Source: Ktedonobacterales bacterium | Lineage (GTDB): Bacteria; Chloroflexota; Ktedonobacteria; Ktedonobacterales; JADMIN01 | Direction of reading: 5' to 3' | NCBI GenBank assembly: GCA_030167145.1 | Contig: CP126532.1 | Span: 3,390,001 to 3,422,000, forward strand | Length of the DNA: 32,000 nucleotides | Shown here: positions 1 through 32,000 of the stretch, piece by piece | Layout of the letters: each line of letters starts with the position of its first letter | Position numbering within the stretch: position 1 is the stretch's first letter | Notes under the pieces: model-generated | What the model was told of the DNA's origin: nothing | Databases searched by the model: none | The model's input: the letters and a program-made list of their open reading frames with translations, nothing else | Position numbers and translations under genes: made by a program

Positions 1-1
1 G

Positions 2-1399
2 CGCTTCCCGGATCACCTAGCCCAGCAGCTAACCGCTTGTCGCATCGAACTGGTGCTCATCGGCCGGTTCTGGCTGACCCTCAAAACCGCCGATGGCACC
101 CGGCGACTGGACGCGCCTGATGACTTTGTGCGCACCGAGATCGAGACGGGGCTACGCTCTGGGAAGATCGTTGTTCCCCTCCCGGTGGACAACGCGACCA
201 TGCCACATGCCGTCCAATTGCCTGCCAGTATTCGCGAGCTAGTCGAGTTCCAAGGTGCGCAGGTGCGAAATGATCCCGACTTTGACACCGATATGCAGCG
301 CCTCATTCGCCAAGTAGAAGGCTGGCTTCGCGTTCCGCCACCCGCCGACACTCGACCGACGCCTGGAGCAACTGTTGGTGGTGTGGGCGAATCGCAAGAT
401 GCGGCAATGCTGCAAGCGCAGATCGAAAAGTTGCTGCAAGAGGTCAGTGCGGTAGGCGATGGCGACCTGCGTGTGCAGGCGGAGGTCACGCCAGACACAC
501 TCGGCGTGCTCGCGGACTCATTCAACTACATGATCGAAGAACTGGCGAAGGTTGTCGGCCGTGTGCAGGCGACTACCTTTCAGGTGACGAACGGGGCCCG
601 GCGTCTGCTGGACCGCTTTGCAGAGGTCGCCGATGCCTCGCAGACCCAGGCATATCAAACCTCGCAAACGATGCAAGCGGTGGCCCAACTTGCCGACTTC
701 GTGCAGCTTACCGCCAGCAACGCTATCTCGGCGGCAGAGGCGGCGCGCGAAACATTGCGGAACGCTGAGGGCGGCCAGCACGCCGTGGTGCAGACCATTG
801 ATGGCATGGTTCACATCCGCGAAAACGTGCAGGAAACCTCAAAGAAGATCAAGCGCCTGGGCGAGCGCTCGCAGGAGGTCGGTGAAATCGTGCGTCTCGT
901 CGAAGACGTTGCCGACCAGACCAACCTCCTTGCGCTCAACGCCGCCATCCAGTCGGCGACGGCTGGCGAACATGGGCGCGGCTTTGCCGTGGTCGCCGAA
1001 GAAATCCGAATGTTGGCTGAACGTGTCACCGAGGCCACCAAGCGTATCGCTACGCTCGTCAAGGGCATTCAAGGCGATACCTATGCAGCAGTTGTCGCCA
1101 TGGAGGAGAGCACCCAGGAGGTCGTCAACGGCTCTCGGTTCGCCGACGAAGCTGGTGAGGCGCTGCGTCGTATCTACTCTGTTGTAGACCATCAGGCGCA
1201 GATGATCGAAGACATCGCCCGCGCCGCCGGCGAGCGTACAGAGGCGGCAGAGAAGGTTGCGAGCGCGATGAGCCGTCTAGACGAGATCACGAGCCAGACC
1301 AACACCGCGATGCAGGATGCCAGCGCCGGGGTAATGTATCTCGCGGAGCTTGCCGAACAGTTGCGCGCCTCTGTTGCCACCTTCCGCCTGTCAGAGTAG
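2..1399 (+). CDS. TIR-like domain (C-terminal part) - HAMP - methyl-accepting chemotaxis (MCP) signalling-domain protein; 5' end lies outside the window
   Basis: The frame is open from nt 2 ([24 protein letters not shown]...), so the ATG at 53 is internal. The N-terminal stretch LVLIGRFW...[12 protein letters not shown]...IVVPLPVD...LP.SIRELV matches the bacterial TIR_2-type core pattern. A HAMP-like [19 protein letters not shown] follows. The canonical MCP hairpin-tip motif is present: [42 protein letters not shown]. No TM helix lies in the visible part. Confidence 0.85.
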
Positions 1400-1657
1400 G
1401 CGACGCAATAGTTGCCAGTGCCGCGCGACTAGGTCGCAACCCTGTTCAGGTGAAGAAGTCAAATATGCGGTTATAGGAGAGAAAACAGCCGCACTCTCCG
1501 CGCTCGCCGCTGCCGTCGTCGCTGCTGGCTCCTAAGCCACAGGAAGCCGATGAACCCCATTGTTGTATGGCCCTTTCTGTTCCGTTTCTGCTCTTCCACT
1601 GTGATCGCTGGGTGATTGTCACTGTGGATGAGCATGCGTGCCAGGTGGTCGTGGCTG

Positions 1658-3271
1658 CTAGCCGCCGGTGACGCGGCGGGTGAAGGCGGCAATGAAGATG
1701 CCTTCGATGAGGAGGCCGAAGACGGCTTCGAGGCCGGAGAGGGCGGTGACGGTGTCGTTCTCGGTGAGACCCTTGGGTTGGAGGCCGCGCCCGTGGAAGG
1801 AGGTGACGCTGAGGACGAAGGAGTCGATGATGTTGCGGACGGTGGGGAGGACGAGCGCGTGATTGGCGCCGATCCAGAAGGCGAGTGCGAAGACGGTGAT
1901 GACGGTGGCGTAGGTGGCGAACAGGCGCCAGATTTCGTCGCCGTAGCCTGCGAAGGTGCCGAGGAGCCAGGAGAAGAGCCAGCGCCCATAGTGGCGGCTG
2001 TGCCAGTGGGCTTTGCGGTCCATGACCTCGGCGCGGTAGTGGTAGCGGGTGGCGGGGGCGGTGAGGCCCTGGCCACGCAGGGCGACAAAGAGCAGGCGGT
2101 AGGCACGACCAGCAGCTTTGTGCTCGGTGATACGCGTCTCGCGCGTCTTGCGTTTCTTGGCATCGGCAGCGGCATCACCAAGGGCAGTACCAGGGGCAGT
2201 ACCAGGGGCAGTACCAGGAGTGCCAGCCGTGGACGCTTTGGCGATCTGCTCATCTTGGAGGGTGCGGATGCGATCCCAGTCCACGGCGGTCAGGTTGACC
2301 GCACCCCAGTGGACATCAGCGAGTTGCGGACCGATGTCGCCCTTGGCTGCTGCTGTCCAGGTGACATCGGACATGTTTGTCGCCGTATCGAAGAAGGCTC
2401 CACTGAGGTCGGCTCCTTCCAGGTGCGCCCAGCTGAGGTCGGCTCCTTCCAGGTGCACCTCGATGAGGGCGGCCCCGTCGAGCTGCGCATAGCTGAGGTT
2501 GGCCCCGTCGAGCCGTGCCGCGCTGAGGGCGGCCCCGTCCAGATGTGCCCGCCCGAGGGTGGCCCCGTCCAGATGTGCCCAGCGGAGATCGACTTGCTCC
2601 AGGTGCGCCTCGTTGAGGTTGGCTTGCTCCAGGCGCGCCCCGAAGAGGTTGGCCCGTTCCAGGTGCGCCGAGCTGTGGTCGGCCCCCTCCAGATGCGCCC
2701 AGCTGAGGTTGGCCCCTTCCAGGTGCGCCTCGTTGAGGTTGGCGCCCTCCAGGTGCGCCCCGAAGAGGTTGGCGCCCTCCAGGTGCGCGGACCCGAGGTA
2801 CGCCCCGTCGAGGTGCGCCTCGCGGAGGTTGGCGCCCTCCAAGTGCGCCCCGAAGAGGTTGGCGCCCTCCAGGTGAAGGGGTGACAGATCCAGAGAAACC
2901 CGCAGAAGTATAGATATTCCGCTATATATTCCGCCCATATCCTCATCGTCGCGCGAGGCAAGCAGTTGTGCCTCCGCTTTGGCGAGATCCCCGTCGAGCC
3001 CGGCCAATGCCAGTGCGGCGAGCCAGAAGACCTCGGCGCCGGTGAGGCGCATGCCCTTGAGGGCACTACCCTCCGCGCTGCGCTGGGCATCGGGTTGGGC
3101 GGCCCAGGCACGTTGCTGCTCGGTGAGGTCACGCAGGTCGGACATGCGGCTTTCGGACGGCGTATAGCCATTGACGGCGTCGAGCCAGGATGCTTTGGAG
3201 GGGTCGGGGACGGCTGGTGGCATGGATCCGGGCTGGGGTTGGTCGGCTTGGTCGGCTTGGTCGTCGCTCAT
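1658..3271 (-). CDS. Pentapeptide-repeat protein fused to a C-terminal 2-TM ion-channel-like (Ion_trans_2-type) module
   Basis: 537-aa ORF with about 30 consecutive A(D/N)LxG-type pentapeptides (HLEGANLFGAHLEGANLREAHLDGAYL...). The C-terminus has FSWLLGTFAGYGDE (pore-like GYGD), flanked by hydrophobic helices. AGGAG lies 8 nt before the ATG at 3271. Confidence 0.85.
   Translation of the reverse strand: MSDDQADQADQPQPGSMPPAVPDPSKASWLDAVNGYTPSESRMSDLRDLTEQQRAWAAQPDAQRSAEGSALKGMRLTGAEVFWLAALALAGLDGDLAKAEAQLLASRDDEDMGGIYSGISILLRVSLDLSPLHLEGANLFGAHLEGANLREAHLDGAYLGSAHLEGANLFGAHLEGANLNEAHLEGANLSWAHLEGADHSSAHLERANLFGARLEQANLNEAHLEQVDLRWAHLDGATLGRAHLDGAALSAARLDGANLSYAQLDGAALIEVHLEGADLSWAHLEGADLSGAFFDTATNMSDVTWTAAAKGDIGPQLADVHWGAVNLTAVDWDRIRTLQDEQIAKASTAGTPGTAPGTAPGTALGDAAADAKKRKTRETRITEHKAAGRAYRLLFVALRGQGLTAPATRYHYRAEVMDRKAHWHSRHYGRWLFSWLLGTFAGYGDEIWRLFATYATVITVFALAFWIGANHALVLPTVRNIIDSFVLSVTSFHGRGLQPKGLTENDTVTALSGLEAVFGLLIEGIFIAAFTRRVTGG
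2395..2880 (-). repeat. Coding tandem repeats with 15/30-nt period (pentapeptide units), several copies identical at DNA level
   Basis: Exact 20-nt repeats 30 nt apart, e.g. ggccccgtccagatgtgccc at 2531 and 2561, and gaggtcggctccttccaggtgc at 2405 and 2435. gaggttggcgccctccaggtgcgc recurs between 2735 and 2870. All are in frame within the pentapeptide CDS. Confidence 0.8.
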
Positions 3272-3432
3272 GTCGTCTTCTCCTAGTCTGCATCAATCAC
3301 GTATGGCTCGTGTATGCGCATGCTGTAGGTTTCGGCGTAGGTATAGGGTGCATGTAAATGACAGCAATGTCACCCGCTGGTGCTCGGTGCAGGAAGAAGA
3401 GGTCGCGGTGGGATACACAACCGTGAACCTGC

Positions 3433-4998
3433 TTAGAAGCCTAACTGCCAGCGTATTGCCAAACGATTCCACTCCGAAAAAGTGTCTAGATTCCCCCTCG
3501 GTGGTCTGTCAATTGGCGGCCTGGAATTATCTGCCGTGATGGTTACATGAGGCAACGATTCAACGGGTGTCTCTCTAATCAGGTCATTCAGGAGCTTCAC
3601 GACTTCTTCAAAGAGCCTATCGACCAGTACTGCAGGCTGCACGAGACTCAGCCCTGAGCCAAGCGAGCGGACTCCCCAACTCCCTCGCCCGCCCATTGCA
3701 TCCATCGCCGAAAGAATCTTCACCTCCTCCTCTCCCGGCAAGCCGATGCGCGTCTCGGCTTTGCCATCTTGGAAGTACGTCACCCCCTGCAGGGCTGCTC
3801 CATGCACCGAGTTGCGCAGTAAGCGCAGTATCGTCAATGTATGCTCACCCGGCGCACCCGGATCCACTACGGCGGCGAGGGCTGGTGCTCGGGCTGCAAC
3901 GCGCTTGAGCCAATCTTCGAGTTGCCAGCCTGCACTGCGCTCGCCTCTAGACAAGGTGAGCACTTGGTGCGCGACGCGCGCAGCCACATCAACCGCTCCC
4001 ATGAGTGACACGAGTACGTTATCCAGGCAGCCGAGCGCCTCGTCAGAGGTGTCATTGTTTGTCGGCAGGTTCAGAGCGATGTGCACGTCGTCTCGTTCCT
4101 GCAGGGCTTTTGCCACACGGCTCAGCAGCGATCCGCTGAGCAGTGCGAGCTTGTCATTTCCCGTTCCCGATGCGTGTTGAACACACGCGCTGAACCACCG
4201 CCATGCTTCCGGCAGGAGTTCCCGAGCGCCTACCCAATAGTAGAGGCCTCGATTAAAGCGAAACCTGAAGTCTGGTACGCCAGCAGTGACACCAGTGGGC
4301 AAGACAAACTCGCGCTGCGCCCGCAAGTACAGCGCGATAAGTGGTATGGCCTCTTCGAGTGTACAAGCGGTCACGCCTGCCTTGGATACGAACGTACTCC
4401 CGCTGTGGAGGTAGGGACGTTCGGTGATAAACAAGTCGGCATTAACTGCTTGGTCAGCAACCTGGAGCGCCAGCATATCCATCTCGCGCTTCTCGGCTTG
4501 TTGTTCAGGATCAAGCTCCGTATATACCGGTTGAGACTTATCGTTCCTTGCGAGCTCGACCATGTTGCCTCGCACGCCGCCGACTGTATAGCTTTGTTCG
4601 GGCTTTGTGCTATACACGACCGGCCGATAGCGATAGCCGTTACTTTCCTCCAAAGGGTAGGCCACGGCCCATCCCGCATAGATCGGATGTAGTGGTTGGC
4701 GCGGTGAAAGGTCTACAGGTTGTATGTCAGTTGGAGGAAGCCCATCCGTATATCTGTACCATTCAACCACGTCGCTGCCGAGCAACGCCAAGAGCACGGT
4801 GGCTTTGTCCAGTTGCCCCCCAGACGCCTTGACCTCTATGAGTTCAACGTCTACGAGCACCCGCAGCTTACGGAGGGCCTTCCGCGCGGAAAATAAGGTT
4901 GGCACGTCGCTGGGGTTCTTAGGCCAGTCAGACTTAGATGGCCTACGGGTCACATTCTTGAAGTGTTTGATCATATTCGATGCCTGCTTTATGTTCAT
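3433..4998 (-). CDS. Hypothetical protein, 521 aa, no family recognised; last gene of the R-M-associated array
   Basis: Longest ORF here, with balanced composition; the overlapping frames are P/S/R-rich junk. The C-terminal half looks helical and contains LRLLRNSVHGAAL (R-x6-H or R-x3-H, only loosely HEPN-like). The start is uncertain: there is no clear SD before ATG 4998, and ATG 4974 is an alternative. Confidence 0.7.
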   Translation of the reverse strand: MNIKQASNMIKHFKNVTRRPSKSDWPKNPSDVPTLFSARKALRKLRVLVDVELIEVKASGGQLDKATVLLALLGSDVVEWYRYTDGLPPTDIQPVDLSPRQPLHPIYAGWAVAYPLEESNGYRYRPVVYSTKPEQSYTVGGVRGNMVELARNDKSQPVYTELDPEQQAEKREMDMLALQVADQAVNADLFITERPYLHSGSTFVSKAGVTACTLEEAIPLIALYLRAQREFVLPTGVTAGVPDFRFRFNRGLYYWVGARELLPEAWRWFSACVQHASGTGNDKLALLSGSLLSRVAKALQERDDVHIALNLPTNNDTSDEALGCLDNVLVSLMGAVDVAARVAHQVLTLSRGERSAGWQLEDWLKRVAARAPALAAVVDPGAPGEHTLTILRLLRNSVHGAALQGVTYFQDGKAETRIGLPGEEEVKILSAMDAMGGRGSWGVRSLGSGLSLVQPAVLVDRLFEEVVKLLNDLIRETPVESLPHVTITADNSRPPIDRPPRGNLDTFSEWNRLAIRWQLGF

Positions 4999-5037
4999 GG
5001 CGCCAGCGTATCATCTGTTTGGCCTTCCATGCGAAGG

Positions 5038-5373
5038 TCAGTTGCCAGGTGACACTGGCAGCTCTGTTGTGATCGGTGGACGGTCCAGGTAGGTGTCTTG
5101 GAGGGAGTCGTCCCAGATGGCGGCGTAGTGGCCAGCCTCGGCGTCGGTGCCGCGAATGAGGCGGTAGGACATGTTGCTGGCTTTGGCGGTTTGCTCGGCG
5201 GGAGCCTGCTTTGTCTGGACGATGGGGGCGTCTGTCTGGTGGCCAGCAGTGCTGGGAATGAGGAGGACCCACATCTGGCGCGGACGAGCTTCATCCCAGG
5301 TACGCCACAAGAAGTAGCGATAGGCGCCCATGAGGATGGCGCCGTTGTCGTGTAGCTGGTGCGTGAATACCAT
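5038..5373 (-). CDS. Small DUF1643-like protein (short or degenerate)
   Basis: 111-aa ORF. AYRYFLWRTWDE...MWVLLIPSTAGHQTDAPIV resembles the DUF1643 N-terminal signature (yRY.L.R.W... l.fi.lNPStAd...DpTi), and NMSYRLIRGTDAE weakly resembles the NLFA.RaTdP segment. It is shorter than typical family members, and the Asn of NPST is replaced (IPST). The competing ORF 4995-5393 has off-frame P/S/T composition. Confidence 0.45.
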   Translation of the reverse strand: MVFTHQLHDNGAILMGAYRYFLWRTWDEARPRQMWVLLIPSTAGHQTDAPIVQTKQAPAEQTAKASNMSYRLIRGTDAEAGHYAAIWDDSLQDTYLDRPPITTELPVSPGN

Positions 5374-5521
5374 GGTATAGGCCTTCGTTTCACAGGCTCC
5401 GTGTGTGTCAGATCATGTCACATGCGCCGAGGCGTAGGTGGTGCGGGCGCACCGCATCCGCATAAATCCGCAGCATGTGCGGCGGGCCGCACCGTGCGAG
5501 AAGCATCTCACAAGAGCGGGG

Positions 5522-8500
5522 TTAGCTGGCGAGGGTGGGGGAAGCGTAGGGGTGGTGGGTGGCGTCGGCGTAGGCGTCGTAGATGTGCTGGTAGAGGGCG
5601 TCGCATTTGGCGGCATAGGCGGTGGGGGTATAGGCGGCGGGAAGCTCGGTGTCGAGGACGGCGCGAATGGTGGTGAGGACGGCGGCGCGGGTGGCCTGGC
5701 GTTTCTTCCAGTCGAGGACGAGGTTCTGGTGTTTGAGGGTGGCGAGGAGGTCGCGGGCGGCGGTCTTGACCTGGTCGCGTTCTTTCTCGGTGAGGTGCGG
5801 GTCGGGGCGGGTGAGCAGATCGAAGATGGCGAGTTCTTCTTCGGTGAGGCGCTCGGCGGCGGCGCGCTGCTCTTCCGCAGTGAGGGAACGGGCGAGGGCG
5901 ACAAGTTGCTGGAAGAAGAGTTCGACGTTGAGGCTGCCGGTGTTGTAGTCGTCTATGAGGCGCTGGTAGGTGGCGAGATAGCTGGTGCGGCCACGGTTGA
6001 GGCGGACCATGCGGGCGAGGGTGGCGTTGATCTGGCTGCGGAGCTTTGCGGCTTCGGTGTGCTTGCGCGCGGTGGCGAACTGGGCCTGGAGCACGTCGAA
6101 GTCGAGCTGGCTGAGGTCTACGGGTTGGTGGGCGCTGGTGGTCGTACTGGCGCTGGGGTCGCCGTTGGCGTTGGTTGCGTCGGGCGCGCTGGTGACGGCG
6201 CGGATGAGGTAGCTGACGGGGAGGATGGAGGCGTCCAAGAGCTGGTTGAGGTCGTGCTTGAAGTCTTCGGGGAGCTTGCCGGTTTCTTCGATGGAGCGGA
6301 TCATGCGCGCGAGGACGGCGAAGAGGGCGACACGGGGCGCGAAGCGGTTTGCGGTGGGGTCGGGCAGGATGGCGCGGTAGAGTCCGGCGACGTGGGCGGC
6401 ATGGGCGAGGAAACGGCGCTTGGTGTCGTCGTTGGTGGTGAGGGCATCGAGGGCATCTTCAAGCAGGGCGATGCGCTGGAAGGGGTCAGTGGTGGCCTGG
6501 ATGGTGGCGGGGGTGACGCCGTGCTGCTGGCAGAAGGTGGTGGCGTCGTTGAGGGCAGCTTCGAGGGCTTCGACGAGTTGGTGCTTCTCCTGGATGGGGA
6601 GATCGCCAGCGGTGGTCGCGCCGCCGACACCTGCGCCATAGATGGCGAGCGCTTTTTGCAGGTTGCGGAAGATGCCGATGTAGTCCACGATGAGGCCGTT
6701 GGTTTTGTCGCCGAAGACGCGATTGGCGCGGGCGATGGTCTGCATGAGGGTGTGGTTGCGCTGGGGTTTATCGAGGTAGATGGTGGTGACGCTGGGGACA
6801 TCGAAGCCGGTCATCCACATAGCGCAGACGAAGACGAGGCGCAGCGGGTCGGCGGGGGCTTTGAACTTGGTTTCGAGGTCTTCGGTGACCATGCGGCGGC
6901 GGTGGGGTACGATGTCCGCGCCCTTCTTTTGCAGGTCGGTGACTTCGTTTTGCGAGGGGGAGACGACGACGGCCATATCGGTGGTTTCCATGTAGCGGAT
7001 GCGGGCGGCGAGGTCGTCGCGCTGGTCGGGCTGATCGGCTGGGATGAGGGGAAGCTGGGCGCGGAGGCGGTCGAGGTAGGCTTGCCAGGCGCGCTTGACG
7101 TGATCGTACATGCGTACAGCGGTGGCTTTATCTATGGAGACGACCATCGCTTTGCCGAGCTGGCCGCGCTGCATGAAGTGGGCGACGAGATCGTCGGCGA
7201 TGGTGGCGAGGCGTTCGCTGCGGGTGATGAGCTGGTATTCGCGGAGGAACTCGCGGTCGAGCTTCTGTTGCTGGGCGTCGTCGAGGTCGGCGGCTTCGAT
7301 GGCGTCGGCGATGTCGGTATCGAGGGCGGCGTTGGTGAGTTCGAGTTCGGGGATGCGGTTTTCGTAGTAGAGCGGTACGGTGGTGCCGTCTTCGACGCTC
7401 TGGCGGAAGTTGTAGACGCTGACGTAGTCGCCGAAGACCTGGCGGGTTTTCTCTTCGGTGGCGATGAGCGGGGTGCCGGTGAAGGCGAGGAAGGCGGCGC
7501 GCGGTAGGGCGTTCCGCATGTTGAGGGCGAGGGTGTCGTACTGGCTGCGGTGGGCTTCGTCGGTGATGACGATGAGATCGGAGCGGTCGGAGAGGGTGGG
7601 GTAGCGCGTGCCTGGCTCGGTGTGGAACTTTTGAATGAGGGTGAAGACGTAGCGATGGTCGGCGCGGAGCAGTTGCTGGAGGTGAGCGCCGCTGTTGGCG
7701 TGGACCTCCTTCTCTGGCTCGGTGACGGCGCCCGCGCTGGCAAAGGTTTTGTAGATCTGGTCGTCGAGTTCCTGGCGGTCGGTGACGATGAGGAAGGTCC
7801 AGTTGCCGGGGAGCTTGCGCAGCACCTTTTGGGCGAAGAAGACCATGGAAAGGCTTTTGCCGCTGCCCTGGGTGTGCCAGAAGACGCCGAGACGGCCCTG
7901 ATTCTCGCGGATGGAGCGGGTGGCGGCGAGGGCGTTGTTGACGCCGAGGTACTGGTGATTTTTGGCGAGCAGCTTGATGGTGGGGCCGGTGGCGTCGCTA
8001 AAGAGGGTGAAGTTTTCGATGTAGTCGAGCAGGCGGGTGGGGTCGCAGAGGCCACGCAGGGCGGTATCGAGGGAGACGATGCCCTGCTCGCCCTCCTCGG
8101 AACGGCTCGGAGGGGCTTCACCTCGCCTACGGCTCGGCTCGCCCTCGCTGGTGATGCGTTTCCACTCGAAGAAGTGTTCCCAGCCAGCGGTGAGGCTGCC
8201 GATGCGAGTCTCGCGGCCATTGGAGAGCAGGATGAGGGCGTTGTACCAGAAGAGGTGGGGGATACTGGTTTTGTAGTCGGTGAGGTTGTGGTCGTAGGCG
8301 TCTTGCAGGCGGCGATGGGCGGCTTTAAGTTCGATAAAGACGAGGGGAAGGCCGTTGACGAAGCCGAGCAGGTCGGGGCGGCGGTGGTAGATGTCGCCGT
8401 TGACGCGGAGTTGGGAGACGAGGAGCAGGTCGTTGTTGGCGGGGGTGGACCAGTCTATGACGGTGATACGCAGGTCTTGCCCTTCGGCGGCTTGGGGGCT

Positions 8501-8842
8501 GTCGCTGGCGCTGTTGGTGTCGGAGGTGCGGATGCGGACGGGGACGCCGTCTTTGAGGAGGCGGTAGACATCGTGGTTGGCGGCGACGGGGGTTTGGGTG
8601 GAGCGGTCGCGGGTGAGTTCGGCGATGGCGGCTGCGATGGCGGCGGCGGGCGCGGTGGGGTTGAGGCGCTGGAGGGCGGGACGGAGACGCTGGGTGAGGA
8701 CGACTTCGGCGCGGGTCTCGCGGCCAAGCGTGCCGGTGGGGCCGTAGGTTTCGTCGAAGGCGTTGAGGGTTTGCCAGCCGAGGGCGGCAAACAAGGCGAT
8801 GGCGGGCTGTTCGATGAGGGCGTCTTCGGAATAGGTGCGCAT
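5522..8842 (-). CDS. hsdR: Type I restriction enzyme, R (restriction/helicase) subunit
   Basis: N-terminus YSEDALIEQPAIALFAALGW is typical of HsdR_N. SF2 helicase motifs are present: WHTQGSGKSLSM (Walker A/motif I), VITDEAHRSQ (DEAH), FTGTP. The C-terminal LTEEELAIFDLLT is typical of the HsdR C-terminal helical domain. Start assigned to ATG 8842, preceded by AGGAG about 10 nt upstream; the ORF track's 8893 start adds an R/P-rich leader. Confidence 0.95.
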   Translation of the reverse strand: MRTYSEDALIEQPAIALFAALGWQTLNAFDETYGPTGTLGRETRAEVVLTQRLRPALQRLNPTAPAAAIAAAIAELTRDRSTQTPVAANHDVYRLLKDGVPVRIRTSDTNSASDSPQAAEGQDLRITVIDWSTPANNDLLLVSQLRVNGDIYHRRPDLLGFVNGLPLVFIELKAAHRRLQDAYDHNLTDYKTSIPHLFWYNALILLSNGRETRIGSLTAGWEHFFEWKRITSEGEPSRRRGEAPPSRSEEGEQGIVSLDTALRGLCDPTRLLDYIENFTLFSDATGPTIKLLAKNHQYLGVNNALAATRSIRENQGRLGVFWHTQGSGKSLSMVFFAQKVLRKLPGNWTFLIVTDRQELDDQIYKTFASAGAVTEPEKEVHANSGAHLQQLLRADHRYVFTLIQKFHTEPGTRYPTLSDRSDLIVITDEAHRSQYDTLALNMRNALPRAAFLAFTGTPLIATEEKTRQVFGDYVSVYNFRQSVEDGTTVPLYYENRIPELELTNAALDTDIADAIEAADLDDAQQQKLDREFLREYQLITRSERLATIADDLVAHFMQRGQLGKAMVVSIDKATAVRMYDHVKRAWQAYLDRLRAQLPLIPADQPDQRDDLAARIRYMETTDMAVVVSPSQNEVTDLQKKGADIVPHRRRMVTEDLETKFKAPADPLRLVFVCAMWMTGFDVPSVTTIYLDKPQRNHTLMQTIARANRVFGDKTNGLIVDYIGIFRNLQKALAIYGAGVGGATTAGDLPIQEKHQLVEALEAALNDATTFCQQHGVTPATIQATTDPFQRIALLEDALDALTTNDDTKRRFLAHAAHVAGLYRAILPDPTANRFAPRVALFAVLARMIRSIEETGKLPEDFKHDLNQLLDASILPVSYLIRAVTSAPDATNANGDPSASTTTSAHQPVDLSQLDFDVLQAQFATARKHTEAAKLRSQINATLARMVRLNRGRTSYLATYQRLIDDYNTGSLNVELFFQQLVALARSLTAEEQRAAAERLTEEELAIFDLLTRPDPHLTEKERDQVKTAARDLLATLKHQNLVLDWKKRQATRAAVLTTIRAVLDTELPAAYTPTAYAAKCDALYQHIYDAYADATHHPYASPTLAS

Positions 8843-8904
8843 GGTGGGTGGTCTCCTACGTGGCGGGAAGTTGAAAGTGCGCGACGGGCGCATGCCGTGC
8901 GCCC

Positions 8905-10011
8905 CTACGATGGCTGGTAGCCGGGAAACCCGCTTGTGCGGGGTGGGATGGTGACTGGGAACATGTCGGAGTGGGATTCGTGCGGAATGAGTTCGATGAC
9001 GATGAAATGGTCGTCTAGGTATTTCAGCAGGGATTCCAGGGTAGTTGCCCCCAACGCAAGCCCTGCCTCGGCCTCACCAACAATGCTCCACTCGATGGTG
9101 GGGTTATCGCTGCGGAGCCTGACACCTTGGATAGTTAGGTGAGAGTGCGCGCCGTTGGACTTTCTGACGACGGCAAAGGCTGAACGCTGGAGGTCGTCGC
9201 GGTGTAAGCAATGTTGCCGTATGGCATCGGGTGTCGGGGGTGTGAACTTCAGCAGTTTTAGAAGCGCATCCAGAAGGAGTCGCTGATCGTTCCCACGTGT
9301 CATGCTGAGGAACAGGGGGCGCTCGGATACAAGATCGGCGTGCAGCGATGGCCCTTTCTGTAGGGCAAGGCGGAGATAATGCAACGCGCTCTCTGGCTCC
9401 TTCTGGAGCGCGCGAATCTGAGCCATGTAATACTCAGGCTGGCCGGGGTCCTGTGAGTCGCTCGCTTCCAATGCACGCTGCGCCCAATATCCAGCTCGCG
9501 CAAGTGATTTTTCACGTGTCGGGGGCCAACTTACAGCAACATTGATGTGCGCAGCTGCCATCAGTACAGCAGCATTAGGTAAATCGGGGACTTCTTCAAG
9601 GATGCGCTCGATTTCCGGTTCTTTGACATCGAGCGGCGCGGGCCAAAGCAACGTGAACTCTCCCATTGCGCGGATGCGCTTGTGCAGGTCTTTGGTGAGG
9701 TCAGTTTTGATGACATCGAGCTTCTGCGCCACCACCTGCTCCACGCGCTGATCGAGCCGGAACCACTGGAAGGCGACGACGATAGCGCCGAGGATGGCAA
9801 GCATGGCGGCCATGATGCCCGCAATGGTGGCCGCGAAACCGGCAACAGACCACGGATCGCCGCGAAGGGGAAGTACGAGTACGAGCATGAGGGTGACAAT
9901 CAACAGGACGATGACGACGGCGATTGCGACGACGAAGGTAATCGCAAGGGACCGTGACGACTTTTGACCGAGCATCGTGCTACTCTCGACTTTCACTCTC
10001 CGGTGTTTCAC
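8905..10011 (-). CDS. Hypothetical 2-TM membrane protein with helical (TPR-like?) and C-terminal soluble domains, embedded between hsdS and hsdR
   Basis: Two strong hydrophobic helices: LAITFVVAIAVVIVLLIVTLMLVLVL and VAGFAATIAGIMAAMLAILGAIVVAF. The soluble region has repeat-like helices (YWAQRALEASD..., YYMAQIRALQKEPESALHYLRLALQKG). Co-directional and tightly packed with its neighbours. Alternative start at ATG 9975, 4 nt after the upstream stop. Confidence 0.7.
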   Translation of the reverse strand: MKHRRVKVESSTMLGQKSSRSLAITFVVAIAVVIVLLIVTLMLVLVLPLRGDPWSVAGFAATIAGIMAAMLAILGAIVVAFQWFRLDQRVEQVVAQKLDVIKTDLTKDLHKRIRAMGEFTLLWPAPLDVKEPEIERILEEVPDLPNAAVLMAAAHINVAVSWPPTREKSLARAGYWAQRALEASDSQDPGQPEYYMAQIRALQKEPESALHYLRLALQKGPSLHADLVSERPLFLSMTRGNDQRLLLDALLKLLKFTPPTPDAIRQHCLHRDDLQRSAFAVVRKSNGAHSHLTIQGVRLRSDNPTIEWSIVGEAEAGLALGATTLESLLKYLDDHFIVIELIPHESHSDMFPVTIPPRTSGFPGYQPS

Positions 10012-11026
10012 CAGTTGGGTCGGGCGCTGCGGCAGATGGGGTTAGCTCTTGCACCAAGTGCTGCCCCATCAGGCTTAGGATTTGGGCAAGGCGGGTTATT
10101 TCGTCAGGTGTGAGGGATATTTTGTGGCCGACGATGGCCTGCGGGTCGTTGGCGCGCTTCACGTAGTCCTCGTCAATCACGCCTGCCTTGTGAGCGAGTA
10201 GATGGCGTTTCTGGAAGCAGCGGCAGGCAAACTGCCAGTCGTCGGGGGGTGTAGAGGCTGCGAGGTCAAGGTTGAAGAACTGCTGCACGCGCTTTTGCGC
10301 GCCTGGGAGGTTCTGGAAGGAGAGATTTTCGACCTTGTCGGGAGATGTTGCCTGGGCGGCATGGATGCGGCAGGTTTCGCGCCCGAAGGCGTCGAACGCG
10401 GATACTTGAGCCTGAAGAGCATTTGCAATGAGTTGTGCGGCGAGATTGGGATCAAAATCGGAGTCAACCTGTGCAGCGGACGCTGCTATTTTCTCGGCTA
10501 CTTCGAGGTTCTTCTGTAGGATTTGGAATGAGTTGTGGATACCGCAGTCGGGACAATACGCGAAGACGCCGTAGATGGCATAGCGCAGGGTGCAGTTCGC
10601 GCAGATGACATGAGTTTCAAGCTGCTCCTCCAGGTAGTGGAGGATGGGCGGTGGTGTGGTTTCAATCTTCAGACTCAAGCCGATTCCGAACGGGCCAGTA
10701 GGTGGCATGTCGAATTCATACGGTTTCAGTTGGTCTGCGAGATAGTTTGTAACCTCGCCCTCAAAAATGGACAGGACATACGCGCGTTGGTCGGGTGTTA
10801 AAAATCTGTCCGCTTCCGCGGCATGGCCGCAATAGGGACAGTAGCTCTGCGCGACAGCTGGGAGGCCGGTACCAAAGGTGACCTTAAAATAGCGCTGGCA
10901 TGCAGGATCAGGGCATTGGCGACCAGTGTAGCCGTTTTCGTCGGTCGGTAGTGTGATCCGCATTTGGAAACGGGTAGCATCTTCATCTTCGTCGGTGACG
11001 GTTTCGGCTCTATCGTCATCGTTCAT
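9980..11026 (-). CDS. Double zinc-ribbon protein with a C-terminal HEPN-like helical domain (R-x4-H), embedded between hsdS and hsdR
   Basis: Two CxxC...CxxC ribbons: CPDPAC...CPYCGH and CANC...CPDCG. The C-terminal helical region contains CFQKRHLLAHKAGVIDEDYV, i.e. RHLLAH, which fits the HEPN R-x4-H motif with a polar residue after R. The ORF starts 3 nt after the hsdS stop. GC is about 50% by hand count, versus about 70% in hsdR. Confidence 0.7.
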   Translation of the reverse strand: MNDDDRAETVTDEDEDATRFQMRITLPTDENGYTGRQCPDPACQRYFKVTFGTGLPAVAQSYCPYCGHAAEADRFLTPDQRAYVLSIFEGEVTNYLADQLKPYEFDMPPTGPFGIGLSLKIETTPPPILHYLEEQLETHVICANCTLRYAIYGVFAYCPDCGIHNSFQILQKNLEVAEKIAASAAQVDSDFDPNLAAQLIANALQAQVSAFDAFGRETCRIHAAQATSPDKVENLSFQNLPGAQKRVQQFFNLDLAASTPPDDWQFACRCFQKRHLLAHKAGVIDEDYVKRANDPQAIVGHKISLTPDEITRLAQILSLMGQHLVQELTPSAAAPDPTGETPESESRE

Positions 11027-11029
11027 GGG

Positions 11030-12379
11030 TTAGTCTCCTATCTCGATTGCGATGTGCTCCACGTCTAGCTCGCCGGAGATGAGCTTGGGCAAGAGGAGGT
11101 CGCGGGTGCGGCGGAGGGTGTCGCAAGTATCAGCTAGATTGGACGATGTCAGATCCGAAAAAGTGCTCATCGCCAATGCCCGCAACGACTTGTCATTGGG
11201 AAGTGCTAGGTATTCGGACTGGACAAACCTGGTTGCTTGAAAGTTGCCGATGCCGTTTGTAGCGACATTTTGATAGAACGCCATTCGACCTTCATCATGT
11301 AGGTACTTCAAGTGTAAATGCATGAGCGGCCCCATTTGTGGTTCCTTGGGGCGAAACAATTTGCAGAAACTCGCGCAAATTACGTCGCCTCCTAGCCTGC
11401 GAAGAATGCCAGAGGTGATAAGAAGGCTCTTCCCGATAGTTCGGCTATTGGCATTGACTGAGTTTTCCACGATCAGGTCGCCGGGCCTGAGTGTACGCGC
11501 TTTGAGGCTGCGTTCACTAATGAAGCGAACGGGTGCTCGTGAGTGATTTCCAAGACGAATATCATCGAAGTCTGTACCTCTAATTACCGTTACTGGCCGT
11601 GTATCCTCCGCCGTTGGATCACCACTCCCCCAGTCACCTCCAAGCGTCAAGTCTAGCAGGTCGGCGTAGGTGGCCATCTGCCAGCCGGAGGGGATGGGGC
11701 CGAATGGGCTGTCAGTCATCTCATACGCTGCGTGGCCGGGAAAGCGGAAATGGACGAACCATTCGCGGTAGAGGGTGCGGGCGAGGTCTTCGAGGAGGGC
11801 GATACGGCGGGTGTTGTTTTCGATGAGGTCGTCGTATGCAGAGAGGATGGCGGCGATTTTGCGCTGGATGGGGAGGGGCGGGAATCGCACCTGTGCGCTC
11901 TTAAGAGTAGTAAGTGGACTTGAAATTGCTGGAACACCAGAGCCTCCAGCATGGCTCAGAAGCTCGTGCTGACCGAATTCGGATCGGAAATAGTAGTACA
12001 GAAACGCGGGCAAGACCTTTGATTCATCGCAGGTGAGTTTCATTTGGCTTTGGGATACTACGTAGCGACTGAATTGTCCTCTAGGAATCAGCCCCACCTG
12101 GCCCAGAGTACCTCGGTGTGTAAACACTAGATCATCTGGGTAGGCATTGCTCGCCCTCAGTTCGTCTGCCTTCTCTTCTGAGATATAGACCAAGTCGTCG
12201 TGGCTAAATCTGTCGCCAGCGATGTTTGTACCGCGAATTACGGGTACTCCGAACGGAATGAAGTTGTCCTTTGTTATCCGTGAGCCGAACGGCCCCATAG
12301 CGAGGGCGTGTTTCACATTTGCGGCAATTTCGGCGACTTCTACGGATTTCCATATGGCCGTCGTGGCAGTCGTAGCCAT
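11030..12379 (-). CDS. hsdS: Type I restriction-modification specificity subunit
   Basis: Two target-recognition halves are separated by the conserved central helix LPPLPIQRKIAAILSAYDDLIENNTRRIALLEDLARTLYREWFVHFRFPGH. The terminal helix is LRRTRDLLLPKLISGELDV. Start set at ATG 12379, which overlaps the upstream stop (TGATG) and follows GGAGGTG. Confidence 0.9.
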   Translation of the reverse strand: MATTATTAIWKSVEVAEIAANVKHALAMGPFGSRITKDNFIPFGVPVIRGTNIAGDRFSHDDLVYISEEKADELRASNAYPDDLVFTHRGTLGQVGLIPRGQFSRYVVSQSQMKLTCDESKVLPAFLYYYFRSEFGQHELLSHAGGSGVPAISSPLTTLKSAQVRFPPLPIQRKIAAILSAYDDLIENNTRRIALLEDLARTLYREWFVHFRFPGHAAYEMTDSPFGPIPSGWQMATYADLLDLTLGGDWGSGDPTAEDTRPVTVIRGTDFDDIRLGNHSRAPVRFISERSLKARTLRPGDLIVENSVNANSRTIGKSLLITSGILRRLGGDVICASFCKLFRPKEPQMGPLMHLHLKYLHDEGRMAFYQNVATNGIGNFQATRFVQSEYLALPNDKSLRALAMSTFSDLTSSNLADTCDTLRRTRDLLLPKLISGELDVEHIAIEIGD

Positions 12380-12960
12380 CACTTCACCTCCGACGGGGTC
12401 GCAAGCTCGCGGCGGCACAGGTCTGCAAGATAGAAAATGGCTTTCATTACCTCGGTTACGGTGGTAATGAGATAGAACTCCATCAAAGAAAACAGAACTG
12501 GGTCAGCATGCCACACCTGATAGATTCGCGCTTTGGCCTCATCGGAATGTATGATCTCGCCGTAAAAGAAGACATCGGCTACTTCGCGGTGTGTGTATGC
12601 TTTCCCGTCCACGATAACGGGGATTGGTTCATCGAAGAGAAAATCCACTGTCTGGTTTACATCTCGAAATTCACTTTTCCAAGTCTCGGAGATGTCAGGG
12701 CTGATAAGGAGCGCGGACATGGCGCTGAAGGATACTAGCTCCTTCTTTAGGAAGAACTGCCGAAACGTCGCTCCGGCCGCTATGATCGCCTCGGGGTCTG
12801 GTCCCGTGTGGTGGGCGTAGACTCCTTCATCCATACTCATGCGCACGGAATACTCAACTCCGCCCTGCTCTACTATGCGCTTGGCGAAACTTAGATTCCG
12901 TAGCTTGTCGGCTTTCTCGACAAATTGCTCTAGCCGCTTTCTGGTGCGATCATCCATCAT
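12379..12960 (-). CDS. Hypothetical protein (~193 aa), translationally coupled to hsdS
   Basis: ORF with normal composition and GC of about 47% (one 60-nt hand count). GGAGGTGGA lies immediately before tandem ATGs at 12960 and 12957. Its stop overlaps the hsdS start. No recognisable family. Confidence 0.65.
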   Translation of the reverse strand: MMDDRTRKRLEQFVEKADKLRNLSFAKRIVEQGGVEYSVRMSMDEGVYAHHTGPDPEAIIAAGATFRQFFLKKELVSFSAMSALLISPDISETWKSEFRDVNQTVDFLFDEPIPVIVDGKAYTHREVADVFFYGEIIHSDEAKARIYQVWHADPVLFSLMEFYLITTVTEVMKAIFYLADLCRRELATPSEVK

Positions 12961-13013
12961 TCCACCTCCGGTAGCACGGTACTGGCGAATTCTGTGGTTC
13001 ACGGGTTATGTGC

Positions 13014-13373
13014 TCAACTCATTTGCTTGAGGTCAATACATAGGGCGATGCCGTCGGCGAGGGCGTCTACGTCTGCTTGTGAGAGCGCGCCGACTTTGGC
13101 CACCAACCGCTCGATAGCGACGCAGCGAACTTGCAGCACGTTGCCACACGAGTCATGGGTGAGACCATTGGACAGGTCGGGCTGGAGCGGGACCATAAAG
13201 GACCACGCGGCAAACTTGGGTTGCCACGTGGTGATCGGGACAATGATCCGTAACCGTTGACTATCAAAGGCGGGCGAGCTGATAACGGCGGCAGGGCGGC
13301 GCTTTCGCATTTCCGCGCCGCGTGTTGGGTCCAGGTCCACGGTCCAGATTTCGCCGCGTGTTGGACTACTCAT
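13014..13373 (-). CDS. mazF: MazF/PemK-family type II toxin (endoribonuclease)
   Basis: The N-terminus RGEIWTVDLDPTRGAEMRKRRPAAVISS is the classic PemK/MazF signature. Size (119 aa) is typical. The ATG overlaps the upstream gene by 8 nt. Confidence 0.9.
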   Translation of the reverse strand: MSSPTRGEIWTVDLDPTRGAEMRKRRPAAVISSPAFDSQRLRIIVPITTWQPKFAAWSFMVPLQPDLSNGLTHDSCGNVLQVRCVAIERLVAKVGALSQADVDALADGIALCIDLKQMS

Positions 13374-14577
13374 CCGTGTATTCCCACTCCTCCCAATCGT
13401 CGCTATCCAGCGCGTTAAATTCGGTCAGTTCAGGATTGGTGCGGTACTCTTCGGCGGCTGCTTCGGCTGCTTCGGCGAGGATGCGATGGCGTTCCTCACG
13501 GGGCATGCGCAGCAGGTCGCGGGCGGTGTAGGTGCGCCCGGCGGGCTGGGCGGCGGGTTGGGGTGTGAGGCAGCCGGGGCAGAGTTGGAGGGCGCGTTCC
13601 TCGGTGATGATGCCTTCGGCGAAGGCGCGGAGGGTCATCTGTTTGAGGCGGGTTGGCTCTTCGGGCGCTTCGCATGCCACCGGTTCGCGAACGGTGGCCT
13701 CGCGTGCAACGAATTCGGCGCGCAAGCGGTCGTACTGCCCGCGGTCAATGACATCTAGCTCCAGTGCGCGGTGAGTCCAGGCTTGCATGCTGAGGCCGTA
13801 TTTGCATTTGAGCATGCCCAACTCGTCGAAGCTGAGGTGGCGGCGGCGGTCGCCTAGCTCGCGGCGCGCGACCTCAGCGGGGACAAGGAATGCGCCGGCA
13901 AACCGGTTCGCCAGCGCTTCATCGTCGCCATTTTCGGGTTCAGTGGACGGCGACAGGATGTGTTTCAATTCGTGAGCGAGGCTAAATCGGCGGCGATCTG
14001 GGGCGGTGCTCGTGTTGACGACGATGAACGGCGCGCGCTGATTGATCCACGCGGCGAGACCGTCAAAGCGGCCCTCGTCTTGGTCCCAGCCGACAATGAC
14101 GCCGCCGTGATCTTCGATGGTCTGGGTCACACTTTCGATGGGAGCGGTGCCGAGACCCCACGCGCGGCGAAGATCCAGCGCCGCTGCTTCGGCCTCGTCG
14201 AATGTGCTGATGTTCAGGGCGGGTACTCGTGGCTGGTCGTTGGAGTACAGAATGGATTGGAGCCAGCACTGACCTTCGGCGACATTGAGCGCGGCCGCCT
14301 TGATCTGCTCCTGACGCGCGGGCGCAAGCTGCGCATGCTTGCGGAAGGCCAGCCACTGAACGGTCAACTCTGGCTCCGCGAGGAAATAGGACGAGGGAAC
14401 GGTCAGCACGCGCGCCAGCTTCAACAGGAGCGATGCGCTGGGAGTGCTGCCGTTATGTTCGTACTTGGAAAGTCCCTGCTTGGTGATGGCCTGGCCTAAC
14501 TCGCCCAGGCGTTGCGCGACCTCGTCGAGGGTTAGCCCTGCCGCCAGGCGGGCCTGACGCATGCGGTTACCGATCAT
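13366..14577 (-). CDS. XRE-family HTH + ImmA/IrrE (M78, COG2856) zinc-metallopeptidase fusion with an acidic Trp-rich C-terminal tail; putative MazF antitoxin/regulator
   Basis: HTH: IGNRMRQARLAAGLTLDEVAQRLGELGQAITKQGLSKYEHNGSTPSASLLLKLARVLTV. HExxH: SLAHELKHIL, followed by ANRFAGAFLVPAE. The tail TNPELTEFNALDSDDWEEWEYTDE resembles the MazE C-terminus ([21 protein letters not shown]). Start at ATG 14577, with GGAGGA 7 nt upstream. Confidence 0.85.
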   Translation of the reverse strand: MIGNRMRQARLAAGLTLDEVAQRLGELGQAITKQGLSKYEHNGSTPSASLLLKLARVLTVPSSYFLAEPELTVQWLAFRKHAQLAPARQEQIKAAALNVAEGQCWLQSILYSNDQPRVPALNISTFDEAEAAALDLRRAWGLGTAPIESVTQTIEDHGGVIVGWDQDEGRFDGLAAWINQRAPFIVVNTSTAPDRRRFSLAHELKHILSPSTEPENGDDEALANRFAGAFLVPAEVARRELGDRRRHLSFDELGMLKCKYGLSMQAWTHRALELDVIDRGQYDRLRAEFVAREATVREPVACEAPEEPTRLKQMTLRAFAEGIITEERALQLCPGCLTPQPAAQPAGRTYTARDLLRMPREERHRILAEAAEAAAEEYRTNPELTEFNALDSDDWEEWEYTDE

Positions 14578-14624
14578 GGCTGTTTCCTCCCCCGCTGTTG
14601 ACGAAAATAGCGATATAGTATGTG

Positions 14625-14640
14625 TTGTCCATGTGGACAA
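14625..14640. promoter_or_regulatory. Perfect palindrome TTGTCCA-tg-TGGACAA upstream of the XRE-ImmA/mazF pair; candidate operator
   Basis: 7-bp inverted repeat with a 2-nt spacer, 48 nt upstream of the XRE-ImmA start, in the 104-nt hsdM-XRE gap. On the minus strand a TTGACA hexamer (complement of 14661-14666) and TA-rich -10-like hexamers (tactatat) flank it. Confidence 0.5.
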
Positions 14641-14681
14641 GTTACCATGTTTTCCACAAGTTGTCAACATCAAGGGCGCAT

Positions 14682-16244
14682 TCATTCTGCTTCCAGGAGG
14701 GCGGCGACGTTGGCGGAGATGCGGTCTTCGAGGGTGTGGGCCTCGGCGTTGAGACGTTCGAGTTCTTCGTGTAGCTCTTCGAGGCGCTCGCGGAAGTCGA
14801 AGTCATCGGGGGCGCGCTCGGCGACGCCGACATAGCGGCCGGGGTTGAGGCTCCAGCCCTGGGCGGCGATCTGGGCGCGGGTGGCGACACGGCAGAGGCC
14901 GGGGACATCGCGGTAGACGCCATCGGGGAACTGCGCGGCGAGGAGGGCGGCGCTGTCGTGGGCGTTCTCGACGGGTTCGCCGCGATAGAGGCGGACAATG
15001 TTGGCGAGGTATTCGATCTGCTGGGGGGTGAACTCGCGGTGGGCGCGGTCGAGCTGGTGGAAGATGTGGCGGGCGTCGAGGAAGAGGACGGTATCGCCGC
15101 GCGGGGTGGAGCGTTTGGCTTTATCGAAGAACCAGAGGGTGCAGGGGAGGGTGACGGTGTAGAAGAAGTTGGGGCCGACGGAGACCATGACATCTACGAC
15201 GCCATCTTCGATGAGCTTCTGGCGGATGACCTGCTCGGAGGCGCGGGCATCGCTGGCGGAGTTGGCCATGACGAACCCGGCGCGGCCCTGGGGATTGAGG
15301 GCGCTATAGAATTCCTGAATCCACAGGTAGTTGGCGTTATCCACGCGGGGCATTCCGAAGGGGTAGCGGGCGTGGTCGCCCTTGATCTTCTCTTTGTCCA
15401 CGCCGTCGGCGTTGAAGGGGGGATTGGCCATGACGAACTCGAAGCGACCGACGCAGTTGTGGACGTTCTGGTAGTAGGTGTTGGCCTCTTTGATGTCGCC
15501 GGAGAGGCCATGCACGGCCAGGTTCATTTTGCAGAGGCGGATGGTCTCGCGGGTCTTTTCTTGGCCGTAGAGCGAGATGGTGTTGGTGGGGTTCTGCTGG
15601 TGATTGCGGACGAAGCGGGCGCTCTGGACGAACATACCGCCGGAGCCACAGGCGGGGTCCAGAATGCGGCCATGGAACGGCTCGATGACCTCGACGATGA
15701 GCTTGACGATGGGGGTGGGGGTGAAGAACTCGCCGCCGCGCTGGCCTTCGAGCTTGGCGAACTCGCTGAGGAAGTATTCGTAGATTTTGCCGAAGACATC
15801 GCCTTCCAGGTCCATGGGAATCGCGGAGAAGATTTTGAGCAGCGCCCAGAGCGTGTCTTTTTCGAGGCGGTTGTAGGATTTGGGGAGGGTGTCTTTGAGG
15901 TCGGGGTTCTCGGCCTCGATGGCGTGCATGGCAGCGGTAACGGCTTTGGCGATGTCGTCGCCTTCGGGCAGGCGCAGGAGGGTGGAGTAGCGGGCGGCTT
16001 CGGGAACGTACATGACGCCGCGCGCCTGGTAGTCGGCTTTATCTATGGTGCGGCGGCTATTGGGTGGGAGGGAGGCGGCGAGTTCGGCCTGGGCGTGGGT
16101 GAACTTGTGGTCGGCGAAGCGCAGGAAGATGAGGCCGAGGACGGGGACGGAGTATTCGGAGGCGCGGAGGCCGGAGTTGGTGCGGAGTTGGTCGGCGGAG
16201 TCCCAGAGTTTGGATTCGAGGGCGGCGTGGTTGTTGGCGGGCAT
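14682..16244 (-). CDS. hsdM: Type I restriction-modification DNA methyltransferase subunit (N6-adenine)
   Basis: HsdM_N-type N-terminus [36 protein letters not shown]. AdoMet motif [12 protein letters not shown]. Catalytic NPPF in [10 protein letters not shown]. Confidence 0.95.
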
Positions 16245-16610
16245 CGGGCGATGGTCCTTTCACGCGAATGGGACATGCCTGGGGCGAGACCAGCGCATGC
16301 GCCAAGGCGGGCCGGGTGAATGGCCACTGTGGAGCGTGTGCGCTCGTATGCGAGAGATAGCTGCAATATTTTGAACGCACACAAGGCTCGCGGTGTGACA
16401 TCAGTATAGCAGAGATGGATGGAGTGGGGGTGCGCGAGGGGCGAAGGTGTGGCGATGCAAGTGCAATGCGAAGACACAGTAAGAGAGTCAGGGAGAGGGA
16501 GAAGAACTCTCTAAAGCGTGTGTCACGAAATGGTCTCAATGCTCGATGCTTTCTCGGCGTCTTCTTAAATGACGAGGTACTGTAGACCACTTCGTCGGAA
16601 GGTGAGCCGT

Positions 16611-17045
16611 ATGAACCGTCGCTCGAATTGGCAGCGGATTGGGCAAGTGGTGATGGGGTGGCTTTCGCCTCCGTGGAAGCCAACGGCGGCCGCGCTGACA
16701 CTGTTCGTAGTCTGGTATCTCCGTCCCGTACTTGAAGCCGAAGCCAACGAATTGCGCAACGCACTGCTCAATCCACTGTCAGAGTCTGACGGTTGGTTAA
16801 AGTCGTTTGCCATCGTGGCACATCGGACAATTATTGTAGAGCTATTCGTATTATGCGAGGCATTGATTATCGGGGCGATAGTGGTTGCCCTGACCAACTT
16901 CGCGTTCTTCTTGTGGAATCGGATTCGCAAGGGGATGCGGTCAGAACGGGTCGCGCCTCGGCGCGAACGTGGCCCGCGTAACGGTAGCGAACCTATTCCT
17001 GTGTCAAAGATGGTGGGCCGCAGGTTGGATAACGATGTCGCATAG
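16611..17045 (+). CDS. Hypothetical small membrane protein
   Basis: ATG 16611 is preceded by GGAAGGTGA. There are two or three hydrophobic segments (AAALTLFVVWYL, IIVELFVLCEALIIGAIVVALTNFAFFLW). No family recognised. A perfect 14-bp hairpin follows the stop. Confidence 0.5.
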   Translation: MNRRSNWQRIGQVVMGWLSPPWKPTAAALTLFVVWYLRPVLEAEANELRNALLNPLSESDGWLKSFAIVAHRTIIVELFVLCEALIIGAIVVALTNFAFFLWNRIRKGMRSERVAPRRERGPRNGSEPIPVSKMVGRRLDNDVA

Positions 17046-17108
17046 CAAAGGGGTGTAAGAGTTATCTCGGCGGCAGGCGAGAAAGCGGGCTGTTACACAA
17101 TCAGATGG

Positions 17109-17148
17109 AATCGGGGCGATGTTGCCAGACGGTGACATCGCCCCGATT
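17109..17148. terminator. Perfect 14-bp stem hairpin between convergent genes (likely bidirectional terminator)
   Basis: aatcggggcgatgt (17109-17122) pairs perfectly with acatcgccccgatt (17135-17148) across a 12-nt loop. It is followed by tttgtgtt on the plus strand and sits between the plus-strand ORF end (17045) and the minus-strand dehydrogenase end (17177). Confidence 0.7.
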
Positions 17149-17176
17149 TGTGTTGAGCATGAGCCAACAGACACAA

Positions 17177-18247
17177 TCAAGCGACGGGAGCCAGGAGAAC
17201 CTCTCGCGCCATGTATTGTGCTGCCATGGTTGTCGAGATCCTGCGGTCGCGCGCCGTGGTGAGAACACGTTGCATGGTATGGTAGATGTTTTCTGTTTTC
17301 TTCAGAGCCGCAGCCTCATCGTATCCATCGGGGGCAAGTTCCTGGGCGACATTGATCAAACCTCCGGCGTTGGCGACGTAATCCACACCATAGAGGATGC
17401 TTCGGGCATGGAGGAGTTCGCCCGCTGCCTCTTCGTCGAGCTGGTTGTTTGCACTGCCAACGACTGCGCGACAGCGCAAGCGAGGGATTGTGGTGGAGTT
17501 GAGAACAGCGCCATAGGCGCAGGGCGCAAACACATCACAATGTGTCTCGAACAGCGCATCAGGCTCAACAGTGGCGATACCAAAGTCGCGATTCGCGGCG
17601 ATTGCCAGCTCGGGGCGCACGTCGGCCGCAGTGACAGACGCACCCTCTGCCAGGAGGGTTGGGACGAGGCGCATGCCAACATTACCAAGGCCCTGGACGG
17701 CGACGTGCAGACCATCGAGTGATGAACTACCAAAGGCATCCTGGGTGATGGCTTTCATAGCCCAGACGACGCCACGGGCGGTTACTGGCGCGGGATCTCC
17801 GCTTCCATGTTCCTCGCGCGGTAGGCCAGCGACGTACATGGTGGAGCGTTTCATAATGGCCAGATCGCCTGGTGTGATGTTGGCGTCTTCTGCCGTGATG
17901 AAGCGACCGCGCAGATTATCAACGATCTGCGCATAGGCGATGAGGCGGGCGGCACGTATCTCTGGAATCGCCCACTCAGCACCTTCGGCCTCGCTGAAGT
18001 ATGGAATAACGGCCTTTCCCCCGCCCAAGCTCAGACCAGCAAGCGCGGTCTTGTAGGTCATACCTTCGGAGAGGCGCAAGACATCATGTCTGGCGGCGTC
18101 GAGAGATGGATACCATTTGAGGCGCGTTCCTCCAATCGCTGGCCCCAAGCGCGTGGAGTGTATGGCAATCAGCGCGTGTAAATCCGTGGCTGGATCGTGA
18201 TGGATGGCCAGGAGTTCATGGGTGTCATCAAATCGGTGAGATGTCAT
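17177..18247 (-). CDS. Glu/Leu/Phe/Val dehydrogenase family enzyme, leucine/valine/phenylalanine dehydrogenase type
   Basis: AIGGTRLKWYPSLDAARHDVLRLSEGMTYKTALAGLSLGGGKAVI carries the family catalytic Lys motif (GGGK). The Rossmann motif VAVQGLGNVG is present. 356 aa fits LeuDH/PheDH size. Confidence 0.9.
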   Translation of the reverse strand: MTSHRFDDTHELLAIHHDPATDLHALIAIHSTRLGPAIGGTRLKWYPSLDAARHDVLRLSEGMTYKTALAGLSLGGGKAVIPYFSEAEGAEWAIPEIRAARLIAYAQIVDNLRGRFITAEDANITPGDLAIMKRSTMYVAGLPREEHGSGDPAPVTARGVVWAMKAITQDAFGSSSLDGLHVAVQGLGNVGMRLVPTLLAEGASVTAADVRPELAIAANRDFGIATVEPDALFETHCDVFAPCAYGAVLNSTTIPRLRCRAVVGSANNQLDEEAAGELLHARSILYGVDYVANAGGLINVAQELAPDGYDEAAALKKTENIYHTMQRVLTTARDRRISTTMAAQYMAREVLLAPVA

Positions 18248-18438
18248 GGAAGCATCCGTTCTGCTTGTGTTAGTAGCCGGGCGAAGCCACTGCTACGTGG
18301 GTGAACTTCAGGAGAGATACTGGCGGTTATATGCCTCGTCTCCTGCTCCCATCGCATGGCTAGCATCTGGGATGAGAGGAGACGAGAGGGAGTCGAGAAA
18401 GATCACACGCCACAGGGTAGGTGTTGGAGGTGTTGGCT

Positions 18439-20325
18439 TTACAGGCGGGCCATCTGGTCGCGGAGAAAGCCGATGACGCTGGATCTGTCGCTCAGGGCGT
18501 GAGCGGTGAGCTTGTTCCAGAGTGCGGGGTCATGAAGGGCTGCCACGATTGACGGTTCGACGATTTCAATGTCGGCTCGCTTACGCTGGCCTTGAGTATC
18601 AGTGAGCCAAAACTCAACCATAGCACTGTGCCCTGGTTTTACGAGGAACTCGGTAGGATCCGGATCTGCGCTGTCATCTTCTAAGAGCAGCAAATGGTAG
18701 TTGGGTTGCGAGTCAACCCGCTCGATGAGGTGGGTGAGCAGTTCGCGGACCTGCGGGCGCGTGAGCGGGGGAGCCCCGATTGCCATCCACGTATCCTGGG
18801 ACTGATAGACGCCAGTCTCGACGAGACGTGCAATTGCGCGCATTGGGCAAGCGTCATAATGCGGGTATCGCGCGAGATTCTGCAGCATGGCTCGCTCTCG
18901 TTCCTGCTGAAGCGTGAGCATACACGTGATCTCAGAGTTGTCTGCTCCACTGGAGCGTAATTGATCGGCGCGCTGTTTGTGGATCGCGTGGGGCACAGCA
19001 GTCTCGCCCAGGCCGTTGATCATGGCAAGACGAGCGGCAGCATGACGCTCGATGCGCAGGATCGCTCTCAGATAATCAAGAGATGGCGATGGAAAGACTT
19101 GTTCGTGCACGCGCCGTGCATGAGCGACACCGCGCGCAAGACGGGATTCAATCCATTCCAACTGGGCATTGCAAGGGAGGAGTCTGCACTGCGTGATCTG
19201 ATCGCCATCGGGCGCTACCATCCGAAGCCCGCCGACACCCGGAACGATGATGAATTCATATCGAGCATCCGAAGAATCTCCCGGATCTACGGGGGCATGC
19301 CATGGGCTGTCTGCTGGCAGCAACCATGGTTCATACAGACCAGTTGTGCCCAGGAGATTGCACATGTACTCAGCGATGCGAGGCGCTTTGTGTTTGTCGA
19401 GGGTTGCTCGGCTGAGGTGACGCACGCCCCAGCCATGATCGAGCGCGCGGCGTAACGAGCAGTTCCAATCATGCCAGAGCGGATGCCCTCTTGCGAGAAT
19501 CTCGGTATCGAGGAACCAGGTAAGCGTGATCATACCCATGGGGGGCGCATGTTGATCCAAGGCATGTTCCAACAGGTCTATGGCGACGCGCATGATGGCT
19601 TCTGGACTAGTGATGCGCTTCATTTGAGCCTGGCATTGGTGTGAGTCGTCATAGCTGAGAGCTGGGCGACGCAAGATGCTCTGGTACAGTACCTCAGCTC
19701 CGAGCAGCATGCTTCGCTCGGTGCTCGCCAACTCGCCTGTGGTTTCGCTCACACTTCTGATGTCGTTATCAACTGACTGCGCAGCAACTCCAGTAAGTGG
19801 GTGAGATGGAGTTAGGCTGGGCGTTGGATTCCAATCGTGTGGATCATCCGAAAGAGAAGGGAGACGGTGTTCAGGCTCCTCTTGCCCTTCTGATGATTCG
19901 AGCTGCGAAGATGCAGAGCCATCGCCAAGCGACGTGAGCCATGCTTCGAAATGCGGTGGAATCGGGAGTGGCGCAGGCGCTTCCGTGTATCCCATCTCGG
20001 CAAGTGCGGCATCGAGAGGGTCGTCTATGTCAAGTACGCTGTCGAATGGGACATTTTGGGATTGCGGACTTACGTCTGAAGGCAACTCCGCCAGCAGAGC
20101 CTTGACCAACTCTTTAGGAGGATCTCGCACTATGGCCTGCATGAACCTGTCGAGTCGCTGGTAGGCGCGAAAAGCCGCAGCACACCGCGCACAGGCCCAC
20201 AGGTGATCGCGAACTTCGCATAGCTGCGACTCGGTCATCTCATCTAGTAAGTCAAGATCAGCGAGCGCACGTAGCACCGCCTCACATGCGTGGGAAAGCT
20301 TCCTGTCGAACGGATCGTGGACCAT
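18439..20325 (-). CDS. Putative anti-sigma factor (N-terminal zf-HC2-like) with a large uncharacterised C-terminal domain
   Basis: The N-terminus HLWACARCAAAFRAYQRL follows the H-x3-C-x2-C zinc-binding anti-sigma pattern. It lies directly downstream of an ECF-type sigma gene on the same strand. The roughly 450-aa C-terminal region is not recognised. Confidence 0.6.
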   Translation of the reverse strand: MVHDPFDRKLSHACEAVLRALADLDLLDEMTESQLCEVRDHLWACARCAAAFRAYQRLDRFMQAIVRDPPKELVKALLAELPSDVSPQSQNVPFDSVLDIDDPLDAALAEMGYTEAPAPLPIPPHFEAWLTSLGDGSASSQLESSEGQEEPEHRLPSLSDDPHDWNPTPSLTPSHPLTGVAAQSVDNDIRSVSETTGELASTERSMLLGAEVLYQSILRRPALSYDDSHQCQAQMKRITSPEAIMRVAIDLLEHALDQHAPPMGMITLTWFLDTEILARGHPLWHDWNCSLRRALDHGWGVRHLSRATLDKHKAPRIAEYMCNLLGTTGLYEPWLLPADSPWHAPVDPGDSSDARYEFIIVPGVGGLRMVAPDGDQITQCRLLPCNAQLEWIESRLARGVAHARRVHEQVFPSPSLDYLRAILRIERHAAARLAMINGLGETAVPHAIHKQRADQLRSSGADNSEITCMLTLQQERERAMLQNLARYPHYDACPMRAIARLVETGVYQSQDTWMAIGAPPLTRPQVRELLTHLIERVDSQPNYHLLLLEDDSADPDPTEFLVKPGHSAMVEFWLTDTQGQRKRADIEIVEPSIVAALHDPALWNKLTAHALSDRSSVIGFLRDQMARL

Positions 20326-20478
20326 CTGACATCTCTACCTATTCTGTGCTGTATTGAGCGCACTGAGTGCGCTCAGAATAACGACGGGTTTATGTCGCCA
20401 ATTTGTTGTCCCCTCGTGCTCCATGTTGCAGCATGATGCCTGAGAGGACACGATACCGGTCAAACGCCAGTGTCGGCC

Positions 20479-21237
20479 TTACAGGTCGGAGTCTCCGCCC
20501 AGATTCTGGAGCACCAAACGGAGTCGCTGTCGCGCTCTACAGATATGCCCGCGGACAGTGCCGACCGTGATTTCCAGACTCTCGGCAATCTTCTCGTTTG
20601 AAAAGCCCTGAGAGAACATCCAGAAGCATGTGCGCTGTTGCGGGCTAAGCGTAGCCATTGCACGTGCGAGGTTGTGCCTTTGGACATCCTTCTCGACCGA
20701 CGCATCTGCGGGGTCAGGTATCCGAAAGCTCCTGGCGACCTCTTCAGGAAGGTATGGGTCTACCCTCTGCAAGAGATCGCTGTAATGCTCGACGCTCTTC
20801 CGGTTGACATACTTGTCCTCGCGATGTTGCGTGCGATGACGGTCGGAAGCCAGATTCGCGCAAATGCGGAACAGGAACGTTGAGAACTCTGGCTGAGTTG
20901 TGGCTCTGCATTCTTCAAGCTGAAGCGCATACCATGCCCGAATGAGCGTCTCCTGGGCGGTATCCTGGGCATCTTCTACGCTATTGAGCCGATTGAAGGC
21001 AAAAACGTAGAGTTTCCCACTGTAGCGAGCGTGGATGACACGCATGGCGCGCTCTTTCAGATGGCGCGTTGGGCCGCGCGCCCAGCTCAGGCAGGTTTCT
21101 ATGGAAATTGCCTGATCATCGGACGGGCGTAAGTACGAGTTGTCGTGTGCTTTCTCGGGCACGCCGTCAGCAGGGCAGTATTCGGGTTGCTCCGCCTCTG
21201 GGAGGAGCTTGTCGGGTTCTAAATGGTCGTCGCTCAT
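20479..21237 (-). CDS. RNA polymerase sigma-70 family (ECF-type) sigma factor with N-terminal extension
   Basis: Region 2: AQDTAQETLIRAWYAL. Region 4 HTH: LSPQQRTCFWMFSQGFSNEKIAESLEITVGTVRGHICRARQRLRLVL. Confidence 0.85.
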   Translation of the reverse strand: MSDDHLEPDKLLPEAEQPEYCPADGVPEKAHDNSYLRPSDDQAISIETCLSWARGPTRHLKERAMRVIHARYSGKLYVFAFNRLNSVEDAQDTAQETLIRAWYALQLEECRATTQPEFSTFLFRICANLASDRHRTQHREDKYVNRKSVEHYSDLLQRVDPYLPEEVARSFRIPDPADASVEKDVQRHNLARAMATLSPQQRTCFWMFSQGFSNEKIAESLEITVGTVRGHICRARQRLRLVLQNLGGDSDL

Positions 21238-21708
21238 TCAATGCACCACCCTTGAGCATGTGAGCGCGGTGCATTCACCACGGCAAGTCGCGCTCAAATG
21301 CCTTACCGTGGCAAGGCTTCCGAGTCGAGAGTGTCGCAGTTTGTGGCCTTTGTTGTGCGTGTCGGATGCATGATCTCCTGCCTTTCAAACTTGCTTTGAC
21401 GTTCATCAGGCGTTGCCATATTCGTAATGCTCTAAGGGCATTTACGATGTAAGTACGCCCTATAGTTAAAGACGCATTATGGCGGGAGATCATTGAGGGC
21501 AAAATTGAGGAGGTGAAAGCATAGATGCCAAGTGGTATTGGATGCAGAGGAAAGATGGTGGAAATCAACCAAAGTCGTAAAGCATAAGCAGCGGATTTGC
21601 AGCCACGTGAACGACGAAGAGAGCCTGGCCTGAGCGAGAGGTGCGCCTCGGGCTGCGATCAAAGGCGCGGCAGGCGAGGTATCGAAAACTCGGGTGTGTC
21701 GAAGACCG

Positions 21709-22233
21709 TTAGTGTATGTAGCTGAGCACGATGTGGAGGCGGAGGAGGGCGAGGGTGTCGTTGGTGGCGTCGGCGAGGGAGAGGAGGGCGATGCCGATGG
21801 TGATGGCGCGGGCGGTGCGCGGGAGGTGGGGGTATTGGGCGAGGGTGTTGAGCAGGATGAAGGCGGCGGCGGCGAGTTCGATGAGGATGGTGGCGCCGTA
21901 GGAGAAGTGGGACCAGATGCCGGCCATGGCGGGGTTGGCTTCGTAGGCGTAGAGCGAGCCGCTGGGGGCATGGACGGCGAGGTAGGTGGTGATGAGGGCG
22001 ATGAGGCGGGTGGCGAGGATGGTGAGCAGGGCGGCGCGCATGATGCGGTCGCGCCAGGTAGCTTTGAGGGCGGCGATGGTGGAGGACGGGGCAGCGGGAG
22101 TGGGAGCGGGAGTGGGAGTGGTGGCGGTGGCGGTGGGAGCCTGGGTGGTGGGCTGAGCAGATGCGGAAGGAGAGCTGGTGGGAGCGGGGGCGGAGACGTT
22201 GGTGGGGTTGGTTTCGGGGGTGTTGGGGGTCAT
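21709..22233 (-). CDS. Hypothetical membrane protein with Pro/Thr/Ala-rich N-terminal region
   Basis: ATG 22233 is preceded by AAGGA. Three or four hydrophobic helices are present (AALLTILATRLIALITTYLAV, ATILIELAAAAFILLNTL, AITIGIALLSLA). An EANP motif lies between helices. The opposite-strand and off-frame ORFs are G- or P-rich artefacts. Confidence 0.6.
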   Translation of the reverse strand: MTPNTPETNPTNVSAPAPTSSPSASAQPTTQAPTATATTPTPAPTPAAPSSTIAALKATWRDRIMRAALLTILATRLIALITTYLAVHAPSGSLYAYEANPAMAGIWSHFSYGATILIELAAAAFILLNTLAQYPHLPRTARAITIGIALLSLADATNDTLALLRLHIVLSYIH

Positions 22234-22494
22234 GGCGGGTGTCCTTTCGGGTGGTGAAGTGCTGTGGTGATGAAGTCGGTTGTACGTGTTCGGTGAAGAG
22301 CGATCACGCTGGGCGATCACGCTGGGTGGTGACGAGTTGCGTGCAGATGCGTCGCGGCCACTGTGGCCTGGGGGATGGGGGATGAGGGATGGGGGATGGG
22401 CGTCCATATGCGGACACGAACGCATCTACGTGATGCACTACAGATTGGTATACGGCAGGAGACGTGGTGAATCGGAAAGGCGTGCAGAGATGCG

Positions 22495-23325
22495 TCAACG
22501 ATCGGGCCAGTCTGGTGGGTCGGGCCTATCGGGTGGGTGTGGCTGGGAGCGGAGGTGGGTGCGGATGGCGGCGACATCGAGGGTGTCGGTGGGTTGGTCG
22601 TGGGTAGGTGGGGGATAGTTGAAGCGGGCGCGGATCTGGTTGCAGGGGCAGCTCCAGGTGGGCGGACAGTCGCGCGGGAGGCAGAGCAGGCCGATGGCGA
22701 ATTGGTGGAGGATGGTGGTGATGGCGGGGTCGCGCGGGGGGATGAGGACGCCGGCGGGGGCGTCGGGGTCGGTGAGGCGGGCGCGTTCTTTGCAGACGAA
22801 GCCGAGGAGGCAGGCGATGGCGAAGTGGAGGTCGGGGTCGCGGTCGGCGGTGGCGTAGCGGACGGCGAGGTCGGGTGGGGTGGCGTTGGGATGGGTGATG
22901 AGCCAGGCGAGGACGTCTTGACGGCCCCAGCGGGTGGTGGCCTCGACGGGCGGGACGTGGGAGGCGGGGGCTTGCCAGATGCGGATGCCGAGTTGACCGG
23001 CGGCGGTGTTGAGGATGGCGCGGGGGGAGAAGGCGGCGGGTTCACGTGGGTCGGGGTGGGGGCCGCCGGGGCGGCGCTGGTGGGCGTGGAGCCATTCGAG
23101 CGCCCAGGCGCGGAGCATCTCGCCAGATTCGCGTGCGCCGTACCAGAGACGGGCGAAGGTGGGGGCGAGGAAGAGCTGCCAGAGGCGGTCGGGGCTGCTG
23201 TCACGTTGGGCTTCGAGGAGCCAGTGGGCGAGGGTGAGGTGGGCTGGCGGCGTGGCTGGCGGCGTGGCGGGTTGGGGTGCGCGTGTGCCGGTGCTGATGG
23301 GTGGGGTGTGTCGGCGCGGGTCCAT
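22495..23325 (-). CDS. Hypothetical protein (276 aa), Trp-rich
   Basis: AGGAGG lies about 10 nt before ATG 23325. Composition is balanced (LWQLFLAPTFARLWYGARESGEMLRAWALEWLHAHQ), unlike the overlapping P/S/T-rich (22317-23204) and G/V/E-rich (22537-23385) ORFs. Confidence 0.65.
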   Translation of the reverse strand: MDPRRHTPPISTGTRAPQPATPPATPPAHLTLAHWLLEAQRDSSPDRLWQLFLAPTFARLWYGARESGEMLRAWALEWLHAHQRRPGGPHPDPREPAAFSPRAILNTAAGQLGIRIWQAPASHVPPVEATTRWGRQDVLAWLITHPNATPPDLAVRYATADRDPDLHFAIACLLGFVCKERARLTDPDAPAGVLIPPRDPAITTILHQFAIGLLCLPRDCPPTWSCPCNQIRARFNYPPPTHDQPTDTLDVAAIRTHLRSQPHPPDRPDPPDWPDR

Positions 23326-23652
23326 AGCCGTTCGACCTCCTGTGTGTCCTGTCTATGCGTTGGGCTGGTCCTGTGTAACTCCTGAAATGCGATGGCGCGG
23401 ATACGCTGACGTGCGGGTGTGCGCCCTGTTCCTGCTGGGTGTGCGGTGGGTGTGCCGTCACCTGACGGCGGGAGTGCCGGGTCTATCCTAAGATGATAGG
23501 TATGGTTCCTGGCAGAGTATAGGGGGCTGAGGCTGAGGTGTCAACGGGTTCGGTGGGGTTGGTGCGCGTCCGTGCGTACAAATCGGCACAATTGCTGAGT
23601 ACAATGTGCGGTGTGGTGGCGGATCTGTTCGACGAGCGGCGGTCAGCGAGGG

Positions 23653-24315
23653 TCAGCGACGGGTGGAAGGGGTGGAGGGGGTGGAGGGGGTGGAGGGGGT
23701 GCGTGGGCGTTTGGGAGTGTGCCCGGTGGTGGACGTGGGAGACGGGGAGGTGGGAGACGGGGTGGTGGGTTGGTCGGCGTCTATGATGCGTTCTGGTGTG
23801 GAGGATGGGGCGGCGTCGTACTCGGTTTGGCGTTCGCGGATGCGTGCGGTGATGGCGGCGATGGTGTCGTCGGGGACGTTGGCGGCGCGGAGGTCGGCGG
23901 TGGTGCGGGCGATGACGTCGTCCCAGTCGTCGCGCGGGGGGGTAGGTTTGACGTAGGGACGTGGGGAGTGGGCGCTTGCCGGAGCCTGGGAGTGAGCCTG
24001 GGAGTGAGCCTGGGCAGGCACGGATGCGGCGGAGGATGGCGGGGTAGCGGGAGTGAGTGGCGGGGTAGGGATGCCTTGCTGCTGGTAGGCATCAAGCAGA
24101 TCGGAGATGGGGATGGTGAGTTTGGAGAGGACGTCGAGGACGGTTTCGATGTTGGGGGAGACGCCTTTGTAGATCCAGTTGTTGATGCTGGCGCGGTGGA
24201 TGCCAAGCTGCACGGCGAGCCGTCCGCTGGTGATGGGTGGGCGCTGCTGCCACATGTAGTTCACCAGGAGGGTGGCGAATGGGGTGAGGTGCTCTGGCAC
24301 GCTGTATTTGGTCAT
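23653..24315 (-). CDS. HTH (XRE/cI-like) transcriptional regulator with Pro/Ser/Thr-rich C-terminal half
   Basis: LVNYMWQQRPPITSGRLAVQLGIHRASINNWIYKGVSPNIETVLDVLSKLTIPISDLL is an XRE-type HTH. It is divergent from a plus-strand operon ending in xis-int. Start placed at ATG 24315 (MTKYSVPEH). Confidence 0.75.
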   Translation of the reverse strand: MTKYSVPEHLTPFATLLVNYMWQQRPPITSGRLAVQLGIHRASINNWIYKGVSPNIETVLDVLSKLTIPISDLLDAYQQQGIPTPPLTPATPPSSAASVPAQAHSQAHSQAPASAHSPRPYVKPTPPRDDWDDVIARTTADLRAANVPDDTIAAITARIRERQTEYDAAPSSTPERIIDADQPTTPSPTSPSPTSTTGHTPKRPRTPSTPSTPSTPSTRR

Positions 24316-24446
24316 GGTCGGCGCTCGCTTCTCTTCTGTGCGGTGTGTGCGGTCTGTGTAAATATGATACATCCGTGCCATCCTTTCGGTAAACGGTACT
24401 ATCGTGTCAATTTCGCGTCTTGTTTACGACGAAGTGTAGCACATAC

Positions 24447-24475
24447 TTGACAGGTGCATGTGTTACGCCTATACT
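24447..24475 (+). promoter_or_regulatory. Near-consensus sigma-70 promoter (TTGACA-17 nt-TATACT) driving the plus-strand operon of the element
   Basis: TTGACA at 24447-24452, a 17-nt spacer, and TATACT at 24470-24475. It lies in the AT-rich 240-nt divergent intergenic region. A second TTGACA is on the opposite strand (complement of 24406-24411), facing the HTH regulator gene. Confidence 0.6.
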
Positions 24476-24562
24476 GTATTTTGTTTGATACAAAAAGCGC
24501 ACAAAGGCGTTACCTGTGTTTCGTTTTGTGCGATTGATGCGAGCATGTAGGAGGTGGTTGGA

Positions 24563-24928
24563 GTGGCACGAGGGCCAGTGTTGCCGGTGGGCACATTTGA
24601 GCGGCGTGAGCGTGCGCTGGCGCCGATGTTGGGGTATATGCGCGCGCATGGGATCAGTTTCGAGTTTGTGATGCGCGCGGCGTACATGCGGCATGAGGGT
24701 CGGGTTCCAGTGCGGACGCGATTTGAGCATATCAAGCGTGGTCGCAGTCCGATACCGTCGTGGTTGGTGGCGGAGTGCTGCGCGGTGATGGAGCGTCCGG
24801 TGGAGCAGGTGATCGGGGCGGAGCAGTGGCCGGCCTGGGTGGCGGAGTTTGGCGTGGAGTTCGGCGTGGAGTTTGGCGTGACAACTGCCAGTGGCGCGAC
24901 GCCTGCCGCTGCGCCTGCCGCTGCCTGA
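24563..24928 (+). CDS. Hypothetical small regulator (possible Cro/HTH-like), first gene of the plus-strand operon
   Basis: AGGAGG at 24549-24554 lies 8 nt before GTG 24563. The segment FEHIKRGRSPIPSWLVAECCAVMERPVEQVIG looks like an XRE-type HTH. The C-terminus has an EFGV x3 repeat. Confidence 0.55.
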   Translation: MARGPVLPVGTFERRERALAPMLGYMRAHGISFEFVMRAAYMRHEGRVPVRTRFEHIKRGRSPIPSWLVAECCAVMERPVEQVIGAEQWPAWVAEFGVEFGVEFGVTTASGATPAAAPAAA

Positions 24929-24980
24929 CATCTACGTGATGCGTTGTGTTGGGTTGTGTTGAGAGTGGGAGGGTGCTGGT

Positions 24981-25475
24981 ATGCCGCTGATAGTGGATGG
25001 TATTGCTGGGGTGCTGGGTGGTCCTGTGACGGGGATGCAGGCTATGCCTGTGGTTGCGGCGTTTTCGGAGGGGGCGGTGTGGGCGCTGGTGGTGGCGTGT
25101 GTGGTGGTGGCGCTGGTGCTGCTGGTGGCGCTGACGCTGCTGCTGCGCTCTGGTGGGGATGATGGGGTGGCGTATCTGTGGGGAGATGCAGACGGCGGTG
25201 GGGAAGATTTCGGGGATGGCGAGGTCGAAGAGCGGGCTATGTTGCCATTCCTGGCGAACGACATGGTCATTGACTCATGGGGGTCGGTGGCATTCTGGCC
25301 TGAGCACGCTGATGTGAGGATTCCGTCTGAGTTGTCTGATGCAGATCCACATGCGACACGAGCAGCCGTTACCGTGGTCAGTCGCGCGCCGCGGCTGAAT
25401 ACGCTGCGACGGCTCGGCAATGATGCTCCTTCTGGCTCTGGTCGCAGCCTGGACGGTTGGGAGTTGTGGAACTAA
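24981..25475 (+). CDS. Hypothetical protein with one TM helix
   Basis: The hydrophobic helix AVWALVVACVVVALVLLVALTLLL is followed by an acidic soluble part. Same strand as its neighbours. The opposite-strand ORF 24932-25420 is S/T/P-rich. Confidence 0.5.
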   Translation: MPLIVDGIAGVLGGPVTGMQAMPVVAAFSEGAVWALVVACVVVALVLLVALTLLLRSGGDDGVAYLWGDADGGGEDFGDGEVEERAMLPFLANDMVIDSWGSVAFWPEHADVRIPSELSDADPHATRAAVTVVSRAPRLNTLRRLGNDAPSGSGRSLDGWELWN

Positions 25476-25525
25476 CCTGAAGTGACGTAGCGCGTTCATG
25501 GAGCGCATTGATGATCTGATGGGAG

Positions 25526-26140
25526 ATGATTGGTATGCGGGGGACAGTGGAGATTGCGCGGCGGTTCCTTGAGACACGCAGAGAGTGGCTCAGCCGTTCG
25601 GATGAGGGGCGGGCGCACTCGTATCTGGATGGGATGATGGCGGGGCTGGCGTGGGTGTTGGAGGTGGATTTGGCGCTGATGAATGCGCCGAAGGTGTTGC
25701 CCGAAGGCATCGTGGGGCTGGATGTGCCGGAGCGGGTGCGGGTCTCGCAGGTGGAGGCGGAGGGTCCGTGGCGCTCGTGGTTGGTGGAGGTGCCGCCGAA
25801 CACGGAAACGGGGTGGCGGACGGAGTTCTGTGCGTTTGTGCTGGCGCATGAGCAGGTGGTGGAGTTGGCGGATGCGTGCTGTGGGGCGCTGGGGATGGTA
25901 GGGATGCCAGCTGTTCTCCCTGCGGCCCCCTTCGGAACGGCTCAGGGGGACTGCGCTACGCTTGTGTTGCCGAAGCTGCTGAGGTTCCAGGCGAGCCTTC
26001 AGGTGGTGAAGGCTGGGGGACCCGCTGATCGTGATGGTTGGCCGGTGCGTGGTGCTGACCGTCCCGACCTCCTTGATGATGCTCCCGACCGTCCTGATGA
26101 TGCGCCCGATGGCGGAAACCATGGTGGTGATGCGGCATGA
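25526..26140 (+). CDS. Hypothetical protein (204 aa)
   Basis: Balanced composition in the N-terminal 120 aa. The stop overlaps the next start (ATGA at 26137-26140). It contains the conserved hairpin element at 25926-25949. Confidence 0.55.
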   Translation: MIGMRGTVEIARRFLETRREWLSRSDEGRAHSYLDGMMAGLAWVLEVDLALMNAPKVLPEGIVGLDVPERVRVSQVEAEGPWRSWLVEVPPNTETGWRTEFCAFVLAHEQVVELADACCGALGMVGMPAVLPAAPFGTAQGDCATLVLPKLLRFQASLQVVKAGGPADRDGWPVRGADRPDLLDDAPDRPDDAPDGGNHGGDAA

Positions 26141-26574
26141 GCCAAGGCATGAGCGAGCCTACCAATCAGATCCTGGGAGCCATCGAAGTAGAGTCGCTGT
26201 GGGGCGAGCCGGTGATGGTGGAGGTGAACCGCAAGGGACAGCGGAAGCTCGCGATGTGGGCGTCGGTGTCGGCGACTGATGCGGAACGAGCGGCGACGTT
26301 ACGAGAGCGAGATCGGGAACGGGCGCGGGAACGTGAGAAGGCGCGGCGGCATGTAGGCAATCCGCTGCTTCCGGTGTATGGTGTAGGGCCGGTCGGGGCG
26401 ACGTGCAAGACATGCGTGCAGCTGGTGCGGGTGGAGTACCATGACAAGACCTATTACAAGTGCACGCTGCGCGGGTATTCGCATGGGACGGCGACAGATC
26501 AGCGCGTGGGGTGGTCGGCGTGCGGGCGGTATGTATGTCGTGAGGGTGACGTGCGGACGCAGGAGGTGTGGTGA
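26137..26574 (+). CDS. Hypothetical Cys-containing protein (145 aa)
   Basis: Translationally coupled on both sides (ATGA at 26137, TGATG at 26572-26576). CKTC...YYKCTLRGYSHGTATDQRVGWSACGRY suggests a small zinc-binding fold. Confidence 0.55.
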   Translation: MSQGMSEPTNQILGAIEVESLWGEPVMVEVNRKGQRKLAMWASVSATDAERAATLRERDRERAREREKARRHVGNPLLPVYGVGPVGATCKTCVQLVRVEYHDKTYYKCTLRGYSHGTATDQRVGWSACGRYVCREGDVRTQEVW

Positions 26575-27020
26575 TGGGGAAACCGATGGCTCAGCCGATG
26601 GCTCAGCCGATGGCGACGGTCTCTGCGATGGCGGGGAACCCAACGGTGGCGGTGAGGTCAGCGAAGGGTACGGGTAAGGGAGCGATATCGGCGGTCTCGA
26701 AAGCGGTCTCGCAGGCTTCGAAGCCCGCGCCCAGGAATGCGAAGGCGTCGGCGAAACCAATGAAACCAATGAAACCAATGAAACCAATGAAACCAATGCA
26801 GCCGGGTAAGCAGTCGGGTAAGCAGCCGGGTAAGCAGTCAGCGCCATTGCCCAAACTGTTATTGACACCGATGGAGGCTGCGCAGGTGTTGGGGATGAGC
26901 CGAACGCGGCTGTATGCCAAGTTGATGCGTGGGGACATCTTCTCGGTGAAAGATGGTCGTGTGCGACTGGTGCCCTATGCGGCGATAGAGGCGTACATCT
27001 CGTCGCTGATGGTGGCGTGA
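26574..27020 (+). CDS. xis: Excisionase-family (MerR-like) HTH DNA-binding protein with a repeat-rich N-terminal half
   Basis: The C-terminus LLTPMEAAQVLGMSRTRLYAKLMRGDIFSVKDGRVRLVPYAAIEAYI matches the excisionase/HTH_17 pattern. It lies immediately upstream of the integrase. AGGAGG at 26561-26566 is 7 nt before ATG 26574. Confidence 0.75.
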   Translation: MGKPMAQPMAQPMATVSAMAGNPTVAVRSAKGTGKGAISAVSKAVSQASKPAPRNAKASAKPMKPMKPMKPMKPMQPGKQSGKQPGKQSAPLPKLLLTPMEAAQVLGMSRTRLYAKLMRGDIFSVKDGRVRLVPYAAIEAYISSLMVA

Positions 27021-27086
27021 GTTTCGGTGAAACCGGCGGTAGCGTAGCGTAGCAACGTTCATAAGCCTATACAGAGGGGTGTCTGT

Positions 27087-28319
27087 ATGCCATCGGGTAC
27101 GTCGGGTACGTCGGGTACGTCGGGTACGAGGCGCGGGCATGGTGAGGGGACGATCTTCAAGCGTGCGGATGGCCGGTGGGTGGCGCAGCTTTCTTTGGAA
27201 GGGGGCAAGCGGAAGAGCTACACGGCGAAGACACGGCAGGAGGCGCAGCGGAAGCTTGCGGAGGCGCGGCGCGATTACGAGGCGGGTCTGCCGGTGGCCG
27301 ATGATCGCCTGAGTGTGGGGCGGTATCTGGCGACGTGGTTGGAGACCATGCAGCCGCCGGTGGTAGACCGGCGGACGTGGGAGCGCTATGAGCAGATGGT
27401 GCGGCTGCATCTGGCGCCAGAAGTGGGGACGGTGCGGCTCTCGCAGCTTTCGGGTCAGCGGTTGCAGGTGCTGTATGCGGCGAAGTTGGCGGCGGGTCTC
27501 TCGACGACGACGGTGCATCACCTGCATTCGGTGGTGCATAAGGCATTGGAGGCGGCGGTGCGTTTGGGCATCATTGCGCGCAATGTTGCGGATCTGGTGG
27601 ATGCGCCGCCGATCCGGTCGCGTGAGATGCATCCTTTGACGCTGGCGCAGGTGCAGGCGCTGTTCGCGGTGTTGGCGCGGACGCAGGACCGTTTGGAGGC
27701 GCTGTATATCCTGGCGGTTTCGACGGGGATGCGCCAGGGCGAACTCTTTGCGTTGCGGTGGGCTGACGTGGAGCTTGACGGAGGGCTTGGCTCCGATGGC
27801 GGAGCTTCGCCGGTGCTGCGGGTGCGGCGGTCGCTGCAAGAGAATCAATTGGGACTGGTGTTCAAAGAGCCAAAGACGAGGCGTTCACGCAGGCAGATCG
27901 CGCTCTCGGAGCCAGCGGTGGAGGCGCTGCGGCGGCATCGGGTGCGTCAGCATGAGGAGCGCCTGCTGCTGGGTGCGGCATGGGGCACGAACGAAATGGG
28001 TGAACGACTGGATCCGTCCTGCCATGATCTGGTCTTTTGCAGCGCGTTGGGTCGTCCGCTGCGGCCGTCGGTGTATCGGCGCCGGTTGCCGCGGCTGCTG
28101 GAACTGGCGGGGCTGCCGCGTGTGCGCTTCCATGATCTCCGCCACACCTGCGCGACGCTGCTGCTGGCGGCGCGGGTGAATCCGAAGGTGGTGTCGGAGA
28201 TGCTGGGACACTCGACGGTGGCGATCACGCTGGACATCTATTCGCATGTTGTGCCGGACATGCAGCAAGACGCCGCTGCGGTGATGGGCGCGATGCTCAT
28301 GACGTCGCTGGTGGGGTGA
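27087..28319 (+). CDS. int: Tyrosine recombinase / phage-type integrase
   Basis: N-terminal SAM-like domain: GTIFKRADGRWVAQLSLEGGKRKSYTAKTRQEAQRKLAE. Catalytic region: TGMRQGELFALRWADV (R), HDLRHTCATLLLAARVNPKVVSEMLGHSTVAITLDIYSHV (H-x-x-R ... H ... Y). Confidence 0.95.
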   Translation: MPSGTSGTSGTSGTRRGHGEGTIFKRADGRWVAQLSLEGGKRKSYTAKTRQEAQRKLAEARRDYEAGLPVADDRLSVGRYLATWLETMQPPVVDRRTWERYEQMVRLHLAPEVGTVRLSQLSGQRLQVLYAAKLAAGLSTTTVHHLHSVVHKALEAAVRLGIIARNVADLVDAPPIRSREMHPLTLAQVQALFAVLARTQDRLEALYILAVSTGMRQGELFALRWADVELDGGLGSDGGASPVLRVRRSLQENQLGLVFKEPKTRRSRRQIALSEPAVEALRRHRVRQHEERLLLGAAWGTNEMGERLDPSCHDLVFCSALGRPLRPSVYRRRLPRLLELAGLPRVRFHDLRHTCATLLLAARVNPKVVSEMLGHSTVAITLDIYSHVVPDMQQDAAAVMGAMLMTSLVG

Positions 28320-28520
28320 CCGTGCGCAGCCGGTAGGACTCTGATGGCTCGTTTGTTTTCCATATGGGCGTTTGGTTGATAGTTGATCTGGTATCGGAGC
28401 GGTGGTTTGGAGGTTTTGCTGTCAGTTTTGCTGTCATGAGCGTGAAATGGGGAGTTGAGACGAGTGCAGTTGGCGGAGATGTCCGAGGGACGACATGGTA
28501 CGAAGTCGGAATACAAACGG

Positions 28521-28617
28521 GGCAGAGGCGTATGGGAGTCGAACCCACCTCCGACCGCACGGGCGGCCGGACAACGATTTTGAAGATCGCGAGACCCACC
28601 GGGGCCTGTACACCTCC
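28521..28617 (-). tRNA. selC: tRNA-Sec (selenocysteine), anticodon UCA
   Basis: The minus-strand read is GGAGGTGT-AC-AGGCCC-CGGT-GGGTCT-C-GCGAT-CTTCAAA-ATCGT-[long variable arm TCCGGCCGC-CCGT-GCGGTCGGA]-G-GTGGG-TTCGACT-CCCAT-ACGCCTCT-G-CC. It has an 8-bp acceptor stem, a 6-bp D-stem with a 4-nt CGGT loop, the CTTCAAA anticodon loop and a 5-bp T-stem. This is the bacterial 8/5 tRNA-Sec architecture and is closely parallel to E. coli selC. The CCA end is not fully encoded (GCCC). Confidence 0.9.
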
Positions 28618-28689
28618 ATGGCAATCCGCGGCAGTGAACGCTGCTCTGCGGCTCTCTTACTGTGCCACGCCGGAGAAGGTGAGGTCAAT

Positions 28690-28752
28690 AGTCTCACAAG
28701 CTGAGCATACAACGAGCACGCCCCAGGGATGTTTCCTGAAGCGCGCCCGTTG
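28690..28752 (-). repeat. Copy 1 of a roughly 60-nt hairpin repeat unit (terminator/REP-like), downstream of the MMPL gene
   Basis: aacgagcacgccccagggatgtttcctgaagcgcgcccgttg aligns with 31441-31483. The outer stem pairs fully, with G-U wobbles, only in the minus-strand transcript sense. The flank gcttgtgagactattg is also shared. Confidence 0.6.
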
Positions 28753-28865
28753 TCGTGGGTTGGGGCCAGACCGGTGTCCGTCGCAAGAAGGAGAACGGCA
28801 TCAGCCGCAGTTCATCCCGATTCAGGCGCCGATGCGCTGCCCCAGCAGTTCAAGACAAGCGGGTA

Positions 28866-31181
28866 TCATGCCTTTCTGGTTGTTGATCCCAATGGTTGGG
28901 CGTCATGTGTGGAGGCGCTCCACGTGGTGGTTCTGCTGATCGGGGCAAGCGTTTCACCGGCAGTGCTCTTTAAGAGGCTACTGTGCGGCCAGACCCAGTT
29001 CCAGCGCCCCAGCATCGTTGCGATAGCAGGCACCAGCAGCGGACGCACGACAAAGGTATCCAGCAGGATGCCAATTACAATCGTGAAGCCCAGTTGAGCA
29101 ACACTTACGATAGCATTGCCGGTGAGGCGCGAGAAGCTGGCGGCCATGACTAATCCGCAGGACGACACCACGCCGCCAGTGAGCGCAATCGCCGTGGCGA
29201 TCCCTTTGCGCTGCCCAAGCTGTTGCACTTCCTCGCGGATGCGTGCGATGGTCAGGATATTGAAATCCTCGCCCAACGAGACCAGGAAGACGAAGGCAAA
29301 GATGGGCACAGTCGAGAACAGCGGCTGACCCATGATGTCGTGATAGACGAGGTTGGTGATGCCTACCGCCGCCAGGGCTGAAAGCGCAATCGTCGCCAGC
29401 AGGTAGATCGGGGCCGTCAGGCTGCGCACCAGGAGCGCTAGGATCAGGTAGGTGGCAAGACATACCAGGATGACAATGAGCGTGAAATCATGCCCAAAGG
29501 TGATGACTTCATCACGTACCGTGGCACTTTGGCCGGATACCAGCACTTTGGCTTCGTTCAGGGATGTGCCATGTTGCGCCTGCGCGGCAGCCTGATAGAT
29601 GGCGTCTACTGCCTGCCGGGCTTCTAGCGAGGAGGGGTCAACATCGAGCGAGAGCGTGATGGCTACGGCGTTGCCATCCGTCGCGAAGAATTGTCGCACC
29701 GCTTCTGGCTGATCGGTGGCCGATGGACTCTGTACATCGGTGACATGTGGCACGTGTGAGAGCGCCGTTGCCAATTGGGCAATCGTATCGCTGTACTGCG
29801 CCTGGCGTAGGTCATGCCCAGGTGCATCGAGGATCACCCGCACTTGTGACGCATTTTTGAAGTGCATCTGGTACGCATTGAATGCCTGGACGGCAGGGGA
29901 CGAAGCCGGTAACGACTGTAAGTCATCGAACGACGGTTGTAGCGTGATGGTCGAGATGGCCAGCGGCAAAAGCGCCACCGTTGCCACCAGGGCGACTGCA
30001 CGTGGATGAGTCGTGACCATCCGCCCCGCACGTGCCCAGATGCCCTTTGCGGTCGCAGTGGCGTCGGTTAGCGTGCCTGGACGCGGTTGCGCGGGCCAGA
30101 AGAGCGCCTTGCCACACAACGCCATCAGCGCGGGCAAGAGAGTGAGGCCAGCCAGCAAGAGGCAGGCTACGCCTACCGCGGTAGCAGGACCAGTGACGCG
30201 CAATTCGTACAGTTGCGCTAGCCCCATGATCGCGGTCGCAACAACCACCGTCGTTGCGCTTGACATGAGCGATTCGCCGATGCGGCCCACAGTGTGCGCC
30301 AGCGCGTCGCATCGCGCAGCGCGGTCGTTCCGGCTGGCACGCCGTATCTCTTCGCGGTAGCGCGAGAGCATGAACACGCCATAGTTGGTTCCGGCGCCCA
30401 GAAGCACAAAGGCTACATATTGCAGGCTAAAGGGCGCGACGGCCAACCCAAAGGTCTGCCCCAGCCACGCGATCAGCGGAATGGACAAGCCGAGGGCCAT
30501 AGCTACGGTGATGAGTGGTATCAGCACAGCCAGCGGCGACCGATAGACGATGCCCAGCACCACCAGAATGATGAGCAGGCCAATTAGCGACCCCACACCA
30601 ACACTGCCACTAAAGGTTCCGGAGGTGATGTCATACCCGATGGGCGCATTGCCCGTAAGACCTAGTGTGCCGCCGGATGGCAGGTGCTGCTGCGATAGGT
30701 AGGTATTAATGGCGTGGATCGAGGCGTCAGGTATAGACTCGTTGGCGGTGTCCCAGATGAGAATCATGCGCAGCGCCTGGTGATCGCTACTCTCGAAGGC
30801 GCCTGCCGGAGTCTGGAGGGTAGGTCCCGATACCGCCAGTAGCTGTGCGGGGCGCGTTTCAGGGCTCATCAGCCAGGCCGCGATCTGCTGAGCCAGGGCG
30901 ATATCCGCCGACGAAATGCCCTGTGGATCGGTGAGCACAAGCGCGTCGGTTTCCTTATGCGCAGTGGCTTGCCCGGCGGCAAATTTGGTGGTGTAGAGAT
31001 GGTCTGCTTGTATGCTCGGCGCTGAGGCAGGTAGTGATGAGGTAGAATGCTGTGTTGCAGCTACGGCACTGAGCGAGGGGCCGAATTTCATTGCAGCGGT
31101 AACGAGGATGATCCAGACCACAATGATGAGCAAAGGCCAGCGGGCTACAAAACGCCCCCATCTTTCCAGTATAGCTCCCAT
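28866..31181 (-). CDS. MMPL-family (RND superfamily) membrane transporter
   Basis: Two repeated 6-TM bundles carry the family hallmarks YGVFMLSRYREEIRRA and GEDFNILTIARIREEV. Start set at ATG 31181 (MGAILERWGRFVARWPLLIIVVW), with AGGAG upstream. The ORF-track start at 31391 adds a non-hydrophobic leader. Confidence 0.9.
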   Translation of the reverse strand: MGAILERWGRFVARWPLLIIVVWIILVTAAMKFGPSLSAVAATQHSTSSLPASAPSIQADHLYTTKFAAGQATAHKETDALVLTDPQGISSADIALAQQIAAWLMSPETRPAQLLAVSGPTLQTPAGAFESSDHQALRMILIWDTANESIPDASIHAINTYLSQQHLPSGGTLGLTGNAPIGYDITSGTFSGSVGVGSLIGLLIILVVLGIVYRSPLAVLIPLITVAMALGLSIPLIAWLGQTFGLAVAPFSLQYVAFVLLGAGTNYGVFMLSRYREEIRRASRNDRAARCDALAHTVGRIGESLMSSATTVVVATAIMGLAQLYELRVTGPATAVGVACLLLAGLTLLPALMALCGKALFWPAQPRPGTLTDATATAKGIWARAGRMVTTHPRAVALVATVALLPLAISTITLQPSFDDLQSLPASSPAVQAFNAYQMHFKNASQVRVILDAPGHDLRQAQYSDTIAQLATALSHVPHVTDVQSPSATDQPEAVRQFFATDGNAVAITLSLDVDPSSLEARQAVDAIYQAAAQAQHGTSLNEAKVLVSGQSATVRDEVITFGHDFTLIVILVCLATYLILALLVRSLTAPIYLLATIALSALAAVGITNLVYHDIMGQPLFSTVPIFAFVFLVSLGEDFNILTIARIREEVQQLGQRKGIATAIALTGGVVSSCGLVMAASFSRLTGNAIVSVAQLGFTIVIGILLDTFVVRPLLVPAIATMLGRWNWVWPHSSLLKSTAGETLAPISRTTTWSASTHDAQPLGSTTRKA

Positions 31182-31424
31182 AGTACACGTGCTCCTGTGT
31201 TCCAAACGAGGGTGAAGGACAAACGACCAGGGGATACTTCCCCGGCGCCAAGAGGCTTTGTTCTCCATAATCCTGTTGACAGGAAGCAGTGTATCCTTTG
31301 CTCGCAGGAAGCGCGTCGGTCTGGAGATTGATTTGAGGTGGAGGTTGAAGGTGTCGTTTTCTCCACCCACGGGTGGAGAGCTGCGAGGCATGGGGAGTGG
31401 TAAACGGGCATGTGTTCGTGAGAT

Positions 31425-31483
31425 CTATTGTACTCAAAGCAACAGGCGCGCCCCAGGGGAGATCCCCCGAAGCGCGCCCGTTG
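31425..31483 (-). repeat. Copy 2 of the roughly 60-nt hairpin repeat unit, immediately downstream of the clpC-like gene
   Basis: aacaggcgcgccccaggggagatcccccgaagcgcgcccgttg. A 7-bp GC core stem (31445-31451 with 31472-31478) is extended by outer pairs and an inner gggg/cccc stem. It lies 16 nt after the clpC-like stop. The flank gctttgagtacaatag is similar to copy 1. Confidence 0.6.
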
Positions 31484-31498
31484 TTGTGTGTCGTGCGG

Positions 31499-32000
31499 TT
31501 ATTCGCCGCTGCCAGCTTCGCCGGCAGAGAGCGCGGCTTCTGGCGGCGGTGGTAGCTCGCGCAGCATGTCTTCGCGGCGCTCGCGCACCTCCAGGACGAC
31601 GGTGCCGTCGCGGACGACGGTCTCGACGATGTCGCCGGGGCGGAACTTGCCTTGCAGCAGGCCCTCGGCCAGCGGATCTTCGACGAGGTTCTGGATGGTG
31701 CGGCGGAGCGGACGCGCGCCGTATTGCGGGTCGTAGCCCTTGGTCACCAGGAAGTCCTTCGCGTCGTCGGGGACCAGCAATTCGACTTGCTGCTCGGTGA
31801 GCTGCACGCGCACGCGCGAGAGCATCAGGTCAACGATCTGGCGCACATGCTCCTGGCGCAGGCTGTGGAAGACCATGATCGCGTCTATGCGGTTGAGGAA
31901 CTCGGGCTTGAAGGTGTTCTTCAGTTCGCCAAGGACCTTGTCGCGCATGCGGTCATATTCGGCCTGGGCCTGCTTATCCTTGTCGTTGCTGTGCATGAAG
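31499..32000 (-). CDS. clpC: ClpC/ClpA-type AAA+ chaperone ATPase, C-terminal part (the gene continues beyond the window)
   Basis: FKPEFLNRIDAIMVFHSL (sensor 2 region) and GYDPQYGARPLRRTIQNLVEDPLAEGLL (ClpB_D2-small signature). The frame is open to nt 32000. Confidence 0.85.
   Translation of the reverse strand, partial: FMHSNDKDKQAQAEYDRMRDKVLGELKNTFKPEFLNRIDAIMVFHSLRQEHVRQIVDLMLSRVRVQLTEQQVELLVPDDAKDFLVTKGYDPQYGARPLRRTIQNLVEDPLAEGLLQGKFRPGDIVETVVRDGTVVLEVRERREDMLRELPPPPEAALSAGEAGSGE

What the first reader, a model, noticed from the sequence alone, without database searches (positions are those of the whole stretch)
3433..16244. Type I R-M operon with accessory genes inserted at every junction: a composite defence locus
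All genes from 16244 down to 3433 are on the minus strand and tightly packed. The order is hsdM, XRE-ImmA fusion, mazF, unknown ~193 aa, hsdS, Zn-ribbon/HEPN-like, 2-TM protein, hsdR, DUF1643-like, unknown 521 aa. Junctions are short or overlapping. TGATG is shared at 12379, there is an 8-nt overlap at 13366-13373, and a 3-nt gap at 11027-11029. The Zn-ribbon stop and the 2-TM gene start either overlap or sit 4 nt apart. Canonical Type I loci are hsdM-hsdS-hsdR; here seven extra ORFs are interleaved. Single insertions are known (E. coli prrC, rloC, Abi genes), but a locus with occupants at all three junctions suggests a multi-layer system. In such a system R-M activity would be backed by toxin or abortive-infection modules.
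Basis: partly seen in the sequence, partly recalled or inferred. Interest (0 to 1): 0.75.

Follow-up and report, generated by a model that had tools for sequence, protein, structure and literature searches.

The report
Restriction operon with nested defence genes
An intact Type I restriction-modification operon in a Ktedonobacterales (Chloroflexota) chromosome carries a toxin-antitoxin pair, a zinc-ribbon protein that is probably an RNase, and a membrane protein nested between its three core genes; this layout is common and already described, so the locus is a good new example rather than a new kind of system.

Summary
Ten co-directional minus-strand genes lie at the stated coordinates, and every quoted junction checks out. 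hsdM, hsdS and hsdR are full length.

- **Between hsdM and hsdS:** a RosmerTA-type antitoxin (XRE HTH plus M78 Zn-peptidase, HExxH intact) overlaps a MazF toxin gene by 8 nt. An ORFan with no homologue anywhere follows.
- **After hsdS:** a double Zn-ribbon protein with an invariant Rx4H motif lies 3 nt downstream. Its family is large (at least 2000 clusters, bacteria and archaea). In 30 of 65 informative genomes it sits downstream of hsdS on the same strand, abutting it in 20. This is the position prrC holds in the E. coli prr locus.
- **Next gene:** the 2-TM protein belongs to a rare family that elsewhere sits beside Mrr and inside a Type III-like R-M operon.
- **Downstream of hsdR:** the "DUF1643" gene is a fragment, and the 521-aa gene shows no R-M linkage (1 of 80 loci).

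Having both internal junctions occupied is not unusual: 15 of 24 complete related loci show it, carrying Abi, HEPN-MNT, SIR2-HerA, Thoeris-like and other genes. Multi-layer R-M/HEPN/toxin loci and "guilt by embedding" are already published. Verdict: a composite defence locus and a new member of a known kind. Functional cooperation between the layers is untested.

The parts
14682..16244 (-). hsdM, Type I R-M methyltransferase subunit (520 aa), intact
   Evidence: Pfam N6_Mtase 1.6e-80 plus HsdM_N 3.9e-19; PADLOC MTase_I 1e-221. GC3 is 0.86.
14625..14667 (-). Candidate internal promoter/operator in the 104-nt hsdM/XRE gap. TTGACA (14667-14662), 17 nt, TAACTT (14644-14639), overlapped by the perfect palindrome TTGTCCA-N2-TGGACAA (14640-14625).
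   Evidence: Read directly from the sequence; palindrome confirmed. The scan tool's nearby hit TGGACA-16-TATTTT (14631-14604) is no more than chance would give. The function is inferred.
13366..14577 (-). RmrA-like antitoxin/regulator: XRE HTH plus M78 (ImmA/IrrE) Zn-peptidase with HExxH, and a lineage-specific ~60-aa C-terminal extension ending in an acidic Trp-rich tail (DSDDWEEWEYTDE). The ORF is open up to 14685.
   Evidence: Pfam HTH_3 1.3e-11 and Peptidase_M78 2.9e-12. PADLOC RmrA 1.5e-44 (14 RmrA models hit). NCBIfam spr1629 antitoxin 7e-27, below its cutoff. Alignment, invariant H-E-x-x-H and start position; SD GGAGG before the 14577 ATG.
13014..13373 (-). MazF/PemK-family endoribonuclease toxin (119 aa); its start overlaps the XRE-M78 stop by 8 nt
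   Evidence: Pfam PemK_toxin 1.3e-22, full length; PHROG MazF-like 9e-20; overlap.
12379..12957 (-). ORFan of ~192 aa (ORF open to 13002). Its stop shares one base with the hsdS start. Function unknown.
   Evidence: No hit in Pfam, PADLOC, NCBIfam, PHROGs or PDB sequences, and only itself among 5.8 billion proteins. Codon-position GC pattern and SD GGAGGTG support a real gene.
11030..12379 (-). hsdS, Type I specificity subunit with two TRDs (ORF open to 12418)
   Evidence: PADLOC Specificity_I 1e-61, with full-length matches (residues 23-455 of a 446-position profile); Pfam Methylase_S 1.2e-13. SD before the 12379 ATG; GC3 0.59.
9980..11026 (-). Double Zn-ribbon plus HEPN-like protein (348 aa), 3 nt after hsdS; predicted latent RNase effector in the prrC position
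   Evidence: Invariant C38/C43/C63/C66 and C142/C145/C158/C161, and invariant K273-R274-H275...H279. PADLOC PDC-M14A 6e-16 on residues 20-164, matched by 26 of 26 family members. AF2 pLDDT 81.7 with an all-alpha C-terminal half. Weak fold similarity to HepT/HEPN toxins, TM 0.45-0.56 normalised to the target, not significant. Synteny.
8905..9975 (-). 2-TM protein (356 aa from the ATG at 9975; ORF open to 10011) with a helical, weakly TPR-like cytoplasmic domain; rare family
   Evidence: Hydropathy analysis. NCBIfam TPR_END_plus 1.5e-4, below cutoff. An exhaustive HMMER search gave 73 hits, 21 of them at E<=1e-10. Of three homologue contexts, one is beside Mrr, one is inside a methylase-HicAB-ResIII operon and one is near a resolvase only.
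5522..8842 (-). hsdR, Type I restriction subunit, intact (ORF open to 8893)
   Evidence: TIGR00348 2.5e-140; Pfam HSDR_N, SWI2_SNF2, T1R_D3-like and T1RH-like_C; PADLOC REase_I 2e-170. GC3 is 0.86.
5038..5373 (-). DUF1643 fragment (111 aa), probably a gene remnant; not part of the system
   Evidence: Matches only Pfam DUF1643 profile positions 1-38 of 134 and PHROG 3230 positions 17-55 of 167. It lies 148 nt after hsdR.
3433..4998 (-). Uncharacterised 521-aa protein; a neighbour, not linked to R-M
   Evidence: 168 homologues and no Pfam match. Only 1 of 80 metagenome loci has hsdR within 8 kb, and there is no conserved neighbour. AF2 pTM 0.89 with no PDB fold match.

Best explanation
This is a functional-looking Type I R-M operon (hsdM, hsdS and hsdR all intact) that serves as a scaffold for three nested, co-directional accessory units.

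1. A RosmerTA-type toxin-antitoxin module. An XRE-HTH/M78 Zn-peptidase protein is the repressor and antitoxin. A MazF endoribonuclease is the toxin. The module probably has its own promoter and palindromic operator in the hsdM/XRE gap. An ORFan of unknown role follows it.

2. A double Zn-ribbon/HEPN-like protein that is translationally coupled to hsdS. By analogy with PrrC in the EcoprrI locus, it is inferred to be a latent RNase. In that model it is held silent while the R-M complex is healthy, and it is unleashed as a second, abortive line of defence when a phage disables or overwhelms restriction.

3. A 2-TM protein from a rare family that is also associated with R-M genes elsewhere. It may be a membrane effector or a sensor.

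Shown here: gene identities, gene integrity, the junctions, and synteny across phyla. Inferred: RNase activity, latency, and any cross-talk with the Hsd proteins. The DUF1643 remnant and the 521-aa gene downstream of hsdR are neighbours and not components.
For: - **Core genes.** The Hsd profile matches are full length and strong.
- **TA module.** The XRE-M78 protein hits 14 PADLOC RmrA models (best 1.5e-44) and keeps HExxH. It overlaps mazF by 8 nt, and no MazE-like ORF is present. A palindrome next to a perfect -35 hexamer lies in the upstream gap. RosmerTA is defined as an HTH/Zn-peptidase antitoxin paired with variable toxins (10.1101/2022.05.11.491447; PMC10440598).
- **Zn-ribbon/HEPN-like family, linkage to Type I R-M.** Among 80 species-level loci, hsdM was found in 36, hsdS in 33 and hsdR in 28. 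Of 65 loci with at least 3 kb of upstream sequence, 30 have hsdS upstream on the same strand and 20 have it within 60 nt, many with a -4 to +2 nt junction.
- **Zn-ribbon/HEPN-like family, other defence contexts.** In loci without hsd genes it neighbours CBASS, MmeI/Eco57I-type methylases, SNF2+NOV_C helicases, BrxL, AbiEii and integrases. It is directly adjacent to an RmrA-like gene in 4 loci, one with a 4-nt overlap, as expected of a toxin.
- **Zn-ribbon/HEPN-like family, sequence conservation.** The Rx4H motif is invariant. The protein is more conserved across these loci (median 48% identity) than the linked HsdM (38%), HsdR (32%) or HsdS (27%).
- **Related loci.** They carry known defence or toxin genes at the same junctions. 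At M-S: YhcG, HEPN-MNT, Abi_2, RhuM, Fic. At S-R: SIR2+HerA, AAA_15/21, TIR/ThsB, ThsA.
- **2-TM protein.** One homologue lies beside Mrr and another inside a Type III-like R-M operon.
- **Composition.** GC3 is mosaic: hsdM and hsdR 0.86, the inserts and hsdS about 0.6-0.75. This fits modular acquisition.
Against: - The HEPN fold is not statistically established. Foldseek gave a best E of 0.29, and HepT hits have E>1. hhalign against an NTase_sub_bind HEPN alignment gave P=0.21. No Pfam HEPN family matched even at E<=10.
- There is no evidence here for physical or regulatory coupling to the Hsd proteins.
- About half of the family's members are not next to Type I genes. The R-M system therefore cannot be an obligatory partner.
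- MazF is not a known RmrA partner. None of 80 viral RmrA-like loci had a MazF by tblastn, and Makarova 2009 lists RelE and PIN as partners of Xre-COG2856 (PMC2701414).
- Promoter and terminator scans are at chance level. The hairpin after hsdR is not significant (z = -1.66).
- The ORFan's role is unknown.
Confidence: 0.7

Rival explanations
1. Insertion hot spot with no cooperation. The gaps in a Type I operon simply tolerate and accumulate selfish or independent cassettes, such as an addiction TA module, orphan genes and stand-alone Abi genes. Each cassette acts on its own or merely stabilises the locus, and there is no mechanistic link to restriction.
For: The inserts at the M-S and S-R junctions differ almost completely between related loci. 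The 2-TM, MazF and ORFan genes have no homologue in any of the 80 related loci. GC3 is mosaic. The TA module appears to have its own promoter and operator. The Zn-ribbon gene also occurs without hsd genes.
Against: The Zn-ribbon gene keeps a fixed position and is translationally coupled to hsdS across phyla. That is more than random accumulation would produce. It is also more conserved than the Hsd subunits. PrrC sets a precedent for real coupling in this same position (PMC3710099).
Confidence: 0.3
2. The Zn-ribbon protein is not a toxin. It is an accessory subunit or regulator of this lineage of Type I enzymes, for example an assembly factor, a controller of restriction alleviation, or a DNA- or modification-sensing factor.
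For: It has 3-nt or overlapping junctions with hsdS in many phyla. It is highly conserved. No cognate antitoxin is evident in most loci. The HEPN assignment is not significant.
Against: 35 of the 65 informative loci lack an upstream hsdS, and in those the gene sits among CBASS, Type IIG, BREX-like or mobile genes. It pairs directly with RmrA-like antitoxin genes in 4 loci. The invariant R-x4-H and neighbouring polar residues look catalytic. Its N-terminal domain matches a PADLOC defence candidate that was found by embedding.
Confidence: 0.12
3. The hsd operon has been disrupted by the insertions and is decaying, so the cluster is a relic and not a working system.
For: A DUF1643 remnant lies just downstream. 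The composition of hsdS differs from that of hsdM and hsdR.
Against: All three hsd genes are full length with complete domain sets and their own Shine-Dalgarno sequences. The same interleaved layout recurs in 24 complete loci.
Confidence: 0.04

Closest known systems
PrrC anticodon nuclease in the E. coli prr (EcoprrI, Type Ic) locus
   Same: A gene nested between hsdS and hsdR on the same strand. Its C-terminal domain carries an Rx4-6H (HEPN) motif. The proposed role is a latent RNase that backs up restriction (PMC3710099).
   Different: PrrC has an N-terminal ABC-ATPase domain, whereas this protein has two Zn ribbons and no NTPase. There is no sequence similarity. Masking by the R-M complex is shown for PrrC and only inferred here. 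About half of this family's members occur without Type I genes.
RosmerTA (RmrT/RmrA) toxin-antitoxin defence system
   Same: The antitoxin has an XRE HTH plus an ImmA/M78 Zn-peptidase domain with HExxH. It strongly matches PADLOC RmrA models, and its gene is adjacent to and overlaps a toxin gene (PMC10440598).
   Different: The toxin here is a MazF/PemK RNase and not one of the described RmrT folds. The antitoxin has an extra acidic, Trp-rich C-terminal tail. The module is nested in an hsd operon. Neither neutralisation nor defence has been tested.
PADLOC phage defence candidate PDC-M14 (from 'guilt by embedding', Payne et al. 2024)
   Same: The PDC-M14A profile (152 positions) matches the N-terminal double Zn-ribbon domain of all 26 family members tested. 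PDCs were derived from genes embedded in BREX, DISARM or Type I R-M systems.
   Different: The match covers the N-terminal half only. The C-terminal HEPN-like half matches no PADLOC model. The nature of component B of PDC-M14 could not be examined.
HEC-08 (DUF3644 HEPN plus Zn-finger-like domains, embedded in Hma; Payne et al. 2024) and the EC042_2821 HEPN clade
   Same: A HEPN-type Rx4-6H effector combined with Zn-ribbon-like domains and embedded in a restriction-like system. Mutating the histidine abolishes HEC-08 defence.
   Different: The domain order is reversed: HEPN is N-terminal in HEC-08. No sequence match to DUF3644 was detected. The host system is different.
TgvAB, embedded in the Vibrio cholerae VPI-2 Type I R-M cluster (PMC11411939)
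   Same: An independent defence module nested in an active Type I operon, with complementary activity demonstrated.
   Different: TgvAB is a GmrSD-like Type IV DNA restriction system. It is not an RNase or TA module.

Membership tests
Type I restriction-modification system | HsdM with an N6-adenine MTase domain and the HsdM N-terminal domain | tested here: met
   N6_Mtase 1.6e-80, HsdM_N 3.9e-19, PADLOC MTase_I 1e-221.
Type I restriction-modification system | HsdS with two target-recognition domains | tested here: met
   PADLOC Specificity_I full-length alignments (residues 23-455). Pfam Methylase_S passes on only one TRD.
Type I restriction-modification system | HsdR with an N-terminal nuclease, an SF2 motor and a C-terminal domain | tested here: met
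   HSDR_N 7e-42, SWI2_SNF2 9e-75, T1RH-like_C 1e-35, TIGR00348 2.5e-140, above its cutoff.
Type I restriction-modification system | Methylation of a bipartite motif and ATP-dependent restriction | not testable with these tools
   Needs methylome data or restriction assays.
RosmerTA | RmrA: HTH plus Zn-peptidase (HExxH) antitoxin | tested here: met
   PADLOC RmrA 1.5e-44; HTH_3 and Peptidase_M78; invariant H202-E203-x-x-H206.
RosmerTA | An adjacent toxin gene (RmrT) in the same operon | tested here: met
   mazF overlaps the antitoxin stop by 8 nt. The toxin is a PemK/MazF fold and not a described RmrT, so this is a partner-swap variant.
RosmerTA | Toxicity neutralised by RmrA; anti-phage activity | not testable with these tools
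   Experimental.
MazEF type II TA | MazF/PemK toxin domain | tested here: met
   PemK_toxin 1.3e-22, profile positions 2-107 of 109.
MazEF type II TA | A small MazE/PemI (AbrB or RHH) antitoxin gene immediately upstream | tested here: not met
   The upstream gene is the 403-aa XRE-M78 protein, and there is no small ORF between them. Makarova 2009 lists AbrB, RHH and XF1863 as MazF partners, not COG2856 (PMC2701414).
HEPN superfamily | Conserved Rx4-6H motif | tested here: met
   R274-H-L-L-A-H279 is invariant in 26 diverse homologues.
HEPN superfamily | All-alpha HEPN helical-bundle fold | tested here: inconclusive
   The C-terminal half is all-alpha in the AF2 model. HepT/HEPN chains (6m6u, 5yep, 8yuf, 2hsb) appear with TM 0.44-0.56 normalised to the target, but with E>1. 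hhalign against an NTase_sub_bind alignment aligns the motifs, with P=0.21. No Pfam HEPN hit at E<=10.
HEPN superfamily | Metal-independent endoRNase activity | not testable with these tools
   Biochemistry needed.
PrrC/RloC anticodon nucleases | N-terminal ABC-ATPase regulatory domain | tested here: not met
   The N-terminal half consists of two Zn ribbons, with no P-loop or ABC match.
PrrC/RloC anticodon nucleases | Gene embedded between hsdS and hsdR of a Type I system (PrrC) | tested here: met
   True in the window and in the related loci.
PADLOC PDC-M14 | Component A | tested here: met
   PDC-M14A 6.2e-16, protein residues 20-164 on profile positions 4-150 of 152; matched by 26 of 26 homologues.
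PADLOC PDC-M14 | The other component(s) adjacent | tested here: not met
   No other PDC-M14 model matched any of the ten proteins.
DUF1643 | A full DUF1643 domain (134 positions) | tested here: not met
   Only profile positions 1-38 align, so this is a fragment.

The most novel reading that the evidence does not exclude
The double Zn-ribbon/HEPN-like protein would be a widespread, ATPase-independent functional analogue of PrrC, found in bacteria and archaea. In this reading it is a guard RNase that docks on the HsdS/HsdM core of one lineage of Type I enzymes through its Zn-ribbon domain, and it fires when a phage inactivates the enzyme. In other genomes the same effector would be re-wired to RmrA-like protease antitoxins or to other restriction systems. 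In this locus, the RmrA-like protein could control both MazF (through its MazE-like acidic Trp-rich tail) and the HEPN-like effector. That would make a three-layer, cross-regulated system.
Probability: 0.25. Interest if true: 0.6.

Novelty: new member of a known kind. Interest (0 to 1): 0.38.

Why it matters
The locus is a clear example of an established principle: R-M operons act as scaffolds for second-line abortive or toxin modules. This example comes from a poorly studied phylum.

Its main practical value is one well-defined candidate. This is an uncharacterised family with no Pfam match (at least 2000 clusters). It is more conserved than the Hsd subunits it travels with. It sits downstream of hsdS in 30 of 65 informative genomes, abutting it in 20, and current defence catalogues cover only its N-terminal half. 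Testing it would show whether PrrC-style guarding of Type I enzymes is general and whether it can work without an NTPase sensor.

The RmrA-like/MazF pairing would add a classical RNase toxin to the RosmerTA partner repertoire.

Tried and rejected
- **Structure searches.** Foldseek of the Zn-ribbon/HEPN-like model against PDB and BFVD gave no informative significant hit. PDB had only weak HEPN hits. The one significant BFVD hit was an uncharacterised siphovirus protein, E 1.8e-4. The 521-aa model is confident (pTM 0.89) but has no PDB match.
- **Sequence and profile searches for HEPN.** hmmsearch of the family profile against PDB sequences gave nothing meaningful. Pfam at E<=10 on all 26 members returned only Zn-ribbon families. 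hhalign against a 4-sequence HEPN (NTase_sub_bind) alignment gave P=0.21.
- **ORFan (12379-12957).** No hit in any library or in the 5.8-billion-protein search. The public name "Exonuclease SbcC" is unsupported.
- **Conserved partner for the Zn-ribbon gene.** The downstream neighbours do not form a family: 59 of 76 neighbour sequences are singletons, and the window's 2-TM protein matches none of them. A fixed two-gene "Zn-ribbon + 2-TM" system is therefore rejected.
- **Close relatives of the XRE-M78 gene in metagenomes.** None found. A search for MazF beside RmrA-like genes in 80 viral contigs also found none.
- **R-M linkage of the 521-aa gene.** Rejected: 1 of 80 loci, and no conserved neighbour.
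- **Promoter and terminator scans and RNA folding after hsdR.** Not above chance.
- **Rfam.** Only tRNA-Sec, far from the locus.
- **One lookup failed.** P0198 is not on record.

Full report
**Observation.**

The window comes from a Ktedonobacterales (Chloroflexota) MAG chromosome: the Zn-ribbon protein is 100% identical to OJF49_003251 on a 5.07-Mb contig. From 16244 down to 3433, ten ORFs lie on the minus strand.

I recomputed the junctions.
- The ORFan stop and the hsdS ATG share one base at 12379.
- XRE-M78 and mazF overlap by 8 nt (13366-13373).
- hsdS and the Zn-ribbon gene are 3 nt apart (11027-11029).
- The Zn-ribbon gene and the 2-TM gene are 4 nt apart when the ATG at 9975 is used. 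Public gene calls use that start.

Every gene is preceded by a Shine-Dalgarno-like motif. These motifs, together with an alignment to homologues, put the true starts at 14577 (XRE-M78), 12957 (ORFan), 12379 (hsdS), 9975 (2-TM) and 8842 (hsdR).
- The "DUF1643-like" ORF matches only positions 1-38 of a 134-position profile, so it is a remnant.
- There is a 104-nt gap between hsdM and XRE-M78.
- Only five of the extra genes are interleaved. The other two lie downstream of hsdR, after a 148-nt gap.

The flanks are ordinary chromosomal genes: an MCP, a pentapeptide-repeat protein, an ELFV dehydrogenase, a sigma factor and an MMPL protein.

**The core.**

HsdM, HsdS and HsdR are full length and carry complete domain sets. 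Nothing suggests decay.

**Insert 1, between hsdM and hsdS.**

The 403-aa protein has an XRE HTH and an M78 (ImmA/IrrE) domain with an intact HExxH. It hits 14 PADLOC RmrA models (best 1.5e-44). RmrA is the antitoxin of RosmerTA, a defence TA family defined by an HTH/Zn-peptidase antitoxin paired with variable toxins (10.1101/2022.05.11.491447; PMC10440598).

The gene that overlaps its stop encodes a full-length PemK/MazF toxin (1.3e-22). No MazE-like ORF is present. Xre-COG2856 fusions have long been known to pair with RelE and PIN toxins (PMC2701414). MazF is not a listed partner, and none of 80 RmrA-like loci from viral contigs had a MazF by tblastn. This therefore looks like a partner swap within a known architecture.

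Two details come directly from the sequence.
- The protein has a lineage-specific ~60-aa C-terminal extension ending in DSDDWEEWEYTDE. From my own knowledge, this resembles the acidic, Trp-containing tails with which MazE/PemI-type antitoxins occupy the MazF groove. That is a lead and was not tested.
- The 104-nt gap contains TTGACA-17-TAACTT, overlapped by the perfect palindrome TTGTCCA-N2-TGGACAA. This would suit an autoregulated internal promoter. The generic promoter scan is at chance level.

The next ORF (~192 aa) has no homologue in any library or among 5.8 billion proteins. Its codon-position GC pattern and Shine-Dalgarno motif suggest a real gene. Its role is unknown.

**Insert 2, after hsdS.**

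The 348-aa protein has two invariant CxxC...CxxC Zn ribbons and an invariant K-R-H-L-L-A-H motif (R274-x4-H279) in an all-alpha C-terminal half.

It is about 50% identical across Planctomycetota, Acidobacteriota, Proteobacteria, Chloroflexota and Methanoperedens, and it has no Pfam domain. PADLOC's PDC-M14A model covers only the N-terminal Zn-ribbon domain, and it does so in all 26 members tested. PDC models were derived from genes embedded in BREX, DISARM or Type I R-M systems (10.1101/2024.01.29.577857).

I fetched 80 species-level loci and searched them with the window's proteins.
- hsdM was found in 36 loci, hsdS in 33 and hsdR in 28.
- Of 65 loci with at least 3 kb of upstream sequence, 30 have hsdS upstream on the same strand.
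- In 20 of those 65 it abuts the Zn-ribbon gene (60 nt or less), many with junctions of -4 to +2 nt.

The order is always hsdM ... hsdS-ZnR ... hsdR, which is the position prrC holds in the E. coli prr locus (PMC3710099). The protein is also more conserved across these loci (median 48% identity) than the linked HsdM (38%), HsdR (32%) or HsdS (27%).

Where no hsd genes are nearby, its neighbours are CBASS genes (SMODS, SAVED, Cap4), MmeI/Eco57I-type methylases, SNF2+NOV_C helicases, BrxL, AbiEii, integrases and a TrwC relaxase. In four loci the gene directly next to it is RmrA-like, once with a 4-nt overlap. That is what one expects of a toxin or effector.

The HEPN assignment itself is only partly supported. 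The motif is invariant. Foldseek lists HepT/HEPN toxins with a TM of 0.44-0.56 normalised to the target, but at E>1. hhalign against a HEPN (NTase_sub_bind) alignment superposes KRHLLAH on RNLLSH with P=0.21. Pfam finds nothing beyond Zn ribbons.

**Insert 3.**

The 2-TM protein belongs to a rare family: 73 hits in an exhaustive search of 1.84 billion representatives, 21 of them at E<=1e-10. It has no homologue in any of the 80 Zn-ribbon loci, so a fixed "Zn-ribbon + 2-TM" pair is rejected.

I looked up three homologue contexts.
- One lies directly downstream of an Mrr Type IV enzyme.
- One lies between a partial upstream ORF that I read as methylase-like (inspected by eye, not profile-searched) and HicAB plus a ResIII/RE_endonuc gene.
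- One lies near a resolvase.

**Downstream genes.**

The 521-aa family has 168 homologues, mainly from Actinobacteria and soil metagenomes. It has no conserved neighbour. It lies within 8 kb of an hsdR in only 1 of 80 loci. It is a neighbour and not a component. Its AlphaFold model is confident (pTM 0.89) but matches nothing in the PDB.

**Is occupancy of every junction unusual?**

It is not. Among 24 related loci that contain hsdM, hsdS, the Zn-ribbon gene and hsdR in order, 16 have an insert between hsdM and hsdS, 21 have one between the Zn-ribbon gene and hsdR, and 15 have both.
- The M-S inserts include YhcG/DUF1016 nucleases, HEPN-MNT pairs, Abi_2, ORF6N, RhuM and Fic.
- The S-R inserts include SIR2+HerA, AAA_15/AAA_21 ATPases, TIR/ThsB, ThsA and MqsA.

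The Methanoperedens locus L004 shares 70% HsdM identity and 58% HsdR identity with the window. Its layout is also parallel: three genes, then hsdS and the Zn-ribbon gene, then three more genes.

In the window, GC3 is 0.86 for hsdM and hsdR but 0.59-0.75 for hsdS and the inserts. This fits modular exchange.

**Comparison with what is known.**

Anantharaman et al. 2013 reported at least 16 HEPN clades linked to R-M systems. They proposed PrrC-like multi-pronged defence, including three-level loci that combine R-M, HEPN and Doc (PMC3710099). Payne et al. 2024 showed that Type I R-M, BREX, DISARM and Hma systems frequently carry embedded, co-oriented genes (96.7% in the same orientation). They used this "guilt by embedding" to validate new defences, including a HEPN/Zn-finger protein, HEC-08 (10.1101/2024.01.29.577857). 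TgvAB is a validated system embedded in a Type I operon (PMC11411939).

**Mechanism (best estimate).**

The Type I enzyme restricts unmethylated DNA.

The RmrA-like/MazF pair is an autoregulated TA module that halts translation by mRNA cleavage when the antitoxin is lost or triggered.

The Zn-ribbon/HEPN-like protein is a latent RNase that acts as a second, abortive line of defence. It is co-translated with HsdS and may be masked by the methylase core.

The 2-TM protein is an independent, R-M-associated membrane effector or sensor.

The gene identities and the synteny are shown. Every activity, and any cross-talk between the layers, is inferred.

**Verdict.**

This is a real, intact composite defence locus and a new member of a known kind. 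Its most useful product is a well-defined, widespread and uncharacterised candidate effector in the prrC position.

Noticed in passing
window 3433-4998 (-): The 521-aa protein gives a confident AlphaFold model (pLDDT 87.8, pTM 0.89) but has no PDB fold match and no Pfam, PADLOC or PHROG hit. R395-N396-x-x-H399-G400 is invariant in 31 homologues. The family occurs mostly in Actinobacteria and soil metagenomes, next to variable, mostly unannotated genes (a few transposases, KwaB, a KAP NTPase, HNH).
   Followed up: partly
window 5522-16244: The composition is mosaic. hsdM and hsdR have GC3 0.86 and a C-rich coding strand. hsdS, the Zn-ribbon gene, the 2-TM gene and the ORFan have GC3 of about 0.6, and XRE-M78 has 0.75. 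The hsdS/Zn-ribbon block may have a different history from hsdM and hsdR.
   Followed up: partly
L001-L080 compared with window 9980-11026: The Zn-ribbon/HEPN-like protein is more conserved across phyla (median 48% identity) than the HsdM (38%), HsdR (32%) and HsdS (27%) proteins encoded beside it.
   Followed up: yes
L014:1456-3569, L020:9971-12232, L032:472-3032, L074:8397-10906: In four genomes the Zn-ribbon/HEPN-like gene is directly adjacent to an RmrA-like XRE-M78 gene, in either order and once with a 4-nt overlap. It may therefore serve as a RosmerTA-type toxin in those genomes.
   Followed up: partly
L004 (Candidatus Methanoperedens sp. BLZ2): This archaeal locus has HsdM 70% and HsdR 58% identical to the window's proteins. 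Its layout is the same: hsdM, three genes, hsdS, the Zn-ribbon gene, three genes (including an MqsA-like antitoxin), then hsdR. This suggests cross-domain transfer of the scaffold.
   Followed up: partly
window 14625-14667 (-): A perfect 16-bp palindrome, TTGTCCA-CA-TGGACAA, overlaps a TTGACA-17-TAACTT promoter-like site in the hsdM/XRE gap. A related half-site, TTGTGGAAAA, lies 10 nt upstream.
   Followed up: partly
window 12379-12957 (-): The public annotation names this ORFan 'Exonuclease SbcC'. No library or homology search supports that name.
   Followed up: yes
L091:359-4542: A homologue of the 2-TM protein sits between a partial upstream ORF that I read as methylase-like (by eye, not profile-searched) and a HicAB pair followed by a ResIII/RE_endonuc gene. 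This would be another R-M operon with nested TA and membrane-protein genes.
   Followed up: partly
window 28521-28617 (-): A tRNA-Sec gene, found by both ARAGORN and Rfam (66.6 bits).
   Followed up: no
window 21400-26200: This stretch has very high GC (up to 0.68) and strong GC skew (up to 0.48). Its minus-strand ORFs are rich in Pro, Thr and Ser and have no Pfam match. One of them (23653-24381) has an HTH-like N-terminus.
   Followed up: no
window 18439-20325 (-): A 628-aa ORF between the ELFV dehydrogenase gene and the sigma-factor gene has no Pfam match.
   Followed up: no

Follow-up and report, generated by a model that had tools for sequence, protein, structure and literature searches.

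What occupies the interval between hsdS and hsdR in this Type I restriction-modification (R-M) operon, and do the two genes found there work as a pair? The question arises from the window, the whole stretch of 32,000 nucleotides analysed here, in which the operon lies on the minus strand. Its first gene is hsdM, coding for the Type I methyltransferase (14682..16244; Pfam N6_Mtase, 1.6e-80, and HsdM_N; PADLOC MTase_I, 1e-221). The specificity subunit gene hsdS (11030..12418; Pfam Methylase_S, 1.2e-13; PADLOC Specificity_I, 1e-61) and the restriction subunit gene hsdR (5522..8893; Pfam HSDR_N, SWI2_SNF2, T1R_D3-like and T1RH-like_C; PADLOC REase_I, 2e-170) enclose two further genes. The one next to hsdS encodes a 348-aa double zinc-ribbon and HEPN-like protein (9980..11026; NCBI OJF49_003251, annotated as hypothetical), and the one next to hsdR a membrane protein with two transmembrane helices, hereafter the 2-TM protein (8905..9975; NCBI OJF49_003250). 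Gene order and coordinates agree with the sequence-only reading, which had placed both genes in the slot of PrrC, and so does the sequence at the hsdS junction, where the stop TAA, CCC and the ATG of the 348-aa gene leave the 3-nt gap that this reading had given. The stop TAG of the 348-aa gene is followed by 4 nt and then by the ATG of the membrane gene, itself separated from the start of hsdR by 11 nt. The length of 368 aa first assigned to the membrane protein had to be revised: it relies on an upstream GTG that creates a 32-nt overlap with the previous gene, whereas the ATG gives 356 aa, as in the NCBI call. Promoter and terminator scans of the operon returned counts at chance level.

The 348-aa protein, a 100% match to P0001 in the homologue search, belongs to a family of at least 2000 clusters of homologues, all unnamed, found in both bacteria and archaea. 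It had been said to resemble no described family, which holds for Pfam and NCBIfam, whose scans gave no family match, but not for PADLOC: the N-terminal double Cys4 zinc-ribbon domain (residues 20-164; 10535..10969, minus strand) matches model PDC-M14A (E = 6.2e-16). This is the sole PADLOC match of the protein, and PDC-M14A, with no other PADLOC model, also matches 10 of 10 diverse family members when E-values up to 10 are allowed; PDC-M14A is itself only a candidate. Scans with Pfam, NCBIfam and PADLOC detected no NTPase domain in the 348-aa protein. A Foldseek search of BFVD with the full model gave a single significant match, an uncharacterised siphovirus protein, which is uninformative. 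Compared by sequence, the family appears distinct from PrrC, RloC and HEC-08, as well as from RAZR, for which the comparison is by description only. Npun_R5629, the "HEPN + zinc ribbon" entry of Anantharaman et al. 2013, may belong to the same family.

The N-terminal domain contains two Cys4 ribbons built on eight cysteines, C38/C43, C63/C66, C142/C145 and C158/C161, all conserved across homologues; down to 20-25% identity, five are invariant and three nearly so. Two CxxC...CxxC ribbons had been read here, a description that fits except for the first pair, C38/C43 (CPDPAC), which is Cx4C. The C-terminal domain (residues 165-330; 10037..10534, minus strand) carries the motif RHLLAH (residues 274-279; 10190..10207, minus strand), whose R274, H275 and H279 form a putative RNase active site. 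The presence of the motif alone says little, because R-[polar]-x3-H arises in 15% of shuffles of the 348-aa protein. Rather, it is the conservation of R274, H275 and H279 that goes beyond chance. These residues, whose conservation the sequence-only reading had singled out for checking, are invariant in an alignment of 25 close homologues, in plasmid homologues at 20-35% identity and in a third alignment. Down to 20-25% identity they are invariant together with G282, D285, F237 and Q238, and across 20-58% identity they are the best-conserved positions of the C-terminal domain. In helix 2, D212-x3-R216, which resembles Ex3[KR], is invariant among the 25 close homologues; at 20-25% identity, one homologue keeps D at position 212 while the others have Q or E, and position 216 varies.

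Under the definition given in PMC3710099, helix 3 of a HEPN domain ends in a conserved Rx4-6H motif whose arginine is followed straight away by a polar amino acid (N, D or H), helix 2 contributes a further conserved acidic position, typically in the form Ex3[KR], and a helical insert separates helices 2 and 3. The AF2 model of the C-terminal domain (pLDDT 82-96) is all helical, with helices at residues 166-184 and 195-221, an insert with short helices at 229-258, and further helices at 261-279 and 307-328. Helix 261-279, the third core helix of the model, has RHLLAH at its C-terminal end. R274-H275-x3-H279 agrees in both motif and position with the definition of PMC3710099, and the domain, as modelled, shares its helix topology. 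Matches to known HEPN proteins are another matter. In Foldseek against the PDB, the highest probability and target-normalised TM-score (TMt) belong to the HEPN toxins 5yep_C and 6m6w_G (~0.6), at a non-significant E of ~3. The HepT/SO_3166-type toxins 6m6u, 6m6w, 5yep and 8yuf carry the highest probabilities among the matches but are likewise not significant (E ~2.6-2.9, probability 0.2-0.41, TMt 0.46-0.62), and the full model gave E-values of at least 0.3 throughout the PDB. With E-values up to 5-10 allowed, Pfam recovered no HEPN family from 25 full-length and 15 domain-only sequences of the family, and permissive scans yielded only zinc-ribbon noise or random single matches. Profile searches against PDB sequences returned nothing relevant to the C-terminal domain; a match to a designed armadillo-repeat protein in such a search (E = 0.003) was rejected as a repeat or compositional artefact. 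An hhalign comparison of the C-terminal domain with an Abi_2 (PF07751) profile, an alignment built for this analysis, was not significant (E = 0.52), although it does place motif on motif despite a probability of 0.1%. RHLLAH had been taken for a HEPN signature within a helical domain, and what stands of this are the invariance of the residues, their place at the end of helix 3 in the AF2 model and the fitting helix topology, but not a profile match or a significant structural match to HEPN.

Hsd genes were sought within 8 kb of the zinc-ribbon gene in 80 genomic loci. Type I genes occur in 40 of the 80, always in the order hsdM...hsdS-gene-...hsdR, whereas the other half show no hsd gene within that distance; the residence in Type I loci, where the sequence-only reading had suggested surveying the gene pair, is recurrent for the zinc-ribbon gene. 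An IMG/VR contig has the identical layout, with the gene between hsdS and hsdR. Of the 21 loci with hsdS immediately upstream, 20 place the start of the gene between -4 and +2 nt from the hsdS stop, 13 of them with ATGA overlaps, so that the tight junction, earlier taken to suggest co-translation, extends beyond the source genome. Non-R-M loci adjoin CBASS, MmeI-type enzymes, integrases and HTH-M78 regulators. Plasmid copies adjoin PifA, a PLD-like gene or nothing recognisable, one of them immediately following a PifA homologue. The family tree mixes R-M with non-R-M contexts, which argues that the protein can work autonomously; the ratio of non-R-M to R-M loci is 2:13 and 5:10 in two R-M-enriched subclades and 17:1 in a non-R-M one. 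Neighbour clustering found only Hsd proteins to be recurrent.

The second gene of the interval had been described as coding for two N-terminal transmembrane helices and a soluble repeat-like domain, and hydropathy agrees on the helices, the AF2 model on both. Kyte-Doolittle windows above 1.6 and the AF2 helices place the two transmembrane helices at about residues 8-66 (9778..9954, minus strand); the hydrophobic segments span about residues 5-42 and 42-75, and the N-terminal AF2 helices residues 3-34 and 41-110. In the model (pLDDT 86.6) the transmembrane hairpin is followed by a long helical stalk, then by a domain of TPR-like repeats and, at the C-terminus, by a small alpha/beta domain. TPR domains (CHIP, STUB1 and others) are the top Foldseek matches (probability 0.8-0.93, E 0.1-0.4, TMt ~0.47). 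NCBIfam TPR_END_plus reaches 21.6 bits (E = 1.5e-4), below its 32-bit cut-off, and Pfam TPR_14 gives E = 0.3; neither Pfam, NCBIfam nor PADLOC assigns the 2-TM protein to a family. A SLATT identity of the 2-TM module was considered and rejected (NCBIfam SLATT_1, E = 0.17, 11.9 bits against a 41-bit cut-off), and SLATT is absent from the Pfam matches of 19 members of the 2-TM family. A word-index search with the protein retrieved only itself.

We favour, at a probability of about 0.5, the view that the product of the 348-aa gene unites sensor and effector in one self-contained defence protein, a latent RNase carried as cargo by Type I R-M systems, the 2-TM gene being separate. The N-terminal double zinc-ribbon module would serve for sensing or docking, and the domain fused to it would be a metal-independent RNase of divergent HEPN type, with R274, H275 and H279 as its predicted active site. 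The gene is a recurrent cargo of Type I R-M operons, placed straight behind hsdS, and would be translationally coupled to it; such coupling would mean that the protein is produced together with the R-M complex. It would probably remain latent until infection and then cut RNA (tRNA, rRNA or mRNA), halting translation, and this cleavage would back up restriction with a second, abortive defence. The 348-aa protein is probably a backup anti-phage suicide enzyme, for which we infer RNase activity, latency, a trigger and a defence phenotype.

The original proposal was a two-gene abortive-infection system in which the zinc-ribbon/HEPN protein would act as sensor or RNase and the 2-TM protein as membrane effector. 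The placement of both genes 4 nt apart in one operon agrees with it, as do small 2-TM ORFs after the zinc-ribbon gene in four other loci (L006, L010, L011 and L038). Yet an HMM of the 2-TM family matched 0 of the 80 zinc-ribbon loci, 2-TM homologues stand alone in defence islands, without the zinc-ribbon gene, in five contexts, and neighbour clustering revealed no conserved downstream neighbour of the zinc-ribbon gene, three results on which we reject the downstream gene as a conserved partner. The two families also differ greatly in size: a search of 1.84 billion representatives gave the 2-TM protein 75 matches, about 20 at full length, against at least 2000 clusters for the zinc-ribbon protein. 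In at least three loci (L008, L015 and L036) no gene was called between the zinc-ribbon gene and the hsdR that comes after it, and elsewhere known independent systems fill the slot. The pairing is thus largely refuted by distribution, and we hold it to be highly improbable. We judge the 2-TM/TPR-like gene to be independent embedded cargo rather than a partner of the zinc-ribbon gene. The survey shows that defence cargo generally uses the hsdS-hsdR interval as a landing site, the slot before hsdR being taken in other loci by SIR2-HerA, a Thoeris-like system, UvrD, KAP or other cargo. Consequently, the 2-TM/TPR-like protein and orf207, from the same window, are reasonable defence candidates, the former possibly a single-gene membrane-acting one.

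Other rival explanations concern the 348-aa protein itself. It might be no nuclease but a nucleic-acid- or protein-binding zinc-ribbon accessory that regulates R-M (assembly, restriction alleviation or expression control), with RHxxxH serving in binding or the helical bundle being other than HEPN. It is consistent with this role that catalytic HEPN proteins gave no significant match in sequence or structure, that 15% of shuffles contain the motif by chance and that weak zinc-ribbon matches include Lar restriction-alleviation and HypA. We nevertheless find it rather improbable, the motif residues being those with the highest conservation in the C-terminal domain at 20-58% identity and sitting exactly where HEPN catalytic residues do, and half of the family residing outside R-M loci yet within defence islands. 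Better placed, if still unlikely in our analysis, is a PrrC-like guard: HsdM2S or the full R-M complex would hold the protein inactive, an anti-restriction protein would cause the RNase to fire, and the ribbons would be a putative Hsd docking surface rather than a phage sensor. PrrC is described as occurring almost only inside Type I R-M (bioRxiv 10.1101/2024.01.29.577857). The slot between hsdS and hsdR is common to PrrC and the present gene, R-M loci never depart from the order hsdS-gene-hsdR, the start-stop spacing in 20 of 21 loci implies that the protein and HsdS are made in a set ratio, and two subclades (2:13 and 5:10) are strongly R-M-enriched. Such tight and conserved coupling to hsdS could mean that the protein needs the R-M complex and does not act on its own. 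The guard is opposed by the half of the 80 loci without hsd genes within 8 kb and the 17:1 subclade, by plasmid copies beside PifA, a PLD-like gene or nothing recognisable, and by the absence of an ABC-ATPase regulatory domain such as PrrC uses. A more elaborate form, which we consider speculative and less probable again, would be a second, convergently evolved Type I guard, kept at a fixed ratio with HsdS by start-stop coupling, with its ribbons docked on the methylase/specificity core and its HEPN RNase freed by anti-restriction proteins. Were this guard reading true, PrrC-type logic would exist without an ATPase, across many bacterial phyla and methanogenic archaea.

HEPN RNases embedded in R-M (PrrC, RloC) and defence proteins that combine a zinc finger with HEPN (RAZR, HEC-08) are already known. 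To these the zinc-ribbon/HEPN-like family adds a large group spanning bacteria and archaea, with an effector domain that has no curated model and an unusually strict hsdS linkage. If the activity of the self-contained latent RNase that we favour is confirmed, a common and currently unannotated defence gene would be added to genome annotation, and a second, ATPase-free system would become available to study the coupling of restriction and abortive infection. The PDC-M14A zinc-ribbon module would then be an exchangeable sensor used with different effectors.

Among known systems, PrrC and RloC combine an N-terminal ABC-ATPase regulatory domain with a C-terminal HEPN nuclease. The 348-aa gene resembles them in its position in the hsdS-hsdR slot of a Type I R-M operon, in the HEPN-type Rx4H motif that its C-terminal domain carries and in its expected function as a latent suicide RNase backing up restriction. 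It differs in having two Cys4 zinc ribbons, and no NTPase, in place of the ABC-ATPase; neither the 348-aa protein nor the 10 diverse members matched PrrC or RloC in PADLOC. Half of the zinc-ribbon family also lies outside R-M, in contrast to the almost exclusive embedding of PrrC (bioRxiv 10.1101/2024.01.29.577857). HEC-08, an experimentally validated Hma-embedded candidate in which the histidine of Rx4-6H is required for defence (bioRxiv 10.1101/2024.01.29.577857), likewise unites HEPN and a zinc finger or ribbon in one protein embedded within another defence system. Its order is reversed, however, with an N-terminal DUF3644 HEPN domain followed by zinc fingers; it represents another HEPN family, its host is Hma rather than Type I R-M, and there is no sequence match between the two.

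RAZR/PD-T7-4 (ring-activated zinc-finger RNase, Nature 2026) senses phage ring proteins through its zinc finger and consists of one short zinc-finger domain, a linker (residues 66-79) and a HEPN domain of DUF4145 type in which R146 and H154 are the motif residues (PMC13017515). Both proteins are single polypeptides with an N-terminal Cys4 zinc ribbon and a C-terminal divergent HEPN or HEPN-like domain, RAZR acting by abortive infection (PMC13017515). The 348-aa protein differs in its double ribbon of ~145 aa and its Rx4H motif, and, RAZR being compared by description, in that Pfam gave no DUF4145 (PF13643) match and PADLOC only PDC-M14A. RAZR is also not described as R-M-embedded (PMC13017515). 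PDC-M14 is a PADLOC phage-defence candidate derived from "guilt by embedding" in BREX, DISARM or Type I R-M (bioRxiv 10.1101/2024.01.29.577857), and its M14A component is homologous to the N-terminal double zinc-ribbon domain described here (E = 6e-16; 10 of 10 diverse members). A genuine PDC-M14 pair consists of a standalone 144-aa ribbon gene (M14A, E = 1e-52) and a 270-aa M14B, whose translation, on reading, has no Rx4H motif; PADLOC found no M14B match in either the 348-aa protein or the downstream 2-TM gene. While PDC-M14 thus comprises two genes, the ribbon is here fused, within a single protein, to a different, HEPN-like C-terminal domain.

The R-M locus of the window forms a single operon of eight tightly packed minus-strand genes at 5.5-16.2 kb, beginning with hsdM (14682-16244; N6_Mtase, 1.6e-80) and ending with hsdR (5522-8893; PADLOC REase_I, 2e-170). 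Between these lie genes coding for an HTH and M78 peptidase protein (13366-14685), a MazF/PemK toxin (13014-13373), the orf207 product (12379-13002), HsdS (11030-12418; Methylase_S; PADLOC Specificity_I, 1e-61), a 348-aa zinc-ribbon protein (9980-11026; OJF49_003251) and a protein with two transmembrane helices (2-TM; 8905-9975; OJF49_003250), the last two annotated as hypothetical. Going from hsdM to hsdR, the first two junctions are overlaps (ATGA, then 8 nt); an 11-nt gap and a 1-nt overlap follow, and the last three genes are preceded by gaps of 3, 4 and 11 nt. The sequence-only reading had correctly placed the latter two genes and the 3-nt gap after hsdS; its 368-aa length for the 2-TM protein came from an overlapping GTG. 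The ATG located 4 nt past the preceding stop is most likely the start; its 356-aa translation exactly matches database protein OJF49_003250.

The G+C content of this sequence, taken from a Ktedonobacterales MAG, is 0.52-0.58 over 9-13 kb (hsdS and cargo) versus 0.62-0.65 over hsdM and hsdR, which suggests that hsdS and the embedded genes were acquired or exchanged separately. The minus-strand flanking genes at 1658-3271 and 17177-18247, coding for a pentapeptide-repeat protein and a Glu/Leu/Phe/Val dehydrogenase, look housekeeping-like, hence the operon appears to be an island within an ordinary chromosome. A toxin-antitoxin-like pair lies between hsdM and hsdS (13014-14685, minus strand). The HTH and M78 peptidase protein is recognised by the PADLOC models for RmrA, the RosmerTA antitoxin (1.5e-44), and by the NCBIfam family of spr1629-type antitoxins, and the 8-nt overlap joins its gene to that of the 119-aa MazF/PemK toxin (Pfam, 1.3e-22); judged from these profiles, a Rosmer-type antitoxin would be paired with a MazF-type toxin inside the R-M operon. 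The 207-aa orf207 product has no Pfam, NCBIfam or PADLOC match, its stop overlaps the probable hsdS ATG by 1 nt and it is absent from all 80 loci of zinc-ribbon relatives; it is a further embedded cargo of no known family.

A search of 5.8 billion proteins returned at least 2000 homologues of the zinc-ribbon protein, with hosts including Planctomycetota and Methanoperedens; the best 120 of these (47-58% identity) are all unnamed and devoid of Pfam domains. In the GTDB species representatives, a pattern scan led to 142 confirmed relatives; the 80 loci kept come from more than 12 bacterial phyla and two archaeal lineages. The eight cysteines of the two ribbons, all described as CxxC...CxxC in the sequence-only reading, are present, but the first pair is Cx4C (CPDPAC). 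Among 25 homologues, seven cysteines are invariant and C161 is absent from one sequence. The putative HEPN motif RHLLAH was confirmed at residues 274-279 (nt 10190-10207). Since the R-[polar]-x3-H pattern arises in 15% of shuffles of the 348-aa protein, the motif alone is weak evidence and conservation must carry the argument. R274, H275 and H279 are invariant in the same 25 homologues, as are D212, G215, R216, F237 and Q238. Full-length homologues at 20-35% identity, retrieved from plasmids using tblastn, still exhibit invariant R274, H275, H279, G282, D285, F237 and Q238, along with five invariant and three nearly invariant cysteines.

HEPN domains were defined by Anantharaman et al. as four-helix up-down bundles with an insert separating helix 2 from helix 3, an Rx4-6H motif ending helix 3 with a polar residue after the arginine, and often Ex3[KR] in helix 2 (PMC3710099). 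The AlphaFold2 model of the zinc-ribbon protein (pLDDT 82-96 over residues 160-330) displays helices 166-184, 195-221, 261-279 (ending with RHLLAH) and 307-328, and a helical insert at 229-258. The bundle with its insert, the motif position and the polar residue agree with the definition; the helix 2 feature occurs in close homologues only, as D212-x3-R216. No HEPN Pfam family was found in any family member scanned, even with domains taken singly and E allowed up to 10, sequence-profile searches of the PDB were empty, and an hhalign comparison with the Abi_2 profile, which sets RHLLAH on RNAAAH, was not significant. Foldseek found no PDB match below E = 0.3; the HEPN toxins HepT/SO_3166 ranked first, though not significantly, by probability (0.33-0.41) and by target-normalised TM-score (0.57-0.62). 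Judged by its motif and topology, with weak support from the fold, rather than by homology statistics, the C-terminal domain is quite probably HEPN-like. In BFVD, the model has a single significant structural match, the uncharacterised Siphoviridae protein A0A8S5NVI2 (E = 3e-4, probability 1.0, 193 aligned columns); another phage protein follows at E = 0.03. Judging from these predicted structures, structural relatives may be carried by phages or prophages.

Using phmmer with the Hsd proteins of the window, hsd genes were detected in 40 of the 80 loci; in nearly all of these they are co-directional and ordered hsdM...hsdS-gene-...hsdR. In the 21 scorable loci with hsdS immediately upstream, the gene starts at -4 nt (ATGA, 13 loci), -1 (3), +1 (1), +2 (3) or +30 (1) from the hsdS stop; the tight junction of the window thus recurs, at -4 to +2 nt, in 20 of them. 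The only IMG/VR relative found shares this hsdS-coupled layout. Clustering of neighbours within five genes revealed that Hsd proteins alone recur and that the downstream neighbour is not conserved. The Type I R-M linkage is real. In R-M loci, the interval between the zinc-ribbon gene and hsdR contains SIR2-HerA (3 loci), ThsA/ThsB-like TIR proteins, UvrD, a KAP NTPase, DUF1828/1829 or others (e.g., L017 7709-10767, L052 9025-12053, L063 9040-11891, and further loci), and no called gene in L008, L015 and L036. The gap between hsdS and hsdR acts as a general hotspot for the insertion of defence cargo. Complete known defence systems, SIR2-HerA and Thoeris-like ThsA/ThsB, precede hsdR in some loci.

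Outside R-M loci, CBASS (4 loci), MmeI-type enzymes (3), integrases and HTH-M78 regulators adjoin the gene. On Sinorhizobium meliloti plasmid pSmeSM11a (L089 4691-7939), a distant homologue (23% identity) starts 27 nt past a full-length PifA homologue (PADLOC PifA, 856 bits); judged from identical matches, this arrangement appears to exist on several S. meliloti plasmids. Context tracks phylogeny (nearest neighbour in the same context, 0.67 versus 0.49 at random, p = 0.005), and both contexts are spread throughout the family tree.

The sequence-only reading had proposed that the zinc-ribbon and 2-TM proteins form a two-gene system in the PrrC position. The 2-TM gene does follow at 4 nt, its family HMM matches in none of the 80 loci, and the downstream neighbour is not conserved; such a system is very improbable. 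The 2-TM family is rare: exhaustive HMMER searching of 1.84 billion representatives gave 75 matches, about 20 of them full length, and a word-index search gave no match beyond the protein itself. Five homologues stand alone in defence or mobile contexts (with Mrr and PLD/kinase-helicase; with Type I R-M, an OLD-like ATPase and a NERD protein nearby; upstream of HicAB and a ResIII enzyme; among integrases and resolvases), none with a zinc-ribbon gene nearby. For these reasons, we conclude that the 2-TM protein is independent embedded cargo. Its AF2 model (pLDDT 86.6) comprises a TM hairpin, a helix reaching residue 110, a domain of helical repeats (115-257) best matching TPR domains in Foldseek (probability ~0.9, E ~0.1) and a small C-terminal alpha/beta domain. 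It may be a candidate for single-gene, membrane-anchored defence.

At about even odds (roughly 0.5), the zinc-ribbon protein would be a self-contained sensor-effector, providing a second, abortive defence layer behind R-M. The double ribbon would sense or dock, the HEPN-like domain, a putative RNase, would cleave RNA once activated, and coupling to hsdS would have the protein produced along with the R-M complex. Anatomy, conservation, topology and context have been observed here, and RNase activity, latency, trigger and phenotype are predicted. The main rival, in which the protein would guard the R-M complex as PrrC does, gains from the strict coupling to hsdS and loses from half of the family lying outside R-M loci; we regard it as rather unlikely. 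A non-catalytic accessory role is more doubtful still. Precedents for the sensor-effector reading are RAZR/PD-T7-4, in which binding of the zinc-finger domain to portal or recombinase rings of phages activates the HEPN RNase (PMC13017515), and HEC-08, whose defence needs the HEPN histidine (bioRxiv 10.1101/2024.01.29.577857).

HEPN suicide RNases embedded in R-M loci and zinc-finger-HEPN sensors are already known in principle; no description of the fused family, its effector domain or its strict hsdS coupling was found in the literature searched. A fusion entered as 'HEPN + zinc ribbon (Npun_R5629)' by Anantharaman et al. (PMC3710099) might belong to this family. The ribbon module was already flagged as a PADLOC candidate: PDC-M14A matches residues 20-164 (E = 6e-16) and is the sole PADLOC model matched, in 10 of 10 diverse family members. 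PDC-M14 was proposed by Payne et al. from a 'guilt-by-embedding' screen, as candidate cassette FAM_02625>>FAM_00494 (listed count 247), the ribbon family being also paired with FAM_00644 (bioRxiv 10.1101/2024.01.29.577857). A genuine PDC-M14 on a Lysinibacillus fusiformis plasmid (L091 6007-7254) encodes the ribbon protein, M14A (144 aa, 1e-52), and, starting without a gap, a helical M14B of 270 aa (3.7e-91) in which no Rx4H motif was seen. An HTH regulator lies upstream of this cassette and an Abi_2 gene nearby. Going by these profile matches, the N-terminal double ribbon would be a shared, exchangeable module. In PDC-M14 the ribbon is a separate gene accompanied by M14B; in the window protein this module is therefore joined to a different, HEPN-like effector.

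Follow-up and report, generated by a model that had tools for sequence, protein, structure and literature searches.

Antitoxins that join a helix-turn-helix (HTH) to an M78/ImmA zinc peptidase, encoded beside a toxin gene, are known from RosmerTA (RmrT/RmrA; Millman et al. 2022, 10.1101/2022.05.11.491447). Fusions of COG2856 with Xre were described beside PIN or RelE genes, and that survey predicted a protease-regulated, more complex toxin-antitoxin (TA) circuit (Makarova, Wolf and Koonin 2009, PMC2701414). A later study describes the ImmA 'D25' hub antitoxin, a single scaffold combined with many toxins that are unrelated to one another (Ernits et al. 2023, PMC10440598). How RmrA-type hub antitoxins neutralise unrelated toxins, and what role their peptidase has, is not settled in the literature searched.

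Here we describe a cassette that makes this question testable. It lies in a 32,000-nucleotide window (the whole stretch of Ktedonobacterales DNA that was analysed, to which all coordinates refer) and, like the COG2856-Xre fusions, it joins an Xre HTH to a COG2856 HExxH zinc protease and shares its operon with a type II toxin. The antitoxin matches 14 PADLOC RmrA profiles (best 1.3e-44, aa 4-329). It differs from RosmerTA in its toxin, a MazF/PemK protein outside the recognised RmrT families, and in an extra antitoxin module of ~55 aa; the COG2856-Xre survey leaves MazF out of its list of fusion partners, gives MazF the partners AbrB, RHH and XF1863, and describes no toxin-specific C-terminal module (PMC2701414). 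No description of MazF paired with a tail-bearing HTH-M78 antitoxin was found in the literature searched, and the text of the NetFlax supplement, as far as it extends, is silent either way on a MazF/PemK partner of the ImmA hub. An earlier note on this DNA had singled out the fusion architecture as a whole; an HTH-M78 antitoxin beside a toxin is already known from RosmerTA and COG2856-Xre, and what stands of that claim is the MazF-specific C-terminal module on this scaffold. We consider it probable that the locus is a type II TA cassette of the RosmerTA / COG2856-Xre kind in which the tail holds MazF, the HTH autoregulates and the M78 domain releases the toxin, the whole being a fixed insert in a restriction-modification (R-M) operon.

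The gene pair and its C-terminal module

The fusion gene (13366..14577, stop included, minus strand, as are all features below) encodes a 403-aa protein with the N-terminus MIGNRMRQ, and a Shine-Dalgarno sequence, GGAGG (14586..14590), stands 8 nt 5' of its ATG. Residues 1-66 (14380..14577) form an XRE-type HTH (Pfam HTH_3, aa 6-65, 1e-11; model helices 2-66) whose family profile hits 7t8i, the DNA-binding domain of ImmR, at 1.4e-8 and C.Csp231I at 5e-7. A peptidase core of the M78 / ImmA-IrrE type follows at aa 67-332 (13582..14379; Peptidase_M78, aa 179-271, 2e-12); it has a helical sub-domain at its C-terminal end and includes the zinc-binding and catalytic motif HELKH (aa 202-206; 13960..13974); the protein also contains the motif ANRFAGAFLVP. 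A variable linker (aa 333-344; 13546..13581), with low confidence and low conservation that reach to about aa 351, leads to the putative MazF-antitoxin module at the C-terminus (aa 345-403; 13369..13545), which is delimited by homology to free-standing small proteins and has two elements, a helix (LRMPREERHRILAEAAEAAAEEY) and behind it an acidic, aromatic tail (TNPELTEFNALDSDDWEEWEYTDE).

An AlphaFold2 model of the protein has a pLDDT of 91.3, falling to ~65 at aa 341-350 and to 52-55 at the tip of the tail, with ~86 for the helix at aa 352-385. Low model confidence at the tip is as expected of a disordered antitoxin; it does not in itself speak for binding. The protein has at least 120 homologues that match over the full length and are about 400 aa long, across which the majority-residue frequency is 0.61-0.67 in the module, 0.64 in the catalytic core and 0.35 in the linker at aa 333-351 (flanks 0.61-0.69). 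By this measure of the aligned sequences, the module is conserved as strongly as the catalytic core and the linker is not.

The downstream gene, mazF (13014..13373, stop included), encodes a predicted PemK/MazF-fold endoribonuclease toxin of 119 aa that matches Pfam PemK_toxin (PF02452; 1.3e-22 over aa 6-111) and has M. tuberculosis MazF9 as its closest solved structure (1.6e-14). A PADLOC search with it gave nothing at E <= 0.01, nor at E <= 1. The gene is intact, and in a BLASTP alignment (RRPAAV/HRPAVV and VPITT/VPCTT) R26 and T48 of its product fall on the catalytic Arg and Thr of E. coli MazF, R29 and T52. The antitoxin stop and the mazF start overlap by 8 nt (ATGAGTAG; 13366..13373), which implies translational coupling, and an ORF check of the locus found no separate small antitoxin ORF between the two genes. 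The three-part partner (XRE HTH, M78 HELKH and C-terminal part), the 8-nt overlap read directly in the sequence, and the lack of a small AbrB- or RHH-type MazE gene, all put forward in the earlier note, were thus borne out.

With E-values from 1e-15 to 1e-26, the module (aa ~345-403) proved to be homologous to free-standing proteins of 60-105 aa that make up an unannotated family, and it is 34-56% identical to 20 members of that family. One search returned 389 hits and another 696 clusters at 50% identity, yet neither Pfam nor NCBIfam has a model for the stand-alone family. Members share a consensus, (W/Y)TAxEL(R/L)xLPxxERxxIL...Y(R)xNxxLTxFEAFGxxDLY, at the C-terminus, which aa 345-403 fit, and in 248 of 264 proteins the module ends no more than 12 aa from the end of the chain. 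At 6 of the 7 stand-alone loci examined, a MazF gene lies directly downstream (one of the six frameshifted, one missed by the gene finder), and these MazFs are 38-45% identical to that of the window. Several different N-terminal parts carry a fused module, including an unrelated one of 245 aa (P0336), and most family members have no DNA-binding domain; a plasmid search for the stand-alone module gave no match. The sequence comparisons mark the module as a putative portable MazF-antitoxin piece that is a complete small protein elsewhere and is otherwise joined to other N-terminal domains. This homology to small proteins encoded directly upstream of MazF genes favours the earlier proposal of an antitoxin tail on an ImmA-like scaffold, exposes a large, unannotated family of putative MazF antitoxins and offers a clear case of modular antitoxin assembly.

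The likeness to the C-terminus of E. coli MazE on which that proposal had leaned is compositional only (hhalign probability 0.2%). There is no detectable homology to M. tuberculosis MazE9 either (hhalign probability 0.07%), profile searches of the PDB and Pfam with the tail returned no MazE and nothing relevant, and BLASTP against MazE gave two short, non-significant matches, one of them ALDSDDWEE against AGDTDAWEQ of MazE9. Homology to MazE was therefore rejected and the likeness kept as an analogy. The stand-alone family is also a poor fit to the XF1863 MazF antitoxin of Makarova, from which it was set apart by the description of XF1863 as strand-helix-helix and mainly proteobacterial. Under the reading we favour, the last ~55 residues, a helix and a disordered acidic, aromatic tail, would keep MazF inactive.

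The peptidase domain and relatives of the scaffold

The HExxH site is kept in 117 of 120 homologues, and the glutamates E203, E220 and E252 do not vary at all. Among PDB structures, Foldseek placed CapP (7t5t) first for the M78 protein, whose profile matches include 9vzy, IrrE (3dte) and CapP; no paper on 9vzy, a 393-aa HTH-M78 protein, was found in the literature searched. The almost universal presence of HExxH and the downstream glutamates in the MazF-linked clade points to a peptidase under selection there. In the portions of the literature that treat ImmA/ImmR, IrrE/DdrO and CapP/CapH, M78 proteases cleave XRE repressors after a signal. By analogy, the M78 domain, its HExxH site kept, is most likely a built-in trigger that a stress or phage signal would start: it would cut the fusion protein in cis or in trans, at the variable linker or at the HTH-core junction, with the module thereby detached or exposed, MazF set free and repression lifted. 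Regulated self- or partner-cleavage that frees MazF, as the earlier note suggested, is thus what we infer from these three pairs, and the conservation of the active site speaks for it.

The pair might instead be an ordinary type II system, which we judge unlikely. The tail would neutralise MazF and host Lon/Clp would remove it as in classical MazEF, leaving the M78 domain no role in release; it could then act on something else, a phage protein or an XRE repressor on another chain, or be a sensor or dimerisation scaffold retained from an RmrA ancestor. Such a pair would be consistent with stand-alone modules of 60-70 aa that accompany the same MazF subfamily without a protease, with a tail tip predicted to be disordered as in protease-labile antitoxins, and with an RmrA peptidase mechanism that is not established in the literature found. 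The stand-alone modules, if functional, do mean that the M78 domain is not needed for neutralisation as such. The selection evident on HExxH and its glutamates in the MazF-linked clade argues against a peptidase that is a bystander, as do the M78 relatives characterised in the source passages, every one of which cleaves its cognate XRE partner, here part of the same chain.

The distribution of the module among scaffold relatives bears on which part holds the toxin. Among 140 related XRE-M78 loci, 37 had both the C-terminal extension and MazF, 102 had neither, one had the extension only and none had MazF only (Fisher p = 4e-33, with related loci counted as independent and phylogeny uncorrected). 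A search for XRE-COG2856 proteins adjoining mazF, a check raised by the earlier note, thus returned 37 of 140 loci, and all of the MazF-linked proteins carry the tail. MazF distance follows module distance when scaffold distance is controlled for (partial Mantel r = 0.18, p = 0.002). Downstream of tail-less relatives lies a PIN-like gene of ~165 aa rather than mazF; these RmrA-like proteins presumably neutralise their PIN-like partners without a module, so the scaffold itself may contribute to neutralisation. Plasmid relatives of the 403-aa protein are tail-less throughout the best hits (query aa 1-333), and its phage relatives are distant. The MazF-linked scaffolds, which may have one or several origins, were monophyletic in 6 of 100 bootstraps; UPGMA on core distances gave two large MazF-only clusters, with the outliers L096 and L099 among PIN-linked proteins.

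That the XRE-M78 core neutralises MazF, with the module doing another job, for instance as a pseudo-substrate or auto-inhibitor in the peptidase cleft, is improbable. The PIN-like neighbours of tail-less relatives would suit such an arrangement, and the helix at aa 352-385, predicted with fairly high confidence in the monomer, could pack on the core. The module, however, can by itself be an entire small protein whose gene precedes that of MazF, is also attached to N-terminal parts of unrelated kinds, which is hard to explain if its partner is the M78 cleft, and co-occurs with MazF and not with the scaffold.

Promoter-like sites, a proposed operator and the restriction-modification operon

Between the hsdM stop at 14682 and the fusion gene lies a 104-nt gap (14681..14578). 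Its first half-site, GTTGACA (14662..14668), aligned in Ktedonobacterales relatives and found upstream of 25 of 36 MazF-linked homologues, holds the -35 hexamer TTGACA of a first promoter-like site, P1. The presumed -10-like hexamer TAACTT (14639..14644) follows 17 nt after TTGACA, and its equivalent in relatives is GAAAAT or TATAAT, then TGTCAAC. The central palindrome, TTGTCCAcaTGGACAA on the coding strand (14625..14640), is exact and is formed by two half-sites that adjoin each other. The right arm of the palindrome serves as the -35-like hexamer, TGGACA, of a second promoter-like site, P2, for which a promoter scan places the -10-like hexamer TATTTT (14604..14609) after 16 nt. Aligned relatives reveal a further half-site, CGTCAAC (14597..14603), between the P2 -10 and the ribosome-binding site, and GTCAAC is invariant across the aligned window, L168, L169 and L087.

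Upstream of MazF-linked genes, TGTCAAC occurs in 30 of 36 regions, at 6.66 against a background of 0.137 per kb (~49-fold), compared with 10 of 104 regions upstream of PIN-linked genes and 0 of 4 upstream of stand-alone antitoxin genes. The half-sites hold a conserved position with respect to the -35, the -10 and the ribosome-binding site, and the operator motif is conserved whatever the genomic context. The positional counterpart of the palindrome is TGTCAACGTTGA(C/A)A in L001, L088, L091, L096, L168 and L169; the window departs from this family consensus by mirror-image changes, A to C in the left arm and T to G in the right. As 218 of 5,000 shuffles of the gap also gave a perfect 7+7 inverted repeat, the palindrome alone is marginal against chance and, judged as sequence, is convincing only through its conservation in related loci. 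It keeps its standing as the plausible operator of the earlier note, as one exact part of a conserved arrangement in which TGTCAAC half-sites surround two promoter-like sites in tandem. The XRE HTH would repress its own two tandem promoters through flanking TTGTC(A/C)AC half-sites, the palindrome being the middle pair that it would bind.

The cassette sits in a type I R-M operon. The methylase gene hsdM (14682..16244; Pfam N6_Mtase 1.6e-80, HsdM_N) is directly upstream, and mazF is followed by an ORFan of 192/193 aa (12379..12960) whose stop codon shares 1 nt with the hsdS ATG at 12379, by hsdS (12418/12379..11030; Pfam Methylase_S), by genes for a 348-aa PDC-M14A-like protein (11026..9980; PADLOC PDC-M14A 6e-16) and a 368-aa membrane protein (10011..8905), and by hsdR (8893..5522; TIGR00348 2.5e-140). 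The ORFan had no family match and, among 5.8 billion proteins, matched itself alone; with neither family nor homologue, and absent from related loci, it was not assignable as a third component of the cassette. Five terminator-like sites were found in the operon against 4.7 expected in shuffles, none of them above chance. Insertion between hsdM and hsdS places the cassette promoter upstream of hsdS and hsdR as well.

The gene order with hsdM upstream is common to L087, L168, L169 and L170. The position between hsdM and hsdS that the earlier note described in the window is accordingly conserved in close relatives within the Ktedonobacterales and is uncommon elsewhere: in genome and metagenome scans, R-M genes were near 2 of 38 MazF-linked loci (L026 and L087), and near 1 of the 18 (L026) with at least 8 kb of sequence. 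In the Ktedonobacterales the cassette has been inherited as a fixed insert. One close relative (L169/L170) has a frameshifted mazF beside an intact antitoxin gene, so the scaffold may have a role of its own. We nonetheless think it very improbable that the HTH protein is mainly a C-protein-like controller timing hsdS and hsdR, with mazF a passenger: its HTH does resemble C.Csp231I (5e-7) and the PADLOC Control_protein profile (5e-6), the cassette promoter precedes hsdS and hsdR and no terminator in the operon stands out from chance, and the position is kept in L087, L168 and L169/L170, the last with regulator intact and mazF frameshifted, but only L026 and L087 of the 38 MazF-linked loci are near R-M genes, the operator is conserved regardless, and the tail is conserved together with MazF.

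The favoured reading of a TA cassette with built-in release has a bolder form, which we offer tentatively as a possibility well short of an even chance. The antitoxin would be self-destructing: in response to phage or DNA damage, the M78 domain would cut the linker or the module of its own chain or of an adjacent one, and this one cleavage would be enough for releasing MazF independently of Lon/ClpP and de-repressing the promoter of hsdS and hsdR, so that abortive infection and restriction would be coupled. If this were true, RmrA-type scaffolds in general would be signal-gated proteases with bolted-on, toxin-specific neutralising peptides. Given stable inheritance within a type I R-M operon of the Ktedonobacterales, it may be asked whether the release of the toxin is regulated together with restriction. 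Because the neutralising element can be located by homology, the functions of the tail, the HTH and the HExxH site are separable within one protein.

Comparison with known systems

The toxin-binding part of MazE is a C-terminal acidic, aromatic, disordered stretch. The cassette resembles canonical MazEF (1ub4; MazE9-MazF9, 6kyt) in the fold and catalytic residues of MazF, in an antitoxin gene that lies upstream and overlaps, and in a presumed toxin-binding tail that is likewise C-terminal, acidic, aromatic and predicted to be disordered. It differs at the antitoxin N-terminus, which is an XRE HTH instead of AbrB or RHH, and in the peptidase of ~270 aa that precedes the tail. ImmA/ImmR (ICEBs1), IrrE/DdrO (Deinococcus) and CapP/CapH (CBASS) share with it an M78 HExxH protease and an XRE HTH. 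In those systems, protease and repressor are separate and the output is transcriptional, whereas here both are on one chain with a putative toxin-neutralising module, and the output, by analogy, would be the release of an RNase.

In the type I R-M operon EcoprrI, the gene for PrrC, an RNA-cleaving toxin, lies amid the hsd genes, and PrrC is kept in check by the R-M complex itself. The toxin of the window differs in bringing its own antitoxin, and this type of cassette is mostly found outside R-M operons. PanA of the Panacea systems is also a promiscuous hub, thought to be a sensor, with neutralisation by an attached toxin-specific domain; that hub is Panacea/DUF4065 rather than HTH-M78, and its neutralising elements are PAD1, ZBD and Phd-C (Ernits et al. 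2023, PMC10440598). By sequence comparison, then, the scaffold is of a known kind, that of RosmerTA / COG2856-Xre, and the new part is the tail.

The toxin gene and its fused partner

The features described in the earlier note were all found on the minus strand of the window, which derives from a Ktedonobacterales MAG. A mazF gene (13373 to 13014, 119 aa; Pfam PemK_toxin, 1.3e-22) follows a 403-aa ORF (14577 to 13366) that encodes an XRE-type HTH (HTH_3, residues 6-65) and a Peptidase_M78 domain (residues 179-271) with a HELKH motif (13974 to 13960), and the palindrome TTGTCCAcaTGGACAA (14640 to 14625) lies upstream. The start of mazF overlaps the stop of the fusion gene by 8 nt (ATGAGTAG), leaving no space for a separate small antitoxin ORF, as the earlier note had also read it. 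The fusion gene begins 104 nt after the end of hsdM (16244 to 14682; Pfam N6_Mtase, 1.6e-80), with GGAGG 8 nt 5' of its ATG at 14577. NCBI names both the 403-aa protein and MazF "hypothetical protein". The nearest solved structure to this MazF is M. tuberculosis MazF9 (1.6e-14), and alignment with E. coli MazF places its R26 and T48 opposite the catalytic R29 and T52 of that enzyme.

Residues 4-329 of the fusion protein match PADLOC profiles for RmrA (1.3e-44), and the protein also matches the NCBIfam spr1629 repressor/antitoxin model at 6.5e-27, under the curated cut-off of that model. An AlphaFold2 model built from 120 homologues was confident (pLDDT 91.3, pTM 0.82), with the HTH at residues 2-66, a globular core to about residue 332, a low-confidence linker (pLDDT ~65 at residues 341-350), a helix at residues 352-385 (pLDDT ~86) and a tip, residues 386-403, that is probably disordered (pLDDT 52-55). 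CapP (7t5t) was the top PDB fold match for this model, and the family profile matched the ImmR HTH (7t8i), IrrE, CapP and a 393-aa HTH-M78 protein (9vzy). The last of these, solved as an 'HTH cro/C1-type domain-containing protein' (chain A; match to the M78 core of the family, 2.9e-8), is possibly the first RmrA-type antitoxin to have had its structure solved; our literature search found no paper mentioning it.

A search of 5.8 billion proteins returned 666 matches, the best 120 of which were nearly all ~400 aa long, covered 95-100% of the query and ended in the same C-terminal pattern (consensus ...LPxxERxRILAxAAxxAExEYRxNxxLTxFEAFGExDLxD). Measured as majority-residue frequency, conservation was 0.69 in the HTH, 0.64 in the core, 0.35 in the linker (residues 333-351), 0.61 in the helix (residues 352-380) and 0.67 in the motif that follows (residues 381-395). 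HExxH was kept in 117 of the 120 homologues, and E203, E220 and E252 did not vary.

The tail as a portable module linked to MazF

The earlier note had likened the tail to the C terminus of E. coli MazE. We found no homology: hhalign gave probabilities of 0.2% for E. coli MazE and 0.07% for MazE9, the partner of MazF9, and a profile built on the final ~59 residues matched neither MazE nor anything else relevant in PDB or Pfam, so that the likeness is compositional. Residues 389-397 (ALDSDDWEE, about 13387-13413) do resemble AGDTDAWEQ of MazE9 (6kyt chain P), a short, non-significant match (E = 0.14) that may mark a convergent binding motif.

The same profile matched 389 proteins, and the best 120 were all small (46-104 aa, mostly 67-68 aa; E values of 1e-15 to 1e-22), none with a precomputed Pfam domain; scans of eight stand-alone modules against Pfam and six against NCBIfam gave no significant family. 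One example is P0145 (MSDNNVPVHGKKWTAAELRKLPAAERDAILEAAAAMAEEIYRTNPELTDFEAFGEDDLYGESTATPEG), and 20 such proteins show 34-56% identity to residues 345-403 over the full length of the module. When 1.84 billion representatives were searched exhaustively with the profile, 696 clusters matched, of which 351 reached E <= 1e-10. Among 264 module-bearing proteins retrieved, 167 were up to 80 aa long, 86 were 81-130 aa, 8 were 131-200 aa and 3 exceeded 200 aa, and the module ended within 12 residues of the C terminus in 248. The module was also found after short unannotated N-terminal extensions. Among the larger proteins, P0336 (307 aa) has it behind an unrelated N-terminal region of 245 aa that begins hydrophobic and matches nothing in Pfam, and P0247, P0302 and P0333 (146-154 aa) have two tandem module helices after a short N-terminal domain (ILxALxxxPxxRWxEVLxF).

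A MazF gene lay directly downstream of, or overlapped, the stand-alone module at six of seven loci examined: it was called at L161, L162, L163 and L164, complete but overlooked by the gene finder at L166 and frameshifted at L165, with no MazF at L167. These MazFs are 38-45% identical to that of the window, comparable to the 34-50% of MazFs beside fused proteins. L163 carries two MazF toxin-antitoxin pairs less than 2.5 kb apart (160-740 and 2501-3224), one with a module-type antitoxin (103 aa); in the other pair the antitoxin is of a different kind (78 aa) and the MazF belongs to a separate subfamily.

The scaffold likewise occurs without the module. Scans of genomes and metagenome contigs yielded 160 related loci, and the count was made on the 140 in which the gene was complete and 350 nt or more of downstream sequence was present. 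A C-terminal extension of 64-80 aa coincided with MazF directly downstream at 37 of these, and 102 had neither; one (L059) had the extension without MazF (Fisher p = 4e-33, with related loci counted as independent). XRE-M78 proteins beside MazF without the tail, which the earlier note had named as evidence against its reading, were looked for and found at none of the 140. L059 looks like a decayed locus: the tail-bearing gene (1368-2522) is followed by a 270-nt gap, past which hsdM is cut after 132 codons by an insertion sequence; a gene for an IstB-like ATPase comes next, on the opposite strand.

Tail-less relatives are ~350 aa long, end at the counterpart of window residue ~333 and are followed by a PIN-like gene of ~165 aa. 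This gene's product (MPKRLIINDANVLID...) is conserved at about 100 loci among L007-L160 (for example, L007 1566-2066) and present at 50 of 80 genome-scan loci; it is probably a PIN-like toxin, with weak matches alone, to DUF3368 and PADLOC PDC-S70. Many Proteobacteria carry such pairs, and the tail-less scaffold is found on plasmids too (165 matching records, the 15 best all ending at query residue 332-333). Because scaffold and module each exist independently, the 403-aa protein is a fusion of two units, for which the earlier note's word "grafted" is apt.

Tail and toxin also appear to vary together. MazF distance tracked module distance with scaffold distance controlled (partial Mantel r = 0.18, p = 0.002; 38 distinct pairs). 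The fusion protein of L168 shares a scaffold 71% identical to that of the window, whereas its MazF is only 40-41% identical and its tail tip (EAFGEDDLYDEYPE) is of another type; the MazF encoded after P0121, which is a stand-alone antitoxin whose tip is of the same type as in L168, is 63% identical to it. L087 has a Trp-type tip, as the window does, and of all these MazFs its own is the most similar to the window's (50%); its scaffold is only ~50% identical. These patterns give modest support to tip and toxin having been exchanged together or having co-evolved.

Operator and operon setting

Regions upstream of MazF-linked genes have in common the half-site TGTCAAC (complement GTTGACA), present in 30 of 36 distinct regions at 6.66 per kb compared with a background of 0.137 per kb. 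It occurred in only 10 of 104 regions upstream of PIN-linked relatives and in none of four upstream of stand-alone antitoxin genes, which lack the HTH. In the family layout, a GTTGACA holding the -35 is followed by a -10 with TGTCAAC immediately after; at many loci this TGTCAAC directly adjoins another GTTGACA, which supplies the -35 to a second promoter and completes a palindrome, and a last TGTCAAC lies just 5' of the ribosome-binding site. The window matches this layout on its minus strand, with GTTGACA at 14668 to 14662, a -10-like TAACTT at 14644 to 14639, a promoter from the scan (TGGACA, 16 nt, TATTTT; 14631 to 14604) and CGTCAAC at 14603 to 14597. The earlier note had proposed the palindrome as an operator. 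It is exact, although marginal by itself (4.4% of shuffles yield one), and gains credibility because the layout is conserved in related loci; relative to the family TGTCAAC-GTTGACA it carries mirror-image changes in its left and right arms, as expected of a site for a symmetric dimer. It is thus likely, judging from these alignments, that conserved operator half-sites overlie the fusion gene's own promoters.

The cassette lies between hsdM and hsdS, as the earlier note had placed it. R-M genes are mostly absent near MazF-linked loci (found only at L026 among the 18 loci that span 8 kb or more), and within the window's own lineage the position is conserved: L087 has hsdM (69% identical), the fusion gene and MazF; L168 has hsdM, the fusion gene (71%), MazF and fragments of hsdS and hsdR; and L169/L170 have hsdM (77%), the fusion gene (61%), a frameshifted mazF, hsdS and hsdR (67%). 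The L169/L170 frameshift (about 7217-7560), which leaves the 402-aa antitoxin gene intact, is identical in two independent assemblies (NCBI, JGI). In L168, hsdM, hsdS and hsdR (4328-5892, 7614-8911 and 11572-13215) are each split among several ORFs, beside an intact XRE-M78 gene and an intact mazF; either the R-M system is decaying and the toxin-antitoxin cassette in its midst is still live, or the assembly is in error.

Downstream of mazF, all on the minus strand, are an ORFan of 192/193 aa (12379-12960), hsdS, two more genes and hsdR. Terminator-like sites across 10800 to 16600, spanning the cassette and hsdS, did not exceed those of shuffled sequence, so the cassette promoter may also feed hsdS and hsdR. 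The ORFan, whose stop overlaps the likely hsdS ATG (12379) by 1 nt, had no family match and found only itself among 5.8 billion proteins; its NCBI name, 'Exonuclease SbcC', looks unfounded, and its place in L168 is taken by an unrelated ORF of 128 aa. The genes between hsdS and hsdR encode a 348-aa protein (9980-11026) with Cys-rich, zinc-ribbon-like N-terminal motifs (PADLOC candidate PDC-M14A, 6e-16), a 44%-identical homologue of which lies near R-M genes at L026, and a 368-aa protein (8905-10011) with a hydrophobic N terminus and a weak TPR match. At L169, a DUF3644 protein occupies the first position after hsdS.

Mechanism and relation to known systems

Collectively, these comparisons make it highly probable that MazF is an intact predicted toxin with the module as its cognate antitoxin element and that the peptidase site is under selection; a conserved set of operator half-sites for the HTH is likely, at somewhat lower confidence. 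The tail would bind the MazF dimer in the manner of other disordered antitoxin tails. ImmA cuts ImmR, IrrE cuts DdrO and CapP cuts CapH; by analogy, the M78 domain could cut the fusion protein upon a signal, which would both free MazF and de-repress the operon. The main rival explanation is that host proteases turn over the tail as usual and the peptidase serves another purpose. Protease-gated release of MazF is offered tentatively, as less likely than not.

The scaffold, and the general idea of an HTH-M78 antitoxin beside a toxin, are already known. In RosmerTA the antitoxin, RmrA, combines an HTH with a Zn-peptidase (Millman 2022, bioRxiv 10.1101/2022.05.11.491447), and in the NetFlax network it is the ImmA "hub" antitoxin with many toxin partners, including PIN-like ones (Ernits 2023, PMC10440598). 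COG2856-Xre fusions beside PIN and RelE toxins were listed earlier, in a list from which MazF is absent (Makarova 2009, PMC2701414), and our full-text literature searches turned up no account of MazF with an HTH-M78 antitoxin as its partner; nor did those searches, which had other targets, show any account of the stand-alone module family. As a naturally occurring construct, the fusion protein allows the neutralising and proteolytic roles of a RosmerTA-type antitoxin to be taken apart and tested one at a time.
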